Origin: a virus
Strand: one strand, 5' to 3'
Virus record (IMG/VR): IMGVR_UViG_3300045988_159775
DNA: 64,000 bases
Both the position numbers and the translations under genes were made by a program. This document shows, one piece after another, positions 1 to 64,000 of the stretch; the stretch's first letter is position 1, and the number at the start of each line of letters is the position of its first letter. The notes beneath the pieces were generated by a model that worked only from the letters and a program-made list of their open reading frames with translations, did no database searches and was not told the DNA's origin.

Positions 1-88
1 GGTATCTCTTACTTCAATAACAATCCCTGCCGCTGGTACGGCTCAAACTATTACTGTAACTTCTAATGATGCATGGTCAATTTCTTAA
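1..88 (+). CDS. 3' end of a gene truncated by the window edge; BACON-like Ig repeat fragment
   Basis: The frame starting at nt 2 is open to TAA at 86-88. The peptide ...TITVTSNDAWSIS resembles the first half of a BACON-type repeat. Confidence 0.3.
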   Translation, partial: VSLTSITIPAAGTAQTITVTSNDAWSIS

Positions 89-121
89 GCAAATTCCACT
101 AAAAGAATACGAAAACAAAGT

Positions 122-697
122 ATGTCTTGGTTCACTACAAGCGTAACAAGTGGTACTGGTAACTGCACGTTTACAGTCTTTACTTCTTATTATTTAGGTA
201 GATTGAAACGTGCGAGTTACTTTAACGTTACCAGTAAAGCGAATCCCAATAAAACGGTTAAAGTAACCGTTAATCAAAATCAATACCCCGAACTCTTGCT
301 TCAACCTTACTACGAGGGTGGAGATAGTTTAACCGTATCTTCTGGAGGTGGTTGGATTCAATTTGAAATCATCACTAATAAGAGGATAATTGGTCTTTAC
401 GCTCCAGACGGTTATTGGACCATGGAGCAAGTAGATGAATCAATGACTTTTCAAGACGTTAACGACCTCAATAAATATTATGTAGCCGTTGAGAATGAAT
501 TAAACTATGACGGCTTTTACGATATTGAGGGTGATCCCGGTGCAAGCGGCGGAGTACTTATAACAATCAATATGTACGTTTCCCATAATCCTACCTCAAC
601 CAGAAGATATTGGACATACTACTTAGATGCAGGTGACGAGCATTCTGATGATTCTTCTCTTATGCTTGATATTACTCAATTAGCTCAAGGAGAATAG
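122..697 (+). CDS. BACON-like domain protein, possibly surface- or carbohydrate-binding
   Basis: 191-aa ORF. The N-terminus SWFTTSVTSGTGNCTFTV...RASYFNVTS fits the W..s..sG.G...v....R.a pattern of BACON repeats. It is one of only two plus-strand genes. Confidence 0.45.
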   Translation: MSWFTTSVTSGTGNCTFTVFTSYYLGRLKRASYFNVTSKANPNKTVKVTVNQNQYPELLLQPYYEGGDSLTVSSGGGWIQFEIITNKRIIGLYAPDGYWTMEQVDESMTFQDVNDLNKYYVAVENELNYDGFYDIEGDPGASGGVLITINMYVSHNPTSTRRYWTYYLDAGDEHSDDSSLMLDITQLAQGE

Positions 698-809
698 ATT
701 ATAGAACTCAATCGCTAACTTTGATATTAGCCACTTGGTCTAATAGACACCCTTTCTTTTGAGTTCCATAATTTTTACAATTTGTTTTACAATAATAAAC
801 TTTGAGTGT

Positions 810-2648
810 TTATGTAATCTCCCAAGGATGAGTCGTTACTATCAAAAGTTTTTGACGGAAAGAATTTTCTCGCGTTAATTCCAAATGAGTCGGTACGGTC
901 TCTATCACTTCACGTCCGCCACCATCGGTGTACGTCCGCCCACCTGCTTTCGTGTCCGAAGTCTGTGTATTAATAAACGTAAAGATATTCGCCATATTGA
1001 ATGACAATAAATATTTATTGATTATATCCTCTACCTCATCCTGCGATAAAGAATTGTTGTTATTGCGTGCGTAAACGTAGAATATACGAGAACTCTGAAT
1101 GAAGCCTAAACTCATCGAATTTGACTTGGAATCACCCTTTAGCGGCAATATATTCGTACCTCTAACTAACGGTCGTATTTTATAATCCCAAATATCAATT
1201 TTTGACGTTGCATCTTCACCATTAGAACTTAAAAGGATTTTTGGCAAAATATACTTAACAAAGGAGTTATTGAAATACAAATTATTTCCCACTCCCAGAT
1301 TTGTCTTAACGTTATCTACATTAACCGTAGAATAAGCATGAATGATTCCTCTTGCATAATACCAAACACCCGGAACGCAATTCAATAAATTGAGATAAAA
1401 GAAGCGTTCAGAAATCTCGCTACCGTCCGGTGTTATAAACGAATCGGTGAATTTATTTTTAGAATATCCAAAACCCTCTACCCCGAATTCCAAAGTGGCT
1501 GGAAATTCTGCTTCTTGAATCCTAAAGGCAAATGTAATTTCATAATCCATACGAGAATCTACAACGTAGACTTTATCAGATACGTCCGTTGATTCATCAA
1601 TACGTCCCAATCCTGCTGTGCCGTTATTTATCGTAATACCAAGACACTTCCGATCTTCTACCGTTTCAATTTCCAAAGAAACGTTTCCTTTTTCGCTTGT
1701 AACGAAGTCCTCAAGCGTCTGAAAATCCTTGGTGTTTTCTCGTGTTTTGTTAAGCAGAACCGCACCGGACGTTCCGCGCCAAAGGGGTGACGATTCTCCT
1801 ATACACCATCCTATCTTGTTGAGAGGTATGAGCTCATACAAGAGCTCATCAAAATTTCTACTTCTAAGAAGCCGGACTAATTCACCGTCAATAGGAACAA
1901 CCGTACCATCCGGCAAAACTTCTCCCTTTCTTTTGAAGATCATAGCCGTACCGCGTTGACGGATTTGATCGTAGAAGTGTTGAGCTAAATATTGTAATTC
2001 TTCCAGTGTAGCCGTTTGCTCATTGAAATAAATCCCGTGTTGGCGTAAATATTCGTAAAGCAAATCATAATCATCGCGAAACGTTTCATAACGTTTAAAG
2101 AACCGTATGAACAAGCCAAAAAATCTCGCTACTGAACTCCAAAGATCAGCAAAATCACGATCTTCATCCAAACTGGAATTTTTGGCGCGCGTTATATACT
2201 GAGGTAGGATACCGCGATAGTATAGCTTTTTGAAAATATTAGTCTCCAATTGCTTCAATTCCGTAGAATTGGCAATGTCGGCGAAAATACTACTTTCAAG
2301 CGTTGGCGCTATGGTTTCATCCGGTATATGATTGCCCTCAAACTTTATATTCATGAAGTCGATCGTCCCAGTATCATCCGTACCGTTGCGATGATATCTG
2401 ACCTCTATGATGAGCGTTCCATCGGTTTTGTAGTATCCGGCGGTTGCTAAAGAAAGGTTTGTTAATTCCCGCCAATTCGTCCAAAACGTACCATCCACGC
2501 TGATACGATATTCGCGGTCTACGTACCGTGATGAAGTAATGTTTAAAAGTTCATCCTCAAAAGACATAAAACGGATTTTGCCCGTAATTTGGGAAACTAC
2601 GCGGACAATCAATATATCGCCAATTGCTTCAATCTTATTATTCTTCAT
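810..2648 (-). CDS. distal baseplate or tail-fiber-like structural protein
   Basis: 612-aa ORF. It is the last gene of the tail/baseplate operon and its start overlaps the stop of the upstream gene. Confidence 0.45.
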   Translation of the reverse strand: MKNNKIEAIGDILIVRVVSQITGKIRFMSFEDELLNITSSRYVDREYRISVDGTFWTNWRELTNLSLATAGYYKTDGTLIIEVRYHRNGTDDTGTIDFMNIKFEGNHIPDETIAPTLESSIFADIANSTELKQLETNIFKKLYYRGILPQYITRAKNSSLDEDRDFADLWSSVARFFGLFIRFFKRYETFRDDYDLLYEYLRQHGIYFNEQTATLEELQYLAQHFYDQIRQRGTAMIFKRKGEVLPDGTVVPIDGELVRLLRSRNFDELLYELIPLNKIGWCIGESSPLWRGTSGAVLLNKTRENTKDFQTLEDFVTSEKGNVSLEIETVEDRKCLGITINNGTAGLGRIDESTDVSDKVYVVDSRMDYEITFAFRIQEAEFPATLEFGVEGFGYSKNKFTDSFITPDGSEISERFFYLNLLNCVPGVWYYARGIIHAYSTVNVDNVKTNLGVGNNLYFNNSFVKYILPKILLSSNGEDATSKIDIWDYKIRPLVRGTNILPLKGDSKSNSMSLGFIQSSRIFYVYARNNNNSLSQDEVEDIINKYLLSFNMANIFTFINTQTSDTKAGGRTYTDGGGREVIETVPTHLELTRENSFRQKLLIVTTHPWEIT

Positions 2649-2958
2649 ACTCTAAATCTCCTTGCGTAGCATTTACGCTATATTTATTAACATCATCCGT
2701 TTCTAATGTTAAAGTCAATTCTCCGTTATTGTCTAATACTCCTACGTTTTCCTCGTCTGAAAGAAGTATGAGTTCACCCTCTACACCGGATGCAGTATCA
2801 ACGGTCAGAGGAGTCTCCAAAACCATAGAACGGTATATTGTCGGATTCTCCGTTCCATCGTCATTCATAGAAGCGAAACACTCAACCGTAGAATTTATGG
2901 TTCCTATTGGACCAACTGCTACTTCGGTAATCGTGCGTGTAGTTGCTTGTTTTATCAT
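2638..2958 (-). CDS. small baseplate-associated protein
   Basis: 106-aa ORF overlapping both neighbours, which suggests translational coupling within the baseplate block. Confidence 0.4.
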   Translation of the reverse strand: MIKQATTRTITEVAVGPIGTINSTVECFASMNDDGTENPTIYRSMVLETPLTVDTASGVEGELILLSDEENVGVLDNNGELTLTLETDDVNKYSVNATQGDLEYEE

Positions 2959-4151
2959 ATTGTCGTTAATACTGAAGATTGGAATGAATAGTCAATGTCG
3001 TTAGGATAGAAGAAGTCACTCAGAACACCCTCGTTATCCTCAATGATATTTCCGTCAAGATCGCGCATTACAAAACCGCGTATGCGTGGAAGTCTGTATT
3101 CCGGTACATTTATATCACTTCTCGGAGAAAAGTGCGTATCGGGCACGTATCGCACTCCATCTACATTTTTCGCAGCATACAGTAGATTTTCCCATTCAAC
3201 CTTATCCCCGTACTTCCAGAAACGGTAATCAAACATTTTACCCATCTGAATCTGAATCTCCCTACGAATTTTATCAAGATCGTATGATGGATCAAGATCA
3301 ATTCTAAATTCTATATCAACCGGCAACCAATTGACGTTATTCAATTTCAAAGAGAATCCCGTAGTGGTACTTAAAAGTTCTGATAAGGTTAGGAATTCTT
3401 CACTTTTAGATAGAATCTCATTAAATTCATCCTCCGTAAAGTCTTGACCGTTTACCGATACAACAATCAAATTAAATCTCCCATCCTCATCCATTCCTCC
3501 TTTATAAAGTTTCAAAACGTTAGGATTGATCTTCATAAAGACTTGTTCAAGATAGGACATTGTGTTTCTTGCTAACTGATTAACACTTTCTTTGATTCTT
3601 ATTCGGAATAGCTCATCGCTTTCTTCGTCTCTACCTCCCGTTGCGCGGTATTCATTCGTACAAGCAATATGTCCGTCCGGTATCGGAGAAATACGATTAA
3701 TGGACAATGGATCAACGTTCGTGGAAGCCCCCTCAGAATTGCTTTTTATCTTAGCATAAGCAAAGCCGTTTATATCCAAAATTACGTCTGATTCTAAAGA
3801 AAAACTAACACCGCTGGAACTGGTAAGCGTTGTTATATCAGCAAAATATGTCGTTCCCTCGTCACCAACCAAGCGAATATAAGTAGAACTACCTTGAGCG
3901 CCAAAACGCGGTGAAACTCCTCTAACGGCAGCAAGTTTATCAAGATATTTCCCATACGCTGTGTCAGGAAATATATGTCCCTCAACAATGGATTGATTCA
4001 CTAAACACTTCTGACCTACTTTAGCGCAACCGAACGCAAAGCCATTAAGAACGGATTCTTGAGAAATATCATTCACCTTATCCGTCTTATTAAGAAATAT
4101 TTCCAAGAATATTTGCTTGAGTTCCGATATAGGGATTATCTTAGTTATCAT
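2955..4151 (-). CDS. baseplate J-like protein (gpJ / T4 gp6 / Mu gp47 family)
   Basis: 398 aa. The N-terminal pattern ...AYGKYLDKLAAVRGVSPRFGAQGSSTYIRLVGDEGTTY is typical of Baseplate_J. The position in the baseplate block agrees. Confidence 0.6.
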   Translation of the reverse strand: MITKIIPISELKQIFLEIFLNKTDKVNDISQESVLNGFAFGCAKVGQKCLVNQSIVEGHIFPDTAYGKYLDKLAAVRGVSPRFGAQGSSTYIRLVGDEGTTYFADITTLTSSSGVSFSLESDVILDINGFAYAKIKSNSEGASTNVDPLSINRISPIPDGHIACTNEYRATGGRDEESDELFRIRIKESVNQLARNTMSYLEQVFMKINPNVLKLYKGGMDEDGRFNLIVVSVNGQDFTEDEFNEILSKSEEFLTLSELLSTTTGFSLKLNNVNWLPVDIEFRIDLDPSYDLDKIRREIQIQMGKMFDYRFWKYGDKVEWENLLYAAKNVDGVRYVPDTHFSPRSDINVPEYRLPRIRGFVMRDLDGNIIEDNEGVLSDFFYPNDIDYSFQSSVLTTI

Positions 4152-5068
4152 ACTACTATTTTTCTTTCTGTTTTATAATCATACTTAGTTTTGATCTCGC
4201 AATATATCTGCATAGTTCCCTCTCTGAAATCAAACTTAGTAACTTCTACGTACTGAAACAAATCATCTTGCAAGAAAGTTTCTTGTAGATTCTTAACCAA
4301 TTCAGCATAAGAGAAGTTCTTAGCATTAACTCCAATCATGAGAGATGAATTTTGTCCAAAAAGCATATTTTCCGGTACATCGCCCCGAATAAGAGACATG
4401 AGAATATCGCATTTTTGTTCTACGTTCTCTTGGTATTCTTTTACGTCTAAATCATTATCAACAAAGGTTATTTTACGGTTTATGTCCTTGCCGTAAATTC
4501 TTGTTCCAATAGGTTGATCAAGAATCGTATTTACCGTTATATCAACCGTATTATTGATAAATACATTAATAGGGGTAAGGGTATTTATTTCCCAATCAAT
4601 CTCATTGAGATCATTACCCAACATAAGGTCTACCCAGTTTGTATTATCTTGATTTAGATGCTTAACTGAATTGGCAACGTCCTCCATCGTCCGAAAACCT
4701 CCTACCGTAGTAGCGACTTGAATCACGGGTTGATATCCTCGTTTTGTTAAGGAAGTGCGGCGGAATTTTGGTAATTTGTTTATTTTATCAATCGTATCCT
4801 CTAACGTACTGACATAGTCCATGAGCTCCCAAAAACCGCATTTATCAAACTTATTAGCAAAGTTCTTAAATTGCGCCATGACGTTCCCTACTTCGTTGGT
4901 TAAGTATTTCAAATCAAGAAGATGAGAATTGTCAATAGTAGTCGTTTCCCCAGAAAAATAGCTATTTATTTCTGGATAAGAATTGAGCATGAAATCCCGG
5001 TATTTCGTTAAAAACTCTACCAATGGATATTTCGTTACTTCCTGAAATTCTATTACAATATCTTCCAT
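4148..5068 (-). CDS. baseplate protein
   Basis: 306-aa ORF with ATGA-type overlaps to its neighbours. Called from position only. Confidence 0.4.
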   Translation of the reverse strand: MEDIVIEFQEVTKYPLVEFLTKYRDFMLNSYPEINSYFSGETTTIDNSHLLDLKYLTNEVGNVMAQFKNFANKFDKCGFWELMDYVSTLEDTIDKINKLPKFRRTSLTKRGYQPVIQVATTVGGFRTMEDVANSVKHLNQDNTNWVDLMLGNDLNEIDWEINTLTPINVFINNTVDITVNTILDQPIGTRIYGKDINRKITFVDNDLDVKEYQENVEQKCDILMSLIRGDVPENMLFGQNSSLMIGVNAKNFSYAELVKNLQETFLQDDLFQYVEVTKFDFREGTMQIYCEIKTKYDYKTERKIVV

Positions 5069-5071
5069 CTC

Positions 5072-5824
5072 CTACAAATTTAATGATCTCGTCACACCGT
5101 TCAATATATTGCCCAAACTATCGGCTATTGACCCAGATGCAACTTGAGTTATGGTTTGGGAGGTTACTCCGTATTCCTTTCCGCGTTGTAAAACAGACTG
5201 AGGTGCTACGGCTCTCATTTCCAAAGAATAAAACCAAAGCATATTATTTTCTATACTCTGACTATATGAATCTTGAAGTATTTCAACAACGTAATTAGTA
5301 TTCAAGGAATAATTACTAAAAAGAAGAATGTGAGGTTGTTGCTCATCGTCCAACTGATATGCCATCTCAATCATTTTTTGCAACATCTTCGTCATACCGT
5401 ATCCCGTCTTGATTAGTATTTCTTGATCTGCTACACGAGCAAATTGACCATTAAAGAAAGGTACGCTTTTATCATCCTTTTCTTGCACTTCTTTCGAACC
5501 TATCAAAAATCTTAGCTTTCTTCCGAACGTTCCCTGTATACTAATATCACGCGGTACAAACGTACTATTAAAAAGAGTTGTTATACCACTTTGAGTTTTT
5601 GTAACGCTTGCTATTTGGGTACGGCTCTCCAAGTAATTATTGGGCATAGTTGTAAAGGACAAGAAGCCTTTTGTGTTTCCTGCACTATCAAGAAGCTCCA
5701 GAGAACAAAGATAATACTCAAAGTTATCTGGTGCCATAGCATGCAATCCGGCTAAACCGACAGAAGCTAAAAGTGATCTTGCGCTCTCCCTAACCGCATT
5801 GACCGTATTACCTAATATAGCCAT
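5072..5824 (-). CDS. baseplate/tail protein
   Basis: 250-aa ORF within the baseplate block. Confidence 0.4.
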   Translation of the reverse strand: MAILGNTVNAVRESARSLLASVGLAGLHAMAPDNFEYYLCSLELLDSAGNTKGFLSFTTMPNNYLESRTQIASVTKTQSGITTLFNSTFVPRDISIQGTFGRKLRFLIGSKEVQEKDDKSVPFFNGQFARVADQEILIKTGYGMTKMLQKMIEMAYQLDDEQQPHILLFSNYSLNTNYVVEILQDSYSQSIENNMLWFYSLEMRAVAPQSVLQRGKEYGVTSQTITQVASGSIADSLGNILNGVTRSLNL

Positions 5825-5858
5825 ATATTTTATACCTTATTTTATGACTTAATAATTG

Positions 5859-6119
5859 TTATGAGATGGTACCAATCCCCGGCGCAACAGTAGCTCCTGT
5901 ACCTGCCGGAAATGCAACTTGCACGGAAACTCCCGGTGGCGTTGTAACAGTAGCCGTCTTTATCCAAGCATCTACACCATCGGCTATCGCTTTAGCCAAA
6001 TTATCAGCAAATCTTTGTTTAACCTGATCTGAATCGGAATTCTCATCGATGGCTGCATCTAAAGCTGCCTTTATCTTAGTTTTTAACGTCTGTTCCAAGA
6101 CTTGTGTAGCTAATGGCAT
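5859..6119 (-). CDS. small tail-associated protein
   Basis: 86-aa ORF lying between the hub-like gene and the baseplate genes. Confidence 0.35.
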   Translation of the reverse strand: MPLATQVLEQTLKTKIKAALDAAIDENSDSDQVKQRFADNLAKAIADGVDAWIKTATVTTPPGVSVQVAFPAGTGATVAPGIGTIS

Positions 6120-6132
6120 ATATAGTTCTCCT

Positions 6133-7107
6133 TTATTCTAAATTAGATTTTTTACTTTTAATAGTCTCCAATTGGGATTGAATCTTAATGAAATCAGCAA
6201 TATTCACCGGAACGGAGGAAGTTCCAACGGGGGTTATAACGGTTAATTTCTGTATTGCCGTTAGTAGATCATTTAGAATACTTTTAAGCGTATCCCCTAA
6301 CACCATCGGTTCTTTGCCGCTATTGTGGTTTATTTTCTTGCTAATCAATTCTATCAATCCGTCCGTACACTTTATCTCATTTTCAAATTCGTCCTTGTAT
6401 TCAAAGCCTACGCCATTCTTATAAGATACAGCGGTTAATTCCTTATCTTCATCATCACGAATAGTCAACGCTACGTTCTTTTCCGTTATAATGGTGAATC
6501 CCTCTCCTAACGTATATTTTAATTGACCTTTCGTTTTGCCCTCTTCCTCTACGTTGAGTTCAAGCGTGTTATTGCTCAATACGCTTACTTTGTTAACCCC
6601 AACGAGATTTACTTCATTATCGGAAGTTAAATTAAATTTCGAATCTTGATTTTTGCTACTGAGCTTAACGTCTATTTCAGCTGGATTATTTTCGTCACCG
6701 ACTATATTGATTTGAAAATTAGCCCTTGGACCATCTACAAAAAGTTCCACGCTGGCGGTATCGCTATTCTTCGTAACCCTCCATTGTTTTTCTCCCAAAG
6801 CATAATAGTCTCCCTCTTTCCTCAACCATCCGGTTATAAGAGGCAAATGAGAGATACCGTCACGAACCCAAATTACTGGAGTGCCGCGATTCTCTTCAGT
6901 TGGAAAGATAAGATTTTCTAAAACATTTTGCGGGCATTTTACGTTATTGTAAAAACCATATCCCTCACCGCCGTTAATAGATACCGTTTGAGTACGGTAG
7001 CAATCCTCTATATATTTTTCACGGTCAACTTCATCAGGAACGACTAACCAGCCTACTCCGCCTGATCCTACACCCGTATCTACTTTTATAATTCCTATAC
7101 TTTCCAT
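6133..7107 (-). CDS. baseplate hub/spike-like protein
   Basis: 324 aa, beta-rich. It sits directly downstream of the M23 tail protein, where gpV/gp45-type spikes usually lie. Confidence 0.4.
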   Translation of the reverse strand: MESIGIIKVDTGVGSGGVGWLVVPDEVDREKYIEDCYRTQTVSINGGEGYGFYNNVKCPQNVLENLIFPTEENRGTPVIWVRDGISHLPLITGWLRKEGDYYALGEKQWRVTKNSDTASVELFVDGPRANFQINIVGDENNPAEIDVKLSSKNQDSKFNLTSDNEVNLVGVNKVSVLSNNTLELNVEEEGKTKGQLKYTLGEGFTIITEKNVALTIRDDEDKELTAVSYKNGVGFEYKDEFENEIKCTDGLIELISKKINHNSGKEPMVLGDTLKSILNDLLTAIQKLTVITPVGTSSVPVNIADFIKIQSQLETIKSKKSNLE

Positions 7108-7110
7108 ACC

Positions 7111-8700
7111 CTATCTTCTGTTTATAACTCCCCAAAATAACTGTTGTTTGGTCATAAAGAAACCGAATACCGCGGCATCTACTTTCCATTTAGCAAGTTC
7201 CTTTTTCCAGTTCTTTGAGGTTATCTTCGATATATCTAAGTTTCCAAAATCTATTACATTGAAATAACTCATTATTTTGCCGTCTACCTTGACGCCCTCT
7301 ATAAATTGAGGATAGATGCCACGAGAAACTTGAAGCGTTGTAGTTCGAACGACTTGGGTGCCGGCAACGGAATAATCATTCTGTACGGTATCAACGTAAA
7401 ATATCTCACCAGATGTATGCTGAATCAACGTACCGCGTTTAATTCTCCTATCACCCATTAAGGTTATTGTACCTCTACGAGTGAATGCATTGTAAGCATT
7501 GCTTTCAATTAGATATTTGAAATCTTTTACGGCATTTCTCAAAATCCTATTTCCGTTCTCTTCGTTCTTTTGTTTATCATTATTCCAACGACCAGAATCA
7601 ATGTAATTGAAATAATTAGATTCTACTGATAATGGGCGACTCCCCCAAACGGCTGCGAATTCTGGAAAGAATACCGCAGGAACAAATTGTTGAGTTTCCG
7701 GAACTCCCATGACATCACCGTATGGTATATAGCGATACCAAGAATATATTTCTTCATTATTCCAAGACAAATTGCTACTTATGATGTCATCTCCAGAAAG
7801 GATTATTCTTGCATTCTCAATAAGACGCATTAAGTTTTCTTTGTCAAATGGAGGTCTACGAACTATCCAATAATATTGACTTCCAAAAGTATCTCCTATT
7901 AACTCCACCATTGGGCGTTGGCAAATCTTATTAAAGAAATTCATAAGACTTCCCGTTTGAGTAGAAATACCGGAATCACAAATTTGTTTACCGTCTACTG
8001 AACCGTCTATCAAAAGTTTCGTAATTTGCCATATTCCCGGCGCAAGTCGCTCTTTAGCTTCCGTTGGTATGGTTTTCTTTTTCTGGCTTTTATACTCCGT
8101 TTGATCCGGTATGGTAATGTCTTTATCCGGCGAATAGGAATATTTAGCAATAGACCTTAAATCAGTATCATTAAAGTCTGTAAAATCGTCATATCCGGCA
8201 TAGAAATACTTTGAATGTTTTACGTCCCATAACCATTCTTTAGCTAAGAAAAGATATTTTGGATCAACTTGAACTCCACCATTTTTTCTTATCTCTAAGT
8301 GCAAGTGTGGTCCGGTTGAGTGTCCGGCTTTCGCGCCGTCTATTTTAACGTCTCCACCGCTTGTTGCTAAAACGTCTCCCTCTCTTACTTGAACGCCAAA
8401 GGATATACCCGGTTCTACGGAGTGAAGATGGGCAAAATATATATCGAAATATAGATCAACAGAAACTTGATAACGAAGAACTACGTACAATCCAAAACCT
8501 AAGGGTTGAATAGAATTTGCCGTTGAGACTATTACGCCATCATACGGGGCTTTCAAAACTGTTCCAGTAGGGATTCCTACGTCAACGCCATAATGTTTTC
8601 CAATCTTCCCGTTAAGATTACGCCAACCGAAATCAGAAGTAATATTCAACCTCTGTTGTCCGGCAATAAATCCTTTCATGAAAGTCTTTATCTTTGTCAT
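7111..8700 (-). CDS. tail-associated lysin with N-terminal M23 (LytM) peptidase domain
   Basis: Carries HYGVDVGIPTGT (HxxxD) and GPHLHLEIRKNG (HxH). 529 aa, downstream of the tape measure gene. Confidence 0.75.
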   Translation of the reverse strand: MTKIKTFMKGFIAGQQRLNITSDFGWRNLNGKIGKHYGVDVGIPTGTVLKAPYDGVIVSTANSIQPLGFGLYVVLRYQVSVDLYFDIYFAHLHSVEPGISFGVQVREGDVLATSGGDVKIDGAKAGHSTGPHLHLEIRKNGGVQVDPKYLFLAKEWLWDVKHSKYFYAGYDDFTDFNDTDLRSIAKYSYSPDKDITIPDQTEYKSQKKKTIPTEAKERLAPGIWQITKLLIDGSVDGKQICDSGISTQTGSLMNFFNKICQRPMVELIGDTFGSQYYWIVRRPPFDKENLMRLIENARIILSGDDIISSNLSWNNEEIYSWYRYIPYGDVMGVPETQQFVPAVFFPEFAAVWGSRPLSVESNYFNYIDSGRWNNDKQKNEENGNRILRNAVKDFKYLIESNAYNAFTRRGTITLMGDRRIKRGTLIQHTSGEIFYVDTVQNDYSVAGTQVVRTTTLQVSRGIYPQFIEGVKVDGKIMSYFNVIDFGNLDISKITSKNWKKELAKWKVDAAVFGFFMTKQQLFWGVINRR

Positions 8701-10022
8701 TTGTCAGTCTCCTTTTTAACAGGTTGTAATTGTAGATAAGTTGTCCTTTCATCTCCCCAAGAATCAAAAACATATCCCGGAACAACTTCAATGTTAGAGA
8801 GTTGAGAAATAACTCCCTTTAATATGAAACTCAAATCCATATTAGTTTTGTTAGCAAAAACGTTTATTTCTCCGCTTGGTAATCTAAGACGGTTTATAGG
8901 ATCATTATAGTAACCTCCTACTTTATCCGCGTCCCGAATATCACCTTGAGCGCCATAACTTTGTTCATTAGCAAAAACTTGACTTGGATCTGAACAAGTA
9001 GATGAGTTGAAAAAGAAACTTCCGTCATCCAAGAAAAGTTTCATTAAGTCTCTTCCTACAACCTCTACATATCCGTTTGAAGCCGGGCTATCAGCGATAA
9101 TTCGTACTTCGTCTACCAAACCTATCATATCATAAACCTGATTAGAAAGTATGGTTTTGATATCTATGGAATCTTTGTTTTTCTTTGATTCTTCTCTTTC
9201 TGTTTCCATTTCTAACTTTTCAAAAGAAATGAACAAAAGATCATTAGAACTAATTAACCAATTGAAATAATTAGATTCTAATATTCCAAAAGAATTTTTA
9301 GAATAGTACTCGTTATCATAGCGATAAGTATGTTGATTAGTTCTTCCCGAACCAACGGTTGCCTTTTCCCGATAACCTATTGTTTCATCCGTTTGGGAAT
9401 TCTTTATTCTGGTAAGGATACTATCAGCATTGATAAGAGGTAGACGTATTGAAAAACTTCCTCCGTTGACGTTTACCACAGTGGAAAGAGAAATTATGTA
9501 TTTTGAAATATCTACAAACTCGCTTATCTCTTTTTCCAATTGAGTTTTATTTCCTTTCTTGTCTACACCGAAATAGTACATAGACTTAAACCACCCAAAA
9601 ACTTGGACTTTAGGATTTAACTTTTCGGAAGCCGAAATTTGATAACCCTCATCTTGTAAAATACGGGAAATTTCCTCAGAAGCAAAGGCATAGAAATCTC
9701 GTTCTTCACGCTGCCAGTTGGTCTGACTAATAGCCAATTCATCTGTTACTCTTGTAGCTTGTATACGTAAATTACACGGACAAGGCAATAAAGAATCCAC
9801 CGTTAGATCATCCGCTGATTTTGGCCATTTCCCCTTATTAGCTTCTTGGTATTTCTTTTTATCAGCATCCGTATATTGACTCCAAATTAATTCTTTGTTT
9901 ATGTCAAAAAATTCTTCCGGCTTAATGCCATAGATATATTCCCTTTCCATAAAATCCTTTATTGTCTTTATGGACGGGTATCTGTGCAAAAGCAGAATGT
10001 ACTTATTGTTGTCTTTTTCCAT
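8697..10022 (-). CDS. tail protein (distal tail / DNA-circulation-like position)
   Basis: 441-aa ORF. Its start overlaps the tape measure stop. Confidence 0.4.
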   Translation of the reverse strand: MEKDNNKYILLLHRYPSIKTIKDFMEREYIYGIKPEEFFDINKELIWSQYTDADKKKYQEANKGKWPKSADDLTVDSLLPCPCNLRIQATRVTDELAISQTNWQREERDFYAFASEEISRILQDEGYQISASEKLNPKVQVFGWFKSMYYFGVDKKGNKTQLEKEISEFVDISKYIISLSTVVNVNGGSFSIRLPLINADSILTRIKNSQTDETIGYREKATVGSGRTNQHTYRYDNEYYSKNSFGILESNYFNWLISSNDLLFISFEKLEMETEREESKKNKDSIDIKTILSNQVYDMIGLVDEVRIIADSPASNGYVEVVGRDLMKLFLDDGSFFFNSSTCSDPSQVFANEQSYGAQGDIRDADKVGGYYNDPINRLRLPSGEINVFANKTNMDLSFILKGVISQLSNIEVVPGYVFDSWGDERTTYLQLQPVKKETDK

Positions 10023-12061
10023 TATCTTTTACCCGGAATTGAATTGGGACTTGCGCCATTACCGTATATGATCTTAACTCCCGTTGTCGTCAAAATATTT
10101 TTTATATCCGTTAAGCCTTTAGTTAGAGAACTTGAAAGTTCAGCTGCTTGCCCTATCCAAGTCTCTTTATTGAGATTACCCTTATAGTCAATTTCGTCTT
10201 GGTTTACAACTCTTCTTCCGTTCTTTAAAAGGTTTCCGGCTTGTCCGGAAGTAATAGCTTGTATTTCCTTATCCAAACGGTCTGGAGCAATGTTAGGGAA
10301 TAATGATTTGAAGACAAAATATCCCATAGTGGTATTCGTCCCTCCGTACATTTGTTCTACGCGTTGAATTACGGCTTGTAAGATTTTACCCTCATTCGCT
10401 GGGTCTCTCAACTCACGATCGATCAAATCCATTCTACCCTCCGTTTCGGGGAAAAGATCGGATACCGTTCCATAAATCAATGCCTTCATACGTTCGTTCA
10501 TAGGATTTTGTATTGCGTCTTGAAAACTTGCAATATCTGTACCTAAACGAGCGTCTTGTTGAACTCCGGTTGCTGAAAATGCCGCTAACGTATTATTTGC
10601 CCAATTGTAATTAGGGTTATCAGTCCGATTCATATAAGAAGCCATGATTTGTTGTTGAATATCAAACTTCTCTTGTACTCTACTGAAATCCCCCAAAGAA
10701 ACTCCAGAACCCTCAATGGCTGAAAGAACTGTAACCAATTTACTTATTGCGTCCGTTACGTTTTCCCCGTAGCGATCGTATTGAGCACCGCGCGCTAAAG
10801 CACCATTATCCAATGCTAAATTTCTTTCCAAAGCAACTCCTGATAAAGTTTCCTTATACCAATCATCCGTTGTACCTCTTGCGCGAATTCTCCGAACGGC
10901 TTCACTATAAAAGTCATCCATATTCATGCGCAAGTCTCCCGGTCTTAGTCCATTTATAGAAGCATCTCCGATATTTTGAGCTAAAAATCCCATGCCTCTT
11001 TCTCCGCCATATCCTCCAGCGGTAGAACGGAACGCAGCTAATTGACCTAAATTATCATAGTTTTCCGATATATGTTGGTATCCTTGTGCGGCGGCGGCTG
11101 CTATTCCTACCCACGGCATAAATCGGGCTGCGGCTTGTAAGCCCATACCGCCTAATCCAGCAAACATTCCTCCAGCACCCAAAACCATACTTCCCAGATT
11201 ACCCGAACTTGCACCGCTGAGAAAGTTCTGTATTCCGATCGTACCTTGAAGTAGAGTGTCTCCTACTCTCATTCCTCCGCCTGATCCTTGATTACCGTTA
11301 CCACTGGAAAAAATACGCTTTAGTTGATCATCAATTTGTTGAATACTTCTTTGAGATTCCATAGCGCCTGCTTCCGTAGGAGAGTTATCACGAGCATTTA
11401 CCAATCTTCGCCGTTCTTCCCGAAGTTGATTTATATAAGAATTCGGATCACTTCCGGTGGCAGATTCCTTGTCTATTCGCTTTGCTTCCTCTGTTAAGGC
11501 TTTTAAAGCGTCTGTAAGTTCTCTTTCTACAGATTCCCTTTCTTGGGATTCTTGTTTATCAAGTTCATCAAATTCTGGATCGAAACGCGAACCTACCTCA
11601 CGATAACGGCGTTCACGTTCCGTATTAATTTGTTGATCTAATATGGAACGGTAAAGAGGATCATTTGCCCTTGGTCCAAGATTGTTTAAGCCCTCCGAAC
11701 GCCTTTGTTCAAGGTCTTTATCTATCTTCTCATATTCCGATTGAAGACGGCTTTGTAAATCACTTCTACGCTCATCGTACCTATTAGTAATTTCACGGTT
11801 AGCGGCTTCGCGTTGAGACGCTGTTACATCATCCAAAAGGCTACGATAAGATGGGGGATTTGAGCCACCCATAGTGCGTTGGCTTTGAATTTCTTGACGT
11901 ATTTCTTCCAAAAGTCTATCACTTGGAGGCAACACTGGCGGTCGTGTAAAATCCATTTCGCGTCCTAAATCCCTCACAGGTTGATCAGGAGAATTTGAAA
12001 CGTTGTCCAATTCATCCCTTAATCCTTGAGCATTTCCGCGAATATTAACCGTTACATCCAT
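10022..12061 (-). CDS. tail tape measure protein
   Basis: 679 aa. It has a coiled-coil, charged N-terminal half, then the Gly/Ala-rich hydrophobic segment GAGGMFAGLGGMGLQAAARFMPWVGIAAAAAQG. It follows the chaperone pair. Confidence 0.75.
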   Translation of the reverse strand: MDVTVNIRGNAQGLRDELDNVSNSPDQPVRDLGREMDFTRPPVLPPSDRLLEEIRQEIQSQRTMGGSNPPSYRSLLDDVTASQREAANREITNRYDERRSDLQSRLQSEYEKIDKDLEQRRSEGLNNLGPRANDPLYRSILDQQINTERERRYREVGSRFDPEFDELDKQESQERESVERELTDALKALTEEAKRIDKESATGSDPNSYINQLREERRRLVNARDNSPTEAGAMESQRSIQQIDDQLKRIFSSGNGNQGSGGGMRVGDTLLQGTIGIQNFLSGASSGNLGSMVLGAGGMFAGLGGMGLQAAARFMPWVGIAAAAAQGYQHISENYDNLGQLAAFRSTAGGYGGERGMGFLAQNIGDASINGLRPGDLRMNMDDFYSEAVRRIRARGTTDDWYKETLSGVALERNLALDNGALARGAQYDRYGENVTDAISKLVTVLSAIEGSGVSLGDFSRVQEKFDIQQQIMASYMNRTDNPNYNWANNTLAAFSATGVQQDARLGTDIASFQDAIQNPMNERMKALIYGTVSDLFPETEGRMDLIDRELRDPANEGKILQAVIQRVEQMYGGTNTTMGYFVFKSLFPNIAPDRLDKEIQAITSGQAGNLLKNGRRVVNQDEIDYKGNLNKETWIGQAAELSSSLTKGLTDIKNILTTTGVKIIYGNGASPNSIPGKR

Positions 12062-12070
12062 ATTAAAATC

Positions 12071-12397
12071 TTATTTATCAAATTCCTCTAAATTCAAATT
12101 TTCAAAATCTTCATCAATTTCTTTTTGAGACATCTTAACCGTTTCCTTTTCTCCTAAAAGATCATCTATGTAGCTCTCCATTTCATTTTCTTCCGGCGAA
12201 CGTAGAGTTTTATTCCAAAACAACGTTTCTTGATATTCAATGGCCATGTCTATAAAATTCATAGACCTATGAGCCGGGGAACCAAAAGGTACATTGTATT
12301 TTTTCCTCCACCATAGGTCTATCAAGAATTTTGACCAGTCAAAGATGAAATTATCAATCCTCTCCGTCAACGGTATCACTTTTCTGATCATTTCCAT
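12071..12397 (-). CDS. tail assembly chaperone-like protein (second of a pair)
   Basis: 108 aa with an acidic C-terminus. It overlaps the upstream ORF by 44 nt, in the classic position between tube and tape measure. Confidence 0.45.
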   Translation of the reverse strand: MEMIRKVIPLTERIDNFIFDWSKFLIDLWWRKKYNVPFGSPAHRSMNFIDMAIEYQETLFWNKTLRSPEENEMESYIDDLLGEKETVKMSQKEIDEDFENLNLEEFDK

Positions 12398-12752
12398 GAC
12401 TTTCTCCTACCGTGTATAGATTTTCCAATAAAGAATTATACCAAGGCTGTACGTGCTCCTTATATGCGTCTACGACAATCTTCATTCTCTCTGGAGAAAG
12501 TTCGGTCAAATTCTTAACTTGCATCATTCTACGGATACGCGGACAAAGAACTTCAAAAAAGGCTAACGCATCAACCATATCTAAGGCATAAAACGCGCTA
12601 CGAACTCCGGAAGCCGCCATTGCTCCATATTTATTTCCGGTTAAGGATTGCTTGAGAGATTCAAGATCAATCATTTGACCAACATTAGGAAATGTTACTG
12701 TAACTTTCTCACCCAAAAAAGTAAAGGTTTTCTTTCTTTCAATAGTTTCCAT
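12354..12752 (-). CDS. tail assembly chaperone-like protein
   Basis: 132-aa ORF immediately downstream of the tube gene. Confidence 0.5.
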   Translation of the reverse strand: METIERKKTFTFLGEKVTVTFPNVGQMIDLESLKQSLTGNKYGAMAASGVRSAFYALDMVDALAFFEVLCPRIRRMMQVKNLTELSPERMKIVVDAYKEHVQPWYNSLLENLYTVGESHGNDQKSDTVDGED

Positions 12753-12775
12753 TTTCTTATACGATTTTATATAAA

Positions 12776-12816
12776 CAAAAAAGAGTTACACCGCATATAT
12801 TTGTAGTGTAACTCTT
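12776..12816 (-). terminator. intrinsic terminator after the tube gene
   Basis: Perfect 10-bp stem AGAGTTACAC/GTGTAACTCT (12782-12791 and 12806-12815), followed on the minus strand by TTTTTTG. Confidence 0.7.
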
Positions 12817-12837
12817 TATAATTGATCAGCAAATTGG

Positions 12838-13335
12838 TTATGCTATATCATTGTAAAGAATCGGATTGGTATATTCAAATTCCGTATCCCGTCCTGATAT
12901 CTGTCCCTCTTGGACATCAAAGCCCTCACGGGTAGCAAATGCACCGGAAACTTTTGCGAAAGTTTCATACTTAGTACTTACAAGTCCGGTCTCCAAATCT
13001 ATCTCTCCATCTTTTACTTTACGTAGAATAGCAATTTCCAAACCATCTTCCTGCATCAGAATAGCGTTTGCCCATTCCTCAATAGTACCAGCGTTTCGGA
13101 ACGTTCCTAACTTCATTTTGTTAGCCAAAAGATTGAAGTTGATAGAATAAGAAGAACAAGTTAAACTTCCTGTCCATTCCAAGGCAGGCAATTCTTCCGG
13201 ATTCAATCTACCTAAACCCGATACCCGTCCACGGCGAATATTTTCGGTAATACGAACGTTTTTCATTTTACCAACCGTAACGCTGTTTATCTGAATAACC
13301 GCTAAAGGCGCGGTGAATACTCTTTCATTACTCAT
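12838..13335 (-). CDS. tail tube protein
   Basis: About 165 aa, directly downstream of the sheath gene. The ORF-track start at 13341 is TTG; the first ATG is at 13335. Confidence 0.6.
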   Translation of the reverse strand: MSNERVFTAPLAVIQINSVTVGKMKNVRITENIRRGRVSGLGRLNPEELPALEWTGSLTCSSYSINFNLLANKMKLGTFRNAGTIEEWANAILMQEDGLEIAILRKVKDGEIDLETGLVSTKYETFAKVSGAFATREGFDVQEGQISGRDTEFEYTNPILYNDIA

Positions 13336-13352
13336 CGTCAAAAATATTTATG

Positions 13353-14972
13353 TTATACCGTTGTGTAAAAATCTAACATATTGCCGACAAAGAAAGTTTT
13401 GTTGACTGGAACGTTAGGAATAAAATCATAGGTGATAAAGTAGTCGCTATTTTTAGCACTAACTTTAACATTTTTCCAAGAGACAATCAAATTATCATTA
13501 CCCGGATAAGCCACAAGGCTTTGAAGTTTAGTTTCCGTGAAATTTTTAACAGATTGAGGACTTGACTGAGCTACGGTATTACCCGTAAAACGCGCTTGAC
13601 CATCAATGATGAGTTCTTTGTTTAATTGAGCTTTAATCAACTCAATTGAAAGTTCCAAACTTTGGCCATCATCGGCAATAGTCTTTTTGTTATCCTGTAA
13701 GGTCGTTACACCTTGATTAACTACCCAATAACCGCCTACGTTACGTACATGCATGATACCTGCTTGTAACGCTTCCACGCGTTCGTCTTTCTTAAGATCG
13801 TAAACGAAACTTTGATAGCCAACGCGTTTAAAGGTCAAAGGAGTCTGAGCCGCCATACCAGCATTTAATCCTACGATAGCCGCAGTAAGATAGATTGGAT
13901 CTAATTGCTTAGTACCATTTTGATCCTTGCGCGCTACTTCCGGTGCTCCATGAACGCAAACTACTTGTCCGCTGTTGAAATACTTAGCAATACTTTCTGA
14001 ACTGTTAGTATCTCCAAACAAATCAACATCTGAACCTCCACCCGGTACGAACATAAATTCAGTGTACTTTGCGTCTTGTTTCAAAAACGTAAATAACTTA
14101 CCGTTAGTTGCTGCATCAACACCTGCTCCGGCTTCTGCATTTTTATTAGTGCAAAGGAAGAATGTAACGTCCAATTCTGAAATTGCCTCAAGCACATCAG
14201 CGTACTCTGTATCTTTCAAGAATTCGGTTGTTCCTCCTGAAGCAAGAACTTGTTCTACAACGGTTAATTCAGTTGAACCCTCTCCGGTCATTGTAACCAA
14301 GAAGTTAGCAAGAACTTGTTTGTTGGTACTTGCCCAATCAAATAAATCTTGTAGAGTGTCGCTTGCAGGACTTTCAGCAATTAGGTTAGGCATAGCAGCA
14401 TCCAAAGTCTTAGAACCATAAGGTTCTCCAGCGGCATCCACTCCCATGAATGAACCTTTATAAATTTGAAGAATGTATTTGCTTCCCGTAGTAGCAATGA
14501 CTTTTGCTCCATAACCTACTTTCAAAACTCCATCTACAGCTACGCCATTACTTGCAATGCCCTCGTTTTTGCATTTAAAATCAAGGGCGTTACCCTCTGA
14601 GATTTTAACCGAAAGCGTTGCGCAAGTAGTAGTCGCTGCTCTTGTATAGTAAAGTTTTGGCGTTCCTGCTACACCATCAACTGGTGTAAAAATCTTTTCA
14701 GCAAGGTTTCCTACATAACCACCGCCCATAAATGCAAGGAAGTCCTCGTAATTAGTGAATCCATAAACTGACTTTAATCCTTGATTAAGTTCACCATGGA
14801 CTCCGGAACCACCTGCAAATTCATATGAACCGTCTATGCTTAACCCAGTATCAATGATCATTACGTTTCCAAACGTAGCGACATTTACAACTGAGGTAGG
14901 ATTGTAGACCGTTGCTGCATAAGAACCCGGCTCAACGTAGTTCTTACCGTGAAAATTAACAACTGTTGCCAT
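13353..14972 (-). CDS. contractile tail sheath protein
   Basis: About 539 aa counted from MATVVNFHGKNYVEPGSY (ATG at 14972). Size and its position upstream of tube, chaperones and tape measure fit a sheath. The longer ORF to 15059 overlaps the upstream gene and looks spurious. Confidence 0.7.
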   Translation of the reverse strand: MATVVNFHGKNYVEPGSYAATVYNPTSVVNVATFGNVMIIDTGLSIDGSYEFAGGSGVHGELNQGLKSVYGFTNYEDFLAFMGGGYVGNLAEKIFTPVDGVAGTPKLYYTRAATTTCATLSVKISEGNALDFKCKNEGIASNGVAVDGVLKVGYGAKVIATTGSKYILQIYKGSFMGVDAAGEPYGSKTLDAAMPNLIAESPASDTLQDLFDWASTNKQVLANFLVTMTGEGSTELTVVEQVLASGGTTEFLKDTEYADVLEAISELDVTFFLCTNKNAEAGAGVDAATNGKLFTFLKQDAKYTEFMFVPGGGSDVDLFGDTNSSESIAKYFNSGQVVCVHGAPEVARKDQNGTKQLDPIYLTAAIVGLNAGMAAQTPLTFKRVGYQSFVYDLKKDERVEALQAGIMHVRNVGGYWVVNQGVTTLQDNKKTIADDGQSLELSIELIKAQLNKELIIDGQARFTGNTVAQSSPQSVKNFTETKLQSLVAYPGNDNLIVSWKNVKVSAKNSDYFITYDFIPNVPVNKTFFVGNMLDFYTTV

Positions 14973-15009
14973 AATCTTTAGTTTATATTTTTCTTTATTA
15001 TTCAATATC

Positions 15010-15735
15010 TTATACCTGTTCTCCTCTCGGTTTAACAGGTATGCAACGAGTTTTATCAAATGGATCGCAAATACGCATTTGATACCAAAATCCTTTCATT
15101 ACCTCGTCTTTCAAAAGTTTTGAAACTGTCAATTCGTACTTAAACGAAATATTGAGAGATTTATGAAATACTGGAATGGGTTCTATGTCTTGCTGAACGG
15201 CAATATCTTGTCCCGATAAAACGGGGATTCTTAACCCCATAAGTTCCAAATGCTCTTGTACCATTAATAGCATACTTTTGAGAACGTTATACACGATATT
15301 CACTTCAGAAGAATTATATCCCGTAATGAGAACTTGGTACGTAGTATCATACATCGTTGTAAACTGTTGTTGAATACTTTCCGTAGCTCCCGAAGAAGCA
15401 GAGGTTATTTGATCAAGGTATCCCTCGTTTCCTCCTATATCAGACATTGCGTTCTCTCCCGGAAGAAGAATTGCTAAAGAAAGTTGTTTTGCCGTCTCAA
15501 GATTATATCCAAACGTTACGTTTAAATTATCTGGAGTGAGAAATACTTTCTTTGCTTGTTTGAAGAAATAGTAAAGATTCATCTTCAAGGGCTTCCCCTC
15601 TTCATCCGCACCTAAAAGTTTGTACAAAATCGTATCTTCATCCGCAGAAGCGGTTTCAAGATCATCTCTTAAAAGTTTGACGATCGAATCCAACGTGTTA
15701 TACAAAATAACTTCCGGTAATAATATAGCACTCAT
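15010..15735 (-). CDS. head-tail joining / tail completion protein
   Basis: 241-aa ORF between the capsid and sheath genes, overlapping the upstream gene. Confidence 0.4.
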   Translation of the reverse strand: MSAILLPEVILYNTLDSIVKLLRDDLETASADEDTILYKLLGADEEGKPLKMNLYYFFKQAKKVFLTPDNLNVTFGYNLETAKQLSLAILLPGENAMSDIGGNEGYLDQITSASSGATESIQQQFTTMYDTTYQVLITGYNSSEVNIVYNVLKSMLLMVQEHLELMGLRIPVLSGQDIAVQQDIEPIPVFHKSLNISFKYELTVSKLLKDEVMKGFWYQMRICDPFDKTRCIPVKPRGEQV

Positions 15736-16535
15736 AATATTGCTTCTAAATAATCCATTACTTCATTCTCTACGATCGTGTTTATATCCGTAGTTCGCAC
15801 TGCTTCTTCCGCAAGGCGATAGGCTTTCAAACCTTTATTGATCCAGCTCAATGGGTCTGAGTTAGCGCTCGCCCTACGGAATGTGAAGTAAGTGTTTTGG
15901 GAGGATTTACCGTATTGCGCTGTACGCTTGGTAAGTCCCTCATATATAGAGTTTTTGTGTTCATATTCAGCGTAATAAGAAGAAGTGGGAGTTGCTTCTA
16001 TTGCAGCACGTGAACGCGGTACGTCATAAGGACTTGGAATTTCACCACGAGTCAAAGGTATTCCCGAACCGCGTTTTCTCATAATCTTGTAAATCTCCGC
16101 AGGCATAACATTTGCGAAGCCTGCTTGACCTAACGTTCCCGGCGTTCCCATACGGAATGGAATGGTCAAATACCAATCCCCTCCTTTATTCAACATACCT
16201 CCCTTTCGATTGTATACTGGGATAGTTCTTTTTGCCTTTGGGGAATTCTTAAACCCCGTTTTCATATCAAACGGACTTGCGCCCTGTTCGATCATATTAG
16301 GTAAAGTGCCCGTTAATAGTATTTGTTTCTCGAATTTGCCCTTATCTACTTGAATGAGGTTACGTAGGTATTCCTCAGCTGTAGAATTTAATCTCTGCTT
16401 TGCTAATGCCTCCCAGTTAGCGTAAATAGCAGCCGTTACAGCATTAACGCAAGTTTCGGTTAAGAAGTCTATTTGATTAGCCGCTAAACCGAATTGATGA
16501 CGCAATCCTGAAAGGTCTATTACAATGGGATTCAT
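15732..16535 (-). CDS. head-tail connector/neck protein
   Basis: 267-aa ORF in the overlapping connector gene chain. Confidence 0.4.
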   Translation of the reverse strand: MNPIVIDLSGLRHQFGLAANQIDFLTETCVNAVTAAIYANWEALAKQRLNSTAEEYLRNLIQVDKGKFEKQILLTGTLPNMIEQGASPFDMKTGFKNSPKAKRTIPVYNRKGGMLNKGGDWYLTIPFRMGTPGTLGQAGFANVMPAEIYKIMRKRGSGIPLTRGEIPSPYDVPRSRAAIEATPTSSYYAEYEHKNSIYEGLTKRTAQYGKSSQNTYFTFRRASANSDPLSWINKGLKAYRLAEEAVRTTDINTIVENEVMDYLEAIL

Positions 16536-17341
16536 TTTACAGAATTTTCAAATATTTCTGCATCAAAATTTTGAGCGTTGAAAATATAATGAGCTTTACG
16601 AGCTACTATGTTTATAGGCATCTGGGTGAGTCGTTCATTTGAATATGAACAATTCCTCTCCCTAACTTTCATCAATTCCCGATTTACGTCAACAACATGA
16701 TAAACCGGATAATGGGAATATCTTATTGAAACCGTTATGATCGGTTTTTCCATAGGAGGAACTATGATTTTATCAATCAAACTCTTATCAAACGTTATCT
16801 TATTACCGCTAACTGTGTAAAGATTTTCTGGTATAGCGTACAAGGGTTCATCGTCAGAGATAAAAAGATAAATTGATTTAACCTCTAAGGGCTCATATAC
16901 CGGATAAGCAACCAGCGCATCACGGAAAATTATAGGGCGAAGAATTTCTGAAAACCACTCTTCCAAATCCGTCAATATAATTCTATCCATGAATCCTAAT
17001 TTATCCGAACCTCTTGTAGTTATAGAAGCCGTACCCTTGTTTACCTCTCCCCAATCTTGGTATCTTTTCTTGCTATCCATATGCTGGGCGATAACTACCG
17101 TTTCACGGCGATCTACGAAAAACCAACCGCGTCCCAAGCAATTTTTACAAGTAGATAAAGCCTGCCCTGTAGTTTTATCGCAGCAAGGACAACGCATCGC
17201 CCGATCTATCAGAGCATCATAGCCCTGAGAAGATATAAGTTGATCAAAATCATTCACTCTCCAATATGCTGCAGTGGGGGCTGGTGTTGGAGCATTTTTT
17301 GAAATGATCGGTTTTTGTAATATACTTTCTCTCTTCGGCAT
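16532..17341 (-). CDS. virion-associated protein with zinc-ribbon motif
   Basis: 269 aa. RCPCCDKTTGQALSTCKNCLGRG provides CxxC...CxxC. It lies in the connector gene chain. Confidence 0.4.
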   Translation of the reverse strand: MPKRESILQKPIISKNAPTPAPTAAYWRVNDFDQLISSQGYDALIDRAMRCPCCDKTTGQALSTCKNCLGRGWFFVDRRETVVIAQHMDSKKRYQDWGEVNKGTASITTRGSDKLGFMDRIILTDLEEWFSEILRPIIFRDALVAYPVYEPLEVKSIYLFISDDEPLYAIPENLYTVSGNKITFDKSLIDKIIVPPMEKPIITVSIRYSHYPVYHVVDVNRELMKVRERNCSYSNERLTQMPINIVARKAHYIFNAQNFDAEIFENSVK

Positions 17342-17352
17342 AATCTTATCTC

Positions 17353-18150
17353 TTAAAGAACATCAAACGCGATACCGCGATAACGAGATGTAAGCGTAGG
17401 CAGTTCTTGATTCATTTGATTTGTATAAAGGTCTATTCTACCGGCAAACAATCCCCCTCTTGCTGAACGTGCTAAAGGAGTTGTTTGAGTTACGCCGTCC
17501 AAAGATATATTTATGCTCGTCATTCCAGCGCCATAAATTACATCTCCCACTATCGCCAAGACGTTTAAGGCTGCTAATTTTCCTACAAAGTCCATTAAAT
17601 CAGCCGGAATTTTACACCATCCGGTAATATACCGTGTACGCCAATAGTTAGGTATGTAAGTTTGACCGAACCAGCCAAGATGCGGAGATATACCGTTATA
17701 AATCAATGAATTATTAGTCATCGTTGCTCCCTCTCTACTTCCAGTATTGGGTATAAGGTATATATTCCGATATACAGCAACGGATTCAATTTTCTTAATA
17801 GACAACCACTCACGCGGATAAGTAATCTGACATACATCGTTTATCCAACCGTCAAGATTATCTATATAATCAATAGGGTACATAGTTCTGATATAGCCCC
17901 AAGACATGAATTCTTGGCGGATATAATCGCGGTTTTCTTCTATGACTTGTTTAGTTAGCTTAATACTGAAAAGATTCTCTACCTTTGTTTGAGCAGAGGA
18001 AAGAGCATTTTTGATACTCTGAGATGAGATTTTGCGTCCGTCCGTAGTACACATTGGAATACCAAACAAATAAAGTTCGGATAACTCCGTAGGACTAAGC
18101 GCAAAACCCTCGTTTTTATTGTATAATATTTTCAATCTTAAAGCAGCCAT
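17353..18150 (-). CDS. head completion/adaptor-like protein
   Basis: 265-aa ORF downstream of the capsid module. Confidence 0.4.
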   Translation of the reverse strand: MAALRLKILYNKNEGFALSPTELSELYLFGIPMCTTDGRKISSQSIKNALSSAQTKVENLFSIKLTKQVIEENRDYIRQEFMSWGYIRTMYPIDYIDNLDGWINDVCQITYPREWLSIKKIESVAVYRNIYLIPNTGSREGATMTNNSLIYNGISPHLGWFGQTYIPNYWRTRYITGWCKIPADLMDFVGKLAALNVLAIVGDVIYGAGMTSINISLDGVTQTTPLARSARGGLFAGRIDLYTNQMNQELPTLTSRYRGIAFDVL

Positions 18151-18170
18151 ATCAGAACTATGTTAATTTC

Positions 18171-18578
18171 TTATTCTTCTTCGTCACCCTCTTCAGTTGC
18201 TTCATCGTACTTCTGAAGTAGATAAGCAGCCAAAAGTTTTTTGCTTGAGATCTTTTCCCATTCTTCTACCGGAAATTCACCCTCCGTAGCCATAGCCTTT
18301 AATTCAGCCATAGACATAGTTTTGAGTTTTGCTTCCAATTCTTCTCTTTCGTTTGCTCCCTCTTCATCATCTTCTTCGGTTTCTCCCTCTTCAGTTGCTG
18401 CATCAACAACATTCTTAACTTTAGAAGCATAATTCCAATCATTCGTGCCCGTTACCAATGCTATTGCACATTTAGGTGATACGTCCGTAACCCCGTTAGC
18501 GTCAATTGAAATTTCACCATCTATCGGCACGATAAGTTTCATTGATGAAATCTTCGGGTTTTTTGCTTTAATCTTCAT
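18171..18578 (-). CDS. acidic capsid-module protein of unknown role
   Basis: 135 aa with long Glu/Asp runs, immediately downstream of the major capsid gene and its terminator. Confidence 0.4.
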   Translation of the reverse strand: MKIKAKNPKISSMKLIVPIDGEISIDANGVTDVSPKCAIALVTGTNDWNYASKVKNVVDAATEEGETEEDDEEGANEREELEAKLKTMSMAELKAMATEGEFPVEEWEKISSKKLLAAYLLQKYDEATEEGDEEE

Positions 18579-18596
18579 ATTGTTTTACGATTTTAC

Positions 18597-18631
18597 GAAA
18601 AAAGGGATGGACCATGAAGCCCAGCCCTTTT
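18597..18631 (-). terminator. intrinsic terminator after the major capsid gene
   Basis: Minus strand reads AAAGGGCTGG-GCTTCATGGT-CCATCCCTTT followed by TTTTCG. The stem is 10 bp with one mismatch. Confidence 0.6.
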
Positions 18632-18658
18632 ATTCAGTTTGACAATTTTTTATTTGGT

Positions 18659-20158
18659 TTATTTAATCTCCTTACCAATATTGATAAAGCGTACCATCTT
18701 CTTCGGCGCGTACAAGAACGGTGTGCCATAGAGCAACACCATAAAGCGGAATGCCGGAGAAAGAACAGCCAAATCCATCTTCATAAGCGGCGCTAATTGA
18801 GAGAACTCAACAACCTCGTTATCGAACTGGAACAATGCTGATTGGTCAGTATCCGGTAACCAACGGTTCATATCGCGGATTAAGCCTGCTGCACCACCAT
18901 CGAATCCTCTCTGAAGATCATCCAAAGTAACGTCAAAGATAGGATAAAACATGCCTGTGGCAGTACCACCAACTTTACTACGATAAATGCGGTAAGAAGT
19001 AGCCTTATTAACGCCACCACCGTCTGTGAATTTCAAATCAATTGCACATCCGGCTACAGCAACAGCAGCGGTAGCGTAAACTGACAATTCAGATTCTCCG
19101 AAACGGTTAATAGCAGTAACAGCGTACATTACGTTGCCAGCGTCTTCAGTAGCCCATTTACTTCCGGCTACGTCAGTAACTACAGCAGCAGAGGTAGTAA
19201 TATCCCAAACAGGTTTGTTAGGCGCTTTCTGAGAAGTAGCAGGAGTAGTAGAATTTTTAGCAGGCATACGGCGGAAGAAGATATCATGATTCAAGCCGAT
19301 ACGACCAAACTGGCTATCGAACGCTTGAACTTTCTGACCCATAATACCATCGCTCAATGACGGAGTATTGGGTACGATAAATTTATTGCCGTAGAAGTTC
19401 TTAACGAAGTTAGAAAGAACTGTTGGAGGGCCATAGATTTGAGTACCAAGTCCGTAGTTTTCTACGATATAGTTAGCACCGTCCTCAATAGCACTTTCAG
19501 TCAATGCAGAACCGCGCAAGTCAATTACAACTTCGCTATCCATATAATTAGCGTAAGAAGCCCAAGCGTCAGAACGCATCTGTTGAGCTAAGAAGCCGTT
19601 GAATTGTTCCGGAACGAGTTTCTCATCGCCGAAATAAAGTCCTTGATTCAAGGTACGGAGAATCCACATAGTACCATCCTTGATAGTACGTTCCATAACC
19701 GAACCAATCATCGTATTAACGAGCGTCATCTGGTGAGTTACTGACTTAGTTACTCCTAAATACTTCACCAACTGAGCTCTACGAACAAATATTGAATCTT
19801 CTTCTTCCGGAAGTTCGCCCTCACGATTCCATCCGCCACGATTAGCACCGTAGCTAACCTGCTGGTTGTATTCTTCTACGGTATTGTATGCGGGTTTCTT
19901 CGGTAGGTCTTTCCAAAGACGGATGTCACTCTCACGGAAAGTAAGATGTTTCAAAGTCTTTTCCAAAGATTCTACTTTTAACGGCGCACCGCTTGCATCC
20001 GTCATATTTTGGGTCTGCATACCGGTAATTTGTTCAGCGGCAAGAGCCTTGTTGAGCATGTCAACGTTTTCTGAACTTCCTTGACCGATAAATCGACCAT
20101 CCTGCTGAGAGGCATGGCCATAATCAGAGAGGTTGATTGATAATCTTTCAGGTGTCAT
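18659..20158 (-). CDS. major capsid protein (HK97-fold expected)
   Basis: 499 aa. It lies directly downstream of the protease-scaffold gene and is followed by a terminator. Size and position are typical. Confidence 0.7.
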   Translation of the reverse strand: MTPERLSINLSDYGHASQQDGRFIGQGSSENVDMLNKALAAEQITGMQTQNMTDASGAPLKVESLEKTLKHLTFRESDIRLWKDLPKKPAYNTVEEYNQQVSYGANRGGWNREGELPEEEDSIFVRRAQLVKYLGVTKSVTHQMTLVNTMIGSVMERTIKDGTMWILRTLNQGLYFGDEKLVPEQFNGFLAQQMRSDAWASYANYMDSEVVIDLRGSALTESAIEDGANYIVENYGLGTQIYGPPTVLSNFVKNFYGNKFIVPNTPSLSDGIMGQKVQAFDSQFGRIGLNHDIFFRRMPAKNSTTPATSQKAPNKPVWDITTSAAVVTDVAGSKWATEDAGNVMYAVTAINRFGESELSVYATAAVAVAGCAIDLKFTDGGGVNKATSYRIYRSKVGGTATGMFYPIFDVTLDDLQRGFDGGAAGLIRDMNRWLPDTDQSALFQFDNEVVEFSQLAPLMKMDLAVLSPAFRFMVLLYGTPFLYAPKKMVRFINIGKEIK

Positions 20159-20183
20159 AGTTTCCTTTTATATAAAGTTTAAT

Positions 20184-21851
20184 TTAAACAATTTCGTATC
20201 CTAACTCATTTTTGATACGGGCGATAATATTGCGTGGCAATACTCCTGAGCCCTCATACGTAGTACATGCTTTTGAGAATTCCTCATCGTACCCTTTAGC
20301 AAAGGTAGCTTGATCCAGAAGTTCTACAATAGCTGCTTTATCATTATGAGCGATTTGGTTGCTTGCTAAACGCTGCTGACCGTCCTTAGTGATATCGGAA
20401 TCTTCAGCCTTGGCAAATCCTCTTTCTACGCTCTGAACGCTACGGTGAGATTTAAAACCGGGGGCAGAAGAACCGTATTCTTCCAAACGCTCTGAAAGTT
20501 CAGAAATAGTTTCTTCCTGAGCTTTTACAATATCCAACAATTCTTCGTTTTGAGAAATGACAGAATTAACTTTATCATTAGAATTCTTAATCATAACACC
20601 CAAAGCACGGATTAATTGATGCTGGTTTGCGTACGATACTGCCATGGCTTTCTCAATACGATCGAAGCGATTAGGCTCAACGGCTTTCTTAACGGTTTTA
20701 CCAGTCTTGCGATTGAAGATTTTTCCTGAACGGTCATCTTCTTCATCTTCCGGCTCATCGTCCTCTGTTTCGTCATCTTCGCCCTTTTCCATTTTGCGTT
20801 TCTGAGCTTCGCGGTGAAGTTTTTCATCACCCTTAATACCACCAAGACGTTCTTTGGTTTTTGCTTCACGCTCTTCAACCTCCTCTTCATCTTCGTAGTC
20901 GTCATCTTCATCATCCTCCGCTTTTTTAGTTTTCTTAGCTTTGGAGATGGTTTTCTTTTCGGTACGTCCGCCGTTGGCGTCGCAATCTTCACCTTTCTGA
21001 ATGCCAGTATCTTCAACAGACTCAAATTCAAGCCCTAAAGCCTCATAAGCCTTGGAGATGTCCTCATCGGTGATCTCTTTTCTACCTTTCATATTAGCAA
21101 TTTTAGAAGTCATTAAATATATATTTTCAGCTTTCTCAATTTCTATATTTGGAACGTCCTTTAATAATTTGTAGATAAACTCACCCTTAGAAATAGTTTT
21201 GAGTTTTTTCTTCTTATCGTCAGAATCCTTTTTATTGAGTTTATCCATAAGGTTGTTTGAATCTCCTTTTCCATCGAACAAATCAACAGTTTCTTCATCA
21301 TCGTTCCAATCGTCAATCTCTCCCTTAATTATATTAGCAAAAGTTTTTGGATTTTTAGGCTGATGAGTGATTGCTACACCCGTTATGATTGCTTTAGTGA
21401 TTTTCTTGTAGTCTGGAGATTTTGGATCATTTGATTTTCTCTTTACAACTTTACCCTCAATCGAGTATCCCAAACGGCGCGTTTTTGAATCTTTTTCAAG
21501 CGTCTGTGCCAACTCCCAAATATCACGAGCAACAGCTGATGATGGGTAAAGATCGGTTTCTATGTAAAGTCCATCTTTGCGAATTTCCGCTTTGCTCGGC
21601 TCTCCGACTATGGTAGCAGGCGAACCCTTTGCTTGGTGATGCCAATTTACCATACCGCTATTAATCAACGGTTTTATGTCAAAGCCTTTTGGGTCTAAAA
21701 ATTCGCCATCGCTATCTTCATCTGAAGTGGAAGCTATCCCACCCAAACGCATAATTTCTTGACCTGTTTCTGGGTCAATAACCGATTTTTGAATGTCTAA
21801 GGGACACCAAAAGTTAAATTTTTCAATCTTACTTTTCTTTTCTTCAGCCAT
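20184..21851 (-). CDS. prohead protease fused to an acidic scaffold-like region
   Basis: The N-terminus LGGIASTSDEDSDGEFLDPKGFD...VNWHHQ resembles HK97-family prohead proteases. The central and C-terminal parts are Glu/Asp/Lys-rich coiled coil. Confidence 0.65.
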   Translation of the reverse strand: MAEEKKSKIEKFNFWCPLDIQKSVIDPETGQEIMRLGGIASTSDEDSDGEFLDPKGFDIKPLINSGMVNWHHQAKGSPATIVGEPSKAEIRKDGLYIETDLYPSSAVARDIWELAQTLEKDSKTRRLGYSIEGKVVKRKSNDPKSPDYKKITKAIITGVAITHQPKNPKTFANIIKGEIDDWNDDEETVDLFDGKGDSNNLMDKLNKKDSDDKKKKLKTISKGEFIYKLLKDVPNIEIEKAENIYLMTSKIANMKGRKEITDEDISKAYEALGLEFESVEDTGIQKGEDCDANGGRTEKKTISKAKKTKKAEDDEDDDYEDEEEVEEREAKTKERLGGIKGDEKLHREAQKRKMEKGEDDETEDDEPEDEEDDRSGKIFNRKTGKTVKKAVEPNRFDRIEKAMAVSYANQHQLIRALGVMIKNSNDKVNSVISQNEELLDIVKAQEETISELSERLEEYGSSAPGFKSHRSVQSVERGFAKAEDSDITKDGQQRLASNQIAHNDKAAIVELLDQATFAKGYDEEFSKACTTYEGSGVLPRNIIARIKNELGYEIV

Positions 21852-21859
21852 ATCCTATA

Positions 21860-21899
21860 AATAAAAAGGAATCAATAGATTTTGTACTATTGACTCCTT
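21860..21899 (-). terminator. intrinsic terminator between the lysis genes and the protease gene
   Basis: 13-bp stem AAGGAGTCAATAG/CTATTGATTCCTT with one G-U pair, followed by TTTTATTTAT on the minus strand. Confidence 0.7.
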
Positions 21900-21935
21900 A
21901 TAATTGTTTTGTTAAAAAATCGGTAATCAGCGCCT

Positions 21936-22277
21936 TTAATTTTCTGACATTGTTCTACGTATCCAACCGTAGAAAAATTTTTGGTTTGATGGTTTTCTCT
22001 CCGTTATACTTATGTAATACTTTATCTTTTCTATCCTACGAGCATTGATATAATTCTCATACAAAACTGTATCCCGATAGAAAACAAGAGAATCTTGATA
22101 AATCTTTAATTCTTTTTTAAGACTATCTATCTTTCCGTGATCTTCTACTTTAATAGTATCTCGAACGTGCACAAATACCGTATCTTTTCCCTCTACGGAT
22201 TTTTTCCGCTTTAAAGTATTTCCCGTACTACAAAAAGAAAAGGATAATGCTAAGAGCAAAAAAATCACGTTTTTCAT
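21936..22277 (-). CDS. lipoprotein, possibly a spanin-type lysis component
   Basis: Signal peptide plus lipobox-like MKNVIFLLLALSFSFCS. Its start overlaps the endolysin stop. Confidence 0.5.
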   Translation of the reverse strand: MKNVIFLLLALSFSFCSTGNTLKRKKSVEGKDTVFVHVRDTIKVEDHGKIDSLKKELKIYQDSLVFYRDTVLYENYINARRIEKIKYYISITERKPSNQKFFYGWIRRTMSEN

Positions 22278-22684
22278 ACAACTGAATTAAGTTTACTCAA
22301 AAGCGTTTCGCTCATCTTTCCCGTTTCCGGTAATCCGTGCTGGCGTTCTGAGAGCTTTATAGACATTCCTACGCCCATATTTACTCCGGTATCGTAGAAA
22401 TCCTCCGCAACCTTTTGATTCTTTATACGGTCGCCCCAAATGGGATTCCAATAGTTTTTTCGATAGAGGTCTTTTTTCAAAGTCTCTAAATCCTTATCCA
22501 CTATGACTTGACCGTTTTTCTTATTTGGTTTCGCATCTAAGATTGTCCAACCTGCCCAATTTGGATTAGCCTTTCTACTGATACCACTCCAAGTCTCTCC
22601 ACCGCTATCTTTAGGATCATTCGTCCAAATGTTCTTGCCCTCGTTCTTTTCAGTACGATCAAATGCTTTCCAAAAATCTGCCAT
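22274..22684 (-). CDS. endolysin, glycoside hydrolase family 108-like
   Basis: TEKNEGKNIWTNDPKDSGGETWSGIS matches the GH108 N-terminal EGG...DPGG.T..GI signature. 136 aa. Confidence 0.75.
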   Translation of the reverse strand: MADFWKAFDRTEKNEGKNIWTNDPKDSGGETWSGISRKANPNWAGWTILDAKPNKKNGQVIVDKDLETLKKDLYRKNYWNPIWGDRIKNQKVAEDFYDTGVNMGVGMSIKLSERQHGLPETGKMSETLLSKLNSVV

Positions 22685-22695
22685 GGTCGTACCTC

Positions 22696-23157
22696 CTATT
22701 CTAATCCAAGAATTTGTTGAGCTTTCTCTATGTCAATTTCTCCATCTGAGAATTCATTGACGTTAGCTTTCCAAGTCTCAGGCAACATATCTTCCTTGCC
22801 CAATTCTTTTGCGCGTTTTTTAATCCAGCGTTTCGTAGCAGCCGGATTCTTTGCGCGTCCAAAAGCCTGAATAGCGTTCGACAAATCTGAAGCGTTACGG
22901 ATAGGATACGAACCGTCAGGCATAGCTTCTTTCTTCTTAGCCAAATTCTTTCTTTCCTTTTCTGAAAATTCAGCCTTTTCGAACTCATCTCCAAAGATCA
23001 AATCTTCAGCCTTTCTTAGTTCTTCATCTTCTTCGTAATTAACTCCATCATCCTCTGCATTCATATTTAACCTTTTGGGTAAAACTTCGCCAAATAATTC
23101 AACTTCGGCTTTTTGTAAATCTTCTCTTTTCATAATAGTAAAATTTATGGAATTCAT
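22696..23157 (-). CDS. hypothetical protein carrying a conserved phage motif
   Basis: 153 aa. MPDGSYPIRNASDLSNAIQAFGRAKNPAATKRWIKKRAKELG is a motif I have seen in phage head-module proteins. Its function is unknown. Confidence 0.4.
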   Translation of the reverse strand: MNSINFTIMKREDLQKAEVELFGEVLPKRLNMNAEDDGVNYEEDEELRKAEDLIFGDEFEKAEFSEKERKNLAKKKEAMPDGSYPIRNASDLSNAIQAFGRAKNPAATKRWIKKRAKELGKEDMLPETWKANVNEFSDGEIDIEKAQQILGLE

Positions 23158-23162
23158 AATTG

Positions 23163-24605
23163 TTAATCAGTTTCCCATTCTATTGGTAAATCTATACCGA
23201 AAAAATCCTCCATTATTTCCTTTGTAATTTTCTTTACAGTGGAAGAATCCTTTCCTTTCTCCAATTCCTTTTTGACTAACTTCTTACCCCCCTTAACCAA
23301 TCTTATGACTTCTTTCATATTGGAAGTGGCGTTAAAAAGTTCGTGAACTAAAGCAAAATTCTCTCGCGTATCTTTCAAATATTTTGCAGGAGACATTTTT
23401 GAGGCTTTCTTAAGAATAGCAGAAAATTCTTTGGGGGTAGCGTTCCATGGAATAATAATAGCGTTTATGTTTTCGAACAATGGATCATATACATCTTCTT
23501 GTCCTTTTACCAATCCTCTATAATCTCTCAATACCGGATAACAACCCTTTAACATAGCTTCTATTATAAAGCCGTTTATATGAGTTCTACAATACTGAGC
23601 GTAATGCGCTGCCCAAGACGGATCAACGGCAAATTTACTATTGAAAAGTCGGTCATTAACTTCCTCCGAACTTATCTGCCCAAGATATTCCATACCGAAT
23701 TCCTCCGCAACGTCCCAAATCTTATCTCCTATATATTTTTCGTCAATATCTGGATCGCGTTTCCGGCTTACTTTATACGGTTCTTTGCATTTCGTAGGGG
23801 CTACCATGTACGCCTGTTCTATTCCCGAACCTGCTATTTGTACGGAATACAATTTTGAAGCGTTACTGTTTAAATGCGGCACGGCTCTGATAAGGTCGTC
23901 AACGTGCTTCATGGACTTGAATATATGAGCGGCAAAGAAATCTATCTTTCTTTTGTTCATCATCTTTATAGGCATACGCGCATTCTTTTCCAAGAATCTG
24001 GGATTGAGTAGCAAAGTACGCGGTATTCCTATTTCTTTACAGCAATGATAAGCGGCTATGTGAGCGCATTCTACAAAAAGTATCTTATCTCTTAAAGCCG
24101 TAATATTACTGGCGCGAACGTTAAAATATGCATCGTGTGCGATAAAGATTTGTTTTACTTTAGACGTTGGTAAATCGTAGAATTTCCACCAAAACGAAAA
24201 ATCACCCTTACTCCAAGCAGAGGACTTCGTAGGCATAAAGTTCCAAATTATAAGGTCAAATCTATACGCTAAATCTCTCCAGCGTTCAAGAGCATTGGGT
24301 TCAAATACTCCTATACGATTACTGGGAGGAAGAAAGAACCCATAGTAGTTATTCTTCCAATATCCCGTTGCTTCATCATATTCGTACCCTCCGTTTTGAG
24401 AATTTATCTTAAGATTATCTTGAAACTTTCCTTGTTCTAACTGCTTTATTTTATTGTCATAAGTTCTTTGAGTCGTAGAACTCGGAGTCAATTGAGCAAT
24501 GTCTACGAAATGTCCAAGGGATTTTAAAGCCTTAACCTTGGCAGTTACATGCTCTACAATCCCCCCGTATTTCGCTATTTCGAAATCTGCTATTAATATC
24601 TTCAT
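23163..24605 (-). CDS. GT-B fold glycosyltransferase (GT4-like)
   Basis: N-terminus MKILIADFEIAKYGGIVEHVTAKVKALKSLGHFV and C-terminal NGFIIEAMLKGCYPV both fit group-1 glycosyltransferases. Confidence 0.65.
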   Translation of the reverse strand: MKILIADFEIAKYGGIVEHVTAKVKALKSLGHFVDIAQLTPSSTTQRTYDNKIKQLEQGKFQDNLKINSQNGGYEYDEATGYWKNNYYGFFLPPSNRIGVFEPNALERWRDLAYRFDLIIWNFMPTKSSAWSKGDFSFWWKFYDLPTSKVKQIFIAHDAYFNVRASNITALRDKILFVECAHIAAYHCCKEIGIPRTLLLNPRFLEKNARMPIKMMNKRKIDFFAAHIFKSMKHVDDLIRAVPHLNSNASKLYSVQIAGSGIEQAYMVAPTKCKEPYKVSRKRDPDIDEKYIGDKIWDVAEEFGMEYLGQISSEEVNDRLFNSKFAVDPSWAAHYAQYCRTHINGFIIEAMLKGCYPVLRDYRGLVKGQEDVYDPLFENINAIIIPWNATPKEFSAILKKASKMSPAKYLKDTRENFALVHELFNATSNMKEVIRLVKGGKKLVKKELEKGKDSSTVKKITKEIMEDFFGIDLPIEWETD

Positions 24606-25273
24606 TTCTTCATACCTTTATACCAACCGTCTGGAATAGGATTGGTAGAGAAAATCATTTTGTTTTCAATACCATTATTAATCCATATCATACCAGAATT
24701 TGTACCATAATTAATTCGATCTTTCCTCTTTTTCCTTTTAACTCTGTATGGGAGTCTACCGTATCTCCAACCCTCTGGCATTTCTTGGCCATGAAGTAGC
24801 CATGAATTTTTCAAGCCATTAGTTATACTCTTTCTTTTTGATATAGTAGCGGATAATTTATTTCTCCTTTGTTCATCCCATTTAACTCCCTTGTGACACA
24901 GCGAAACGGCTAATTTTGTTTTCTTGCTTATTTTTCTACCCATTGCTGATTCACTTATTTTCTTTCTAACTTCTGGCAAGGAAGATGGGTTTACTTGACC
25001 AAAACCATTAGCAGAACCGGGAAGTATGTTGTATCCAATTCTGGGGTTGGTAGCTCGTAACTTTTTTATGAATACCATTTCCCAAACATCAAGTAACTTT
25101 TGGTTATCGCATTCCTTTAGCGTCTCTCTTTTGAAATTTTCTCTACCATACTTCTTGATAGCATCTGTTATCTTTGTACCACTACCAAGATAATGTAGGT
25201 CTTTAGATATTGTTTGACCCACATAGATTTTACCATTAATTATACAAGTAGTTTTATAAATTATCCCATACAT
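24602..25273 (-). CDS. GIY-YIG homing endonuclease (free-standing)
   Basis: YGIIYKTTCIINGKIYVGQT is a GIY-x10-YVG motif, followed by basic NUMOD-like repeats. The first ATG is at 25273; the track start at 25279 is TTG. Its stop overlaps the glycosyltransferase ATG (ATGA at 24602-24605). Confidence 0.8.
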   Translation of the reverse strand: MYGIIYKTTCIINGKIYVGQTISKDLHYLGSGTKITDAIKKYGRENFKRETLKECDNQKLLDVWEMVFIKKLRATNPRIGYNILPGSANGFGQVNPSSLPEVRKKISESAMGRKISKKTKLAVSLCHKGVKWDEQRRNKLSATISKRKSITNGLKNSWLLHGQEMPEGWRYGRLPYRVKRKKRKDRINYGTNSGMIWINNGIENKMIFSTNPIPDGWYKGMKK

Positions 25274-25275
25274 AT

Positions 25276-25965
25276 TCAAAACGGCAAATCGCTATCTTTT
25301 CTACACCAAATTTCTTCCGGCAAATTCTTTTTAATATATCCATTTTCATAGAATAAAAGTCCCGATTGAGATTTGTAAAACTTAGAAGCAAGTTTCCATT
25401 TAATATCCGCAAATTCCTCTACCGGAACTGAAGATTTAAGATACCATTCTTTTTTCTGTTCTTCAACTTGTGCTTGAGAACGTCTTTTGTATGAGTGAGG
25501 AAATTCCCGATAATATTCCATGTAAGAAAAACCTTGTTGTAAGGTTTCACGGACGAAGAAATGAAACGGGTGTCCAACTCCCCAAGGGGCTAATACCCGA
25601 TAAAATTTATTTTTTATCAAAAAATTCCTTACCCATTCAACCAAAGCGGTTTCTATCTCATTCAGCGTATCTCTACCAAAGTACTCATTAAGGTATTTAT
25701 AAGCATTTTCCAAAGTGATTCCTTTCGGATAATCCTTATTATACCCATAATAGCTTTCATCCTTAAAATCAAGCTCCAAATGATAATACGGTATATTTAA
25801 GAATTCGAATAGTTTCTCATCTTCCTTAACCCTCTTTTCATCGTTCTCTACCGTGAGTACTTGAACTTCGTACTCCGGTAGCAAAAGAACGTGAGAGCAA
25901 GAAAATAACGCATCATCTGAGTGTGGAGCAATGATAAGATATTTTCTTTTTACTTCTTTTCCCAT
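25276..25965 (-). CDS. PIG-L / LmbE family N-acetylglucosaminyl deacetylase
   Basis: LIIAPHSDDALFS resembles the AHPDDE signature, and GHPFH supplies a second metal motif. 229 aa. Confidence 0.7.
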   Translation of the reverse strand: MGKEVKRKYLIIAPHSDDALFSCSHVLLLPEYEVQVLTVENDEKRVKEDEKLFEFLNIPYYHLELDFKDESYYGYNKDYPKGITLENAYKYLNEYFGRDTLNEIETALVEWVRNFLIKNKFYRVLAPWGVGHPFHFFVRETLQQGFSYMEYYREFPHSYKRRSQAQVEEQKKEWYLKSSVPVEEFADIKWKLASKFYKSQSGLLFYENGYIKKNLPEEIWCRKDSDLPF

Positions 25966-26906
25966 TTTCGTCTTACAATAATAGGAGACAAAAAGCCGTC
26001 TTTGTGCACACTTTGCGCTAACTTCTTTATGTCTGGAGTTATCTTAGGTAGAGTTTCCTGACCAGAACTGTCTGGAAGAAAACCGACTCTCATGCTTATA
26101 TTCGTGCATCCGCTACAAGGACGAAAATCACGGCTATAATTATACAACATAATTCGCGCTGCTACGAAACGTTCATGATTCCAAAGGTCTACAATACCCA
26201 TGTCGTTTATATTAGCAATAGGATATTCACCGCGAAAATCATCACAACACAGCGATACGTTTCCATCATACCGGAAAGCAAGCTCACGGAAAGGCATTGC
26301 ACAACGCTTATTATTGTAAGACTCGTCAAGTGGTGCTGCTGCTCCACAATGATTAGCTAATTTACGAGTTATTTTGTTATCTTCTTTTATCGGAGGTAGT
26401 AGAAGTATTCTTGACTTCTTGTTGCTGGTATAAAGCGGAACGCCCTTAGTGTAAAGTTCTACGTTCCATTTACCGTCTTTTAGTTTATTTACAAAATTCC
26501 AATCTCCCTCATCCGTATAACAATCTACAATGAGATTATTTATTCCTGCATCAAAAAGATCAGCTACATACTTATCCGCGTTCTTCGCCTTATTAGCCGC
26601 ATATCCATTTGTATACATATGAAATATTGAATCCGGAAGATACGAACGGAATATTTTCACTATTTCAAAAAGGTCGGCATTCAAAGTCGGTTCACCGTGC
26701 TGAGCAAATACGATCTTACTGCGCCATCCGGCTTTTGCTATTTCACTTGCTATTCGTTTTGCGGTTTTGATACTCATAAAATTCCAAGGTTTCGTACCCT
26801 TTTCACGCATACCTCTTAATCCACAAAACGAACATCCCAAATTACACCCCTCAGTAGGCTCTACTAAAACCGTAAAGGGCGCTTGTTGTACAATTTTCTT
26901 TTTCAT
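25950..26906 (-). CDS. radical SAM enzyme with SPASM/twitch-like C-terminal Cys cluster
   Basis: CNLGCSFC is CX3CX2C, at aa 21-28. The C-terminus has CAMPF...GNVSLCCDDF...CSGC. Confidence 0.85.
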   Translation of the reverse strand: MKKKIVQQAPFTVLVEPTEGCNLGCSFCGLRGMREKGTKPWNFMSIKTAKRIASEIAKAGWRSKIVFAQHGEPTLNADLFEIVKIFRSYLPDSIFHMYTNGYAANKAKNADKYVADLFDAGINNLIVDCYTDEGDWNFVNKLKDGKWNVELYTKGVPLYTSNKKSRILLLPPIKEDNKITRKLANHCGAAAPLDESYNNKRCAMPFRELAFRYDGNVSLCCDDFRGEYPIANINDMGIVDLWNHERFVAARIMLYNYSRDFRPCSGCTNISMRVGFLPDSSGQETLPKITPDIKKLAQSVHKDGFLSPIIVRRKWEKK

Positions 26907-26919
26907 TTTCTATTTTAAT

Positions 26920-27156
26920 TCAAGAACGTAAAATTTTATCTCTTTCCTCAGCGGTGCACTCACGACAACTTCCATCCGTCTTTTTTATCAAAAGAAACAT
27001 TGGCAATCCGTAGTTTCCATCTCCCAAATTATTAGGATAATATTGAAATGCATAGCAACCGTTCCACTCCGTAAAATATTTATTGAAATACTTTTTAGGA
27101 TTCTTTTTCTCAAATGCTATTTTTTGAGCTTCTTCTAAAGTGATTCCTTTCTTCAT
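26920..27156 (-). CDS. small hypothetical protein, possibly an immunity or partner protein for the upstream toxin domain
   Basis: 78-aa ORF. Its start overlaps the stop of the toxin-domain ORF. Confidence 0.35.
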   Translation of the reverse strand: MKKGITLEEAQKIAFEKKNPKKYFNKYFTEWNGCYAFQYYPNNLGDGNYGLPMFLLIKKTDGSCRECTAEERDKILRS

Positions 27157-27830
27157 AACTTAACTTCTTTTACCAATTCTTTTACAATATCCGCTTTAAT
27201 CGGAAGATTATCTACACGCATAAACTCTAATGGGACTTTAGCACTCATTCTTAATACACTAACTATGTCCGTACTAAAATCTTTTTCCAAACCGCTTTGA
27301 GGATCATAAAACCTTAACTTTCCACTTGGTAATTTTTCCATGGTAATAATATGACTACCTCTATCTGAATCGCATTCCCAACGGTATGCTAATTGATATC
27401 TACCGACATCAGCCGCGCGTTTAAAATAATTCAAAAAAATCGCCTTTAATTTATTCTTGCTTTTTATACCGGCAAAATACAATCCCTCTGGTTTATCGCC
27501 TGTATCTGGATTAGTATCATAGGAAAGTTTGGGATCAAATGCGAGTTTATCTTGAAATTCGTTCATTCGGGGTAAGGACATTACATCAAAACCTCTACGC
27601 CTCAATTCGTAAGTGACTACGCAAGTTTGACAATTTATTTGCCATTCCTTTCCTAATTTGAAATAGGGGTTAACTCTTCCCTCATTAGCTTCTTTGAAAG
27701 ACATAGGTTTGCCGACTTTCACTCCAAGTTCTTTTTCTATATCTTCCAAATTTTTGGAGATCGCATCGGTTTTCTTCTTTGGTATTCCTCTCCAATCGAA
27801 TTTACCGGGACGGTATTCTGTCCAAACCCA
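27153..27830 (-). CDS. papain-fold toxin-like domain (Cys-His-Asp; glutamine-deamidase/Tox-PL-like); probably the C-terminal part of the MuF protein
   Basis: NCQTCVVTYELRRRGFDV supplies the Cys, and GSHIITME...FYDPQSG the His and Asp. The frame is open from 27830 and encodes WVWTEYRPGKFDWR, which continues the module begun in the MuF frame. The only start in this frame is TTG at 27749. Confidence 0.55.
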   Translation of the reverse strand, partial: WVWTEYRPGKFDWRGIPKKKTDAISKNLEDIEKELGVKVGKPMSFKEANEGRVNPYFKLGKEWQINCQTCVVTYELRRRGFDVMSLPRMNEFQDKLAFDPKLSYDTNPDTGDKPEGLYFAGIKSKNKLKAIFLNYFKRAADVGRYQLAYRWECDSDRGSHIITMEKLPSGKLRFYDPQSGLEKDFSTDIVSVLRMSAKVPLEFMRVDNLPIKADIVKELVKEVKL

Positions 27831-28815
27831 TTTTTCCGTTGGGGTGAAGATCGCCTACTTCATGAGCTTTCTCAAGGTCGTTATCTTCAGATTTACTTAT
27901 CTTTATATCAAGTTTGACACCTTTGAGTTTCTCTGACTTCCTTTTCAAAGGAGTTGTGAACGCTCTTAATTCCGGATTCCAGCCGAATCCCGGCTTTTTC
28001 CGATTAATCGTACAACGACAATAGGGGTGTATAGGGGAAATCGTAGCTTTCCAATCAGCTACCTTGCGGTAGATGTTATTTCCATTTGCTATAATATCCT
28101 TTAATTTAAAAACAATAGGTTCGCTGTTAACGTCCTTTGGATTTGTGAGTAGAAGTTCTTTACAGTGTATACAAGCACCCGGATAAACGTCAAAATAAAC
28201 TTCAACGTCTTCTCCGTAATTTTTCAAAATGCTTTGTGCTCTACCGCTATTGAATGCCTCATGAGTAAGATAGTATGCAATGCGCAACCAATCTACTTCC
28301 CAATCCTTTGAAGTTTCCGCAAATTCCGCTGCTAAATTCCTTGCTCCATAACGAAGTTCTTGAGCCTTAATAGTCTTTTGACGAATCATACGCCTGACCA
28401 TAACGGCTTGTTCTTGGTTATTCTTTAGGATATTGTTAGACACAGCCGTTCTCATACGGTTTCCCAAACTGGTAATGTCCGTGTATGCCCGATTCTTTAC
28501 CGTTTGTAACGCAAATTCTTCTTCTTCGGTTAAAGGTATGAATTTCCCTGATTCAAGAAATTTCTTAAATTGAGAATATTTCATTTTTTGGGCTCTCTTA
28601 TCGCCAACGGCTTCGGCTAATATACCAAAAAGAAATGCATGCTCAACTATACCCTTTTTGTTCTTGAATTTATCAAGATCAACTCCTGCGGCTATTAGTA
28701 TATCCTTATCCGTTTGAGATAAGAAATCTAAACCTAATTGTCCGGCTATAAATACTAACTCATAACGCTTTAGTATAGCCAACATATCAAGTATTTGCCC
28801 TTGAGTAAATATCAT
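27802..28815 (-). CDS. MuF / SPP1 gp7-like head morphogenesis protein
   Basis: SPIHPYCRCTINRK matches the H..CRC signature of the gp7/MuF family. 337 aa, ending GDLHPNGKMGLDRIPSR after an A5 run. Confidence 0.7.
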   Translation of the reverse strand: MIFTQGQILDMLAILKRYELVFIAGQLGLDFLSQTDKDILIAAGVDLDKFKNKKGIVEHAFLFGILAEAVGDKRAQKMKYSQFKKFLESGKFIPLTEEEEFALQTVKNRAYTDITSLGNRMRTAVSNNILKNNQEQAVMVRRMIRQKTIKAQELRYGARNLAAEFAETSKDWEVDWLRIAYYLTHEAFNSGRAQSILKNYGEDVEVYFDVYPGACIHCKELLLTNPKDVNSEPIVFKLKDIIANGNNIYRKVADWKATISPIHPYCRCTINRKKPGFGWNPELRAFTTPLKRKSEKLKGVKLDIKISKSEDNDLEKAHEVGDLHPNGKMGLDRIPSR

Positions 28816-29003
28816 TTCTTTTCCTCCTTATTTTCCTTAATAGCAAAAGCAGTAGTTCGGGCTATATATTCCAATACCTTTGCTACTGCTTCCGCTGTAT
28901 TTTCGTTCCAAACTCTTAAGAACTCATTCTCATATTCAGTAACGGTAGGAAAAGGAGACGGAATAAAATGACTATTTTTTACCACTTCCTTTTTCGGCTT
29001 CAT
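28812..29003 (-). CDS. small hypothetical protein
   Basis: 63-aa ORF overlapping the MuF start. Confidence 0.35.
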   Translation of the reverse strand: MKPKKEVVKNSHFIPSPFPTVTEYENEFLRVWNENTAEAVAKVLEYIARTTAFAIKENKEEKK

Positions 29004-29005
29004 AA

Positions 29006-30148
29006 TTAAATGTATATTTTAATTCTTTCCCCTCTCTTCAACGCTGAAATTATGTTAGACGCTTCTGAGAATGAAATCCTTTTCTGAGCTTGAGATATAC
29101 TTCTGAATGGCCAATCGGATAACTCACCGCGTTCTTCCAATATGTCCGTAATCTTGTCTATTTGATTATAAGTAGATTGGTCTTTTTTATTCCAACCCAA
29201 CGTTACATCATAAACTTTCTTTTCCGGTTCTTTGTTGCCCTTCAATTTTGAAACTTCTTCTTTAGCTTGTTTCAAACGTTTATCGTACTTTTCTTTTCCA
29301 TCTCGTTTGATCAAGCGTTCTTCGTTGTCTTGAAGATAACCTAATTTTTCACGAGCCGCACGCAAATCCTCTTTATCGGATTCGGAAGCCTGTCCAGACG
29401 CTTTTTTCTGTGCTTCGTTTATCTTCTTGTTTGTTTCTTTCACTTCCGCAGCATTACGTTTTTCTTCGTTTGCTTTAACGCCCAAATGTATCTTTTCAGC
29501 CTGTCTTTTCGCCAACTCTAAATTGTTCTTCTTTTCTAAGAGAGCGTTGATTCCCTCTGGAGGAAGTTTCAACTTACCCTCTTTGATAGACGCGATAACC
29601 ATATTGACAGCCTCAAGTTCTTTAGCAGGGTTTTCGTCAGAGGAAGTCTTTTTTGAAGAATCACCGTTTTTACTCATATAGGATTCAATTTCATTTGCTA
29701 ACTTCCAAGGCTCTTTGCTTTTAACAGCTAACAATCCACGCCCTATTCTTTCATCTAATTCAAATCCAAGTTTCTTCAAAAACTCTTTTTCTTTTGCATC
29801 AAGCAATTTTTTTACACTCGTGTCCCCATTCTTTAATTTAGATAGAATGTTATTTAATTTGGTTATATCGCTTTCAGAGTCTTTTTTCTTCGTAGAATCT
29901 TTCTTTTCTTCGGTGGAGACGTTTGCTTGAGATGCTTTATGGCGTCTGCCTCCTATTGTTCTCCAATCCCCCTTTCCGCCGGCAGCTGAGCTTTCCCAAT
30001 ACCATTTACCGTTTGGATGTAAATCTCCTTGTTTATGAGCCTTTTCAAACTCGTCTTCATCTACTTCGTTTATTCCAACGCCAAAACCTTTTAAAAGGTT
30101 ATTTTTCAATTCCAATTGACGTCTCTTAATGTCTTCTCCGTTATACAT
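29006..30148 (-). CDS. lysine-rich protein with N-terminal EKAH-GDLHPNGKW module
   Basis: 380 aa. Residues 34-66 read FEKAHKQGDLHPNGKWYWESSAAGGKGDWRTIGG. The rest is a low-complexity Lys/Glu coiled coil. Confidence 0.45.
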   Translation of the reverse strand: MYNGEDIKRRQLELKNNLLKGFGVGINEVDEDEFEKAHKQGDLHPNGKWYWESSAAGGKGDWRTIGGRRHKASQANVSTEEKKDSTKKKDSESDITKLNNILSKLKNGDTSVKKLLDAKEKEFLKKLGFELDERIGRGLLAVKSKEPWKLANEIESYMSKNGDSSKKTSSDENPAKELEAVNMVIASIKEGKLKLPPEGINALLEKKNNLELAKRQAEKIHLGVKANEEKRNAAEVKETNKKINEAQKKASGQASESDKEDLRAAREKLGYLQDNEERLIKRDGKEKYDKRLKQAKEEVSKLKGNKEPEKKVYDVTLGWNKKDQSTYNQIDKITDILEERGELSDWPFRSISQAQKRISFSEASNIISALKRGERIKIYI

Positions 30149-30215
30149 AATATTTCTATTTTTAAGTTTCGCAATACAAAGATACGTACTTTATTTGAAT
30201 TAACAAAATTTCTTG

Positions 30216-30794
30216 TCAAAATTTTATTCCAAAATCTATCGTATATCCATATTTGCCGTCTAAACGCATTCCAGATATTCCAAATAGAACTTTATTCTTA
30301 ACGTCTACCCCAAATTGAATTTTGTTACTCTGAAAATCGGTAGATGTACCTACCATTCCCCAGAATTGCAATTTAGGTGACTTGTACGTGATTTTCTCCC
30401 TTTCTACTATCTTTCTGTTAGGTTGAATGATAGAAGTGGCAGAAAGTAGCTTATTTTCTTGTATAGATACATTTACTAAGAATGTTCCTAACGTATCATT
30501 AGAATAATCCAATTCATAATCTCTTTTCAAATAATAATCGCACCATATTTCGAAAAGTCGCGCTGTATCAGCCGGAATAAATACTGGACGGTCTACGGGT
30601 ATTTCAATGCGTTGAGGAACGGGTTTGTATATAGTATCATGAACAGCATACGGTTCTTTTTCCCAACGTGTAGTTTCCTTTACAATAGGCTCAAGATTTT
30701 TCACAGTACTCCTACCTACCCAAAAACCTATTGTAAAAGCAATCAATATGAGTATGCCTACAAAGCAACGTGATATTTTAGTTTCCCGTTCCAT
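30216..30794 (-). CDS. membrane-anchored protein
   Basis: 192 aa with an N-terminal transmembrane segment (CFVGILILIAFTIGFWV) and a beta-rich remainder. Confidence 0.4.
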   Translation of the reverse strand: MERETKISRCFVGILILIAFTIGFWVGRSTVKNLEPIVKETTRWEKEPYAVHDTIYKPVPQRIEIPVDRPVFIPADTARLFEIWCDYYLKRDYELDYSNDTLGTFLVNVSIQENKLLSATSIIQPNRKIVEREKITYKSPKLQFWGMVGTSTDFQSNKIQFGVDVKNKVLFGISGMRLDGKYGYTIDFGIKF

Positions 30795-31281
30795 CTTTTT
30801 TCATGTTCAACCGTTTTTCATAACTCTCTACTAAAGATTCAAGTTGACTGATACGATTGATTTGTTCCATATTTTGATGATTAGATTCCCTTTGAAAACG
30901 TTCATATTGTTCCATAAGATCAGTATATTTTTGCTTATCAAGTTCTCTTTGTTTTTCGTAATCCGATCTTATCTCATTTAACTCTGAACGAAAACTTTTG
31001 ACTATCTCATTACTCAATTGTCTTTCGTTTTGGAATTCCTTATAGAGTGTATCATAACGCTCTTTCCACCAATCATCCTTTGTTTTTACTTCTTCTTGTA
31101 ATACATCATAGCGTTTCTTCCAAAAGTCATCACCTTTCATATCCGCGTCAGCCGCCGCTGTACGAACTTCTTGCTCATATTTTCGGCGATCTAAGAAACG
31201 AGAAACAATGGCGTAGCCAATGCCCCCTGCTCCAAACAACAATGATATGAGTCCAAATAGATTTTCAGTTAACCACGCCAT
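30778..31281 (-). CDS. membrane-anchored coiled-coil protein
   Basis: 167 aa with an N-terminal transmembrane segment (LFGLISLLFGAGGIGYAIV) followed by a charged coiled coil. Confidence 0.4.
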   Translation of the reverse strand: MAWLTENLFGLISLLFGAGGIGYAIVSRFLDRRKYEQEVRTAAADADMKGDDFWKKRYDVLQEEVKTKDDWWKERYDTLYKEFQNERQLSNEIVKSFRSELNEIRSDYEKQRELDKQKYTDLMEQYERFQRESNHQNMEQINRISQLESLVESYEKRLNMKKDGTGN

Positions 31282-31284
31282 AAC

Positions 31285-31845
31285 TTATTTATTCACTTTG
31301 TTAATTTTCAATCTTACTTTGTTAACTCTCTTACGATAATCTTCTGCGTTATAATCCGATCTAAGACAACGGACAATTTCGGCAGCAAATAAATCTATTA
31401 TCTTTTCGAAAGCTATTGAATAATTGTTCCAATCAGAAGAATTATTATAAGTACATAAATAAAATATAGCCTTTGTCTGAGAACTTATCTTGTTAAAGAA
31501 TTTGTACCATTCCGGCGTTTCTGATCTTACAAAATTTAAATCTCTCCAACGTATATTGGGCGTCAATACATCTAAATCATTTGAGAGATTGTATGCAAAG
31601 TCCCTACCTATGGAACTGCAATTCTTGTTAAGAGTTAAGCCGCATCCCTCCTTACCATCACGGTAGAAGTCGAAAGCTAACGCAATGCCATAAGTCTTAT
31701 GCTTGCGAAAGTAATTAAGGAAGTCATATGCGCTATCCGTTACAACCTCAACTTTTCTCTTCCTTAATTCTTTCGCAAGCGCGTTTTTGAATTTATTCGC
31801 TGGATCGTCAAACCGTCTTGACGTCAAATATACAATTTTGCACAT
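31285..31845 (-). CDS. hypothetical protein
   Basis: 186-aa ORF. It only weakly resembles the Amidase_3 pattern and I could not place the catalytic residues. Confidence 0.3.
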   Translation of the reverse strand: MCKIVYLTSRRFDDPANKFKNALAKELRKRKVEVVTDSAYDFLNYFRKHKTYGIALAFDFYRDGKEGCGLTLNKNCSSIGRDFAYNLSNDLDVLTPNIRWRDLNFVRSETPEWYKFFNKISSQTKAIFYLCTYNNSSDWNNYSIAFEKIIDLFAAEIVRCLRSDYNAEDYRKRVNKVRLKINKVNK

Positions 31846-31851
31846 AAATGA

Positions 31852-33579
31852 TTACCACAATTTGTAGCGAATTAACATAGGAGGTATTGTCAATCTATAC
31901 CGGGCGGATGATTTACCCTCACCTAACAAAGAATATATTGTTGTGTTATCCGAAATATATGTGAATCCCTCTGTACCTCTATCGGTTGATAATGAAAATA
32001 CAGTCAAAGGTTTCAGTACCAATCCCATAGCCAATTCCTCAACTTTGGAAGTATTGTATGTCATTCCGTATCCTAAATACAATTGGAATTCATAGACAAT
32101 AGTAGGAGATTCCCAAGCGGATGTTTCATTATTATAGGTTGAGTAAATTTTAACAGTAGTAAGCGGTGTTAAAGGTCTTGCATTTGATACCGTTACATCT
32201 CCATCTGGACCAGCGCCATAATGCATATAAAGGTAATCCTTTATCATGTTAAAAATTTCCGGTTTTTCAAAATTGAATGGGAAGAATCTTGTATAATCGT
32301 ATTCAATAATACTACCATATCCCCATTGAACCTGAGTATATCCGATTAAGTTAATTTCTAACATACCGTTCCATATGTTCATATCAACGGTTTTCGAATC
32401 GGTATTAGGATAACCTAAGGCAGTAAGGGTAATTAAAGCATGAGGAGTTTCCAAACCGTTCATTATTCTCCGGTCGGCTTCTATCTTAGAAAATGCTGAA
32501 TCGTAACCGTCTCCCGGTAAAATATTCTCATGAGTTTCTTCCGCAGGCGTCCAATCTGTAGGTAAACTCAAACGTACTCCTTTTAGAGAATTTTGTAACT
32601 TTGCTATTGCTACTTCCACCGTATCATTATTATTTACCGGAACGGTGGATTTTATAGCAGCAAATTCCTTGGAAAGTTTAATCCCAGTAGCCGTTTTAAA
32701 GCTATTAATCCAACGCTGCATTTTGGATAATACCGTGTATAATGTATCATTTGCCCTTGGATCAATAGGTGCTCCGGAAACGGCTAAAGCCGGAACCAAA
32801 ACTTTCAATATAGCAGAGGATGACGTACCCTCAGCAATAGCCTTTATAACTATTTCGTATAACGTAGAATAATTATTAGCAATATTTTCTATGGATTGAT
32901 CTTGAATCTCTTTATCCTTAAGATAAGTATCATACAAAACCAAGCCACCTTTCTTGTCTCCAATTCCAGAGAGGGCTGAAAGATAATTGAAATAAAGTCC
33001 TTTATTCCAAATCAATGAGTTTCCCGTCTCTTTGGATAGCAAAGAACTCAAATGAATCTTAAATAATCCCAAGTTAGGACTCGTATCAGGAAGCGGCGCT
33101 TTTCCAAATAAATAAGATTCCGTGAAGTTTATTTCGTCCGTTGGAACTTCGGTAAACGGAAAATCCAAACGAGTAGTTTCTGAATTGAAGACACCCGTTA
33201 CACCGTCCATTGTTAAGTTACTGGAAGAAATAAAATAGGAAGCGTTTGCGGCAAGATCATCTACTAACAAATTCCCGTTTACATCAACGTATTGAATTTT
33301 AGTAGTCGCTATGGAAATTGCTAAAGCGTCCGATTTATCTCTCAAAACATAGAACTTACCTAAAGATAACCCCACGGTATTAGCAATATTCTTCAACTCC
33401 GAATACGTTATGGACGAAAGAATACTTTGATTGATTATAACCCATTGTTTTAGATTGTAATCATAAACCTTATGAACTTGCTGACTCGGCGTAGAATCCC
33501 ACCAAATTAGCTTTATATTTTCGGGGGGATTGGTTCCAACGTATATCCCCGCAACCTGTCCTATGTTACTACTTGCCAT
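31852..33579 (-). CDS. structural protein, possibly a fiber or appendage
   Basis: 575 aa directly downstream of the portal gene. The N-terminus GIYVGTNPPENIKLIWWD...YDYNLKQW resembles fiber-type N-termini of Bacteroidota phages. Confidence 0.4.
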   Translation of the reverse strand: MASSNIGQVAGIYVGTNPPENIKLIWWDSTPSQQVHKVYDYNLKQWVIINQSILSSITYSELKNIANTVGLSLGKFYVLRDKSDALAISIATTKIQYVDVNGNLLVDDLAANASYFISSSNLTMDGVTGVFNSETTRLDFPFTEVPTDEINFTESYLFGKAPLPDTSPNLGLFKIHLSSLLSKETGNSLIWNKGLYFNYLSALSGIGDKKGGLVLYDTYLKDKEIQDQSIENIANNYSTLYEIVIKAIAEGTSSSAILKVLVPALAVSGAPIDPRANDTLYTVLSKMQRWINSFKTATGIKLSKEFAAIKSTVPVNNNDTVEVAIAKLQNSLKGVRLSLPTDWTPAEETHENILPGDGYDSAFSKIEADRRIMNGLETPHALITLTALGYPNTDSKTVDMNIWNGMLEINLIGYTQVQWGYGSIIEYDYTRFFPFNFEKPEIFNMIKDYLYMHYGAGPDGDVTVSNARPLTPLTTVKIYSTYNNETSAWESPTIVYEFQLYLGYGMTYNTSKVEELAMGLVLKPLTVFSLSTDRGTEGFTYISDNTTIYSLLGEGKSSARYRLTIPPMLIRYKLW

Positions 33580-33583
33580 AAAA

Positions 33584-35290
33584 TTAATTATTTAATTCTT
33601 TTTCCAAAAATGCATCGAAAGCCTTGACAAAGGAATTTTGAGCTTTTTCTGTATCTTCATCCTCCGTTTCTTCCTCGTCCCCCTCGGCATATAAATCAAA
33701 CGGGTTTTCCGGCTCTGCTTCCTCTTCTTCTCCGTCTGGAGTAGGTACTGCACCGCCACCCGATAAATCGCCGCCTTGAGCACCCATAACAGCCGCATTC
33801 TTTGACTGAACAAATACGGCATTCTCTATAATATCTCCACCCTCCAAAGGTTTCATTTCATACTTCTCGCGAATTTCATTGATAGTGGCGAACGCTTGAA
33901 CTTTCTTTATATCCAATTCAAGTTCTTGATCAATGGTCATGCCGTTGAGACCCATAAATACAAATTCATAATCCGGATGAATTTGTTCTACAATATATTT
34001 ATTTATCTTTCTTTGCAAGAATTTCAAAAGTGGATATAATCCTTTATCTTTTGAGTTTTGTAAACGTTTTTCTTGACTTCCCTCAAAAAGTCCGTTTCTT
34101 CCAGAAGAGCGCGAAATATCCCAACCAATTTCTATTGGATCTATATTAAAGATAGCACAAGCGATCTTTATCAAATATTCCATCCAAGAACTGTATTCCA
34201 TATCGCGGTTATTCTTCTGCAAATCTATCCACTCTACGTCTTGATTAACAACGGGAGTTTTCCAAGATTGCATTACGCCAGTTATCATAGATTGCCATTG
34301 TTGTTTAAATTGCTGAAGCGCAGTTTCGTTAACCGCCCCCTTTACGCGCAACATACCTTTAGGCGCAGAACCCTGACTGAAGAAACGGCGATTATATTCA
34401 TCGCCCCAAAGTAAAGATGTTACAACGTTGATTAGTTCTTCCAACTCAGAACAACCGTAACCGTTAGCAAAAATCGAAGTACTTGGATTACGAACGCCAA
34501 AACAAAGTTCCCATGGATAAAATTCACTAACTTTGACATTTTGATAAACCTGAACATAAGCCGGATAATATCCCTTTATTTTTGGTCCATAATCCGATTT
34601 ATCTTGCCCCCAAAGTCCCTTATCATTAGAAAAATATGGTATATCGTAATCTTTAGCGAAGAAAGAATTCGCCATACGGAAAGTAGCCGCGTCAGTAGCT
34701 ACAAAAGATTCAACCTTTCCTCTGCGGTTTCTCATGATCTCAAAGGTCATTTGATCGTAGGTCAAAGAGTCGTCAACAATCTTACGAATGAAAGTATCAA
34801 AGTCATCATGTTCCCATTCTCCTACATTACCGCCCTTTAGCAAAAAGTCTGTAATAGCAAAGGCAATGCGCTTGTCTTTGTTATCCATCTTTTGCTCTAC
34901 GCCATTCTTAGATTTTTTTCGTACTACGAATCCGGTTGAGTATTTATTCTCTTGAGGTTCTGCAAAATCTGCTACTTGGTTTTTACGAGTCTTAATGATA
35001 GAATTGATAATAGGGGTTTTAGACATCCTCTTAAGCGTAGTGTACGACAATGAGAATGACTTATCCTTATATCCAAGATTGGAGTTAAATTCAAGAGGAT
35101 CAATAAAAAAGGCTTTAGGTTGCATCGCTTGATTTTCCTTTTGCTGAATAGTATTCAAAGCCTTTTGAGCTCGCAATATATCATCGGGGGAATCTGAGCG
35201 GATAGCCTTTTCAATCGTCCTCATTTGCTTAACTCGTAATTTCGCATTCGCTAAATCAATAGCATCTAATTGCTTCCAAAGTTCAGCCAT
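33584..35290 (-). CDS. portal protein
   Basis: About 568 aa counted from MAELWKQL (ATG at 35290). It has the C-terminal TINEIREKYEMKPLEGGD motif and an acidic tail typical of portals. The upstream 25 codons of the ORF look non-coding. Confidence 0.7.
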   Translation of the reverse strand: MAELWKQLDAIDLANAKLRVKQMRTIEKAIRSDSPDDILRAQKALNTIQQKENQAMQPKAFFIDPLEFNSNLGYKDKSFSLSYTTLKRMSKTPIINSIIKTRKNQVADFAEPQENKYSTGFVVRKKSKNGVEQKMDNKDKRIAFAITDFLLKGGNVGEWEHDDFDTFIRKIVDDSLTYDQMTFEIMRNRRGKVESFVATDAATFRMANSFFAKDYDIPYFSNDKGLWGQDKSDYGPKIKGYYPAYVQVYQNVKVSEFYPWELCFGVRNPSTSIFANGYGCSELEELINVVTSLLWGDEYNRRFFSQGSAPKGMLRVKGAVNETALQQFKQQWQSMITGVMQSWKTPVVNQDVEWIDLQKNNRDMEYSSWMEYLIKIACAIFNIDPIEIGWDISRSSGRNGLFEGSQEKRLQNSKDKGLYPLLKFLQRKINKYIVEQIHPDYEFVFMGLNGMTIDQELELDIKKVQAFATINEIREKYEMKPLEGGDIIENAVFVQSKNAAVMGAQGGDLSGGGAVPTPDGEEEEAEPENPFDLYAEGDEEETEDEDTEKAQNSFVKAFDAFLEKELNN

Positions 35291-35349
35291 AGGTATTTTA
35301 CGATTATATATTTTTCTTTTGTTATCTATAATTGTTCTATGTGTAAACA

Positions 35350-35382
35350 GAAGAAAGGGAAACAACCGTTAAGCCATTTCCC
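35350..35382 (-). terminator. possible terminator hairpin upstream of the portal gene
   Basis: GGGAAA-N14-TTTCCC followed by TTTCTTCTG on the minus strand. Confidence 0.35.
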
Positions 35383-35471
35383 CTTCCGCCATCAATCAAA
35401 AAATTATGAAACAAACTTAGATAAAATTGTTTAACCCTTTAAACAAAATACAATACAAAATATCGCGTCTC

Positions 35472-36011
35472 TTATGCAGGGATAGTGATTGCTAATTCAA
35501 TAGCTTTGTCCGCGTCTGCTTCCCAACTTCCCGGATCACCTGAATTAATTTCTCCTTTAGGAAGTTTGATTTCATACGTCCATCCCTCCAAAATCTTCAA
35601 AGTCTTAACTTGATCATTATTCAAAGTAATAACGTCCTGAATCGGATTCTCTCCCTCTTTTGTAGCGTTCAGCGTAATTTCGCACTGAGTTGCTCCCGTA
35701 ATAGTAGGAGTAATAACGAGATTGAACGTTGTAGCTTCCAATACTACTATCTGTTCACCTCCGTAAATATAACCGTTATAAGTAGTGGAATAATCCTTGA
35801 ACCATTTTTCCATCTCTGCAACGGTCATAACGGTGCTTTGATTGAACGGCATGATAGTTTCAAATTCTGTACCGCGAACTCCCTCAAGATACATAATAGT
35901 GAAGCGATCATTACCGTCAATAATGTCCGTGCGAAGAGTGCATTTTTCTCCGCTTGTCTTATTAACAAATACAAAATCTTTCATATTTTCTTTCTTAAAT
36001 TGTAAAAACAT
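35472..36011 (-). CDS. hypothetical protein
   Basis: 179-aa ORF. Its ATG lies directly after the upstream stop. Confidence 0.35.
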   Translation of the reverse strand: MFLQFKKENMKDFVFVNKTSGEKCTLRTDIIDGNDRFTIMYLEGVRGTEFETIMPFNQSTVMTVAEMEKWFKDYSTTYNGYIYGGEQIVVLEATTFNLVITPTITGATQCEITLNATKEGENPIQDVITLNNDQVKTLKILEGWTYEIKLPKGEINSGDPGSWEADADKAIELAITIPA

Positions 36012-36338
36012 TTACTCTTTATAACTGTCAAAGACTTCTTCAATCTTCGCTACCGCTGCGACATCGTATATTAAATAACGACTTGAAAGAGTTTCATGAA
36101 TTATTATCGGCTCATCAACAAATTCCTTTAATACCGTATTGTCGTCCAAACTTGAAATTTCGGGAACGTTCCGTATTTCGTCCCATAGCTTATTGAAAGC
36201 ATCCACTAATAACCCATCTTCCATGAGCGTATTCGACAAATAACGCATCCGGGGTACAGAAGTATCAATTTCAATAGCTGCTAATTGTAGGTCAATTTCT
36301 AACGGCTCTTTCATAGCCGTAACTTTCTTTGAATACAT
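36012..36338 (-). CDS. hypothetical protein
   Basis: The track start at 36395 is GTG and lies inside the upstream gene. The first ATG after the upstream stop is at 36338. Confidence 0.3.
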   Translation of the reverse strand: MYSKKVTAMKEPLEIDLQLAAIEIDTSVPRMRYLSNTLMEDGLLVDAFNKLWDEIRNVPEISSLDDNTVLKEFVDEPIIIHETLSSRYLIYDVAAVAKIEEVFDSYKE

Positions 36339-36345
36339 ACGCCGT

Positions 36346-37494
36346 TTATAGTGTTTTAGTTTTAGGAACGAATTTTGAACGCTGTTTACCCTCACCGATA
36401 ATCATTTTCCAGTACTTCTGGAATTCGCATAACCACATTTCAATCTGATGCAAGGTTATCCCCTCGTACATCATTAAGTTGGAATCTTTTTTGTATTCGT
36501 TGTACTCATTCCGGTTATAAATGAAATACTTCTTATTTTTGTAATCCCAACCCAGATACGGAAACGGTTCACTCTTTTCTTTCTCTATATCCTCAAGCAT
36601 GGAATCTGCGCAATCTCTTAACCAATAGATAGCTTTCTTTTGCTCTCGAACGGTTCTAAGACTGGGGTAAATAAGCCGGATGCCTATAGAAGCACCGGGA
36701 CCAACATTCGTAAAGGCGTTTTGATCGAACTTCATAAATTTCTTCTTCGTATAACGCCCAATATACGTAAAGTCCTGATAAAACTCATGAGCAATGAAAT
36801 CAGCAACCGCTGGAAAGGTCTTCAAATACTCTATAATATCCTCCGGCTTCTTAGCTATGACAACCTTTGCTATAAGTTCGTTCATATGCTTATGAAGATG
36901 AGGTATTACTACACGAGTGTAACAATAATCTCTCGGTTGACCGGGAGTTGCTTGAGAATTTATAAGATACGCTGTTGTGTAAGGATTCTGACCGGAAGAT
37001 CGTATTCCAGCAATAAAACGCGAAAATTCATCTTCATCATATTCTTCCCAATCCGGTATTCCGTTACGCCATTGCTTTGCTGAAATGAGATCATCCTTTC
37101 CTTGAGCTTGTTTAAGTCCTGACTTGATAGGTGCTCCAAACATATCCATTTGGAGCGTCTTTCCTTTAGGTTCAAACTCAAAAGTTTCGGGATTGTTAAA
37201 GAAGCGGAAAACCATCATCTTCCAAATAAGGTTTTTAAGAGAAAGACTTTTATCAAGAAGAATGTTTTTGATTTGCCATTGGCTATTTCTATCCAATTCC
37301 CGATATACGTTGGTAAACTTCGATTCTTGAAATATCTTGTTATCTGTCCAAGGACGCTCTTTTTGGTCAATAAACCTCCGTTTCCAGATCATCTGACGTT
37401 CGTACATAGTCTCAAAGAATAACCTCAAATGAGGTTTATAAACCTCCAAGGATTCATCCGGAAGTTTGCTATACCAAGCTGAATTTTCAAACAT
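36346..37494 (-). CDS. candidate DNA base hypermodification enzyme (alpha-glutamyl/putrescinyl-thymine pyrophosphorylase-like, aGPT-Pplase)
   Basis: YERQMIWKRRFIDQKERPWTDNKIFQESKFTNVYRELDRNSQW fits my recollection of the aGPT-Pplase N-terminal signature (ER..I..rR.G...PWT.D.I....rFtNvyRe.DR.sq). 382 aa. Confidence 0.45.
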   Translation of the reverse strand: MFENSAWYSKLPDESLEVYKPHLRLFFETMYERQMIWKRRFIDQKERPWTDNKIFQESKFTNVYRELDRNSQWQIKNILLDKSLSLKNLIWKMMVFRFFNNPETFEFEPKGKTLQMDMFGAPIKSGLKQAQGKDDLISAKQWRNGIPDWEEYDEDEFSRFIAGIRSSGQNPYTTAYLINSQATPGQPRDYCYTRVVIPHLHKHMNELIAKVVIAKKPEDIIEYLKTFPAVADFIAHEFYQDFTYIGRYTKKKFMKFDQNAFTNVGPGASIGIRLIYPSLRTVREQKKAIYWLRDCADSMLEDIEKEKSEPFPYLGWDYKNKKYFIYNRNEYNEYKKDSNLMMYEGITLHQIEMWLCEFQKYWKMIIGEGKQRSKFVPKTKTL

Positions 37495-37495
37495 A

Positions 37496-37828
37496 TTAAA
37501 GATTTTTTGAATTTACTCTCATTATGAATTCTCGTTTTGCTTCCAATACTCCGCGTTGCATTAATTTCAAGAGTTGAGTTTTGGGAAGTTTTCTGAAAGG
37601 ACGCTTTGGATTTGTTATAAGACGGATATTTCTAATATCAAAATTACACATATTTTCCGTATTCTTTTCCTTACCTACGAAATAAGCTATTACTAAAGGC
37701 AAATACTCATTACCATGCATCTTCGATATTTCAAAAAGTTTATTGCCCCAAACGCTTTCATCCTCGTCTTTAACAATATCCCCAACACGGAAATATTTCC
37801 AATAATTATTATTGCTACTTTCTTTCAT
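37496..37828 (-). CDS. hypothetical protein
   Basis: 110-aa ORF abutting the upstream gene. Confidence 0.35.
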   Translation of the reverse strand: MKESSNNNYWKYFRVGDIVKDEDESVWGNKLFEISKMHGNEYLPLVIAYFVGKEKNTENMCNFDIRNIRLITNPKRPFRKLPKTQLLKLMQRGVLEAKREFIMRVNSKNL

Positions 37829-37972
37829 GATTAAATAAACGTTGATATTTATATTAACTATGGAAAGAAAAATAAATCCCGTTTTAAATCTTCACAGATT
37901 AACGGGATTTTCGGGTTACATAAAATGGTTAAGTAAGCATAAAAAGAATCATACAAAATATATCTGGAATTC

Positions 37973-38599
37973 TTATAGTCTAAATGTTGCTAACTGCTTA
38001 GGAGCTAAAGCGTATTTCTTATTATCCTTGAGTTGAAGCAAAATTTCGCATGCTCTTAAGTCCACAAGAATATTAGAAATGGCTCTTACTTCTTCGTTAT
38101 ACTTTCTTCTTGCTTCGGCTTCCTTTACACTCTTAGCAAAGTTGTATTTCTTATCTACCTTTGCAGAATGTTCTGCGGAAAGAGAACCCATTACACTTGT
38201 TTGACTACGATCATTATATTCCATTTCGTTCCACTCGTAGATTTTGTATGGTACTTCAATTCTTAAATCATCCGTCCACCATGGATTTGTACTATGTCTG
38301 GGAGCATCTCCGCAATCTTCCAAAAGATTATCCGCAGCAGTTTTCTTTTCCTCTAATTGAGCATTCAATTCGGGAATAAGAATGTTTTGTACAGATTCTT
38401 TGATCTCTTTTCCGGTTTTCGTAATCTGAATATTACCGCCATATTGTATAGCGTTCATAACGTCTGACTTTTCAATATCGTCAACCGTAGTTTCTTCCGC
38501 CTTTTGAATTCTTTCCTCCGTTTCACCTCCACAGACGCTGTAAATACGCTGAGAACGGACGTTCATTGCCGCGCGAATGCTTTTCATTACATCATCCAT
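37973..38599 (-). CDS. hypothetical protein
   Basis: 208-aa ORF. Confidence 0.35.
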   Translation of the reverse strand: MDDVMKSIRAAMNVRSQRIYSVCGGETEERIQKAEETTVDDIEKSDVMNAIQYGGNIQITKTGKEIKESVQNILIPELNAQLEEKKTAADNLLEDCGDAPRHSTNPWWTDDLRIEVPYKIYEWNEMEYNDRSQTSVMGSLSAEHSAKVDKKYNFAKSVKEAEARRKYNEEVRAISNILVDLRACEILLQLKDNKKYALAPKQLATFRL

Positions 38600-38602
38600 T
38601 CT

Positions 38603-38791
38603 TTATTCCTCCTCTTCGGTCTTTATGTATTTAACGTACAAAATGTGAAGAATCCATCCCGCAATAACTCCGCCTACGGCTACCACTAAGTTAGAAAGAC
38701 TAACCCAAACTGGAGTGTAATGCATGTACAAGAGAATTCCGATAACTGCCAAAACCGCGACAGCAATCCAAATGATAGTTTTCCTTTTCAT
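38603..38791 (-). CDS. small two-TM membrane protein
   Basis: 62 aa with two hydrophobic helices and an acidic tail. Confidence 0.4.
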   Translation of the reverse strand: MKRKTIIWIAVAVLAVIGILLYMHYTPVWVSLSNLVVAVGGVIAGWILHILYVKYIKTEEEE

Positions 38792-38800
38792 ATAAAGTCT

Positions 38801-39775
38801 CTATTTTATTAATGATCCATAAAAATCTTCCAATGTGTACAACTTATTATACTTGTACTTATCTTTGTTTTGTTTAACGTCCTCCAGCATATTCTCCAAC
38901 AAACTCTTTCCATTCTCCGTCAAGTAATTCATTTCGTTATATACCGAAAGGTTCAACCAAGTCATTTTAAGGTTAAAGATAACCTTTCCCAATACTTCCT
39001 CATACGCCATCCCCGTAAAATCCGAAAACCGCGAAGCAATCCAAGTAGCCATTGTTATAAAATCTACATCTTTGGGCTCTTTATACGGGGTTATACTTTT
39101 GATAAACTTTTCAAAACCCTTATCGCCTACTCCCGGCTTAACTTTAGGTATGTTATCTGAATTGTCTCCCATTAAGACTTTATACAAAAGAACTTCAAAT
39201 GGGCGTATTGCTTTTACTTGTACGTCTGAATCAAAGTATTCATTCCAAAATACCTCCCTTTCCGGAACGCAATGCAAAGAGATATTTTTGGAATTGTTAT
39301 TAAACAAAGAAACGTTAGGTGTCATTATTTGACCAATGTCAGAATCTCCCGTAACTATTACCAATTCCTCCTCTTTTATCCAACCAAAGTATAATGACCA
39401 AACGTAAAGTAGATCATCCCCCTCAGCGCCCATGACTCTACTGACTATAATTCCTTTTTTACGTAGAAGATTCTCAAACATATCCAAACACGTCAGAAAA
39501 TGCTTGTAATATGGATCTCTGACTCTCGTTAGTGCGTACTTATAATCATCATAGAAACTATATCGCCAAGACGTTGAATCTATAACGAACGCTACGCGCT
39601 CAACGTCCTTAAATCTCTTTACTGTAAAACAAAGGTCTATTATACATTTGCGCATAAGAACTTGTTGTTTCTCTTTGTCTTGAAGAACTTCTCCAATATC
39701 TTGACCTTTGTAGTAGGTAGAGAAGATATTGAAATTGCGGTGGTACAGATAATTACCGTCAAATAATATATTCAT
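38801..39775 (-). CDS. 5'-3' exonuclease / flap endonuclease (PIN-like + H3TH)
   Basis: Carries ILFDGNYLYHR, FVIDSTSWR, GAEGDDLLY, VTGDSDIGQ and GDNSDNIPKVKPGVGDKGFEKF. Confidence 0.85.
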   Translation of the reverse strand: MNILFDGNYLYHRNFNIFSTYYKGQDIGEVLQDKEKQQVLMRKCIIDLCFTVKRFKDVERVAFVIDSTSWRYSFYDDYKYALTRVRDPYYKHFLTCLDMFENLLRKKGIIVSRVMGAEGDDLLYVWSLYFGWIKEEELVIVTGDSDIGQIMTPNVSLFNNNSKNISLHCVPEREVFWNEYFDSDVQVKAIRPFEVLLYKVLMGDNSDNIPKVKPGVGDKGFEKFIKSITPYKEPKDVDFITMATWIASRFSDFTGMAYEEVLGKVIFNLKMTWLNLSVYNEMNYLTENGKSLLENMLEDVKQNKDKYKYNKLYTLEDFYGSLIK

Positions 39776-39804
39776 TGATTACGCTTTTTGTTTTTAAGTT
39801 ACTC

Positions 39805-39846
39805 TTAAAATAACCGTGGGGGAATTCCCGAAGAACTCACCCCACG
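39805..39846 (-). terminator. possible terminator
   Basis: CGTGGGG-N18-CCCCACG followed by GGTTATTTT on the minus strand. Confidence 0.35.
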
Positions 39847-39873
39847 TTGCCAAAACATAAAAATACAGAACTA

Positions 39874-40014
39874 TTAATCAAGAAATTTTACTTTGTTTAT
39901 TTGTGCTTTCTTATTTTCTTCTAATTGTTTATTTATTTCCGTCTTTCTTCCGTCCTCGTATCCTGAAAAGAATGAACTGTCTAATTTCGTTCTACGTTGC
40001 TTTGAATTACTCAT
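39874..40014 (-). CDS. small basic protein
   Basis: MSNSKQRRTKLD... The first ATG after the upstream stop is at 40014. Confidence 0.25.
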   Translation of the reverse strand: MSNSKQRRTKLDSSFFSGYEDGRKTEINKQLEENKKAQINKVKFLD

Positions 40015-40642
40015 ATTGTATTTTTTGTCTGATATACTCTTGGATTGCTTCTTCATTACGAATTGTCAAAGCGGTAACTTTATCAGAAAAGTCTTTATCA
40101 TTCTTCTCGGTTGATATTTTTTCTTCCTCAAACTTATCTTCCAAACCTCTAACACAGCCCATTAAATAGCGTCTTAAATAGGTATCCAAACCTATCGGTT
40201 CACAAGCGTATGCCTCCGTTTCCTTATGACGGTTAAATCTATTTTTGCCAAGAGCAACAAAGCGATCGCAAAGCATAAAATACATCCATTTTACAGTTTC
40301 CATGTTCTCCTTTTTACCAAAGAACATCATTTGCTTATTCTTATGATCTCCATAATGGGCTGCTTTACAAAAGTTATATTTACAAAGAACGTCCATCAAC
40401 GCAAATTCCCACTGACCTCCTATGAACTTTATTCGATAACAAGACATAATTTCCTCTTTTATTGCGTCATCTTCTTCGTCCCGTTCAATATCTCCCATGG
40501 AGAGGTTATATTCAGCAAGAAGTCTTTGTATAGCTGCCGCTGCTGCATTTGCTTCTCCCTCTGATTTGATCTTCTTCGCACCCTCGTATAACTTCATTAA
40601 TTTTTGAAGTTTCCCCTTTATTTTATCTAAGTTGTCTGACAT
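40007..40642 (-). CDS. DUF2786-like protein
   Basis: KIKGKLQKLMKLYEGAKKIKSEGEANAAAAAIQRLLAEYNL matches the DUF2786 N-terminal helix pair. The start is taken at MSDNLDK (ATG at 40642). Confidence 0.55.
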   Translation of the reverse strand: MSDNLDKIKGKLQKLMKLYEGAKKIKSEGEANAAAAAIQRLLAEYNLSMGDIERDEEDDAIKEEIMSCYRIKFIGGQWEFALMDVLCKYNFCKAAHYGDHKNKQMMFFGKKENMETVKWMYFMLCDRFVALGKNRFNRHKETEAYACEPIGLDTYLRRYLMGCVRGLEDKFEEEKISTEKNDKDFSDKVTALTIRNEEAIQEYIRQKIQYE

Positions 40643-40945
40643 AACGCGTTCCTCCTTATAAAATTCTAATTTCTGCTCCACCTACTTTCTTATCACCGCA
40701 ATTCAAAGTCTCGTATTTCATCGTTGTAAGATTGAATACTATTTCCAAAGTTACGCTTCCATTCTCCGTTCTATCATAAACAGTACTGATATGACGATAC
40801 ATTTTGTTTTTCATTACGAATATAACGTTTTAGTTAGTATTGAATATGAACGCTGTTGCATAAGCCAATGTGTTTTCTGTTCTTACTGTTGTTTTCATAA
40901 TTCTGTATTCTATTAGTTTTACAATTTGTTTTTCGATTATGAGTA

Positions 40946-40977
40946 CAAAGGTAAGGGTTTTGAGAATATCTACAAAA
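40946..40977 (-). promoter_or_regulatory. Bacteroides-type promoter
   Basis: Minus strand has TTTG, then 19 nt, then TACCTTTG (TAnnTTTG). Confidence 0.65.
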
Positions 40978-41024
40978 TTTTTCTTGGTAAATTTTTAGTT
41001 TTCCCAAAGAATTTAACTTTTGTT

Positions 41025-41057
41025 AAAAGAAAAGGACTACTTTCCCAAGCAATCCTT
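41025..41057 (-). terminator. intrinsic terminator
   Basis: Minus strand reads AAGGATTGCTT-GGGA-AAGTAGTCCTT followed by TTCTTTT. The stem is 11 bp with two G-U pairs and a GNRA loop. Confidence 0.6.
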
Positions 41058-41094
41058 AACTAATAGAACAAAATAACAAGACTAATACATCAAA

Positions 41095-41385
41095 TTATTT
41101 TATCAAATGGAACAATAAATTATCTTGTTCTAATAACTTTGCTAATTTTTCTTCAATAGCCGTACAATAAAAGAAAGCAATCTTTATTCCCAAAGAATTC
41201 GCAGCCTTATGCCATGCTTCAGAAAGAGCCTTAAACCTTTTATCACTCGTATATAGATCGTAGCAATTTAGGCAAATACAATAGCATTTCATATCACTAT
41301 CCTTATAACAGTAAGATATAATGCCGTCTTTCATCCCGTCTACCGTCCGAAGAATGCCTAAAAGGAAATTCTCAATCTTGTTCAT
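41095..41385 (-). CDS. Cys-rich small protein
   Basis: 96 aa containing CYKDSDMKCYCICLNC. It overlaps the ferritin-like gene by 14 nt. Confidence 0.35.
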   Translation of the reverse strand: MNKIENFLLGILRTVDGMKDGIISYCYKDSDMKCYCICLNCYDLYTSDKRFKALSEAWHKAANSLGIKIAFFYCTAIEEKLAKLLEQDNLLFHLIK

Positions 41386-41962
41386 CTTTTGTAAGCATTG
41401 CTAAACGTTCTGAAAGAAGATTCAAGTGAACCTTTTCATCCGCCAAGAGTTTTGAAGTTAACTGCATTGCTACTTTCATAGTGCGGGTAAATGTACCGTT
41501 GGCGGCTTCGGTAATCTTATTTTGAATAGACTCATAGACTTTGATAGTCTTTTCTTCCGATTCAATAGCAATCTTCAAGGCTTCCTCTACGCTACCGCCT
41601 ACGGCAACGGATGAGTTATTCCAACGTTGATCTATCTTGCCGCCTAACTTCCGTATGAAATCTGAAAGTTTATCGTAGTGCTTCATTTCAGTCATACCGA
41701 TACCCAACATAAGTTCGCCTACATCCTCAAACGTAGCTTCTTGGGTGACGTACATATTTATTGCCGTAAGTTCTGAAAAATCCGTTACGCCATTATGAAT
41801 ACCATAGAACCATTCCGCTGGTACTCCATCGTCCGGCTTTACGCCCGTATATTCCGGATATTCAACGTTTGGGTCAGAATAACGCATAGCATTTACCAAA
41901 CCATCTGTAAGATCGTCAAGTTGATTTTTACTCAACGGCTTCATTTTCGCAAAGTCTTTCAT
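41372..41962 (-). CDS. ferritin-like di-iron protein (Mn-catalase/CotJC/rubrerythrin-like four-helix bundle)
   Basis: SELTAINMYVTQE, TEMKHYDKL (ExxH), ESEEKTIKVYE and DEKVHLNLL (ExxH) make up the pattern. Confidence 0.55.
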   Translation of the reverse strand: MKDFAKMKPLSKNQLDDLTDGLVNAMRYSDPNVEYPEYTGVKPDDGVPAEWFYGIHNGVTDFSELTAINMYVTQEATFEDVGELMLGIGMTEMKHYDKLSDFIRKLGGKIDQRWNNSSVAVGGSVEEALKIAIESEEKTIKVYESIQNKITEAANGTFTRTMKVAMQLTSKLLADEKVHLNLLSERLAMLTKDEQD

Positions 41963-41972
41963 ATCTTCTTCC

Positions 41973-43061
41973 TTACTTCATTCCCGTGTGACCAAAACCT
42001 CCGTCACCGCGTTCCGTCACATCGTCAAACTCATTTACTAATTCAAAATCCGCCTTAACAACGTTTTCAACAAATACAAATTGAGCAATTCTCTCTCCTT
42101 TCTCAAAGAATACCTTTTCACTACCATGATTTATCAAAATTACGTTACATTCCCCACGATAGTCAGCATCAATCGTACCCGGTGCGTTAAGGCAAGTAAT
42201 ACCTTTCTTCAAAGCCAAACCGCTACGAGGACGACACTGTACTTCAACGTTCTCCGGCAGTTGCATGTAAAGTCCTGTATGAATCATGCGCCGTTCTCCC
42301 GGTTCTAATGAAAAATCCTCAGCAGCCTTTATATCCGCTCCAGAACTCTGACTTGTAGCGTAAACGGGCAATTCTCCACCCTCCTTAACAATGATTTTAA
42401 TCTTAACCGTTTTACGGGATTCATGAAAGTTTTCAACGAAAATTTGATTAAACTGATCGACTGTAGGACGGTATAACAAATCAGTTAACTTTTCAATATC
42501 TCCTCCTAAATCTTTAGCGATATTCTCAGCAAAACTCCGGAATTCGGATTCTGATAAATTCCGTTCCCGAATCAATTTCGCCAACTCTTTTACGCCAATA
42601 GATTTTTTAACAAAATGTTGTTTGATGAGTTCTCCAGAATTTTCGTCAATCATGAAAACTGGTATATCGCGTTTGATAGCCATCCGCAATTCCGTCTCCA
42701 CTCCGCCTTTAATCTCTCCAAGAAATACTGAGATACCGTCATTTTGCTCGATATAATCAAACATATGCTCCCGATAAAAATCCAACTCGCCGCTTTTCTC
42801 CAATCCCGGATTCCAGCCGTTTTGTTCCATTTCGATATGATCGTAAAGATCGTGGAACGCTTCGTGAATAGAATTATCAAAATCATTTTCAATAACTTCT
42901 TCCTCCGACAAGAAACAATGATGTAACTCAATTGTCGTATCCTCTGAGAGATCGTCAATGTATTTTTTTAAGGCGGTTTCAAATTCTCCTACTAACTTCT
43001 TTACATCTTGATCTTTTGGGGTAAAATGTAAACTTACTACTAATTTTTTCTTCTTTTCCAT
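41973..43061 (-). CDS. dut: dUTPase with a ~220-aa N-terminal extension (possibly nucleoside 2-deoxyribosyltransferase/DUF4406-like)
   Basis: All five dUTPase motifs are present: SSGADIKA, RPRSGLALK, GTIDADYRGE, ERIAQFVF, ERGDGGFGHTG. The N-terminal DGISVFLGEIKGGVETELRMAIKRDIPVF resembles the NDT-fold C-terminal motif. Confidence 0.85.
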   Translation of the reverse strand: MEKKKKLVVSLHFTPKDQDVKKLVGEFETALKKYIDDLSEDTTIELHHCFLSEEEVIENDFDNSIHEAFHDLYDHIEMEQNGWNPGLEKSGELDFYREHMFDYIEQNDGISVFLGEIKGGVETELRMAIKRDIPVFMIDENSGELIKQHFVKKSIGVKELAKLIRERNLSESEFRSFAENIAKDLGGDIEKLTDLLYRPTVDQFNQIFVENFHESRKTVKIKIIVKEGGELPVYATSQSSGADIKAAEDFSLEPGERRMIHTGLYMQLPENVEVQCRPRSGLALKKGITCLNAPGTIDADYRGECNVILINHGSEKVFFEKGERIAQFVFVENVVKADFELVNEFDDVTERGDGGFGHTGMK

Positions 43062-43103
43062 TTTTACAATTGTTAATTAATGTTACACTTTATAACGGTC
43101 TAT

Positions 43104-43257
43104 AAGGGTGCATAAATACGGAATAATTAAAGTGAAAAAGATGAAAGTTAAGGTTCAATGTGTCGCTGACGCTAATGGTAAAAATGGCAATGTTCAGTGG
43201 CAATTGAAGTCTCGTTCCTAAAACTCAACCGAAATAAATTCCATATTATGCACCCTT
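43104..43257. repeat. 12-bp perfect inverted repeat bracketing a ~130-bp non-coding segment
   Basis: AAGGGTGCATAA at 43104-43115 pairs with TTATGCACCCTT at 43246-43257. GGAAT/ATTCC extends the stem just inside. Confidence 0.85.
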
Positions 43258-43314
43258 TAGTACTCACTATTCGATTTCTTAATCTTCCTAAAGAATAACC
43301 TTGAGAAATATAAC

Positions 43315-46047
43315 TTAAAGGAAAGCGTACTTAAATCCTGTAGTTATAAGATTAGAACCTAACATAGCAAGCCAAAAACTTGAACTGATGTCATCGTGGT
43401 TTCCGACCGAACACAACCCTTTATCTGTGAAAGCTACTGAACCTAAATCTTCAAAAATTAAATCTTTTACATTTTTTGAATAATCATCCCCGATAGGAAT
43501 ATGATATTTTCCCCGTTCGAATCTAATTGCCATCCCCGGCCATCCACTCTTGAGATCATACTTATCTATTCCCGTAGTGTGTCCTACAACGGGAAGTCCT
43601 TGGCGATCTGCTTCTTGGACAAATATCTGCTGAAAAGTATTCTGCTCCAATACCATAGAATCTGGTCTAAACTTTGCATTAATTCCTCTCAAAGTTTGCA
43701 TTTGCTCGTTAAACGTCAAGCCCTTTTCTCTAAAGAAATTCAACAGCCACATTTCTCCGGTCTCATCATCCACTCCCCAAGTCGTAAATACGGTATAGTC
43801 ACTTCCTACGTTTGCCGATATAGCAAAGTCGCAACCCACTACTACTTTATTAAACTTAATCGGAAAATCATCCCTATTTCTCACCAATACATAATTTTCC
43901 ATACGTACCAAGGAACGTTCCAAAACCTTTAACGGGAAAATAGACGCTTCATTCGTAATAGGTCTACAAAGGTTCTCCCGGCTGAAAATGATATTTCCTT
44001 GCGTAGCTCTCTTATCCAGAAGATCGAAGAAACTCCAACGGTGTGGCCAAAGTATTCGCCCGTCTGGGAAGATAGCCGGATATTCAATAACAAACCAACC
44101 TTTCTTAGTTTTCAAGTCTCCGTAAAGATCGCTTGCGTGGAACGGCGTTCCCACTACTACGATTTGACCACCGGGTACGAGCATGTTCATGATTACGGAA
44201 TGAAAATAGTCAATGCTCTTCTGCCTTTGTAATTGACTGTATATGACGTTATCTTTCAGTCCATCATCTACTACTATCCAGAACGGGTGAGCACCACGTA
44301 CAGAGCTTCCAAAACCCTTACACGTCAACCTCGCACCGTTCTTACATACTATATTCGTACTCGCCCACGCTCCAACGGCTCTCGTATCCGGAAAAAGACG
44401 CTCTCTCAATACGTCATTCCCCTCAATCGTACCCTTAAGTATTTCCATAAGGTCTACCGACTGCTGAAGTGAGAAAGAGAATAAATACCCACGGTTGGAA
44501 TTCGAACGCGTAGGACGAGCAGAAAAATGACTTCCACGGGGTTTAGAATATCCATATAATTTCCAAGCAGCGTATGCGTTGGAGAAATAGTAAGAATTAT
44601 GAGTTACCGTTCCATCTCCTAATAAAAATCTATGATCTCCGTCCGTAGTTATTGAAACGTACTCTCCACGCCCCACGTCAGTAATCTTTATAGAAGAAAC
44701 AACGCTTGGAGTTATTCCCTCAATCGTACCCCAATCTTTATTTGAAGTTTTTTCTTCCCAATTGTAAATCATCTTTTTTCTGGGAATCTTAACGGGTATT
44801 TGATCGATTTTTCCTGATATTGAAACTCCCCACCATTCATACATCCTCTTAAGTTGCTTATTGAACTTCTCCCCTCCGGAAAGATAAGTTCTAAACCCTA
44901 AACTATCAGCAAGTCTTTTTACGTCTTCAACTAAACGTTTATTGATGTTACCAAAGTGATATCCGTTGCTCCATAAATCTCCATCCGAATCTAAAAGCCC
45001 CGCAAGTAATTGTAGCCGGACGGCTTTAGAATTATGTAAATAAACATGCGGTATATGTTTATTGTAAAGAAGATTATACCCCTTTAAATACAAATTGAGT
45101 TTATTCTTAGTTTTGCAAGATATGACTTTTCTTCTTATATTAGACAAAAAACCTTTTCTGGAAGTTGTCATATCGAGTCTTTCCGCATATTCATCTAAAT
45201 ATTCTACAACTTCCAAATCTTCCGTAGTTATTTTTTGATTATTTGAATTTCCATCTCCTAACCAATAACCCAAAAAATAAGGTTCTATCAAAACTTTTCG
45301 TTCTGGCGCTTCCCAAGCAACCTTGAATGTTCTTATTCTCTCTTTTATGAAATTTTCAGAATAAGACAAAAGAGTTGACATATCAATATCTACAATATGC
45401 TTTTCATGATCTTCCAAGCAATTACCTCTTTTGTCTATTCTTATGCAAGTATTTATGTGACGACTGTTAACTGTATAGCTATCTCCCTTGCTTTGATCAA
45501 TTCTGTACATATGATCATCCCAACCTCTATGAACGGCAGTGACTTTACGTGGAGTAGAATCTACCCCCATTAGCAAATCTCCAACTTTAATGTCTTCGAC
45601 TTTTTTTATGCGTCCATCAAACATTAAAACGGGAGTACCAACTGCTTCGCACTTTCCGTGGTCGCGCGCCGCTTCTATACAAAGTTTCTTATGTCTATGT
45701 ACGAGATCTCCCCATTCTATGTGGTGCCAACTGAGTTGAAAATCCGGTAAAACTGAAGTAATGAAATACGTCAAATTATGAGTTCTTAAAGTCTCTTCAA
45801 TAGACTCCGATAGTCGCTCAGTATATTTAGGCGCAAAATCCACGTCAGTTTTGCCCGTATACATCACTTCAAACGTATCCCGAACTAAGTTATCAATAAC
45901 GAAATCTAAATCACCCTCCGATCCAAAAAGCAATTCATTTATTCCTCTTTCGTCCAAACCCTCTATTATTTCATCAACAACGTTTAAGCACTGCAATCTG
46001 TGCATTGGGGTTTGTAAAATTAATCCTCCGTTTTCTGAAATAGGCAT
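43315..46047 (-). CDS. terL: terminase large subunit, interrupted in frame by an intein
   Basis: Splicing out aa 133-484 gives the Walker A AARDHGK|S. The C-terminal half has a typical terminase nuclease region. 910 aa as the precursor. Confidence 0.8.
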   Translation of the reverse strand: MPISENGGLILQTPMHRLQCLNVVDEIIEGLDERGINELLFGSEGDLDFVIDNLVRDTFEVMYTGKTDVDFAPKYTERLSESIEETLRTHNLTYFITSVLPDFQLSWHHIEWGDLVHRHKKLCIEAARDHGKCEAVGTPVLMFDGRIKKVEDIKVGDLLMGVDSTPRKVTAVHRGWDDHMYRIDQSKGDSYTVNSRHINTCIRIDKRGNCLEDHEKHIVDIDMSTLLSYSENFIKERIRTFKVAWEAPERKVLIEPYFLGYWLGDGNSNNQKITTEDLEVVEYLDEYAERLDMTTSRKGFLSNIRRKVISCKTKNKLNLYLKGYNLLYNKHIPHVYLHNSKAVRLQLLAGLLDSDGDLWSNGYHFGNINKRLVEDVKRLADSLGFRTYLSGGEKFNKQLKRMYEWWGVSISGKIDQIPVKIPRKKMIYNWEEKTSNKDWGTIEGITPSVVSSIKITDVGRGEYVSITTDGDHRFLLGDGTVTHNSYYFSNAYAAWKLYGYSKPRGSHFSARPTRSNSNRGYLFSFSLQQSVDLMEILKGTIEGNDVLRERLFPDTRAVGAWASTNIVCKNGARLTCKGFGSSVRGAHPFWIVVDDGLKDNVIYSQLQRQKSIDYFHSVIMNMLVPGGQIVVVGTPFHASDLYGDLKTKKGWFVIEYPAIFPDGRILWPHRWSFFDLLDKRATQGNIIFSRENLCRPITNEASIFPLKVLERSLVRMENYVLVRNRDDFPIKFNKVVVGCDFAISANVGSDYTVFTTWGVDDETGEMWLLNFFREKGLTFNEQMQTLRGINAKFRPDSMVLEQNTFQQIFVQEADRQGLPVVGHTTGIDKYDLKSGWPGMAIRFERGKYHIPIGDDYSKNVKDLIFEDLGSVAFTDKGLCSVGNHDDISSSFWLAMLGSNLITTGFKYAFL
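44596..45651 (-). mobile_element. intein with LAGLIDADG homing endonuclease
   Basis: It starts at Cys in CEAVGTPVLMFDG and ends at ...GDGTVTHN, with Ser at +1. The two LAGLIDADG motifs are LGYWLGDGNS and LLAGLLDSDGD. Confidence 0.8.
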
Positions 46048-46132
46048 AATGTCTTATCTCCTTTCTAAAAACACAAAAACCTTGCCCGTATAATTAGGCA
46101 AGGTATATTGATCTTTTTACTTTGTATGAAAC

Positions 46133-46933
46133 TTAATACTCAATTGTTTCGTCAATTCTACGCATGAGCATTTTGTACATTTCATCTTTTTCCTCCTTTT
46201 TCAATTCATCGTCCGTATCAATAGCGACTTTCATACGCTGAATATCTTGATTAAGGACTTTTAGCATGCCTGTTATTTCTTTCAAAATCGTATTTCTACG
46301 CAGGTCTTTACTAAAGGTGAATTTGAATTCGTGCGTCCCCTTAGTATATTGTATAAGTCCAAAGGTATGAAGAAGTGTCAAAAGTTCTTTTGCTTCCGCA
46401 TAATTAAGATTTGTAGAGCGCACTACATTAGAAAGGCGGCAATAGTAATTCTCAGAATCCTCTACTCGTCCGCCCTCGGTAATGATCGTGAAAAGTTTCT
46501 TACAAGATTCCTCAGCCTTAAGACGGTTAGAAGAATTGCTCAAGAAATCTCCTATTGTCTTTTTGGTATTATCTCCGTCTCTTTTGAGATCAAGATAATC
46601 TTTGATAACCTGATCTTCCAAAATAACTACTTCAAGACCATTATTCTTGGCAATCTCGATTGTTTTCTGAGAAGTAGACGGATGCAAACAAGCCATAATA
46701 AATACGCTTTGTTCTTCCGGTAAACATACCGTTCTATTGTCGCATTCTTCCTTTGATCGATCAGTTGACGCAGTAGGTTCTTTCACTTCTTCTTTGTTCT
46801 CCCCATCTTCAGTTTTCTTAGTACGTTTCGGACGAGGTTTTAACGTACCATTTGCAATGGCGGCTTCGCGTTCCTCTTTTGTGAGTCTCTTTCGCTTTGG
46901 CGCTTCTTCCGTTTTGTTTTCCAATTCTGACAT
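46133..46933 (-). CDS. hypothetical protein; small terminase subunit possible from position only
   Basis: 266 aa with a Lys/Arg-rich N-terminus, immediately upstream of terL. Confidence 0.3.
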   Translation of the reverse strand: MSELENKTEEAPKRKRLTKEEREAAIANGTLKPRPKRTKKTEDGENKEEVKEPTASTDRSKEECDNRTVCLPEEQSVFIMACLHPSTSQKTIEIAKNNGLEVVILEDQVIKDYLDLKRDGDNTKKTIGDFLSNSSNRLKAEESCKKLFTIITEGGRVEDSENYYCRLSNVVRSTNLNYAEAKELLTLLHTFGLIQYTKGTHEFKFTFSKDLRRNTILKEITGMLKVLNQDIQRMKVAIDTDDELKKEEKDEMYKMLMRRIDETIEY

Positions 46934-46968
46934 AATAATTACAATTTATTTGATATTCATACTTGTTT

Positions 46969-47736
46969 TTATCTCTTAATGTATTTCAAAGTGTGACGCG
47001 TTAAGTACTCAGCAACTTCCATAGGAGTCTCAAATAGGTCTTTAACTCCCAAATCAATCATTACACAATACTTCTCAGGAATAGTATTTTGATCTTCATC
47101 ACAATTCTTGTTACAAGAATTCCAATTTATCCATTCTTTTGAAATTATCTCCAAATTATACAAAATAGACTTCCTATCATCTGCATAATGTAAGGAGATT
47201 ATTTTGCCCTCAACAATTCCTCCGTCTTTCAACGCAAATCTCATATCGCCCAAATTAGGCATAATTACTTGACGCTTTACTTTAACAGCTGGAGAGAATT
47301 CGAGGTCTTGCTGCACATCTTTGCGCGAATATGTACGAGGTGGAGTCAAATCAGATTTTGAAGACGGCGGATATTTGTCAAATTCATTAGCTTCCGCCGT
47401 CAACGCTTTCTTTTTCAACAAATATGTATTTTGATATTTTGCGCATTCTGAGCTGTAATCTTTACGAATAGTATCTACCAAGAATTTTATGTCTGGAATG
47501 ACTTGAGATTTTATCATATATCTTTGATGACGATTGACTCCGTTTACTTCAATTAATCCTATTTTACTAAGTGCCTTAAGAACAAATGGAGAATAACCTT
47601 TTCTTACTCCTGCTTCCTCAAGAATCTTAGTTATTGGACGATCTACAACAGATATCCAAACATTCATTCTATCAAATCTCAAAATTTCTTCTAAAGCAAG
47701 TTCCAAACTTGTCTTGATCTCTTCTTCGCGTCTCAT
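46969..47736 (-). CDS. hypothetical protein, possibly with a winged-helix N-terminus
   Basis: 255-aa ORF preceded by the conserved TTGTAAAACAAATTGTAAAAATT leader. Confidence 0.35.
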   Translation of the reverse strand: MRREEEIKTSLELALEEILRFDRMNVWISVVDRPITKILEEAGVRKGYSPFVLKALSKIGLIEVNGVNRHQRYMIKSQVIPDIKFLVDTIRKDYSSECAKYQNTYLLKKKALTAEANEFDKYPPSSKSDLTPPRTYSRKDVQQDLEFSPAVKVKRQVIMPNLGDMRFALKDGGIVEGKIISLHYADDRKSILYNLEIISKEWINWNSCNKNCDEDQNTIPEKYCVMIDLGVKDLFETPMEVAEYLTRHTLKYIKR

Positions 47737-47784
47737 AATTTTTACAATTTGTTTTACAATTTTCTTTATAAACTTTGGGGAATA

Positions 47785-48456
47785 TTATTTTGGAGACTTC
47801 CCAGCGCATTTAAACTCAAAGAATTCCTGACCTTTTGCGCGTTCTTTCTCTTCAGAGTCCGTCCCAACGCCCTTTTTAGATCGTAGACGTTTCATAATCC
47901 AACGCAAATAGTCCGCGTTCGCTTCTACGTCATTCATTGCTCCGTGAGCGTCCGTGATTTTTAGCTTTGTATAGCGCACCGCATCTGAAAGTCGTATCTT
48001 TTCATCTCCGTTTATTCCGAATGCTAATTTCGTCAAAGGCAATGTGTCTATGAAGTTGGGATGAATGTATTGCCATATATCTCCCGCATCGCAGAAATCA
48101 AAAGCGTAATTCAAGAAGTTATGATCAAACGGTATATTATGACCTACTGAGATAAGCCGTTGAGCTTCCTTATACTTTGCATTGCTTTGGTATTGTTTAT
48201 ATAGAGAAACGACCGTTTTTACAAATTCCTTTACCGGAACACCGCGCTTTATATCAGACATGGTTACCATAGTCTTTTTCAATGCCACCTCGTCTATCTT
48301 TAAATCCCCATAAGGCTTAACAAAGGTTTCATAACGGTCAAGTTCCTTAAGCGTCCGACCGTCTAAAATTATGCAAGCGTATTGAGTTATTGGGTTTTTA
48401 TCCGCATCCAATCCGCCCGTCTCGCAATCGTGTACTAAATAGTTAGAAGTTATCAT
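47785..48456 (-). CDS. DEDDh 3'-5' exonuclease (DnaQ-like)
   Basis: Carries HDCETGGLD, VGHNIPFDHNFL and HGAMNDVEA. The ATG at 48456 overlaps the upstream TGA; the track start at 48477 is TTG. Confidence 0.75.
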   Translation of the reverse strand: MITSNYLVHDCETGGLDADKNPITQYACIILDGRTLKELDRYETFVKPYGDLKIDEVALKKTMVTMSDIKRGVPVKEFVKTVVSLYKQYQSNAKYKEAQRLISVGHNIPFDHNFLNYAFDFCDAGDIWQYIHPNFIDTLPLTKLAFGINGDEKIRLSDAVRYTKLKITDAHGAMNDVEANADYLRWIMKRLRSKKGVGTDSEEKERAKGQEFFEFKCAGKSPK

Positions 48457-48989
48457 ACAAAATCGAATAATGACCAACGTTCATCGTTTGCTTTCTCGAA
48501 GTTCTCCGCGTTATGTCTTTTAGCATAAACTCTGGGGAACGGTATTTTCCACCAACGGTCATGAGTCCAATAGAAATGATTCAATTCCGGTTCGGGAAGT
48601 TCCGGGAGAAGTTTAATCCAACCTTTCTTTTTGCGACCGCATATGAATTCAACGTCCAAAAATAAAGCAAGCATATCCTTAACGTCACTTATGAATCTAT
48701 CCTCGTCTCCTTTTTCAAGAATAATCCTTATCGTACATCCGCCAACATAGTTTAAATAGCTTATAATTTCCCAAACGTCAATATCATAAGTAGCAATGCC
48801 GTGTCCACTTACCCAGTCTTGACGTTTTTTAGACCACTTCAGCCGGATATCAAATAAGCGTACCCCTTTCTTGTATTGTTCTTCTATGTTTAAAGATTGA
48901 CAACGGGTAGTCCAATTCAATATTCTAAACCACCACTGAGGTTTAATGTAACTCAAAGAGTTATGAGAACCTATTCTTTTTGATATCAT
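48453..48989 (-). CDS. PLC-like phosphodiesterase (PI-PLC X-domain-like)
   Basis: GSHNSLSY...QSLNIEEQYKKGVRLFDIRL...SGHG fits the GtHdS...QL..GiRyfDiR...HG pattern. Confidence 0.45.
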   Translation of the reverse strand: MISKRIGSHNSLSYIKPQWWFRILNWTTRCQSLNIEEQYKKGVRLFDIRLKWSKKRQDWVSGHGIATYDIDVWEIISYLNYVGGCTIRIILEKGDEDRFISDVKDMLALFLDVEFICGRKKKGWIKLLPELPEPELNHFYWTHDRWWKIPFPRVYAKRHNAENFEKANDERWSLFDFV

Positions 48990-49297
48990 TTCTTCTTTTT
49001 TGTTAAAGGGTTAAATATTTCCCAACCTGCTATGTGAGTTAAACTCCATTCTCCATTATCATCCTTTCGGATTATTTTTACAAACCTTTTTCTAAATTCT
49101 GTTGGTGAGGGAGAAGTAGCAAACTTGAAACGGTCATCGTACCTGCCGTTACGTTTTTGATCTGAAAAGGGCGCTACTTTCACCAATTCACCTTTCTTCC
49201 AAGGACGCGGTAGGTATTTATTGGTTGAGGACTTTTCCGGTAGTTCGTTAACTACAAGGAATTTTGGGAAACTCGATTCATTTAAAATTGCTTTCAT
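48986..49297 (-). CDS. hypothetical protein
   Basis: 103-aa ORF overlapping the downstream gene. Confidence 0.35.
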   Translation of the reverse strand: MKAILNESSFPKFLVVNELPEKSSTNKYLPRPWKKGELVKVAPFSDQKRNGRYDDRFKFATSPSPTEFRKRFVKIIRKDDNGEWSLTHIAGWEIFNPLTKKKK

Positions 49298-49330
49298 ACC
49301 ATAAGTTTTATATAGATTTATAAACTTTGG

Positions 49331-49374
49331 AAGAAAGAAAAAGAGAGGTAATAAGCAATGTTAAAACCTCTCTT
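49331..49374 (-). terminator. intrinsic terminator after the HU gene
   Basis: 8-bp stem AAGAGAGG/CCTCTCTT followed by TTTCTTTCTT on the minus strand. Confidence 0.55.
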
Positions 49375-49429
49375 ATTCTTTGAAACGAAATGATTAATAA
49401 TATAAAATTTACTTTCTGTTTTGTAATTC

Positions 49430-49738
49430 TTACTTTTTAGCTTTCTTAGCAGCTGGTTTCTTAGTCTCGATTACTTTTCTCAGTTTGTAAGCCGCCTTGA
49501 AAATCATTGTATGAGTTTCTGGCACCTCAAGGGCTTCTCCGGTCATCGGATTACGTCCAGTATGAGCAGCACGCACTTGACGTTTGAATTTACCCAAGTC
49601 AAGCAATTGAAGTTCCTCTCCACGCTCAATAACGGCTTCCGCGATAATAGGCTGCATGGTTGTGATAACGACATTAACGTCCGTTTGAGATAATCCAGTT
49701 TTTTTAGCGATCTCTTTTACAAGTTCATCTTTTTTCAT
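49430..49738 (-). CDS. hup: HU/IHF-family DNA-binding protein
   Basis: MKKDELVKEIAKKTGLSQTDVNVV...RAAHTGRNPMTGEALEVPETHTMIFKA is a canonical HU sequence. Confidence 0.85.
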   Translation of the reverse strand: MKKDELVKEIAKKTGLSQTDVNVVITTMQPIIAEAVIERGEELQLLDLGKFKRQVRAAHTGRNPMTGEALEVPETHTMIFKAAYKLRKVIETKKPAAKKAKK

Positions 49739-49793
49739 TTTTACAAAAATTTTAGTTAAACATAATTTTAAACATACTTATATTTGAATTTTT

Positions 49794-50228
49794 CTATATC
49801 TCTATGATATTCATGCCATTTTCCTTAAGGACTTCCAGAAGATGCTTCATTTTCCTATCCCGCATTTCCTCGTTCCGATACCAAATGTACAAATCGGTTT
49901 TCTGGATAAACTGCCCCGGCGTCAAGCCTTTATTTATAACTATGCCGTATTCCCAGTGCGGTCTCGGACTCTCTACAAACCGCATTTCCGGCTCTATGGT
50001 ACTTAAATCCCAAGCCGTCATAGTTATTCCCTCTGATTTGAAATGTAGTATTGTCTTTGAAAGCCGGGTTTTCATATCCTCTTCCGGCTTCTGATCTTCA
50101 TCCTCGTAGTCCTCGTCATAAGAATCGTCATAGTTAGTGGTTCTTTTGACCTTGCTGACGTTTTCTCTACGAATCCTAACGGGTTTACTGGATTCCTCCT
50201 TGATTTGACTTAAACGAACCTTTACCAT
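49794..50228 (-). CDS. hypothetical protein
   Basis: 144-aa ORF. Confidence 0.35.
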   Translation of the reverse strand: MVKVRLSQIKEESSKPVRIRRENVSKVKRTTNYDDSYDEDYEDEDQKPEEDMKTRLSKTILHFKSEGITMTAWDLSTIEPEMRFVESPRPHWEYGIVINKGLTPGQFIQKTDLYIWYRNEEMRDRKMKHLLEVLKENGMNIIEI

Positions 50229-50230
50229 GA

Positions 50231-50725
50231 CTATACGTTTTTTGTATTAGCGTAAATTATACAAGGAGAATTATTTCTTTCAGCGATAAACGTAGTTCCA
50301 TTGTAAATAATCCTGACTACTGTACCGATACAAAAATCACTGGTGTAATAATTTGGATGAATCATTGTTACTTCCAAAGTAGAATCCTTTGGAAAGAATG
50401 ATTTATACCTCCAACCCTCTTCATCAGTTTCTTTCCAATCCGGATGAACGGAAAGATATGCTATTTCTTCTACCTTGCATCCAAGTTCTTTTGCTACTAT
50501 ATCGTAGTAAATTTGTAAGCTTGGAAATTTACTGATAATGTCTGCAATTTCTTGAGAAGCAGTATTTAACTTTTGTTTGTTTTTGTAATACTCATATTTT
50601 ACTCTGTAATACTTAACACTTTTATTTGCTTCTTTGAGATTCTGACATAACTCTTGATTAATTTCTCTTTGGATTTTTAATTCTTTTCTCAAAATCCTTT
50701 TTGCTATCGCTTTTACAATTTTCAT
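50231..50725 (-). CDS. hypothetical protein
   Basis: The track start at 50806 is TTG. The first ATG (MKIVKAIAK) is at 50725. Confidence 0.3.
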   Translation of the reverse strand: MKIVKAIAKRILRKELKIQREINQELCQNLKEANKSVKYYRVKYEYYKNKQKLNTASQEIADIISKFPSLQIYYDIVAKELGCKVEEIAYLSVHPDWKETDEEGWRYKSFFPKDSTLEVTMIHPNYYTSDFCIGTVVRIIYNGTTFIAERNNSPCIIYANTKNV

Positions 50726-50884
50726 ACCGTTATCGAAATTTTGATATTTAATAACTGAAGTAACCTTGAACACTCTTTCCCCCTTATAGATCAAAGAAAG
50801 TAGCAAAGAAAATCTATCAAATTCTTTTTCTTAGTTTCTCTATTCAAAGTATTATAGAGTTAATACTAAGAACTCTAAAATAAG

Positions 50885-50906
50885 AAAAAACGTCCCCTAC
50901 GGGGAC
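50885..50906. terminator. intrinsic terminator after the methyltransferase gene, possibly bidirectional
   Basis: GTCCCC-TAC-GGGGAC flanked by A6 on one side and A6 on the other, giving U-tracts on both strands. Confidence 0.7.
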
Positions 50907-50940
50907 TCAAAAAAGAAACAAAAGTCTCTTTTTGGGCAAT

Positions 50941-52359
50941 TTACTTTTTGAGAATTTGACGGTAAATTTCCTTTGATATAGCTTTTATTACTGGGATAGC
51001 TACGCTGTTACCGAATTGCTTGTAAGATTCGGTATTTGAAACCGCTATTTTAAACTCCATATTGTCCTTATACCTATCTTTTGACTTCTTATTCATCCAG
51101 CCGTTTCCCTCTATGAAATATCCTTGTAACCGTCCGGCTTCTACTGGAGTTAACTTCCTTGGGTTCTTTCCTTTGTCGGCTTGATAAATTAGTATTTCGT
51201 TCGCATCTTTATAGTATCTTGCTAAGAGAGTTGAACAATATTCACTATCTCTATCCCAAAGTGAATATCCAAAGCCATTGCCTTTCTTTTCATTCCTTTT
51301 CTTTCTTCTTTGATAACCACGTAGAGCAACGTCACTAATAGAGTAATGATCAGTTGTTGATTCTGGCTCGAATATATCCGAAAGTTTTGTTTTGATTTTT
51401 TCTTCTTGTACCTTTTGAGGATCATAAATATGCGTTCCATTCGGTTTTAATCCGTAAGGGAAATTAAAATCTTTGATATGTATTGTTTTATTATACCAAG
51501 CTATTATAAACAAACGCTCACGATTTTGAGGAACACCAAAATTTTTAGCATTCAAAACTTCATATCTATAAGAATATCCCAATTCAGAAAGAGTCTCCAA
51601 TATAACTCTCAAAGTCTCTCCTTTCTCGTGATTCTTTAATCCTTTTACGTTTTCTAAGAAAAGAACCCTTGGCGCCTTGGCGTTTTGTACCTTTTCCTTA
51701 ACTATACTGGCTATATTGAAAAACAACGTACCCCTTGTATCCTCAAATCCCTTTCTTTTTCCAGCAATAGAAAAAGGTTGACAAGGGAATCCTGCACAAA
51801 GTATATCGAAGTCCGGTATTTCTGAAAGTTTCTGTTTTGTTATATCGGAATTGAATAACTTGTAATCATTCTCAAATAAGTTTGGAGAAATATCTTTGTA
51901 ATTATGTTCATAGGTTATTCGGGCGTTCTTATCAATTTCACTCGCAAATACGCATTTAGCTCCAAGAGAATGCAGAGACTGATGAAAACCTCCTATTCCC
52001 GCAAACAAATCTATGAAAGTTACACGTTCAGAATTGCGTGACTCGTAAGCATTGATCTTTTCATTAGAATAAATCCCTACCTTAGAACTATGAAAGTCAC
52101 TTCCATTGTGGTTTACGGCATTGCTACAGTAACGTTTCGTCAGTCTATCTCTCGCGTTTACTAACTTCTCCCGTTTACGTATCGCGTACTGAACTTGACC
52201 GGGTATAGTTCCGTCTACCCAAAGGGCGTCTTTCAGTATTCTTTCTCGTTCTTTGGGAGGCATATTCATTGCCCTTGATACGAGATTGAGAAAGCGTTCC
52301 TCTTTTGTTATAGCCCAAGATATTTTCTTTATAACTCTTTGTGCAGTTTCTACGTTCAT
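50941..52359 (-). CDS. DNA (cytosine-5)-methyltransferase with a ~100-aa N-terminal extension
   Basis: Motifs I (FIDLFAGIGGF), IV (GFPCQPFS), VI (LFLENVKGL), VIII (QNRERLFI) and X (QFGNSVAIPV) are all present. Confidence 0.9.
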   Translation of the reverse strand: MNVETAQRVIKKISWAITKEERFLNLVSRAMNMPPKERERILKDALWVDGTIPGQVQYAIRKREKLVNARDRLTKRYCSNAVNHNGSDFHSSKVGIYSNEKINAYESRNSERVTFIDLFAGIGGFHQSLHSLGAKCVFASEIDKNARITYEHNYKDISPNLFENDYKLFNSDITKQKLSEIPDFDILCAGFPCQPFSIAGKRKGFEDTRGTLFFNIASIVKEKVQNAKAPRVLFLENVKGLKNHEKGETLRVILETLSELGYSYRYEVLNAKNFGVPQNRERLFIIAWYNKTIHIKDFNFPYGLKPNGTHIYDPQKVQEEKIKTKLSDIFEPESTTDHYSISDVALRGYQRRKKRNEKKGNGFGYSLWDRDSEYCSTLLARYYKDANEILIYQADKGKNPRKLTPVEAGRLQGYFIEGNGWMNKKSKDRYKDNMEFKIAVSNTESYKQFGNSVAIPVIKAISKEIYRQILKK

Positions 52360-52610
52360 GATTTTGCTTTTTGTTCTTCCTCAAACCAAATTCTTGCTTC
52401 TTTCCGGATTCTTGCCTCACGCTTCTCTTCCGTTTCTCCAAAAGCTAATATAAGTATGTACCCTATTATGGGGCTGAAGATCATACTCAATATAGTCCAA
52501 CCTAAAAAATTCCTACCTCTTTGATCTGCTAAGAATCCGATTGGCCAGCAGACGGCAAAGTATATTGTTAAGAAACAAAATACCGTTAAAATAGTTTCTG
52601 ATTGTGTCAT
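52356..52610 (-). CDS. small membrane protein
   Basis: 84 aa with two transmembrane helices and a charged tail. It overlaps the methyltransferase start. Confidence 0.45.
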   Translation of the reverse strand: MTQSETILTVFCFLTIYFAVCWPIGFLADQRGRNFLGWTILSMIFSPIIGYILILAFGETEEKREARIRKEARIWFEEEQKAKS

Positions 52611-52631
52611 AATTTTCTCTCCTTATTTTGA

Positions 52632-52802
52632 TTAGTAAAATACGTAATTACAAAAGTCTGTTATCCAACTCATAACGCGTATGAACGGATATAAAGCGGC
52701 AAAGAATATAAGAACTAAACAAAACGTTTTCCAAATCTCCCGGTAAGGATGGCGGAGAACCTTGTTCCCAAACCGTCCATTGATTATTTCTAAAATCTTC
52801 AT
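52632..52802 (-). CDS. small membrane protein (below the ORF-track cutoff)
   Basis: My own translation gives MKILEIINGRFGNKVLRHPYREIWKTFCLVLIFFAALYPFIRVMSWITDFCNYVFY. It fills an otherwise empty gap. Confidence 0.3.
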   Translation of the reverse strand: MKILEIINGRFGNKVLRHPYREIWKTFCLVLIFFAALYPFIRVMSWITDFCNYVFY

Positions 52803-52803
52803 A

Positions 52804-53244
52804 TTATTCTGCCTCTACTGATTCAAGAAAATATTCCGTTAACACATCTCCAAGTTCCTTAAAATCTTTAAGGACTCTGTATTTTTCTAAATCTTTCTCA
52901 CTCCCGTATCCCAGTTCTTCAAGACACGTTTCATCGAGATATTCTGGATTGGGAGAAAAGAATTTTTCAGCAGCCGTCTTTATACGGTCAACGTATTCTT
53001 GAGGGAATTCTCTGTCTAATAAATTTATATTTCTCCTATTCAAGAAATATTGAATATATTCCATGAGTATTTTTGCTACGTTTTCCCAAGACTTATCATA
53101 CTTCAAATTTATTGGCCAACCTAAAGCCTTGCGAAATTGATTTGTTAACAAATCTACTGTTTCTTGATTAATATCTCTATTTCTATTAATGCTTGTAATA
53201 CAAGTGATAATTTCTTGTTTTGTAAGATCTACTGTTGCTTTCAT
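52804..53244 (-). CDS. hypothetical protein; first gene after cassette copy B
   Basis: 146-aa ORF starting MKATV, directly after the conserved leader. Confidence 0.4.
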   Translation of the reverse strand: MKATVDLTKQEIITCITSINRNRDINQETVDLLTNQFRKALGWPINLKYDKSWENVAKILMEYIQYFLNRRNINLLDREFPQEYVDRIKTAAEKFFSPNPEYLDETCLEELGYGSEKDLEKYRVLKDFKELGDVLTEYFLESVEAE

Positions 53245-53294
53245 AATTTTTCTGTATTCTATTAGTTTTACAATTTGTTTTTCGATTATGAGTA

Positions 53295-53326
53295 CAAAGG
53301 TAAGGGTTTTGAGAATATCTACAAAA
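53295..53326 (-). promoter_or_regulatory. Bacteroides-type promoter
   Basis: TTTG, 19 nt, then TACCTTTG. The leader is about 50 nt long, ending AATACAGAAAAATTATG. Confidence 0.65.
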
Positions 53327-53327
53327 T

Positions 53328-53362
53328 AAAAGTCATAAAATCTTTGGGAAATTATGACTTTT
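53328..53362 (-). terminator. intrinsic terminator after the LamG-like gene
   Basis: Perfect 11-bp stem AAAAGTCATAA/TTATGACTTTT followed by ATTTTG on the minus strand. Confidence 0.7.
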
Positions 53363-53398
53363 AAACTTATTCCATATCTAATATGGGAATTATGCCAA

Positions 53399-54832
53399 TT
53401 AAATCGCTTCTATATCAGACTTCCATTCTGGAGTTTCAAGTAAATCCTTTAATTCCCGTCCGGTTATAACGGGATATGGATAAACTCTTTCTTGTTCTCC
53501 CTCTGAAACGGTACGATAGATCGGAGGATACCAGCGATCATATTCTTCAAGATGTACTACGGCTTCCGTCTGCGCTACGTTTGTAATACGAATTGACCAA
53601 TTATCATCCTTTGAATAAAGTTCGTCCATAGGAATGACAATATATTTTTGATAATCTGATAAATTATCGCTTGGCGTATATTCCGCAACGTCATCTGAGG
53701 TTAACGTCCTAACGGATTTTGAACCGGGGAATTGCTTTGCTATTTCCTCGTCCATCTCTTCTTGAGTCATTACTCCTTTATAAAGGACTACTTTGTAGAA
53801 TGCACAAGTAGTAGGCGCTGCACCGCTTTGTCCGCCCTCTTGATCGAAAAGATAAAAACCGTTCAAGTGTAAGAAATTGAACTTATAATCTTCCAATCCA
53901 CTATTTGTAATGCTATAAACTAATTCAGCATCTGGTAGTACTACTTTTGGATCAGCGGTTCTTGTGGAATACAAATAACTATAACCTCTTACTCCCCTTA
54001 CATAAATCGTATCTGGAAGAGGTGTAGCATATCTGAATAACCTCGCATACGTTTGTATATCTGCGCTCTCTCTAAAGAATGAACAAAGAAACGTAACAGA
54101 GACATTATTGTTATAAATAGGATGATAATCAGCCAATATTGTAAAATCTTCTCCAACTCCTATCGTATCGGCAAGGGAGATAGAAACGCGATCATCATAG
54201 CCGTCAAATACCAATGCTCCCTCGTAATTAGCAGGAAGTAACTTAATAGTTATTGGAACGTTTTCTTGTCCCTCTGCTAATTTAGCAAAAAATATGCCTA
54301 TGGACAAACTTGTCTCACTTTCTTCAAAAATATGTTCATCGCTATAAGGATAAGATTGTATTCCATTAGTCTCTGTCCTTGTAGTATAACGGTTGGCTGA
54401 TCCGTCTCTCCATGAATATGTCGTTAAAACAGTACCCTCAATGAGTCCGCTCACTTCAAAATTAAAACCAAGAACTTCTTTAGTTACTCTTTGAGTAGTA
54501 CCACTGGGATTAATAGCTAATATCCAAGTAGATTCCGTTGGATTATTTACAGTACGCGTTAAATTAGTATCAATAACTTCCAAAGAGGAAGTTGTATACG
54601 TCCATTCGCTTATGGAAGTCGAATACATCCCATATCCACTCGAACCAGCAAAAGCGAAATTTCTCAAATTAAGAATATGACCTTTCTCTCCAACCATTTG
54701 TTCTGGATTAGGGCTATCATTATTCTTAGTAGAAAAATCCCAAGCATCAAACAACTTATACGTTTTACCCCCGCCACCGGAAGCGCGGTATGCAGGGGTA
54801 ATATTTCCTAATTTTCCAAAACGTCCTAACAT
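53399..54832 (-). CDS. LamG/concanavalin-like lectin-fold protein
   Basis: 477 aa. EGALVFDGYDDRVSISLADTIGVGEDFTILADYHPI fits the Laminin_G_3 pattern. Confidence 0.5.
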   Translation of the reverse strand: MLGRFGKLGNITPAYRASGGGGKTYKLFDAWDFSTKNNDSPNPEQMVGEKGHILNLRNFAFAGSSGYGMYSTSISEWTYTTSSLEVIDTNLTRTVNNPTESTWILAINPSGTTQRVTKEVLGFNFEVSGLIEGTVLTTYSWRDGSANRYTTRTETNGIQSYPYSDEHIFEESETSLSIGIFFAKLAEGQENVPITIKLLPANYEGALVFDGYDDRVSISLADTIGVGEDFTILADYHPIYNNNVSVTFLCSFFRESADIQTYARLFRYATPLPDTIYVRGVRGYSYLYSTRTADPKVVLPDAELVYSITNSGLEDYKFNFLHLNGFYLFDQEGGQSGAAPTTCAFYKVVLYKGVMTQEEMDEEIAKQFPGSKSVRTLTSDDVAEYTPSDNLSDYQKYIVIPMDELYSKDDNWSIRITNVAQTEAVVHLEEYDRWYPPIYRTVSEGEQERVYPYPVITGRELKDLLETPEWKSDIEAI

Positions 54833-54839
54833 AGCGCGT

Positions 54840-55103
54840 TTAGTACATTACGTTAATTTGACCACTTACAAGCTCCAGTTGACGTTCTAAGAAGAAATAC
54901 TCAGTCTCTCCCTCCGATAGAAGTACGCCATCACCTGCGTCACCGTTTTGCTTGATTCTTGCTTCTCCTCCTACAGCCTTAATTCTTACGAATTGAGGAA
55001 TGGGGATGTCGGTTACTACTCCGGCTGCGGAAACGTCCAAACCTATGCCAATACGTGATACCTGAACGGTACGTGAATTACAATCTACATACAAATTTTT
55101 CAT
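54840..55103 (-). CDS. small beta-rich protein
   Basis: 87-aa ORF. Confidence 0.35.
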   Translation of the reverse strand: MKNLYVDCNSRTVQVSRIGIGLDVSAAGVVTDIPIPQFVRIKAVGGEARIKQNGDAGDGVLLSEGETEYFFLERQLELVSGQINVMY

Positions 55104-55116
55104 AATCTTACAAAAT

Positions 55117-56229
55117 TTAAATTAGTTCATATTTCTTTCTTATCTTATCCACTTCTTCTACGCTCAAAGCGGCTGACCATTGTAAGTCCTTTAGAATCTC
55201 TTGGGAAAGCGCTTGAGCTTCCTTTTTAGCTTTGGGAGTTAAGTAAAATTTTTCGTTATCTTTCATCAAGAAAGCAACACGCGGAAGAACCGTGTCAGCC
55301 GCTTCTACCATCTTTTCACGGAATACCGGATTAAACCATGAGCCGGAATCCTTTCTTTGGAAGTCTTTCAGGTTTGAAACTCCAATGTCCCACTTTTCCT
55401 CGTTCTTGGATTCTAAATCCCAATCACAACTTGCTACCTTTCCCCAATGGTCTGAGTATCGGTATACGTCACCCGTAGTTCGATCAACGAGATATTGAGA
55501 AGAACTCTTTGGACTTTTATGGAAATCATACCGTTTGTCGGCTTTCATCTTCTTCCAACGCTCACTCACTTCGCGGTATCCGTCCTCACGTTTCATTATT
55601 CCCTTGAACGTAGTTTCTGTTTCCAAGAAGTAATCGTCAACCGTTACTTCCGGCATAATCTCTTTTGCTGTTCCGGTACGGGGTATCCGCTTACGGACTT
55701 CATCGAACATTCGCCGGGCTTCTTCAAAGGACTTTTGTACGTGCTCTACGTCATACTCTTTCTTTCCCGTCTTACTTTCTCTTTTCTGACGGGAATCTTC
55801 TTTGGCTGCGGCATCTATTTCCTTTATTTCATCCTCCAAATCACGTTGTTCTTCCCGTAGACGTTTCAAGAACTCATTACGTTCCGTCTCTCCCAACCAA
55901 GCTCTCTGAAAGAAAAAGTTATATTGTACCGTCCCTTTAGGGAATTTATTATCTAAGGATTTTTCAAACTCTCGTTGTACATTTTCCCAAGAATTCTTAA
56001 TGTCTTCTTGACGGGCGCGGATTTGTTTCTTTACTCCTGATCCGGCTACTTGCTTTTCTTTGCCGTTCGTTACCTTTACCCAGCGTCCAACATCTACTTT
56101 CTTGTACTCTACGCCGCCCCACGTTCGAATTTCTCCGATAGCGGCGGCTGCTTTCTCAAAGTCATCCGTTTCGAAAGACTTGAGTATGCGGTTGCGAATC
56201 TCTTCGCGGTGTTTTAATATATCATACAT
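55117..56229 (-). CDS. protein with a diverged EKA module and a possible barnase-like C-terminal region
   Basis: FEKAAAAIGEIRTWGGVEYKKVDVGRWVKV and LVDRTTGDVYRYSDHWGKVASCDW. The track start at 56286 is TTG; the first ATG is at 56229. Confidence 0.4.
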   Translation of the reverse strand: MYDILKHREEIRNRILKSFETDDFEKAAAAIGEIRTWGGVEYKKVDVGRWVKVTNGKEKQVAGSGVKKQIRARQEDIKNSWENVQREFEKSLDNKFPKGTVQYNFFFQRAWLGETERNEFLKRLREEQRDLEDEIKEIDAAAKEDSRQKRESKTGKKEYDVEHVQKSFEEARRMFDEVRKRIPRTGTAKEIMPEVTVDDYFLETETTFKGIMKREDGYREVSERWKKMKADKRYDFHKSPKSSSQYLVDRTTGDVYRYSDHWGKVASCDWDLESKNEEKWDIGVSNLKDFQRKDSGSWFNPVFREKMVEAADTVLPRVAFLMKDNEKFYLTPKAKKEAQALSQEILKDLQWSAALSVEEVDKIRKKYELI

Positions 56230-56282
56230 AACAAAATAGGAAGTTACGAATTCAAAATTTACGTAACTTCCTATAATTGATT

Positions 56283-56534
56283 TCAATGGGGTAATTCCAA
56301 AGTACTCTTCACTCGTTTCTTGCGCGGTACGGTATCCGTTCGTACTGAAGTGAGACGGTATTCATACGTCCGGTATATTACGGAGGTATCCGTTTGCGCT
56401 ACTTCTCTTTTGTATTGCTTCGCTGGAGGAATGTTAGGTTTCTCCAAGGCTAAAAGCACTGCGGCTGCTATTACCGCCACTATGATATACAAAAGTAGAA
56501 AACTGTCTTGGCGATCTTTTTTACAATTCTTCAT
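56283..56534 (-). CDS. small membrane protein
   Basis: 83 aa with one transmembrane segment (FLLLYIIVAVIAAAVLLAL). Confidence 0.4.
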   Translation of the reverse strand: MKNCKKDRQDSFLLLYIIVAVIAAAVLLALEKPNIPPAKQYKREVAQTDTSVIYRTYEYRLTSVRTDTVPRKKRVKSTLELPH

Positions 56535-56703
56535 ATTCTACTTCTTCTGCTCTTTCGCGTATTCCCTTCAGTCTCTCCTTTTCTTTCTTGGTTCTAAATT
56601 TCTTACCAAGAATCTTTATTTCTATTTCACCCTCTTTTCTCTCCCTATCGTCAAAGAGATCGTAAAAATCAAACACGAAATGCTCAAATTCTGTATTAAA
56701 CAT
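56521..56703 (-). CDS. small charged protein
   Basis: 60-aa ORF that fills the gap and overlaps the next gene by 14 nt. Confidence 0.3.
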   Translation of the reverse strand: MFNTEFEHFVFDFYDLFDDRERKEGEIEIKILGKKFRTKKEKERLKGIRERAEEVEYEEL

Positions 56704-56705
56704 CG

Positions 56706-57083
56706 TTATATAGTGTATTTTGGTAATTTATCAAATTCTCTATTTATCATAATGGATATACTATCCAAATTGTCTTGAGCTACTTCCCGATCTACGTATA
56801 GTTTTGAGCATAATACGCTGTGAATCTTTTCTCCAGAATTTTCAAATCTGAGATAAAAGAAGTATCCCAAAATTTCGTCTATCGTACCGTCTATCAATTT
56901 CTCCAATTTGTCTTCTTCTCCTATTGCACGAAGAATCGAAAAGGCGGTATTCTTGTCCATATGAGAAGTAAAAGAAGTATCCCAAAAATTCGTAATCACA
57001 ATATTACGATCTATGGCGATAACTGGAGAGATATATTTTAAATCCCTCAAATCCCATATCCGGTCGTTTATTACTACGTACAT
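56706..57083 (-). CDS. hypothetical protein
   Basis: 125-aa ORF. Confidence 0.35.
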   Translation of the reverse strand: MYVVINDRIWDLRDLKYISPVIAIDRNIVITNFWDTSFTSHMDKNTAFSILRAIGEEDKLEKLIDGTIDEILGYFFYLRFENSGEKIHSVLCSKLYVDREVAQDNLDSISIMINREFDKLPKYTI

Positions 57084-57153
57084 ATTTTTGGCTCTTTTGA
57101 GAAATACATTTTGAGAATTTTCTCTGTTTGTTCCTTATTACAATCAATTACAC

Positions 57154-57453
57154 TCATACTTCTTTTACAATTTCTTTTATCTTGAGTAACTTTGTACGAT
57201 TAAAGGGAACGCGGTATTTTTGCCGTAGGAAGTCTTGGACGCTTAAATAATATTCTTCTTCCTCCAAACTATATATCTTTTCATTTAGGTCAGGAGAATA
57301 GGCATTATCACGCATATCCCAAACTGCTGGAATAAGAAAATGAAAAACTCCCGATATGAATTTGCCGTTTCTTCGTAGCCTTACTACAGCGGTCAAAATA
57401 TATATCGGGGTTTTCTCTATCTCTCTGAATTCGTACAAAAGGGCTACTTTCAT
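57154..57453 (-). CDS. hypothetical protein
   Basis: 99-aa ORF overlapping the upstream gene. Confidence 0.35.
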   Translation of the reverse strand: MKVALLYEFREIEKTPIYILTAVVRLRRNGKFISGVFHFLIPAVWDMRDNAYSPDLNEKIYSLEEEEYYLSVQDFLRQKYRVPFNRTKLLKIKEIVKEV

Positions 57454-58565
57454 TTTACAAGCCCCTCCGGCAAATAGTTTATTCCGTAACGGGCAAACAG
57501 CGCTTGTACGCTTTCTATATTACAACTTTTACGGCTTTCACCGTTCTCAAAGAATTTCATATCTGAGGTTAGTCGGTAGCCTTTCATGATCAGTTTGAAT
57601 GCTTCCTTTTGAGCGTCTGATATCTTCTTTGCTACGATAGAACGCTTGTTAGGAAGAGCAATCCATTCGTCAATTGTAAGCAGTTTCTGATTAGGTTCAT
57701 CGCTCGTCTTAGTTTCGGTATTCTTAACCGGAGATTTGACCGTAGAAGCCTTGGAAGCCGCCTTTTTAGCAGGCTTCCCTTTCTTCGTAGACTCTTCCCC
57801 GGCTTTAGCTTTCGCACCGGGACGTTGTTTAAGTTCTGGACGTGTACGCCAATCGAATTTACCGGGGGCGTATTCAGTCCATACCCATTTACCATTCTTA
57901 TGGAGATCGCCTACTTTCTTTGTTTCCTTAGCGGCAAACGTCTCTTTCTTGGCGGGTTTTTCTGTTTTCTTCTCTTGCTTAGTTTCTTTCTTTTCGGACT
58001 TCTCAACTTTTTGTTCTAAAGCCTTTATGCCCTCTTCAGTAATATACCCGTCAAAATAGTATCCATCTTCTTCGCTAAGAGTTTTAACCATGCCCTTCAA
58101 AGACAAACTACCGATAGTAGCAGCAACGCTCTTAGCGCTCTTCTTCATTTCCGCTGAAACGTTCTCTAAAATATATTCAATTCCGCTATCGCCAGTTTCT
58201 TTTGCGCTCTTATATAATGCCTCAAGAACAGCGCGTTCGTTATCAGTCAAGCGAACTTCCTTTGCTTTTTCCTTTTCCAATTTAGCGATACCCTGAGCGG
58301 CGCGAAGAGCAGTCATACGATCAAAGACAATACCCTTTATAGTTTCATTAGTTACTTCTTTATCGCAAAAGATTTTCTCAAGAACTTCTACGTTATCCCA
58401 ATTATCAAGGACTGACGTTGCGAGTGCGCGGTTCTCTTTTGCTTCCGGACGTTTCTTGCTGGAGATGCTTGAAAGTTTTACGTTCTTAAACTCGTTCAAT
58501 GTTACAATACTCTGGTTAACTACTTCATTAGCTACGTTTGCGATTGGATTTTCGATAGTTTTCAT
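57450..58565 (-). CDS. Lys-rich protein with a central GDLHKNGKWVWTEYAPGKFDWR module; first gene after cassette copy C
   Basis: 371 aa. The module is about 80% identical at the DNA level to the copy at the MuF/toxin junction. Confidence 0.45.
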   Translation of the reverse strand: MKTIENPIANVANEVVNQSIVTLNEFKNVKLSSISSKKRPEAKENRALATSVLDNWDNVEVLEKIFCDKEVTNETIKGIVFDRMTALRAAQGIAKLEKEKAKEVRLTDNERAVLEALYKSAKETGDSGIEYILENVSAEMKKSAKSVAATIGSLSLKGMVKTLSEEDGYYFDGYITEEGIKALEQKVEKSEKKETKQEKKTEKPAKKETFAAKETKKVGDLHKNGKWVWTEYAPGKFDWRTRPELKQRPGAKAKAGEESTKKGKPAKKAASKASTVKSPVKNTETKTSDEPNQKLLTIDEWIALPNKRSIVAKKISDAQKEAFKLIMKGYRLTSDMKFFENGESRKSCNIESVQALFARYGINYLPEGLVK

Positions 58566-58708
58566 AATTCTGTATTTTTAAGTTGTTATATTTCCTAACT
58601 TTGTTATGTGTTCCTTTCTAAGAACAGTACAAAGATAAGGACAATTATTGAGTCTACAAAATTCTTAACAAGAAATTTTTGTTTTTACCAAAGAATTTAA
58701 CTTTTGTT
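58561..58708 (-). repeat. cassette copy C: box + promoter + leader
   Basis: It shares the leader end CATAATTCTGTATTTTTA, the promoter, and the box CCAAAGAATTTAACTTTTGTT (58688-58708). Confidence 0.8.
58630..58660 (-). promoter_or_regulatory. Bacteroides-type promoter
   Basis: TTTG, 19 nt, then TATCTTTG on the minus strand. Confidence 0.6.
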
Positions 58709-58730
58709 TATAAATATTGGGCAAATCAAC

Positions 58731-58764
58731 AATAAAAAAGTCCGATCTTCACAGACCAGACTTT
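58731..58764 (-). terminator. intrinsic terminator
   Basis: AAAGTCTG-N12-CGGACTTT followed by TTTATT on the minus strand. Confidence 0.5.
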
Positions 58765-58905
58765 ACCCATGTCACAGTTTACCATTCGACTATTTGACTT
58801 ATCAATTAAAAAAGTAATCCGGGACGCTTCCCAGAAGTCGCAACACGTAAATAAACAACTTAGTTCTTCAAACTAAAAAGAAGTTATGGAGTATCTAATA
58901 ACTGG

Positions 58906-59442
58906 TTATAAAATTTCTTCAAGTACGTATCTAACGTAACGTTGTTCAACTTCCCTCATTGCCTCTTCATCACCGCGTTCAATCTTCGATAGATACTCAA
59001 AAGTTTTTCTCAAAGGTATTCTTGCTATTTTCATCATATCTTCATACTCACGCGGAATGCGCTTTGTATTGAGTATTTCCGCTTTGTAGTTTATTCCGGC
59101 TATATCGGTCCGAATGAATACCGGATTTTGTAAACAAAATGGGTTGCTGGTATAAAGTTCAATTGCTATTAAAGCCGTCCGCGTTCCTTTCGTCTCTTCG
59201 TCTATCTTTATTACATACCCGTTGCGGATAATTCTATCATCATTCATCCAAATTATTTCCCTTACCCGTGCTTCCAATTCTTCGTCTGATAGACTGCTTG
59301 CTCTACGACTTTTTGTAATACGGTTAAGACGGAAAGAATCTACGAACTTTTGACGCGTTACGCCAAAATGTAAAATACATAGAGTCATTGTAATGATAAA
59401 TACAACTGCTACAAGGGCAATAAAAATATCTTCAAAATTCAT
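58906..59442 (-). CDS. membrane-anchored protein
   Basis: 178 aa with an N-terminal transmembrane segment (IFIALVAVVFIITMTLCILHF). Confidence 0.4.
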   Translation of the reverse strand: MNFEDIFIALVAVVFIITMTLCILHFGVTRQKFVDSFRLNRITKSRRASSLSDEELEARVREIIWMNDDRIIRNGYVIKIDEETKGTRTALIAIELYTSNPFCLQNPVFIRTDIAGINYKAEILNTKRIPREYEDMMKIARIPLRKTFEYLSKIERGDEEAMREVEQRYVRYVLEEIL

Positions 59443-59451
59443 AATACTATT

Positions 59452-59953
59452 TTAATCGGTTAAAACTTTTGTTAATTTCTTTCTGGCGTGAAAGATACGA
59501 CTTTTCAGCGTACCCATTTCTATCCCCATAATATTTGCTATTTCATCATACCTATATCCGCAAATCAAATAGTTGATTGGTACGCGGTATATTTCCGGTA
59601 GAGCAGCAATAGCACTTCGAACGTCCAGCGATCGCGAATAATCATCCGTGTCTTCTGTTAAGAGGTCTAAACGCTCAAACATGCTTCTTTCTTCCTCATC
59701 CACGTTATCTCTCAAAAAAACTTTTGTTGCTGTATCTCTTATGAAGATTTATAAAAGAGTTCTTCAAAATCGTATATCCCCAAGCCTTGAGATTCGTTCC
59801 GTCTTCAAATTTATCCTTGTTAGAAAGCATACGGAGTATAACGTCACTTGCGAGGTCACGTGCCATCTCTACGTCTCCGGATAGAAGAACCTTAGCGCGA
59901 AGTAATAACGGCTCATACAAGGCAGATATTCGATCATCCAACGTGTCTTTCAT
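59452..59953 (-). CDS. ECF-type sigma-70 family factor, reading frame interrupted at a T7 run
   Basis: Region 2 (DLASDVILRMLSNKDKFEDGTNLKAWGYTILKNSFINLHKR) lies in 59705-59953. Region 4 (YDEIANIMGIEMGTLKSRIFHARKKL) lies in 59452-59715. The two frames differ by +1 at GTTTTTTTG. Confidence 0.7.
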
Positions 59954-59978
59954 TCTGACTCTCTCTTAATCTCTTTAT

Positions 59979-60134
59979 TCAACATCTTTGTATTTCAATA
60001 TTTTGTTCTCTATCTTCTTTTGAAGAGTTTAAACAAGAGTATACAGAAAAGGCTATGAAAACGTAAACTGCTACAAAGATTAATACGGCAACGACTCCCT
60101 TAATAGCATATTCCGTCAAAATCTCATCTTTCAT
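59979..60134 (-). CDS. small membrane protein (below the ORF-track cutoff)
   Basis: My own translation gives MKDEILTEYAIKGVVAVLIFVAVYVFIAFSVYSCLNSSKEDREQNIEIQRC. Confidence 0.3.
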   Translation of the reverse strand: MKDEILTEYAIKGVVAVLIFVAVYVFIAFSVYSCLNSSKEDREQNIEIQRC

Positions 60135-60384
60135 AAAAACGTTCGCTTATATATCCAATTCCTTTTCTTCTTGTAAGTTTTTCTCAGTTGGATGAAAAAT
60201 TCTTTGTACAAACTCCTCAATATCCTTATCCGGTTTTGATCGATCATTGCTTGCATAAAGAGCGTCTCTGAAATCCTCCTCTGTTACTCCTTTTTGCTTA
60301 AAATTTTCCCTTATTTCTGAATGTTTGGAAACTCTATAAAATCTTCTTGAAACATATTCCCTTTCTCCTTTCTTAAATTCCCTA

Positions 60385-60555
60385 TTATAAACCTTGTAGA
60401 TCGAATATTATTTGTAAAAACAAAGAAGTCGCCAAAGACCAAAATAGCCATTCTGATAAGAAATTCTCAGGACGTACTAACTTATCCCAATGCAAACCTC
60501 CTTTTACTTCTCCAAAGCAATAGACCGTTACCGCGCAAATAAATATTCCAATCAT
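60385..60555 (-). CDS. small membrane protein (below the ORF-track cutoff)
   Basis: My own translation gives MIGIFICAVTVYCFGEVKGGLHWDKLVRPENFLSEWLFWSLATSLFLQIIFDLQGL. The ATG lies 5 nt after the upstream stop. Confidence 0.3.
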   Translation of the reverse strand: MIGIFICAVTVYCFGEVKGGLHWDKLVRPENFLSEWLFWSLATSLFLQIIFDLQGL

Positions 60556-60560
60556 AGTCT

Positions 60561-60821
60561 TTAAGGTTTATCCCAACTTACTCTCTCCGGTGCATACCGG
60601 AACGCGTATTGTACTTGCTTAAAGGAATGACGTCTTTTTATGTCGTCCTTGAGCGACTGGAATGCTAACGGAGAAATACGTACCGTTGCCTCATTGACAA
60701 TCTTTATAGAACGCTTAGAGATATAATACCGCCAAAAGTATTCCTTTTCTTCTACCCAAAACGAAACGTACAAAAGAACGCTTGACGGATTTTCTTCCAA
60801 AACTTTTGCTACAATATTCAT
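60561..60821 (-). CDS. hypothetical protein
   Basis: 86-aa ORF. Confidence 0.35.
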   Translation of the reverse strand: MNIVAKVLEENPSSVLLYVSFWVEEKEYFWRYYISKRSIKIVNEATVRISPLAFQSLKDDIKRRHSFKQVQYAFRYAPERVSWDKP

Positions 60822-60830
60822 AACTACCTC

Positions 60831-62078
60831 CTATTTCTTTTTGTTAGTTTTCTTTTCTCCTGTATAGTAGTCCCGGTTACGTACCTTGCCTTGATTCTCT
60901 GAACGCTTGGAGAATATTATCTTATCCTTAGCGCGTCCAAAACCTCTCTTAACGGGCTGGAACGGTTCTTCGTCTACAGGTTCACGCAAGGCTTCTGCTT
61001 CCACGTCCATACGTCCTTGACGCTGCTCCAAATCCTCCTTTTGGCGGCGAATCTTATTCAAGAACATTTCCTTTGTTCTTTGAGCGGATGTCTTTTCCTC
61101 CTCCGTTACTTCCTCTGCCTTGATGTCTTGTACTTCTCGTCCGCTTTGTTTCTCAATAGCCGTAAAATCATAAGCCATCGTTGACGGGTATACCATCTCT
61201 GCTTGCGGATCATAATCACCTCCTATATCAACGAACTTTGCGTAGTAGGAATTATGCAGACCGGCAATCAATTTCTTTAGATCGAATCCCATACGGGCTG
61301 CAACGCGTCCCAAGATAATCTCTTTCAGATTTATTGTCTTGAGAATTTCCTTTTGTATATGATTCTGAATAGTAGCTTCTATATTTAAGTCCAAGACTCC
61401 GTTAATGTTCAAAACGTCTCCCTCTGCTTCCTTGCGGATTTGCTCCAGAGTACGTAGCATTGCATTATACGCGTCTATGGAATTCAGAACTATATACCGG
61501 GATTTCATTTTAGAATACATCCAACAGAGTTCGTCCAAACGAGGTCTCTTGTTATACAACCGTACGTCCGTTATCTTATTCCGGTATTCTTCCCGTCTCC
61601 GTTCAATTTCTATTATATGAGTCTTCAAAACTCTTTTGACATCATCCTCTGATACGCATATTCCGTTTTCCTCTCCAAGAATCTTCATAACCTCTGGTAC
61701 GGTAAACATACGTCCAAGAAGTTCCATTATGTCTTCCTCATAGGGGCTTAACTTATATCCTCTCTCCTTATCCGTCCTTTGATTCTTCCCAAGACATCCT
61801 GCTCGTCCATAAGCCTTGGCGCTTGCTGCAGACCTTTTGGCGTTCAGTGACATCCACTTCTTTTTCATCTCCATAAGATCTTCTTGTTCTTTGGTAGACA
61901 AGTGTTCTATGGCTTTGGCGAAAAGATGAGGCATAAGTCCAAGGCTTACTTCTTCCCCAGTAGAAACTATTTGGCGGGGATTGCGAAGTAGGGGATGAGA
62001 ATTATACGCATACCACTTTAGGTATTCTCTCGCATTTACAACATCCTCTGGTATAGGTATCTTTCTTCTTTCTTCCAT
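60831..62078 (-). CDS. hypothetical protein
   Basis: 415-aa ORF with a charged C-terminus. Confidence 0.35.
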   Translation of the reverse strand: MEERRKIPIPEDVVNAREYLKWYAYNSHPLLRNPRQIVSTGEEVSLGLMPHLFAKAIEHLSTKEQEDLMEMKKKWMSLNAKRSAASAKAYGRAGCLGKNQRTDKERGYKLSPYEEDIMELLGRMFTVPEVMKILGEENGICVSEDDVKRVLKTHIIEIERRREEYRNKITDVRLYNKRPRLDELCWMYSKMKSRYIVLNSIDAYNAMLRTLEQIRKEAEGDVLNINGVLDLNIEATIQNHIQKEILKTINLKEIILGRVAARMGFDLKKLIAGLHNSYYAKFVDIGGDYDPQAEMVYPSTMAYDFTAIEKQSGREVQDIKAEEVTEEEKTSAQRTKEMFLNKIRRQKEDLEQRQGRMDVEAEALREPVDEEPFQPVKRGFGRAKDKIIFSKRSENQGKVRNRDYYTGEKKTNKKK

Positions 62079-62102
62079 ACAATTTTTTTTATTGTTACGA
62101 TT

Positions 62103-62408
62103 TTATTCGCTTCCCTCTATATCTGCGCTTCCCTTGGCGTATGGGGTTCTACGGCGTAGTCTCTTCGTATTCGGGGCGATACGGAGACGCGTGAGACGGA
62201 TAACGGTCACGGGCTGATCGGAAAGTATGGGCGTGTATTCTGATATTCCCTCTACGCGCCAATCATCCTTTTTTTGTATTGCGGTCATTATCTGCATACG
62301 CCTTAAATTACGGTATAGGAAGATACGGAAAGAGCGTTTTGAGTCTTTCCTTAGAACTGCGGTGCGATCATAGCCCTTGAGTAAATCCTTTAATTCTTTT
62401 TCACTCAT
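62103..62408 (-). CDS. hypothetical protein
   Basis: 101-aa ORF. Confidence 0.35.
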   Translation of the reverse strand: MSEKELKDLLKGYDRTAVLRKDSKRSFRIFLYRNLRRMQIMTAIQKKDDWRVEGISEYTPILSDQPVTVIRLTRLRIAPNTKRLRRRTPYAKGSADIEGSE

Positions 62409-62423
62409 ATTTCTCTATCTCTA

Positions 62424-62573
62424 CTATCTACGTCTTTTCTTCTTTTTCCAATTCTCTATTATCTCCAAGAGAAGCGTTGAGGGGGCAAAACGTTTTTCTT
62501 TCCTTTTGGCTTGATGACGGCGTAGGAGTTCTTGCGGAGTAGTGCACTGACGGCTTTGTTCCTTTTTTTTCAT
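62424..62573 (-). CDS. small highly basic protein (below the ORF-track cutoff)
   Basis: My own translation gives MKKKEQSRQCTTPQELLRRHQAKRKEKRFAPSTLLLEIIENWKKKKRRR. It starts with ATG followed by an A8 run. Confidence 0.25.
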   Translation of the reverse strand: MKKKEQSRQCTTPQELLRRHQAKRKEKRFAPSTLLLEIIENWKKKKRRR

Positions 62574-62586
62574 ATCCCTCTATCTA

Positions 62587-63359
62587 TTATTTTTCAAAAA
62601 ATTCAATAAACTCTTCTTTAGTCACTACAATGTGATTAGCGTCTCCCGGTACATACTTATAGTCTACGAAGAGATCGCGCCATAGAACGTCAACAATGAC
62701 TTCCTCTGCGGTGATCTTGCCTTGTTCCCTTAATACGTTTTCCATAATCCCGTGAGAATGCAATTTTGGAGTTCTCAAAGAAATTAATTCCGTATCATCA
62801 TCTCCTTTCAAAATCGGAGTTTTAATAAGTTTTTCCCATTCCTCACGAAACTCTTTAAGTGTCATAGCAGCATTGCGGCTTTTCTTATCAATATTAGGGG
62901 ATTCTGTAACTATTGATCCAGCAAAGATTTTACCTAAACAATAATACCATCTCCCAATAATAGGGCTTTTACAATAATGATTATGACGCTCAAATATCAA
63001 ATTAGGAATTTCTCCAAATCCGCTTTCCTTTATCCAAGTAGATAACATATCATCATCCAAATAAGATACATCTCCAAATAAGATACATCTCCAAACATAA
63101 GGCTTGGGAGATGAAACGTATGATCGGGATTTTCCGCTGCCGTTAGACAAAGCAATACTATGTTTGATCTTAATACGGTTGGCGGCAATGGACTACCGCT
63201 GCTTGTTACCGTTGGTATACCATAGGCGCGTCCTGATATCTGTCCTACTGTGAAGTAATTCGCGCCAAAATTAGTAATTGCATAATTAGCCATCTCTGAA
63301 ATGTGTGTTCCTCTAACGTCTGTTGAGAAACAAAGGATGTCAATGTTACTTTTTTCCAT
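62587..63359 (-). pseudogene. phage non-structural protein (A1S_2505-like N-terminus) disrupted by a 17-bp tandem duplication
   Basis: ORFs 63030-63359 and 62587-63150 both encode FGDVSYL across the duplication. Removing one 17-bp unit yields a single 251-aa ORF. The N-terminus is ILCFSTDVRGTHISEMANYAITNFGA...GQISGRAYGIPTV. Confidence 0.6.
63061..63094. repeat. perfect 17-bp tandem duplication
   Basis: ATAAGATACATCTCCAA occurs twice, at 63061-63077 and 63078-63094. It is preceded by a 5-nt partial copy, TCCAA, at 63056-63060. Confidence 0.95.
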
Positions 63360-63368
63360 AATTCCTTT

Positions 63369-63545
63369 TTATAAGTTAATTTGATCTTGTATTGCTGAAT
63401 TGAGACTAAAACTGTCTTTGGGGTAAATTCCCTCACCCAGTCCTGTACGGAGGTCTACGTAATAGTTTTGGGAATCTTCTGATATTACCGCAGAGGGGAA
63501 CTGCGGTAATTCGATACTTAAGATTTTTCTTTCTTCTTGAAACAT
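63369..63545 (-). CDS. small hypothetical protein (below the ORF-track cutoff)
   Basis: My own translation gives MFQEERKILSIELPQFPSAVISEDSQNYYVDLRTGLGEGIYPKDSFSLNSAIQDQINL. It is preceded by AAGGAGG. Confidence 0.35.
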   Translation of the reverse strand: MFQEERKILSIELPQFPSAVISEDSQNYYVDLRTGLGEGIYPKDSFSLNSAIQDQINL

Positions 63546-63560
63546 ATTCTTTCCTCCTTT

Positions 63561-63770
63561 TTAGAATTCTACAAAAATTATACGTTCTCCGTTTCCACCC
63601 TTACGACTAACCCAAAGGTGATTTTTACCGAATCCATATTCAAAGTGTTTAATTTCTGTAGCATGGAAAGATATAAAAGTTCTCAATTGATGTTCGGTAT
63701 CTGAATTTGTAATGATATTAAGTATTTCTACAAATTCCATTGCTTCTACTGATGTTGCGCCTACTAACAT
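63561..63770 (-). CDS. hypothetical protein; first long ORF after cassette copy D
   Basis: 69-aa ORF. Its ATG overlaps the stop of an 8-codon mini-ORF, MKATVETC. Confidence 0.35.
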   Translation of the reverse strand: MLVGATSVEAMEFVEILNIITNSDTEHQLRTFISFHATEIKHFEYGFGKNHLWVSRKGGNGERIIFVEF

Positions 63771-63831
63771 GTTTCTACTGTTGCTTTCATAATTTTCTGT
63801 ATTTTTAGTTTGTTATTTCTTAATTACACTA

Positions 63832-63862
63832 CAAAGATAGTGACTTTGAGAATATCTACAAG
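63832..63862 (-). promoter_or_regulatory. Bacteroides-type promoter with a weaker -33 element
   Basis: CTTG, 19 nt, then TATCTTTG on the minus strand. Confidence 0.5.
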
Positions 63863-63910
63863 ACTTTTACCCAAATATTTTATGGAAAACCAAGGAATTT
63901 AACTTTTGTT

Positions 63911-63943
63911 AAAAGAAAAGGACTACTTTCCCAAGCAATCCTT
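63911..63943 (-). terminator. intrinsic terminator
   Basis: Same hairpin as copy A, AAGGATTGCTT-GGGA-AAGTAGTCCTT, followed by TTCTTTT. Confidence 0.6.
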
Positions 63944-64000
63944 AGCATAAAGTGATAATCTAACTTATAGAAAATTACAACAAACAATATAAACTATGCT

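Follow-up and report, generated by a model that had tools for sequence, protein, structure and literature searches.

The window (the whole 64,000-nucleotide stretch of viral DNA that was analysed) carries on its minus strand a compact cassette of carbohydrate-related enzymes, interrupted by a homing endonuclease. The four ORFs were all found where an earlier note on this DNA had placed them, in the following setting:

27802..28815, minus strand: MuF-like head protein, an anchor conserved directly upstream of the cassette in every related locus
27153..27749, minus strand: Gln_amidase (papain-fold) toxin domain (Pfam PF15644, E 5.9e-11)
25950..26906, minus strand: BtrN-like radical SAM enzyme (rSAM) with a single-cluster (twitch-type) auxiliary Fe-S domain, 318 aa
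25276..25965, minus strand: divergent PIG-L/LmbE-type (GlcNAc-type) de-N-acetylase, a core member, 229 aa
24602..25279, minus strand: GIY-YIG homing endonuclease (PHROG homing endonuclease E 4.4e-32; weak Pfam GIY-YIG matches)
23163..24605, minus strand: glycosyltransferase (GT) of GT-B fold, retaining type (GT4/T4 alpha-GT-like), a core member, 480 aa; assigned by fold only
22696..23157, minus strand: C-terminal remnant of a P-loop protein, matching the C-termini of proteins in L005, L011, L012 and L192
22274-22684: GH108 lysin
21866..21899, minus strand: intrinsic-terminator-like hairpin, a 13-bp stem followed by a T run
18659-20158: major capsid protein (MCP)

The enzyme genes are as tightly packed as the note had claimed: the rSAM and PIG-L genes overlap by 16 nt, the endonuclease gene overlaps PIG-L on one side and the GT on the other by 4 nt each, and the next gene starts 5 nt from the GT stop codon. 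The positions of MuF, toxin, lysin and MCP likewise agree with its placement of the block between the MuF-toxin and lysis/capsid genes. The hairpin at 21866-21899, the only strong terminator-like one downstream of the cassette, is probably where the transcription unit ends; on the minus strand from about 30000 to 21900 we found no further terminator-like site apart from a weak candidate (26273-26253) within the rSAM coding sequence.

In the window, MuF is split from the toxin domain by a 1-nt frameshift, attributable to a single indel near 27830 when compared with the fused 558-aa ORF of L222. The toxin is variable cargo outside the pathway; L005-L008 lack it and have MuF directly next to the rSAM gene. 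In most relatives a P-loop protein of 596-731 aa comes after the GT, of which the window keeps the C-terminal remnant alone, and the kinase-like gene that follows it in those relatives is missing from the window. The toxin, P-loop and kinase-like proteins are probably ejected cargo. The probable head-packaged effectors adjoining the cassette have a common motif, GD.HP.GKW.W.EY.PGKFDWR. The homing endonuclease is mobile and also outside the pathway. Comparison of junction sequences places its insertion point precisely at the junction of the PIG-L stop codon with the GT start codon, and that it interrupts the cassette is borne out by the empty site in loci that are otherwise about 99% identical (L001, L004, L022, L023). 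The same site is also occupied in L196, L197, L208, L211 and L226.

The note's identification of the rSAM, an oxygen-sensitive radical enzyme, is correct, with matches above the Pfam cut-offs for both Radical_SAM (E 5.8e-14, 53 bits against 29.5) and SPASM (E 7.5e-11, 42.6 bits against 21.5). Its cysteines (CNLGCSFC at residues 21-28, C202-x17-C220C221 and C264-SG-C267) are invariant among 13 homologs of 45-89% identity. Because the auxiliary domain has just 4-5 cysteines and lacks the CX2CX5CX3C motif, we regard it as a single-cluster twitch domain as in BtrN rather than a two-cluster SPASM domain. The family profile matched a single protein in the PDB, BtrN (E 1.5e-15, spanning core and auxiliary domain), which had been suggested as a possible closest relative.

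The PIG-L-like protein is more divergent. Although the window protein falls under the Pfam PIG-L cut-off (E 0.01, 16.8 bits vs 28.2), weak matches to that family occur in 39 of 42 family members, and the motifs PHSDD (14-18) and GHPFH (131-135) are invariant or nearly so across all 42 homologs. The family profile leads to remote homologs, 23 of 50 of which match Pfam PIG-L (best E 1.4e-16), with no other recurrent family. A Foldseek search of solved structures with the predicted model did not recover solved PIG-L structures. The PIG-L assignment is thus verified through profile bridging and motifs, not through a direct family threshold.

For the GT, no sequence-level signature passes threshold (the sole match is Glyco_transf_5, E 0.0025) and a profile search of the PDB gave no match. 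AlphaFold2, however, predicts a GT-B fold (pLDDT 86.8), for which Foldseek retrieves from the PDB PimA (E 1.4e-12) and T4 alpha-glucosyltransferase (AGT; E 2.5e-12, TMq up to 0.57), T4 structures with HMU-containing DNA being among the best matches. TarM, BshA, MshA and SdgB follow, and GtfA, a protein O-GlcNAc transferase, is also among the fold matches. Among the viral models of BFVD, the best matches include SP-15 glycosyltransferases and DNA alpha-GTs. The motif NGFIIEAMLKGCYPV, read by eye from the sequence, is similar to the GT4 nucleotide-sugar motif. The earlier GT4 call therefore holds for the fold, whereas the N- and C-terminal GT4 signatures on which it drew lie below sequence thresholds.

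Our comparison covered about 100 related phage contigs; 28 MuF-anchored loci form an unbiased set for counting cassette genes. PIG-L followed by the GT lies directly after MuF in all 28, an arrangement that is not due to chance, and the two are an obligate pair. The rSAM gene is an accessory member, present in 7 of the 28 loci and sitting elsewhere in the genome in other relatives. The "full triad" thus does not behave as one unit: the lack of co-conservation that the earlier note had named as counting against a shared pathway applies to the rSAM gene but not to the PIG-L–GT pair.

Natural fusions and swaps tie these enzymes together further. PIG-L is fused to GT domains of several kinds (GT4 in P0454, GT1 in P0480, Glyco_transf_5 in P0489 and P0497) and to rSAM in P0350; the repeated PIG-L–GT fusions strengthen the earlier logic that a GT paired with a PIG-L enzyme makes a GlcN-glycoside. 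In L192 and L193, a PIG-L::TAGT fusion (TAGT E 2.2e-13) takes the place of the post-MuF GT-B, with rSAM genes on its flanks, and further PIG-L::TAGT fusions occur in P0354 and P0465. Paralogs of rSAM adjoin TAGT in L016, L017, L093 and L094, and in L093 the rSAM-TAGT pair lies directly after a gene for an aGPT-Pplase-like protein (see below). The slot after that gene holds TAGT plus FkbM in L056, L199 and L200, of which L199 and L200 retain PIG-L and the GT-B too. These TAGT assignments have Pfam E-values of 1e-6 to 1e-13. TAGT (PF20691) is the family of the T2/T6 beta-glucosyl-HMC-alpha-glucosyltransferase (PMC13216743), but as a GT-A enzyme it could have switched acceptor. Across the 28 loci, rSAM (7 loci) and FkbM (16 loci) never occur together, which fits alternative tailoring of one scaffold but may reflect clade structure alone.

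We found no cellular orthologs of the cassette among 185,579 species genomes: the PIG-L family has 3 matches there, all on phage-backbone contigs in MAGs. Nor were PIG-L or GT homologs found in 50,697 phage records, and by these searches the PIG-L-like family appears restricted to one phage lineage. This argues against host-derived morons, and against the possibility, raised in the note, that the genes are orthologs from unrelated host pathways. For seroconversion genes carried as morons, close relatives in the host are usual.

Two further genes in the window bear on the target:

36346..37494, minus strand: aGPT-Pplase-like protein (Pfam 'HMUDK_hel') without a kinase domain (PF18723 E 1e-46, 160 bits)
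41973..43061, minus strand: dUTPase/dCTP-deaminase-like protein (Pfam dUTPase E 2.8e-28, DCD E 1.7e-09)

The former aligns to Nachito 'aGPT-pyrophosphorylase clade 1' and to the C-terminal half of SP10 gp186, in which a kinase domain (PF18748) precedes PF18723; it has a conserved Cys-Glu pair in MWLCEFQKYW, and by homology appears to mark a thymidine-hypermodification system. The latter would supply dUMP to a 5-hmdU pathway. Related loci L110/L112 encode a 402-aa ThyA-like protein (PF00303 E 2e-24), a YfbR-like HD nucleotidase and Nmad1; L112 is on the same contig as L001, whose rSAM is 100% identical. The ThyA-like protein retains the uracil-specifying Asn and aligns with SP10 and Nachito thymidylate-synthase homologs, which are encoded beside their hypermodification genes. 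A search of a whole-genome equivalent gave no P-loop 5-hmdU DNA kinase (PF18748-type), so the canonical kinase-to-Pplase route is incomplete. Because the PIG-L–GT pair and the aGPT-Pplase-like and ThyA-like genes are all lineage-core, their co-occurrence carries no independent statistical weight.

The earlier note had offered three candidate targets: a DNA base, a virion glycan or a small molecule. The TAGT swap at the locus, the rSAM-TAGT pairs, the kit of dUMP-hydroxymethylase type together with the aGPT-Pplase-like gene, and the absence of cellular orthologs favour DNA, and we incline, by somewhat more than an even chance, to a model in which a HexNAc is put on 5-hmdU in DNA, de-N-acetylated to an amino sugar and optionally oxidised or epimerised by the rSAM enzyme. 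The cassette would then be the sugar-attaching and tailoring part of thymidine hypermodification in a 'Gratiaviridae'-like myophage of about 100 kb from gut Bacteroidales. First, 5-hydroxymethyl-dU would replace dT through the ThyA-like dUMP hydroxymethylase (encoded outside the window), the dUTPase/DCD protein and the YfbR-like nucleotidase. The GT-B enzyme would next move an N-acetylhexosamine, most simply GlcNAc from UDP-GlcNAc, onto the base-linked hydroxyl in DNA, and the PIG-L-like enzyme, by the chemistry of its family on a putative substrate, would strip the N-acetyl group to leave a cationic amino sugar. This phage and some others would add a step in which the BtrN-like rSAM takes a carbinol hydrogen, so that the sugar would be oxidised or epimerised, on DNA or on the nucleotide-sugar donor; relatives exchange or add other tailoring genes (TAGT, FkbM methyltransferase). 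To the observed enzyme families, linkage, fusions and swaps this model adds a proposed sugar and order of steps, and an acceptor that we infer from neighbouring genes, swapped domains and similarity of fold.

Known systems resemble the cassette in part. [quoted passage not shown] In the 5hmC clusters of metaviromes (C5-MT, 5mYOX and GT), GT-A and GT-B enzymes put hexose, HexNAc or heptose on DNA, partners such as epimerases prepare or tailor the sugar, and the GT-Bs resemble BshA and MshA (bioRxiv 10.1101/2023.12.21.572611). The cassette too pairs a BshA/MshA-like GT-B with predicted sugar-tailoring partners, but its lineage has a ThyA-like (pre-replicative) precursor route and an aGPT-Pplase-like gene instead of MT plus TET, and the text of that paper mentions neither a deacetylase nor a radical SAM enzyme. 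With the thymidine systems of SP10, ViI, M6 and PhiW-14, the lineage shares a PF18723 gene, an SP10/Nachito-like ThyA homolog and a radical SAM enzyme among the tailoring genes; the window's MCP is also related to that of SP10 (36%). Those systems attach amino acids or polyamines via a 5-hmdU kinase and a clade-2 Pplase (PMC5889632, PMC8989533), whereas the cassette lineage has no detected kinase in its whole-genome equivalent, its tailoring genes encode carbohydrate enzymes, and its BtrN-like rSAM is unrelated to the SPL-like M6 gp53.

Among the points that run counter to a DNA target are the fold matches of the GT to PimA, TarM, BshA, SdgB and GtfA, which are as good as that to T4 alpha-GT, and the position of the cassette between MuF and capsid genes amid probable ejected cargo. 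An alternative that we consider unlikely, though worth weighing, is O-GlcNAc transfer by the GT-B to proteins of the capsid or tail or to ejected internal proteins at head assembly, PIG-L then producing GlcN for the rSAM to tailor. In its favour, the cassette is tightly packed and runs in the same direction as MuF on one side and the genes for lysin, scaffold and MCP on the other, the first strong terminator-like site being that at 21866; the neighbouring effectors have their common motif; and SdgB and GtfA are protein O-GlcNAc transferases of bacterial surface proteins. Position says little about the target, however, since dUTPase, flap endonuclease (FEN) and aGPT-Pplase-like genes share the same terminase-to-capsid block, and late expression, which the earlier note thought probable, is accordingly no argument for a virion protein. 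Moreover, relatives carry TAGT domains at the locus, rSAM-TAGT pairs lie beside nucleotide-metabolism and aGPT-Pplase-like genes, and we saw no acceptor-repeat protein, for example one with SD repeats.

Remodelling of the host envelope, with a capsule, LPS or teichoic-like glycan altered late in infection to block superinfection, seems improbable, even though TarM and PimA, both envelope glycoconjugate enzymes, are top GT fold matches and a similar role has been published for what is apparently the same block. In the account of 'Gratiaviridae' in PMC8008677, a GT between portal and capsid genes was already noted and guessed to modify the host capsule, in a block with an AAA ATPase and a HipA-like kinase. 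Our phages resemble that group by gene content (DnaE, SbcCD, RecA, a ferritin-like protein and a contractile tail), and in relatives of the cassette a GT, a P-loop protein and a kinase-like protein follow one another between the portal and MCP genes. The ATPase and kinase on which that model draws are missing from the window phage. The paper does not mention radical SAM, and its Gratiaviridae section does not describe PIG-L or an aGPT-Pplase-like gene. Among the papers searched, none describes the rSAM or PIG-L partners. An envelope substrate is also disfavoured by the TAGT swaps and fusions, and the PIG-L family has neither cellular orthologs in the species genomes nor matches in the phage records.

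Cellular GT4 plus PIG-L pairs (BshA/BshB, MshA/MshB, PIG-A/PIG-L, BtrM/BtrD) share the predicted GlcNAc transfer followed by de-N-acetylation, which the PIG-L–GT fusions support, and all act on small molecules or lipids in cells; the cassette family, in contrast, is confined to one phage lineage. We think it very improbable that the cassette serves to make a soluble aminoglycoside-like or thiol-like GlcN-glycoside in the infected cell: it does parallel the butirosin enzymes BtrM (GT4), BtrD (PIG-L) and BtrN (radical SAM), the last being the one solved structure related to the rSAM, and the fold matches of the GT include BshA and MshA, but the other enzymes of such pathways (2-deoxy-scyllo-inosose synthase, aminotransferase, cysteine ligase) had no Pfam match among the ORFs scanned (most window ORFs of at least 150 aa at 17-62 kb, some tail-module ORFs and relatives' flanking ORFs), 21 of 28 relatives do without the rSAM gene, and TAGT swaps would make no sense for this chemistry.

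If an amino sugar is indeed built on thymidine-derived bases in these phages, the cassette would represent a new variant of DNA glycosyl hypermodification, a type of camouflage not yet described.

An earlier note had described three enzyme genes interrupted only by a homing endonuclease gene, and the four ORFs, with the motifs quoted for them, were found as described. These genes and the neighbours that matter most here are:

25950-26906, minus strand: radical SAM gene (rSAM)
25276-25965, minus strand: PIG-L deacetylase-like gene
24602-25279, minus strand: GIY-YIG homing endonuclease gene
23163-24605, minus strand: GT-B glycosyltransferase gene (GT)
27153-27749: Gln_amidase toxin gene
27802-28815: gene for the MuF head protein
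36346-37494: aGPT-Pplase-like gene

All long ORFs of the window but two are on the minus strand. Loci of related phages were gathered from three anchor genes, rSAM, the aGPT-Pplase-like gene and MuF, the last of which gives a set that is unbiased as to the cassette. In 28 of 28 MuF-anchored loci, a PIG-L gene and then a GT-B gene come straight after MuF, whereas rSAM lies between MuF and PIG-L in only 7 of the 28; the Pplase-anchored set shows the same two states, with and without rSAM. On these counts we regard the PIG-L and GT genes as the core of the cassette and rSAM as an accessory, so that the co-conservation expected of all three genes holds for the pair but not for rSAM. The accessory gene still appears to be functionally tied to its neighbours, judging from a natural rSAM::PIG-L fusion protein (P0350).

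The homing endonuclease gene sits at the precise junction of the PIG-L stop codon with the GT start codon. Loci that otherwise share about 99% identity lack it, which confirms it as an interruption of the cassette. This junction is a recurrent insertion site, occupied by GIY-YIG endonucleases of differing sequence (in the window and in loci L002, L020, L021, L196, L197, L208, L211 and L226); near-identical phages differ only in the presence or absence of the gene, and in L225 it lies between MuF and PIG-L. Translation of the window copy probably starts with the ATG near 25273 (MYGIIYK) and not with the listed TTG.

The cassette adjoins the MuF-linked glutamine-deamidase toxin gene and, in relatives, also genes for a P-loop protein and a kinase-like protein, all of which probably encode head-packaged effectors. 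Co-transcription of the cassette with these genes is probable because, one weak candidate inside rSAM aside, no minus-strand terminator-like hairpin occurs before 21866, where a single strong one is found (21866-21899). That hairpin apart, terminator-like sites as a class were at chance (8 against 7.5 expected), and sigma-70 promoter matches, called with a tool that holds no Bacteroidota promoters, were not clearly above those in shuffled sequence (40 vs 31.4 ± 5.1).

MuF and the toxin form one ORF of 553-558 aa in L020, L022 and L222; in the window, and likewise in L024, they are split, here by a single-base indel near 27830, which could reflect a pseudogene, an assembly error or a programmed frameshift. 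The MuF of L071 carries an intein. A 78-aa ORF at 26920-27156 co-varies with the toxin and may encode its immunity protein. After GT, the 153-aa ORF at 22696-23157 is what is left of the C-terminal part of a 596-731 aa P-loop protein (compare L005:11127-15480); the window phage has lost the N-terminal part of that protein and the 788-831 aa kinase-like protein that follows, both of which most relatives have. The motif GD.HP.GKW.W.EY.PGKFDWR recurs at the N-terminus or in the domain linkers of several otherwise unrelated portal-to-capsid proteins, and may act as a signal that directs packaged or ejected proteins to the capsid or to processing. Its sites are:

window: 29006-30148 (N-terminal region) and ~27790-27850
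related loci: L005:11127-13109, L011:11111-13192 and L016:5402-6934

The major capsid protein (18659-20158) shares 47% identity with its counterpart in the Bacteroides myophages SJC03 and DAC19 and 36% with that in Bacillus phage SP10. An initial suspicion of a crAss-like phage was dropped, as this protein is of the SPO1/Herelleviridae type and closest to the Bacteroides myophages. No phage record is near in DNA sequence: a search for near-identical DNA with this region gave no match in 50,697 phage records. Proteins that are identical or nearly so are found on metagenomic contigs, about 60-103 kb long, of human-gut assemblies. By gene content, the window and its relatives appear to match the published description of the 'Gratiaviridae', predicted phages of Bacteroides and Parabacteroides (PMC8008677): a DnaE polymerase split by a homing endonuclease, SbcCD, RecA, a UvrD-like helicase, a ferritin-like protein, a baseplate consistent with a contractile tail and, in the portal-to-capsid interval of relatives, a block of glycosyltransferase, P-loop protein and kinase-like protein, of which the last two are the Gratiaviridae 'AAA ATPase + HipA-like kinase'. 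In close relatives the DnaE-type polymerase gene (L110:2453-6968) consists of two ORFs with a NUMOD3-containing endonuclease gene between them. An intein (Hint + LAGLIDADG) lies inside the large terminase subunit (window 43315-46047), and the L061 homologs, of about 590 aa, are intein-free. Beyond window position 1, L029:901-6184 encodes two large tail-fibre proteins, each beginning in an Mtd_N domain (major tropism determinant N-terminal); a beta-helix is present in one of the two. The window further encodes a C5-cytosine DNA methyltransferase (50941-52359; E 7.8e-88) with an N-terminal extension of about 113 aa.

Two features mark members of the radical SAM superfamily (PF04055): the CX3CX2C motif, which binds the [4Fe-4S] cluster that cleaves SAM, and a score over the family cut-off. 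The rSAM protein has both: CNLGCSFC (residues 21-28) is invariant in 13 homologs, and the match to Pfam Radical_SAM has E 5.8e-14 and 53 bits (cut-off 29.5). The C-terminal cysteine cluster is also present as quoted, and the Pfam SPASM domain likewise exceeds its cut-off. A full SPASM domain, with two auxiliary clusters, has about seven cysteines including CX2CX5CX3C, and a twitch domain, with one, has about four. The conserved cysteines of rSAM are only C202, C220/C221, C264 and C267, and they line up with the auxiliary domain of BtrN; since this set provides for one auxiliary cluster and lacks CX2CX5CX3C, we file the protein as twitch-type, so that of the original 'SPASM/twitch' call the second term stands and full SPASM does not. 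As to which solved radical SAM enzyme is closest, a profile of the 13 homologs matched only BtrN (4M7T, 4M7S) at E <= 1e-3 among 177,635 PDB sequences (E 1.5e-15), in two stretches (profile positions 14-133 and 197-277) that correspond to the core and the C-terminal Fe-S domain. By similarity in both parts, rSAM falls with the BtrN-type radical SAM dehydrogenases, a class whose other defining trait is that it oxidises a secondary alcohol on an amino-cyclitol or sugar. Among isolated phages, a relative of rSAM could be detected only in Campylobacter phages, at 24% identity and annotated as 'BtrN protein'. There, as in vB_CjeM_WX1 (L195, 109721-120464), this protein is encoded among several radical SAM genes plus amidinotransferase and aminotransferase genes, and at that identity and with a cluster of that kind we set its neighbourhood aside as a guide.

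For the deacetylase-like protein, the case is made by motifs and by profile bridging to the PIG-L/LmbE deacetylases (PF02585). Alone, the window protein falls under the PF02585 cut-off (E 0.01, 16.8 bits vs 28.2), and 39 of 42 close homologs give weak matches, the best at E 4.6e-05. PHSDD (residues 14-18) and GHPFH (131-135) are invariant or nearly so in close homologs, and the pattern P, H, D, D ... H is still invariant in 50 remote ones; their order and spacing are those of [AP]H.DD ... H..H, which we take to be the metal and catalytic motifs of PIG-L/LmbE enzymes, as in MshB and LmbE. A family profile search retrieved 367 representatives. PF02585 is matched at E <= 1e-3 by 23 of the 50 remote homologs (best 1.4e-16), no other family recurs, and P0454 (40.4 bits) and P0449 (39 bits) exceed the cut-off, so that transitive homology links the window protein to bona fide PIG-L members. 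A confident model (pLDDT 93.3) gave no Foldseek match in the PDB at E <= 1e-3 and no PIG-L entry in the top 50, only generic Rossmann-like matches, and in a PDB profile search the N-terminal part matched only Dbv21, below threshold; it is because the fold adds no confirmation that we argue membership from the bridging profiles. The earlier PIG-L call is thus upheld by motifs and profiles but not by Pfam for the window protein alone or by Foldseek. In other proteins the PIG-L domain is fused to GT-B domains of GT4, GT1 and Glyco_transf_5 type. A tblastn search of the 50,697 phage records with the PIG-L and GT proteins found no match, and a scan of one genome per species across 185,579 species found PIG-L at three loci, all on the same phage backbone binned in MAGs. 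In that scan the family has no cellular home and no clear cellular ortholog from an unrelated pathway, such as might have been carried in separately.

The GT4 signatures ascribed to GT could not be detected by sequence, but the AlphaFold2 model (pLDDT 86.8) does adopt a GT-B fold with two Rossmann domains. Pfam scans found neither Glycos_transf_1 nor Glyco_transf_4, the sole match being Glyco_transf_5 under its cut-off (E 0.0025); a PDB profile search gave nothing usable; of the EX7E motif, THINGFIIEAML keeps the second Glu only, as read from the sequence; and one homolog, P0332, carries PF13439. With Foldseek, the model has 305 PDB matches at E <= 1e-3 (TMt up to 0.70), headed by PimA, T4 DNA alpha-glucosyltransferase (T4 AGT), TarM, BshA, SdgB and MshA. 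The likeness to T4 AGT is at the fold level only (E 2.5e-12, TMq 0.54-0.57), a Pfam scan for the GT72 phage DNA alpha-glucosyltransferase family (PF11440) found no match, and fold matches to non-DNA GT-B enzymes are as strong. Among predicted viral structures, the nearest outside its own family include several annotated DNA alpha-glucosyltransferases and two glycosyltransferases of phage SP-15, which have been proposed to glycosylate that phage's modified uracil (PMC5977210). Isoelectric points (GT 9.0, rSAM 9.2, PIG-L 5.9) do not discriminate.

Several comparisons point to DNA as the target. The protein encoded at 36346-37494 belongs to the aGPT-Pplase family (PF18723; E 1e-46), is homologous to the C-terminal aG/PT-PPlase part of SP10 gp186 (gp186C) and to the Nachito 'aGPT-pyrophosphorylase clade 1', and keeps the Cys-Glu pair noted as essential in clade-2 enzymes (PMC8989533); a PDB sequence search found nothing. 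We dropped the Pfam name of PF18723, 'HMUDK_hel, 5-hmdU DNA kinase helical domain', as a sign of a kinase, since the SP10 gp186 and Nachito comparison identifies the aGPT-Pplase-like part; the name is misleading for this protein, which has no P-loop kinase domain. When the kinase domains of SP10 and Nachito were used in phmmer and hmmsearch, no P-loop 5-hmdU DNA kinase (PF18748) could be detected in the window, L228, L241 and L029, which together amount to the complete genome of a close relative, so that the canonical route from kinase to Pplase to nucleophile is incomplete. A candidate for a divergent kinase is the 477-aa protein encoded at 53399-54832, which has an N-terminal P-loop (GGGGKT) and no Pfam or PDB match; another is the 788-831 aa kinase-like protein of relatives. 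Beyond the window, loci L110 and L112 lie on contigs whose other genes are about 95-100% identical to those of the window, and the contig of L112 also has a 100% identical rSAM. Both loci add genes for a 402-aa ThyA-like protein, a YfbR-like HD nucleotidase and an Nmad1 protein. The first of these, a putative dUMP hydroxymethylase, can be aligned with thymidylate-synthase homologs encoded beside the SP10 and Nachito hypermodification genes and keeps an Asn at the uracil-specifying position, by comparison with an E. coli reference sequence. With the dUTPase/DCD gene of the window, these three genes are the kit expected of a 5-hmdU phage. The cassette and the Pplase-like gene both appear to be absent from the six Bacteroides phages of the same capsid type, which is weak support for the DNA reading; every candidate partner gene is core to the lineage, and presence/absence statistics therefore cannot separate the hypotheses.

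A second link to DNA glycosylation is TAGT (PF20691), the family of the T2/T6 enzyme that adds a second glucose to glucosyl-hmC in DNA (PMC13216743). The window cassette has no TAGT domain; among relatives, L192 has one at this locus and L056 has one next to the Pplase-like gene (E 4.1e-10). In L192 and L193, both of the same phage backbone, a TAGT domain (Pfam E 2.2e-13) takes the place of GT-B: after MuF come rSAM, a PIG-L::TAGT fusion and, in L193 only, a second rSAM, so that two rSAM paralogs flank the fusion (L193:6961-10465). PIG-L/TAGT fusions in either domain order also occur in P0354 and P0465, and for the latter (TAGT::PIG-L) no locus was found in viral contigs. Paralogs of rSAM (46-60% identity) and a TAGT gene form a second, two-gene module in L016, L017, L093 and L094, directly after the aGPT-Pplase-like gene in L093 and between the terminase and dUTPase genes in L094; the contig behind L094 and L011 has two paralogs, one beside PIG-L and GT-B after MuF (L011) and one beside TAGT. 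Just downstream of the Pplase-like gene is a variable slot:

window: ~36012-36345 equivalent, empty
related loci: L040:11116-12165, L056:11055-12970 and L093:925-2705

It holds TAGT and an FkbM-type methyltransferase in L056, L199 and L200, FkbM alone in 16 of the MuF-anchored loci, and rSAM (apparently frameshifted) and TAGT in L093. In this sample FkbM and the post-MuF rSAM never occur together (16 vs 7 loci, 0 with both and 2 with neither, the loci being phylogenetically non-independent), which suggests alternative tailoring of one product.

The mechanism we propose is based on these enzyme families, linkages, fusions and swaps. We are highly confident of the enzyme identities, and lean, by a small measure, towards DNA as the target of the cassette. 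A retaining GT-B enzyme would move a HexNAc onto the hydroxymethyl group of 5-hmdU in replicated DNA, and the PIG-L enzyme would then strip the acetyl group and expose an amine; the thymidine hypermodifications putrescinyl-, aminoethyl- and aminoethoxymethyl-dU likewise add amines (PMC5889632). By hydrogen abstraction at a carbinol carbon, the BtrN-like enzyme would form a keto sugar or an epimer, and such radical SAM chemistry would suit a strictly anaerobic host. Because rSAM paralogs pair with TAGT where there is no PIG-L, rSAM may instead act on the nucleotide-sugar donor, and would then resemble the 'partner epimerases' of metavirome glycosyltransferases. Our proposal in full is tentative, and we would not yet bet on it: that the thymidines of abundant gut Bacteroidales phages are decorated with a free amino sugar (glucosaminyl-5-hmdU or similar), which a GT-B enzyme and the first DNA-acting PIG-L-type deacetylase build on DNA; that in some strains a radical SAM enzyme, the first of BtrN type to act on a DNA-linked (or DNA-destined) sugar, goes on to oxidise or epimerise it; and that this anaerobe-adapted step is interchangeable with FkbM O-methylation and TAGT glycan extension.

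It is already known that GT-B and TAGT enzymes of phages glycosylate DNA, that 5hmC can carry HexNAc and that thymidine hypermodification can involve a radical SAM enzyme; in the literature searched we found neither a PIG-L deacetylase nor a BtrN-type radical SAM enzyme in a DNA-hypermodification pathway, and the sole earlier mention of this gene block assigned it to host capsule modification (PMC8008677). DNA hypermodification, if correct, would explain this 'Gratiaviridae'-type block formerly guessed to act on the capsule, and would be a source of new DNA-acting enzymes, namely a DNA HexNAc transferase, a DNA-glycan deacetylase that gives a reactive amine handle, and an anaerobic sugar dehydrogenase. 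It would also widen the chemistry of phage DNA hypermodification, beyond neutral sugars and amino acids, to include amino sugars that have lost their acetyl group and sugars tailored by radical SAM enzymes, in a lineage seen in many human-gut metagenome assemblies, and virome surveys based on sequencing may under-represent or mis-call such DNA. The tailoring genes (rSAM, FkbM and TAGT) are predicted to be modular and swappable, and could set strain-level sensitivity to restriction enzymes, type IV nucleases and glycosylase-based defences.

Follow-up and report, generated by a model that had tools for sequence, protein, structure and literature searches.

The window analysed here, a 64,000-nucleotide stretch of viral DNA, carries on its minus strand an ATG-start open reading frame (ORF; 36346..37494) that encodes a protein of 382 aa, hereafter the target. 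In a Pfam search, this ORF matches PF18723 in two stretches (E=1e-46, 160 bits, cutoff 25), a family currently named HMUDK_hel in Pfam and earlier aGPT-Pplase clade 1, and it is also matched by PHROG 2396 (E=1e-40). The best PF18723 stretch, residues 21-107, takes in the peptide ERQMIWKRRFIDQKERPWTDNKIFQESKFTNVYRELDRNSQWQI (residues 32-75 of the 36346..37494 (-) translation), from which the initial annotation had described the N-terminal segment as aGPT-Pplase-like, a description that both profiles confirm. Known homologues include the C-terminal half of SP10 gp186, ViI gp160-type proteins, PhiW-14 C9DG43, and M6 gp55, the last of which aligns with the target by hhalign over 285 columns (prob 99.95%, E=4e-38). 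An identical protein, with a precomputed PF18723 assignment, occurs on eight metagenomic contigs, homologues with 38-99% identity are present at 79 IMG/VR loci, and an exhaustive search returned 2,278 cluster representatives at E<=1e-3, all of which establishes the target as a conserved coding gene. Following the clade definitions of Lee 2018 and Lee 2021, the ORF is thus a genuine, standalone aGPT-Pplase clade-1 (PF18723) protein; of the family profiles that the initial annotation had proposed as a check, clade 1 matched, and clade 2 (PF18724) gave no Pfam match in the target at E<=1.

Family-invariant positions were defined in an alignment of 70 sequences with 25-67% identity, in which the target served as the reference sequence, and R33, N62, R65, D68, F233, G267, C356, and K360 are all retained. 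The N-terminal conserved block (residues 21-107; 37174..37434, minus strand), which corresponds to PF18723 positions 2-87 and holds the motif quoted earlier, contains the invariant R33, N62, R65, and D68, as well as W49, F60, L67, R97, and N100. It is followed by a lineage-specific insertion at approximately residues 108-145 (37060..37173, minus strand), which is predicted to be disordered (pLDDT 53-71 in the AF2 model, with residues 126-131 below 50) and is missing in most family members: the alignment of most representatives is split in two, with target residues ~107-145 left out, and the hhalign alignment with M6 gp55 shows a gap at the same place. Further downstream, the G265-P266-G267 hairpin (36694..36702, minus strand) lines up with 'NaGPGA' of M6 gp55 and may, judging from its sequence, be a helix-hairpin-helix (HhH)-like DNA-contact motif, with G267 invariant and G265 and P266 at least 90% conserved. 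Near the C-terminus lies the segment E352-M-W-L-C356-E357-F-Q-K360 (36415..36441, minus strand), a putative catalytic Glu...Cys motif proposed from its conservation and from hhalign comparison with clade 2, in which C356 and K360 are invariant and E352 and E357 are at least 90% conserved.

The AF2 model of the target is mainly helical and of high confidence (pLDDT 92.8, pTM 0.91). Its fold matches the BFVD model of SP10 gp186 (E=9e-14, TM 0.64), along with those of PhiW-14, phiRSL1, and proteins named 'Pplase1 clade 1', with TM values for clade 1 of 0.55-0.74. Sequence and profile searches of the target against the PDB, including 8Z2M and 8Z2N, gave no match, and neither did Foldseek against the PDB at E<=1e-3; weak fold likeness was seen to PUGT, QNG1, Ogg, and AlkA.

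To our knowledge, clade-1 proteins, including the SP10, M6, ViI, and PhiW-14 members, have so far been without a demonstrated activity, and we know of no biochemically proven amino-acid or polyamine:DNA transferase other than those of clade 2 (PF18724). The clade-2 transferases comprise M6 gp51, PaMx11 gp46/PUGT (8Z2M, 8Z2N), ViI gp247, PhiW-14 gp109, and the YuA and SH-Ab15599 Pplase2 proteins; the target may have in common with them a helical fold of HhH-like type and, close to its C-terminal end, a Glu-x-x-x-Cys motif, and they likewise occur in phages with TS-like hydroxymethylases. Comparison of the 70-sequence alignment with M6 gp51 (E=0.11) and with a 41-sequence clade-2 profile (E=0.022, probability 2%) was non-significant, and the sole target segment that hhalign placed on clade 2 was the Glu...Cys motif, which fell on VETVLCKW of M6 gp51, with E352...C356 opposite gp51 E243...C247 in both of these statistically non-significant alignments. 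In M6 gp51, VETVLCKW is where the essential Cys247 lies, with a Glu close by (PMC8989533, PMC11472151). Structural comparison gave a similar picture: PUGT 8z2n ranked third in Foldseek (E=0.89, TM 0.32/0.39), BFVD clade-2 models reached E=0.04-0.2 (probability 0.82-0.98, TM 0.33-0.47), and two models labelled 'amino acid:DNA transferase' matched with prob 0.98 and 0.91 at TM ~0.45. There are also differences: Glu357 follows the Cys in the target, where clade 2 has Lys248, a glycine-carboxylate binder in the YuA enzyme, and clade 2 depends on kinase-made 5-PmdU, whereas the genome of the target has no recognisable kinase. The activity on phosphorylated 5-hmdU that had been ascribed to the target is proven for clade 2, to which it has no significant PF18724 similarity, and the ascription finds no support. 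In addition, M6 gp55, which belongs to clade 1 in our analysis, is dispensable in vitro for Nα-GlyT formation, and in ViI necessity has been demonstrated only for the clade-2 protein gp247 (PMC8989533).

To view the target in its genomic setting, the window was extended by walking IMG/VR contigs, with the rest of the genome tiled from a ~97%-identical viral contig of 100,071 bp rather than from the window's own contig. The phage is a ~100-kb SPO1-like myovirus of gut type, probably with a Bacteroidota host. No near-identical DNA was found among cultured phages, and in tblastn at E<=1e-5 the nearest isolates, Bacteroides phages DAC and SJC and Chryseobacterium MA9V-3, were not among the matched organisms. 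The target gene belongs to the packaging/head module, with TerL on one side and portal on the other, ~45 kb around the genome from a thymidylate synthase (TS)-like gene, and the TS-like and HD genes flank DnaE. A dUTPase fusion and a C5 cytosine methyltransferase are encoded inside the window, and the TS homologue, a YfbR-like 5′-deoxynucleotidase, and an NMAD1 protein outside it. About half of the ORFs in the genome have no annotation, and an Rfam scan of the window returned nothing.

The initial annotation had correctly stated that no partner hydroxymethylase or kinase is visible in the window and had suggested a search for a TS-like dUMP hydroxymethylase elsewhere in the genome, where a candidate was indeed found. 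This TS homologue (402 aa; PF00303, E=2e-24), present outside the window in the ~97%-identical genomes, scores far under every NCBIfam TS cutoff and has as its nearest matches CP-51, a gene that bears the annotation 'pyrimidine hmase', and enzymes of the ViI-like kind, with 42% identity to CP-51 versus ~25% to canonical thymidylate synthases. In a signature comparison with ThyA and gp42 reference sequences entered by hand, it shares with SP10 gp188 the substitutions W80M, W83F, R127Q, and H147N and a C-terminal extension, with Cys146 and Asn177 kept. By these sequence features it resembles the SP10/CP-51-type dUMP hydroxymethylases. No Pfam match to a TET/JBP dioxygenase, as another source of 5-hmdU, was found anywhere in the genome, nor was a dNMP kinase for 5-hmdUMP or a dCMP deaminase detected there. 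The dUTPase fusion (41973..43061, minus strand), which had been proposed to feed into such a pathway, consists of a C-terminal trimeric dUTPase (~224-361) and an N-terminal domain of ~225 aa. The dUTPase part is real (PF00692, E=2.8e-28; NCBIfam dUTP diphosphatase, 172 bits, cutoff 103), and the fusion is a probable nucleotide-pool component of the target's pathway; its N-terminal domain matches no family, PDB entry, or PHROG, has only three close homologues, and yields an unusable AF2 model (pLDDT 40).

The partner P-loop 5-hmdU DNA kinase that the initial annotation had expected was found neither in the reconstructed genome nor in related loci. PF18748 matched none of the scanned ORFs, with SP10 positive as a control (83 bits), a custom HMM of this kinase family (5-HMUDK), run on the 7,127 ORFs of the window together with ~170 related loci, detected nothing even at E<=10, and a Walker-A scan produced no kinase candidate, the motif being confined to SbcC, UvrD, DnaB, RecA, and one non-kinase-like ORF. 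A clade-2 enzyme was likewise not found in the genome or in the ~170 related loci. The cassette that had been named as a possible contributor to the pathway survived in part: the radical SAM/SPASM gene (25950-26906) is confirmed, is separated from the target by ~10 kb, belongs to the structural/lysis region without a clustered PLP or FAD partner, and has nothing that ties it to DNA. The labels 'glycosyltransferase' (23163-24605) and 'deacetylase' (25276-25965) have no Pfam, NCBIfam, or PHROG support and were rejected. As a whole, the earlier reading has partial support: the superfamily and a candidate hydroxymethylase partner hold, and the activity proven for clade 2, the kinase, and the two cassette labels find no support.

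Synteny of the target extends through its phage family as far as relatives with ~46% identity, and every one of the 35 relatives with enough flank (35/35) carries the TS-like and HD genes; both genes lie on the same contigs in IMGVR 3300045988_134063 and 7000000690_000009. In a second, unrelated lineage (L083), the homologue is situated between NMAD1-like, MTase-like, dUTPase-like, and gp42-like hydroxymethylase genes, the gp42-like enzyme having Asp at the base-reading position, and the absence of a kinase is repeated. Two divergent representatives (P0200 and P0162) reside on contigs of only ~3.5 kb, and their neighbourhoods are uninformative. The combination of TS, Pplase1, and 5′-deoxynucleotidase is not first seen here, as this set has already been reported in pelagiphages (PMC9599517). 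Uncultivated phages of the HTVC023P type carry the same three gene families, and the paper names no kinase (PMC9599517); they are marine podoviruses with these genes clustered near PolA, whereas the present phage is a ~100-kb myovirus in which Pplase1 lies apart from TS and HD.

Comparison with characterised systems reveals both shared and distinct features. The clade-1 relatives of SP10, M6, ViI, and PhiW-14 belong to the same Pfam family and have the invariant residues in common with the target, and an SP10-type TS homologue is present in its phage as in SP10. However, identity to these relatives is only ~25%; they are fused to or near a 5-HMUDK, whereas the target stands alone, and the ~40-residue insertion at 108-145, the TerL-portal location, and the probable Bacteroidota host are the target's own. 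Set against the canonical hypermodification system (Lee et al. 2018, 2021), the genome has the putative TS-like hydroxymethylase but not the PF18748 kinase or clade 2 with its tailoring cluster; characterised systems employ a 5-hmdU DNA kinase and a clade-2 transferase, and neither is recognised in this phage family. The hmU phages SPO1, SP8, and CP-51 use a pre-replicative pathway, which the present genome resembles in its CP-51-closest TS-like enzyme and in the dUTPase and nucleotidase as a pool bias. While hmU phages retain 5-hmdU in the virion, and SPO1 has no aGPT-Pplase (genome comparison, PMC5889632), the present genome adds an aGPT-Pplase and has no detected dNMP kinase or dCMP deaminase.

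The reading we favour, at roughly even odds, is that the target is a helical, HhH-like, Cys-dependent enzyme that acts post-replicatively on 5-hmdU in DNA, within a kinase-less pathway. Family membership, the retained invariant residues, the confident fold, the co-conservation with the hydroxymethylase-type TS and the HD nucleotidase, and the lack of recognisable kinase and clade-2 genes are shown; what we infer is the DNA substrate, 5-hmdU as the base acted on, the role of the Cys, and the product formed. In such a pathway, 5-hmdUTP would replace dTTP through the dUMP hydroxymethylase, the dUTPase fusion, and the YfbR-like 5′-deoxynucleotidase, and the DnaE polymerase would copy hmU-containing DNA. 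After replication, Pplase1 could turn 5-hmdU into a substituted thymine or back into thymine, with the base-flipping target using Cys356, helped by Glu352 and Glu357, for attack at C6 of DNA uracils that bear a 5-substituent. With neither a 5-hmdU DNA kinase nor a clade-2 transferase recognised, either some activating enzyme that escaped recognition would have to supply the leaving group, or the enzyme would catalyse direct loss of water from the Cys-adduct. The case for this mechanism consists of family membership, the conserved C356-E357/K360, the motif link to clade 2, the TS homologue, the co-conservation, the independent lineages, and SP10, where glutamylthymine is made with a clade-1 domain only and no clade-2 gene was detected (PMC5889632, Table 3). 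Against it stand the dispensability of M6 gp55, the lack of a kinase and of a dNMP kinase for 5-hmdUMP, the non-significant similarity to clade 2, the absence of a PDB fold match at E<=1e-3, the distance of the gene from the TS-like gene, the dependence of the hydroxymethylase assignment on similarity and signature residues, and the use of a ~97%-identical relative to reconstruct the genome.

In cultured phages, the clade-1 protein is fused to, near, or shares a genome with a 5-HMUDK, being fused in SP10 gp186, adjacent in M6 (gp54/gp55), two genes off in Nachito, and ~2.3 kb off in Vibrio K469, and this would suit a canonical pathway in which the target displaces (pyro)phosphate from kinase-made 5-PmdU and adds an amino acid or polyamine. 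On this reading an unrecognisable kinase would exist, either non-P-loop, supplied by the host, or encoded by a dark ORF, for which the unannotated half of the ORFs and the family-less N-terminus of the dUTPase fusion would leave room. However, the PF18748, custom 5-HMUDK HMM (E<=10), and Walker-A scans were all negative, the kinase is missing in the unrelated L083 lineage too, and amino-acid transfer is proven only for clade 2, which this genome does not have, so that we consider the canonical pathway unlikely.

Another alternative is a DNA-pyrimidine enzyme apart from 5-hmdU, such as a glycosylase-like or Cys-dependent enzyme on 5mC, 5-hmC, or uracil, or an anti-defence factor directed at nucleic acids of the host. 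The fold of the target is weakly HhH-glycosylase/QNG1-like, its L083 homologue lies beside a T4 gp42-like enzyme (Asp) and a SAM-MTase-like gene, and the C5 cytosine methyltransferase in the window is a possible 5mC source. Furthermore, homologues exist in bacteria and fungi (PMC5889632), an aGPT-Pplase domain occurs in a predicted defence system (PMC13092281), and BFVD matches extend to phages, such as phiRSL1 and Aeromonas phage 31, for which hypermodification of T is not known. Nevertheless, across this phage family the target strictly accompanies an Asn177-type (uracil-reading) hydroxymethylase-like TS together with the HD nucleotidase, no PADLOC defence-system model matches it, and all characterised contexts closest to it belong to thymidine pathways, which makes this alternative improbable. 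A non-catalytic DNA-binding or packaging accessory, either a protein that reads modified DNA in concert with terminase and portal or the small terminase itself, would fit the TerL-portal position kept across the phage family and a PHROG_800 'terminase small subunit' match (E=1e-6), but other lineages place the gene in nucleotide-metabolism rather than packaging modules and the invariant Cys-Glu, Asp, and Arg constellation over 70 sequences with 25-67% identity argues for catalysis, leaving this role very improbable indeed. The 'terminase small subunit' label, also given by RefSeq to SP10 gp186 and M6 gp54, was rejected as an annotation error carried over from mislabelled kinases, since both proteins are experimentally validated 5-hmdU DNA kinases (PMC8989533).

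Post-replicative action on 5-hmdU by a Cys-dependent clade-1 enzyme would have implications beyond a single phage. No classical thymidine-hypermodifying phage lacks a clade-1 aGPT-Pplase, and metagenomic sequences of this clade number in the thousands; experiments have centred on clade 2. As the present phage family combines TS and pool enzymes with clade 1 and has no recognised kinase or clade 2, any modification in it should report the chemistry of clade 1 alone. It is conceivable, albeit doubtful, that these widespread ~100-kb phages, probably of gut Bacteroidota, carry out kinase-independent thymine modification by a clade-1 Pplase alone, either through an adduct of Cys356 at C6 from which the 5-hydroxyl leaves directly or through some non-P-loop activation, and that they thereby form a hypermodified base not described before or else restore thymine. 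If true, this would be the first activity for clade 1 and would provide a candidate 5-hmdU-to-T enzyme of SP10, PhiW-14, ViI, and M6. If the DNA contains plain T or hmU, the possible roles of clade 1 would be narrowed; if it is modified, a large group of phages, apparently from gut samples, would carry non-canonical thymidines, with consequences for restriction evasion, for bias in virome sequencing and PCR, and for the discovery of enzymes for DNA labelling.

The ORF at 36346..37494 (minus strand, ATG start, 382 aa) was confirmed exactly as proposed in the initial annotation, and the segment quoted there corresponds to residues 32-75 of the translation. Its assignment to the aGPT-Pplase superfamily was also right: Pfam PF18723 matches the protein at E=1e-46 and 160 bits (cutoff 25), placing it in clade 1, and the strongest stretch (residues 21-107) spans the quoted motif. 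The protein also hits PHROG 2396 (function unknown; E=1e-40), and no NCBIfam model covers it. PF18723 is named 'HMUDK_hel: 5-hmdU DNA kinase, helical domain' in Pfam, and we take it to be the former aGPT-Pplase clade 1 model, an identity that agrees with one phage record, in which a homologue is annotated 'aGPT-pyrophosphorylase clade 1', with the matching BFVD entries ('Pplase1 ... clade 1'), and with SP10 gp186, which contains a PF18748 kinase domain (residues 35-193) and PF18723 (residues 313-598). The tblastn matches of the protein, at ~25% identity, include SP10-like Bacillus phages, ViI-like Ackermannviridae, Serratia phiMAM1, and Vibrio K4xx phages, and M6 gp55 matches the 70-sequence family profile with a probability of 99.95% (E=4e-38). 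The mostly helical AF2 model (pLDDT 92.8, pTM 0.91), in which residues ~108-145 form a disordered lineage-specific insertion, superposes on BFVD models of SP10 gp186 (E=9e-14), PhiW-14 C9DG43, phiRSL1, and others. All invariant family residues (R33, N62, R65, D68, F233, G267, C356, and K360) are kept, as are the near-invariant W49, F60, L67, R97, N100, A175, D241, G265, P266, G271, E352, and E357.

When 1.8 billion cluster representatives were searched exhaustively, 2,278 relatives reached E<=1e-3, and almost all are standalone proteins of 290-400 aa. Metagenomic contigs 82.7 and 98.9 kb long encode the identical protein, and homologues with 38-99% identity occur at 79 IMG/VR loci, many on 95-101-kb contigs. 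The locus order is TerL ... FEN, a 208-aa ORF, a 110-aa ORF, the clade-1 gene, a 108-aa ORF, and portal; the place of the gene in this order is kept across the phage family down to ~46% identity.

The activity on pyrophosphorylated 5-hmdU initially ascribed to the family has been proven for a different clade. The enzymes with demonstrated transfer of an amino acid or diamine to phosphorylated 5-hmdU, namely M6 gp51, ViI gp247, PhiW-14 gp109, PaMx11 gp46/PUGT, and the YuA and SH-Ab15599 Pplase2 proteins, are all clade 2, PF18724 (PMC8989533, PMC11472151, PMC13458397), and Pfam gave no PF18724 match in the 382-aa protein. Using hhalign, its family profile reached E=0.11 against M6 gp51 and E=0.022 (probability 2%) against a 41-sequence clade-2 profile. 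A Foldseek search of the PDB found no fold match at E<=1e-3; above that threshold PUGT (8z2n) ranks third (TM 0.32/0.39), alongside QNG1/DUF2419, MjOgg, and AlkA, and clade-2 BFVD models match weakly (E=0.04-0.2, TM ~0.45). The relationship to PF18724 is thus weak. At the end of the aligned stretch in both hhalign runs, IEMWLCEF (E352...C356) lies over gp51 VETVLCKW, whose Cys247 is essential and has a Glu close by; these alignments, themselves short of significance, suggest that a Cys-based chemistry may be common to both clades. In M6, Nα-GlyT formation proceeds without gp55, necessity in ViI was shown only for the clade-2 gp247, and the SP10 kinase is active without its C-terminal clade-1 domain (PMC8989533). 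SP10 nevertheless makes glutamylthymine with no clade-2 gene detected (Table 3, PMC5889632), so that a transferase role for clade-1 proteins stays plausible.

The window is colinear with and ~97% identical to IMGVR_UViG_3300045988_134063 (100,071 bp), and the genome parts outside it were tiled from three related loci (L152, L175, and L162). They encode tail fibres, a ResIII/DEAD helicase, DnaB, primase, a 214-aa sigma-like factor, DnaE Pol III alpha (interrupted by a GIY-YIG ORF), a YfbR-like HD 5'-deoxynucleotidase, an NMAD1 (DUF1599) protein, an SSB-like protein, RecA, SbcCD, UvrD, and a 402-aa thymidylate synthase (TS) homologue. The latter scores 86.6 bits with PF00303 and falls far under the cutoffs of all NCBIfam thymidylate-synthase models. 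Its best phage matches include CP-51, an hmU phage (42%); it is 42% identical to a gene annotated 'pyrimidine hmase', 38% to its counterpart in PSA20 (a 62-kb Pseudomonas phage), 32-33% to those of ViI-like phages, and only ~25% to canonical T4-type td. In an alignment that includes ThyA and gp42 as references, its W80M, W83F, R127Q, and H147N substitutions and its C-terminal extension of ~150 aa recur in SP10 gp188 and Nachito, and both Cys146, the nucleophile, and Asn177, which reads the uracil, are retained; in the Vibrio K469 protein, positions 80 and 83 are A and Y, and the signature of SP10 gp188 is otherwise kept. TS-like and HD genes are present in all 35 relatives whose flank on the upstream side of RecA spans 9 kb or more.

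A candidate for the expected hydroxymethylase is found outside the window, whereas the expected 5-hmdU DNA kinase was not found in the genome or in ~170 related loci. PF18748 was found neither in any ORF scanned nor in precomputed annotations, and Walker-A motifs occurred only in SbcC, UvrD, DnaB, RecA, and one unrelated ORF. A custom HMM built from four kinases (SP10, M6, Nachito, and Vibrio K469) recovered its training sequences alone, even at E<=10, when run on the 7,127 ORFs of the window and ~170 related loci, which likewise yielded no clade-2 homologue; no TET/JBP dioxygenase was found in the genome. Unlike here, in the examined flanks of SP10, Nachito, Vibrio K469, and M6 the kinase is fused to the clade-1 gene, adjoins it, or lies a few kb away. 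In phiMAM1 no kinase lies within 5 kb of the clade-1 gene, and the kinases reported in the literature for the ViI group are gp67 and gp243. A cryptic or host kinase could supply the activation, as in the pathway first proposed, but the lack of PF18748, of HMM matches, and of a kinase-like Walker-A ORF argues against it.

The kinase-less pattern recurs in an unrelated ~50-kb PolA-type phage lineage (L083, IMGVR_UViG_3300045988_125592), where an AT-hook-extended homologue (37% identical) is flanked by NMAD1-like, SAM-MTase-like, dUTPase-like, and 248-aa T4 gp42-like hydroxymethylase genes (9577-13926). The last has Asp at the base-reading position in an alignment with gp42, and this gene setting hints that clade-1 proteins may also work with cytosine pathways. 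In HTVC023P-type pelagiphages, a 2022 study reported co-located TS and aG/PT-PPlase1, sometimes with a 5'-deoxynucleotidase, and did not mention a kinase (PMC9599517); the partnership of TS, Pplase1, and nucleotidase is common to these phages and the present one.

For the major capsid protein, identity is ~47% to the counterparts in B. thetaiotaomicron phages DAC/SJC, 41% to that of Chryseobacterium phage MA9V-3, and 36-37% to those of SP10 and Nachito. Promoter-like intergenic cassettes are repeated at 40913-41063, 53230-53327, and 63889-63951, with one more copy outside the window (~89.35-89.5 kb of the relative contig). The first two have ~95 nt in common, running into ATG and including TACCTTTG, a sequence similar to the Bacteroidota -7 element TAnnTTTG; the first and third have a ~50-nt upstream block in common. 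Taken together, capsid identities and cassettes suggest an SPO1-like myovirus that infects Bacteroidota, and none of its cultured Bacteroidota relatives was among the tblastn matches of the clade-1 protein.

Several other minus-strand genes were noted. For the first 225 aa of the dUTPase fusion (41973-43061), a search across 5.8 billion proteins gave just three close homologues, one of which is a 243-aa protein on its own, and there is no usable model (pLDDT 40); a ferritin-like gene (41372-41962) lies directly downstream in most relatives with the dUTPase gene. A C5 cytosine DNA methyltransferase is encoded as well (50941-52359; Pfam E=1.8e-87, PADLOC MTase_II); the cytosines of the phage are probably methylated too, independently of any thymine chemistry. 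In the 910-aa large terminase (43315-46047) there is an intein/homing-endonuclease insertion, matched by Hom_end_hint and faintly by Hom_end and LAGLIDADG_3 among the precomputed Pfam annotations. A GIY-YIG homing-endonuclease-like ORF (24602-25279) lies between two unannotated genes beside the radical SAM gene, and a similar ORF divides DnaE into two ORFs in close relatives (locus L088, 4093-4887); DnaE is intact (1,179 aa) in locus L091. Sigma-70 regions 2 and 4 fall in two small overlapping ORFs (59452-59715 and 59705-59953; ~82 and 83-87 aa), the outcome of a frameshift or a sigma factor that the phage encodes in two pieces. The radical SAM/SPASM enzyme (25950-26906), in the structural/lysis region, resembles peptide or cofactor maturases and has a weak viperin-like PADLOC match; a papain-fold Gln_amidase domain protein (27153-27749) is nearby. 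The 'glycosyltransferase' (23163-24605) and 'deacetylase' (25276-25965) suggested earlier lack profile support, only an APHSDDA LmbE-like motif being seen by eye. At the left end, plus-strand ORFs (1-697) converge with the otherwise all-minus-strand window and, in the relative, lead on to a cluster of large tail-fibre genes; a 191-aa protein there has no record in a large gene-position index.

The initial interpretation thus stands in superfamily and pathway context, but not in the clade for the stated activity or in the kinase. On the best-supported reading, the protein takes part in a thymidine-replacement and modification programme, in which the hydroxymethylase-type TS, dUTPase, and nucleotidase would generate hmU-DNA and the clade-1 enzyme would then act post-replication on 5-hmdU via Cys356, giving a substituted or regenerated thymine. 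Alternatively, it may be a pyrimidine enzyme acting on something other than 5-hmdU. A non-catalytic packaging role, favoured by the TerL-portal position and 'terminase small subunit' annotations of relatives, is undercut by the misapplication of those labels to validated kinases. RefSeq so labels M6 gp54 (L180, 13686-14249) and SP10 gp186 (L001, 5056-6969), as does the GenBank record of Vibrio phage K469 its kinase homologue (L178, 8487-9149); PHROG_800 bears the same annotation and can mislead automated annotation of the pathway. While the PF18723 family and the TS, Pplase1, and nucleotidase partnership are already known, the value of this case lies in a natural system with clade 1 only, without a kinase, in a very large uncultivated phage family.
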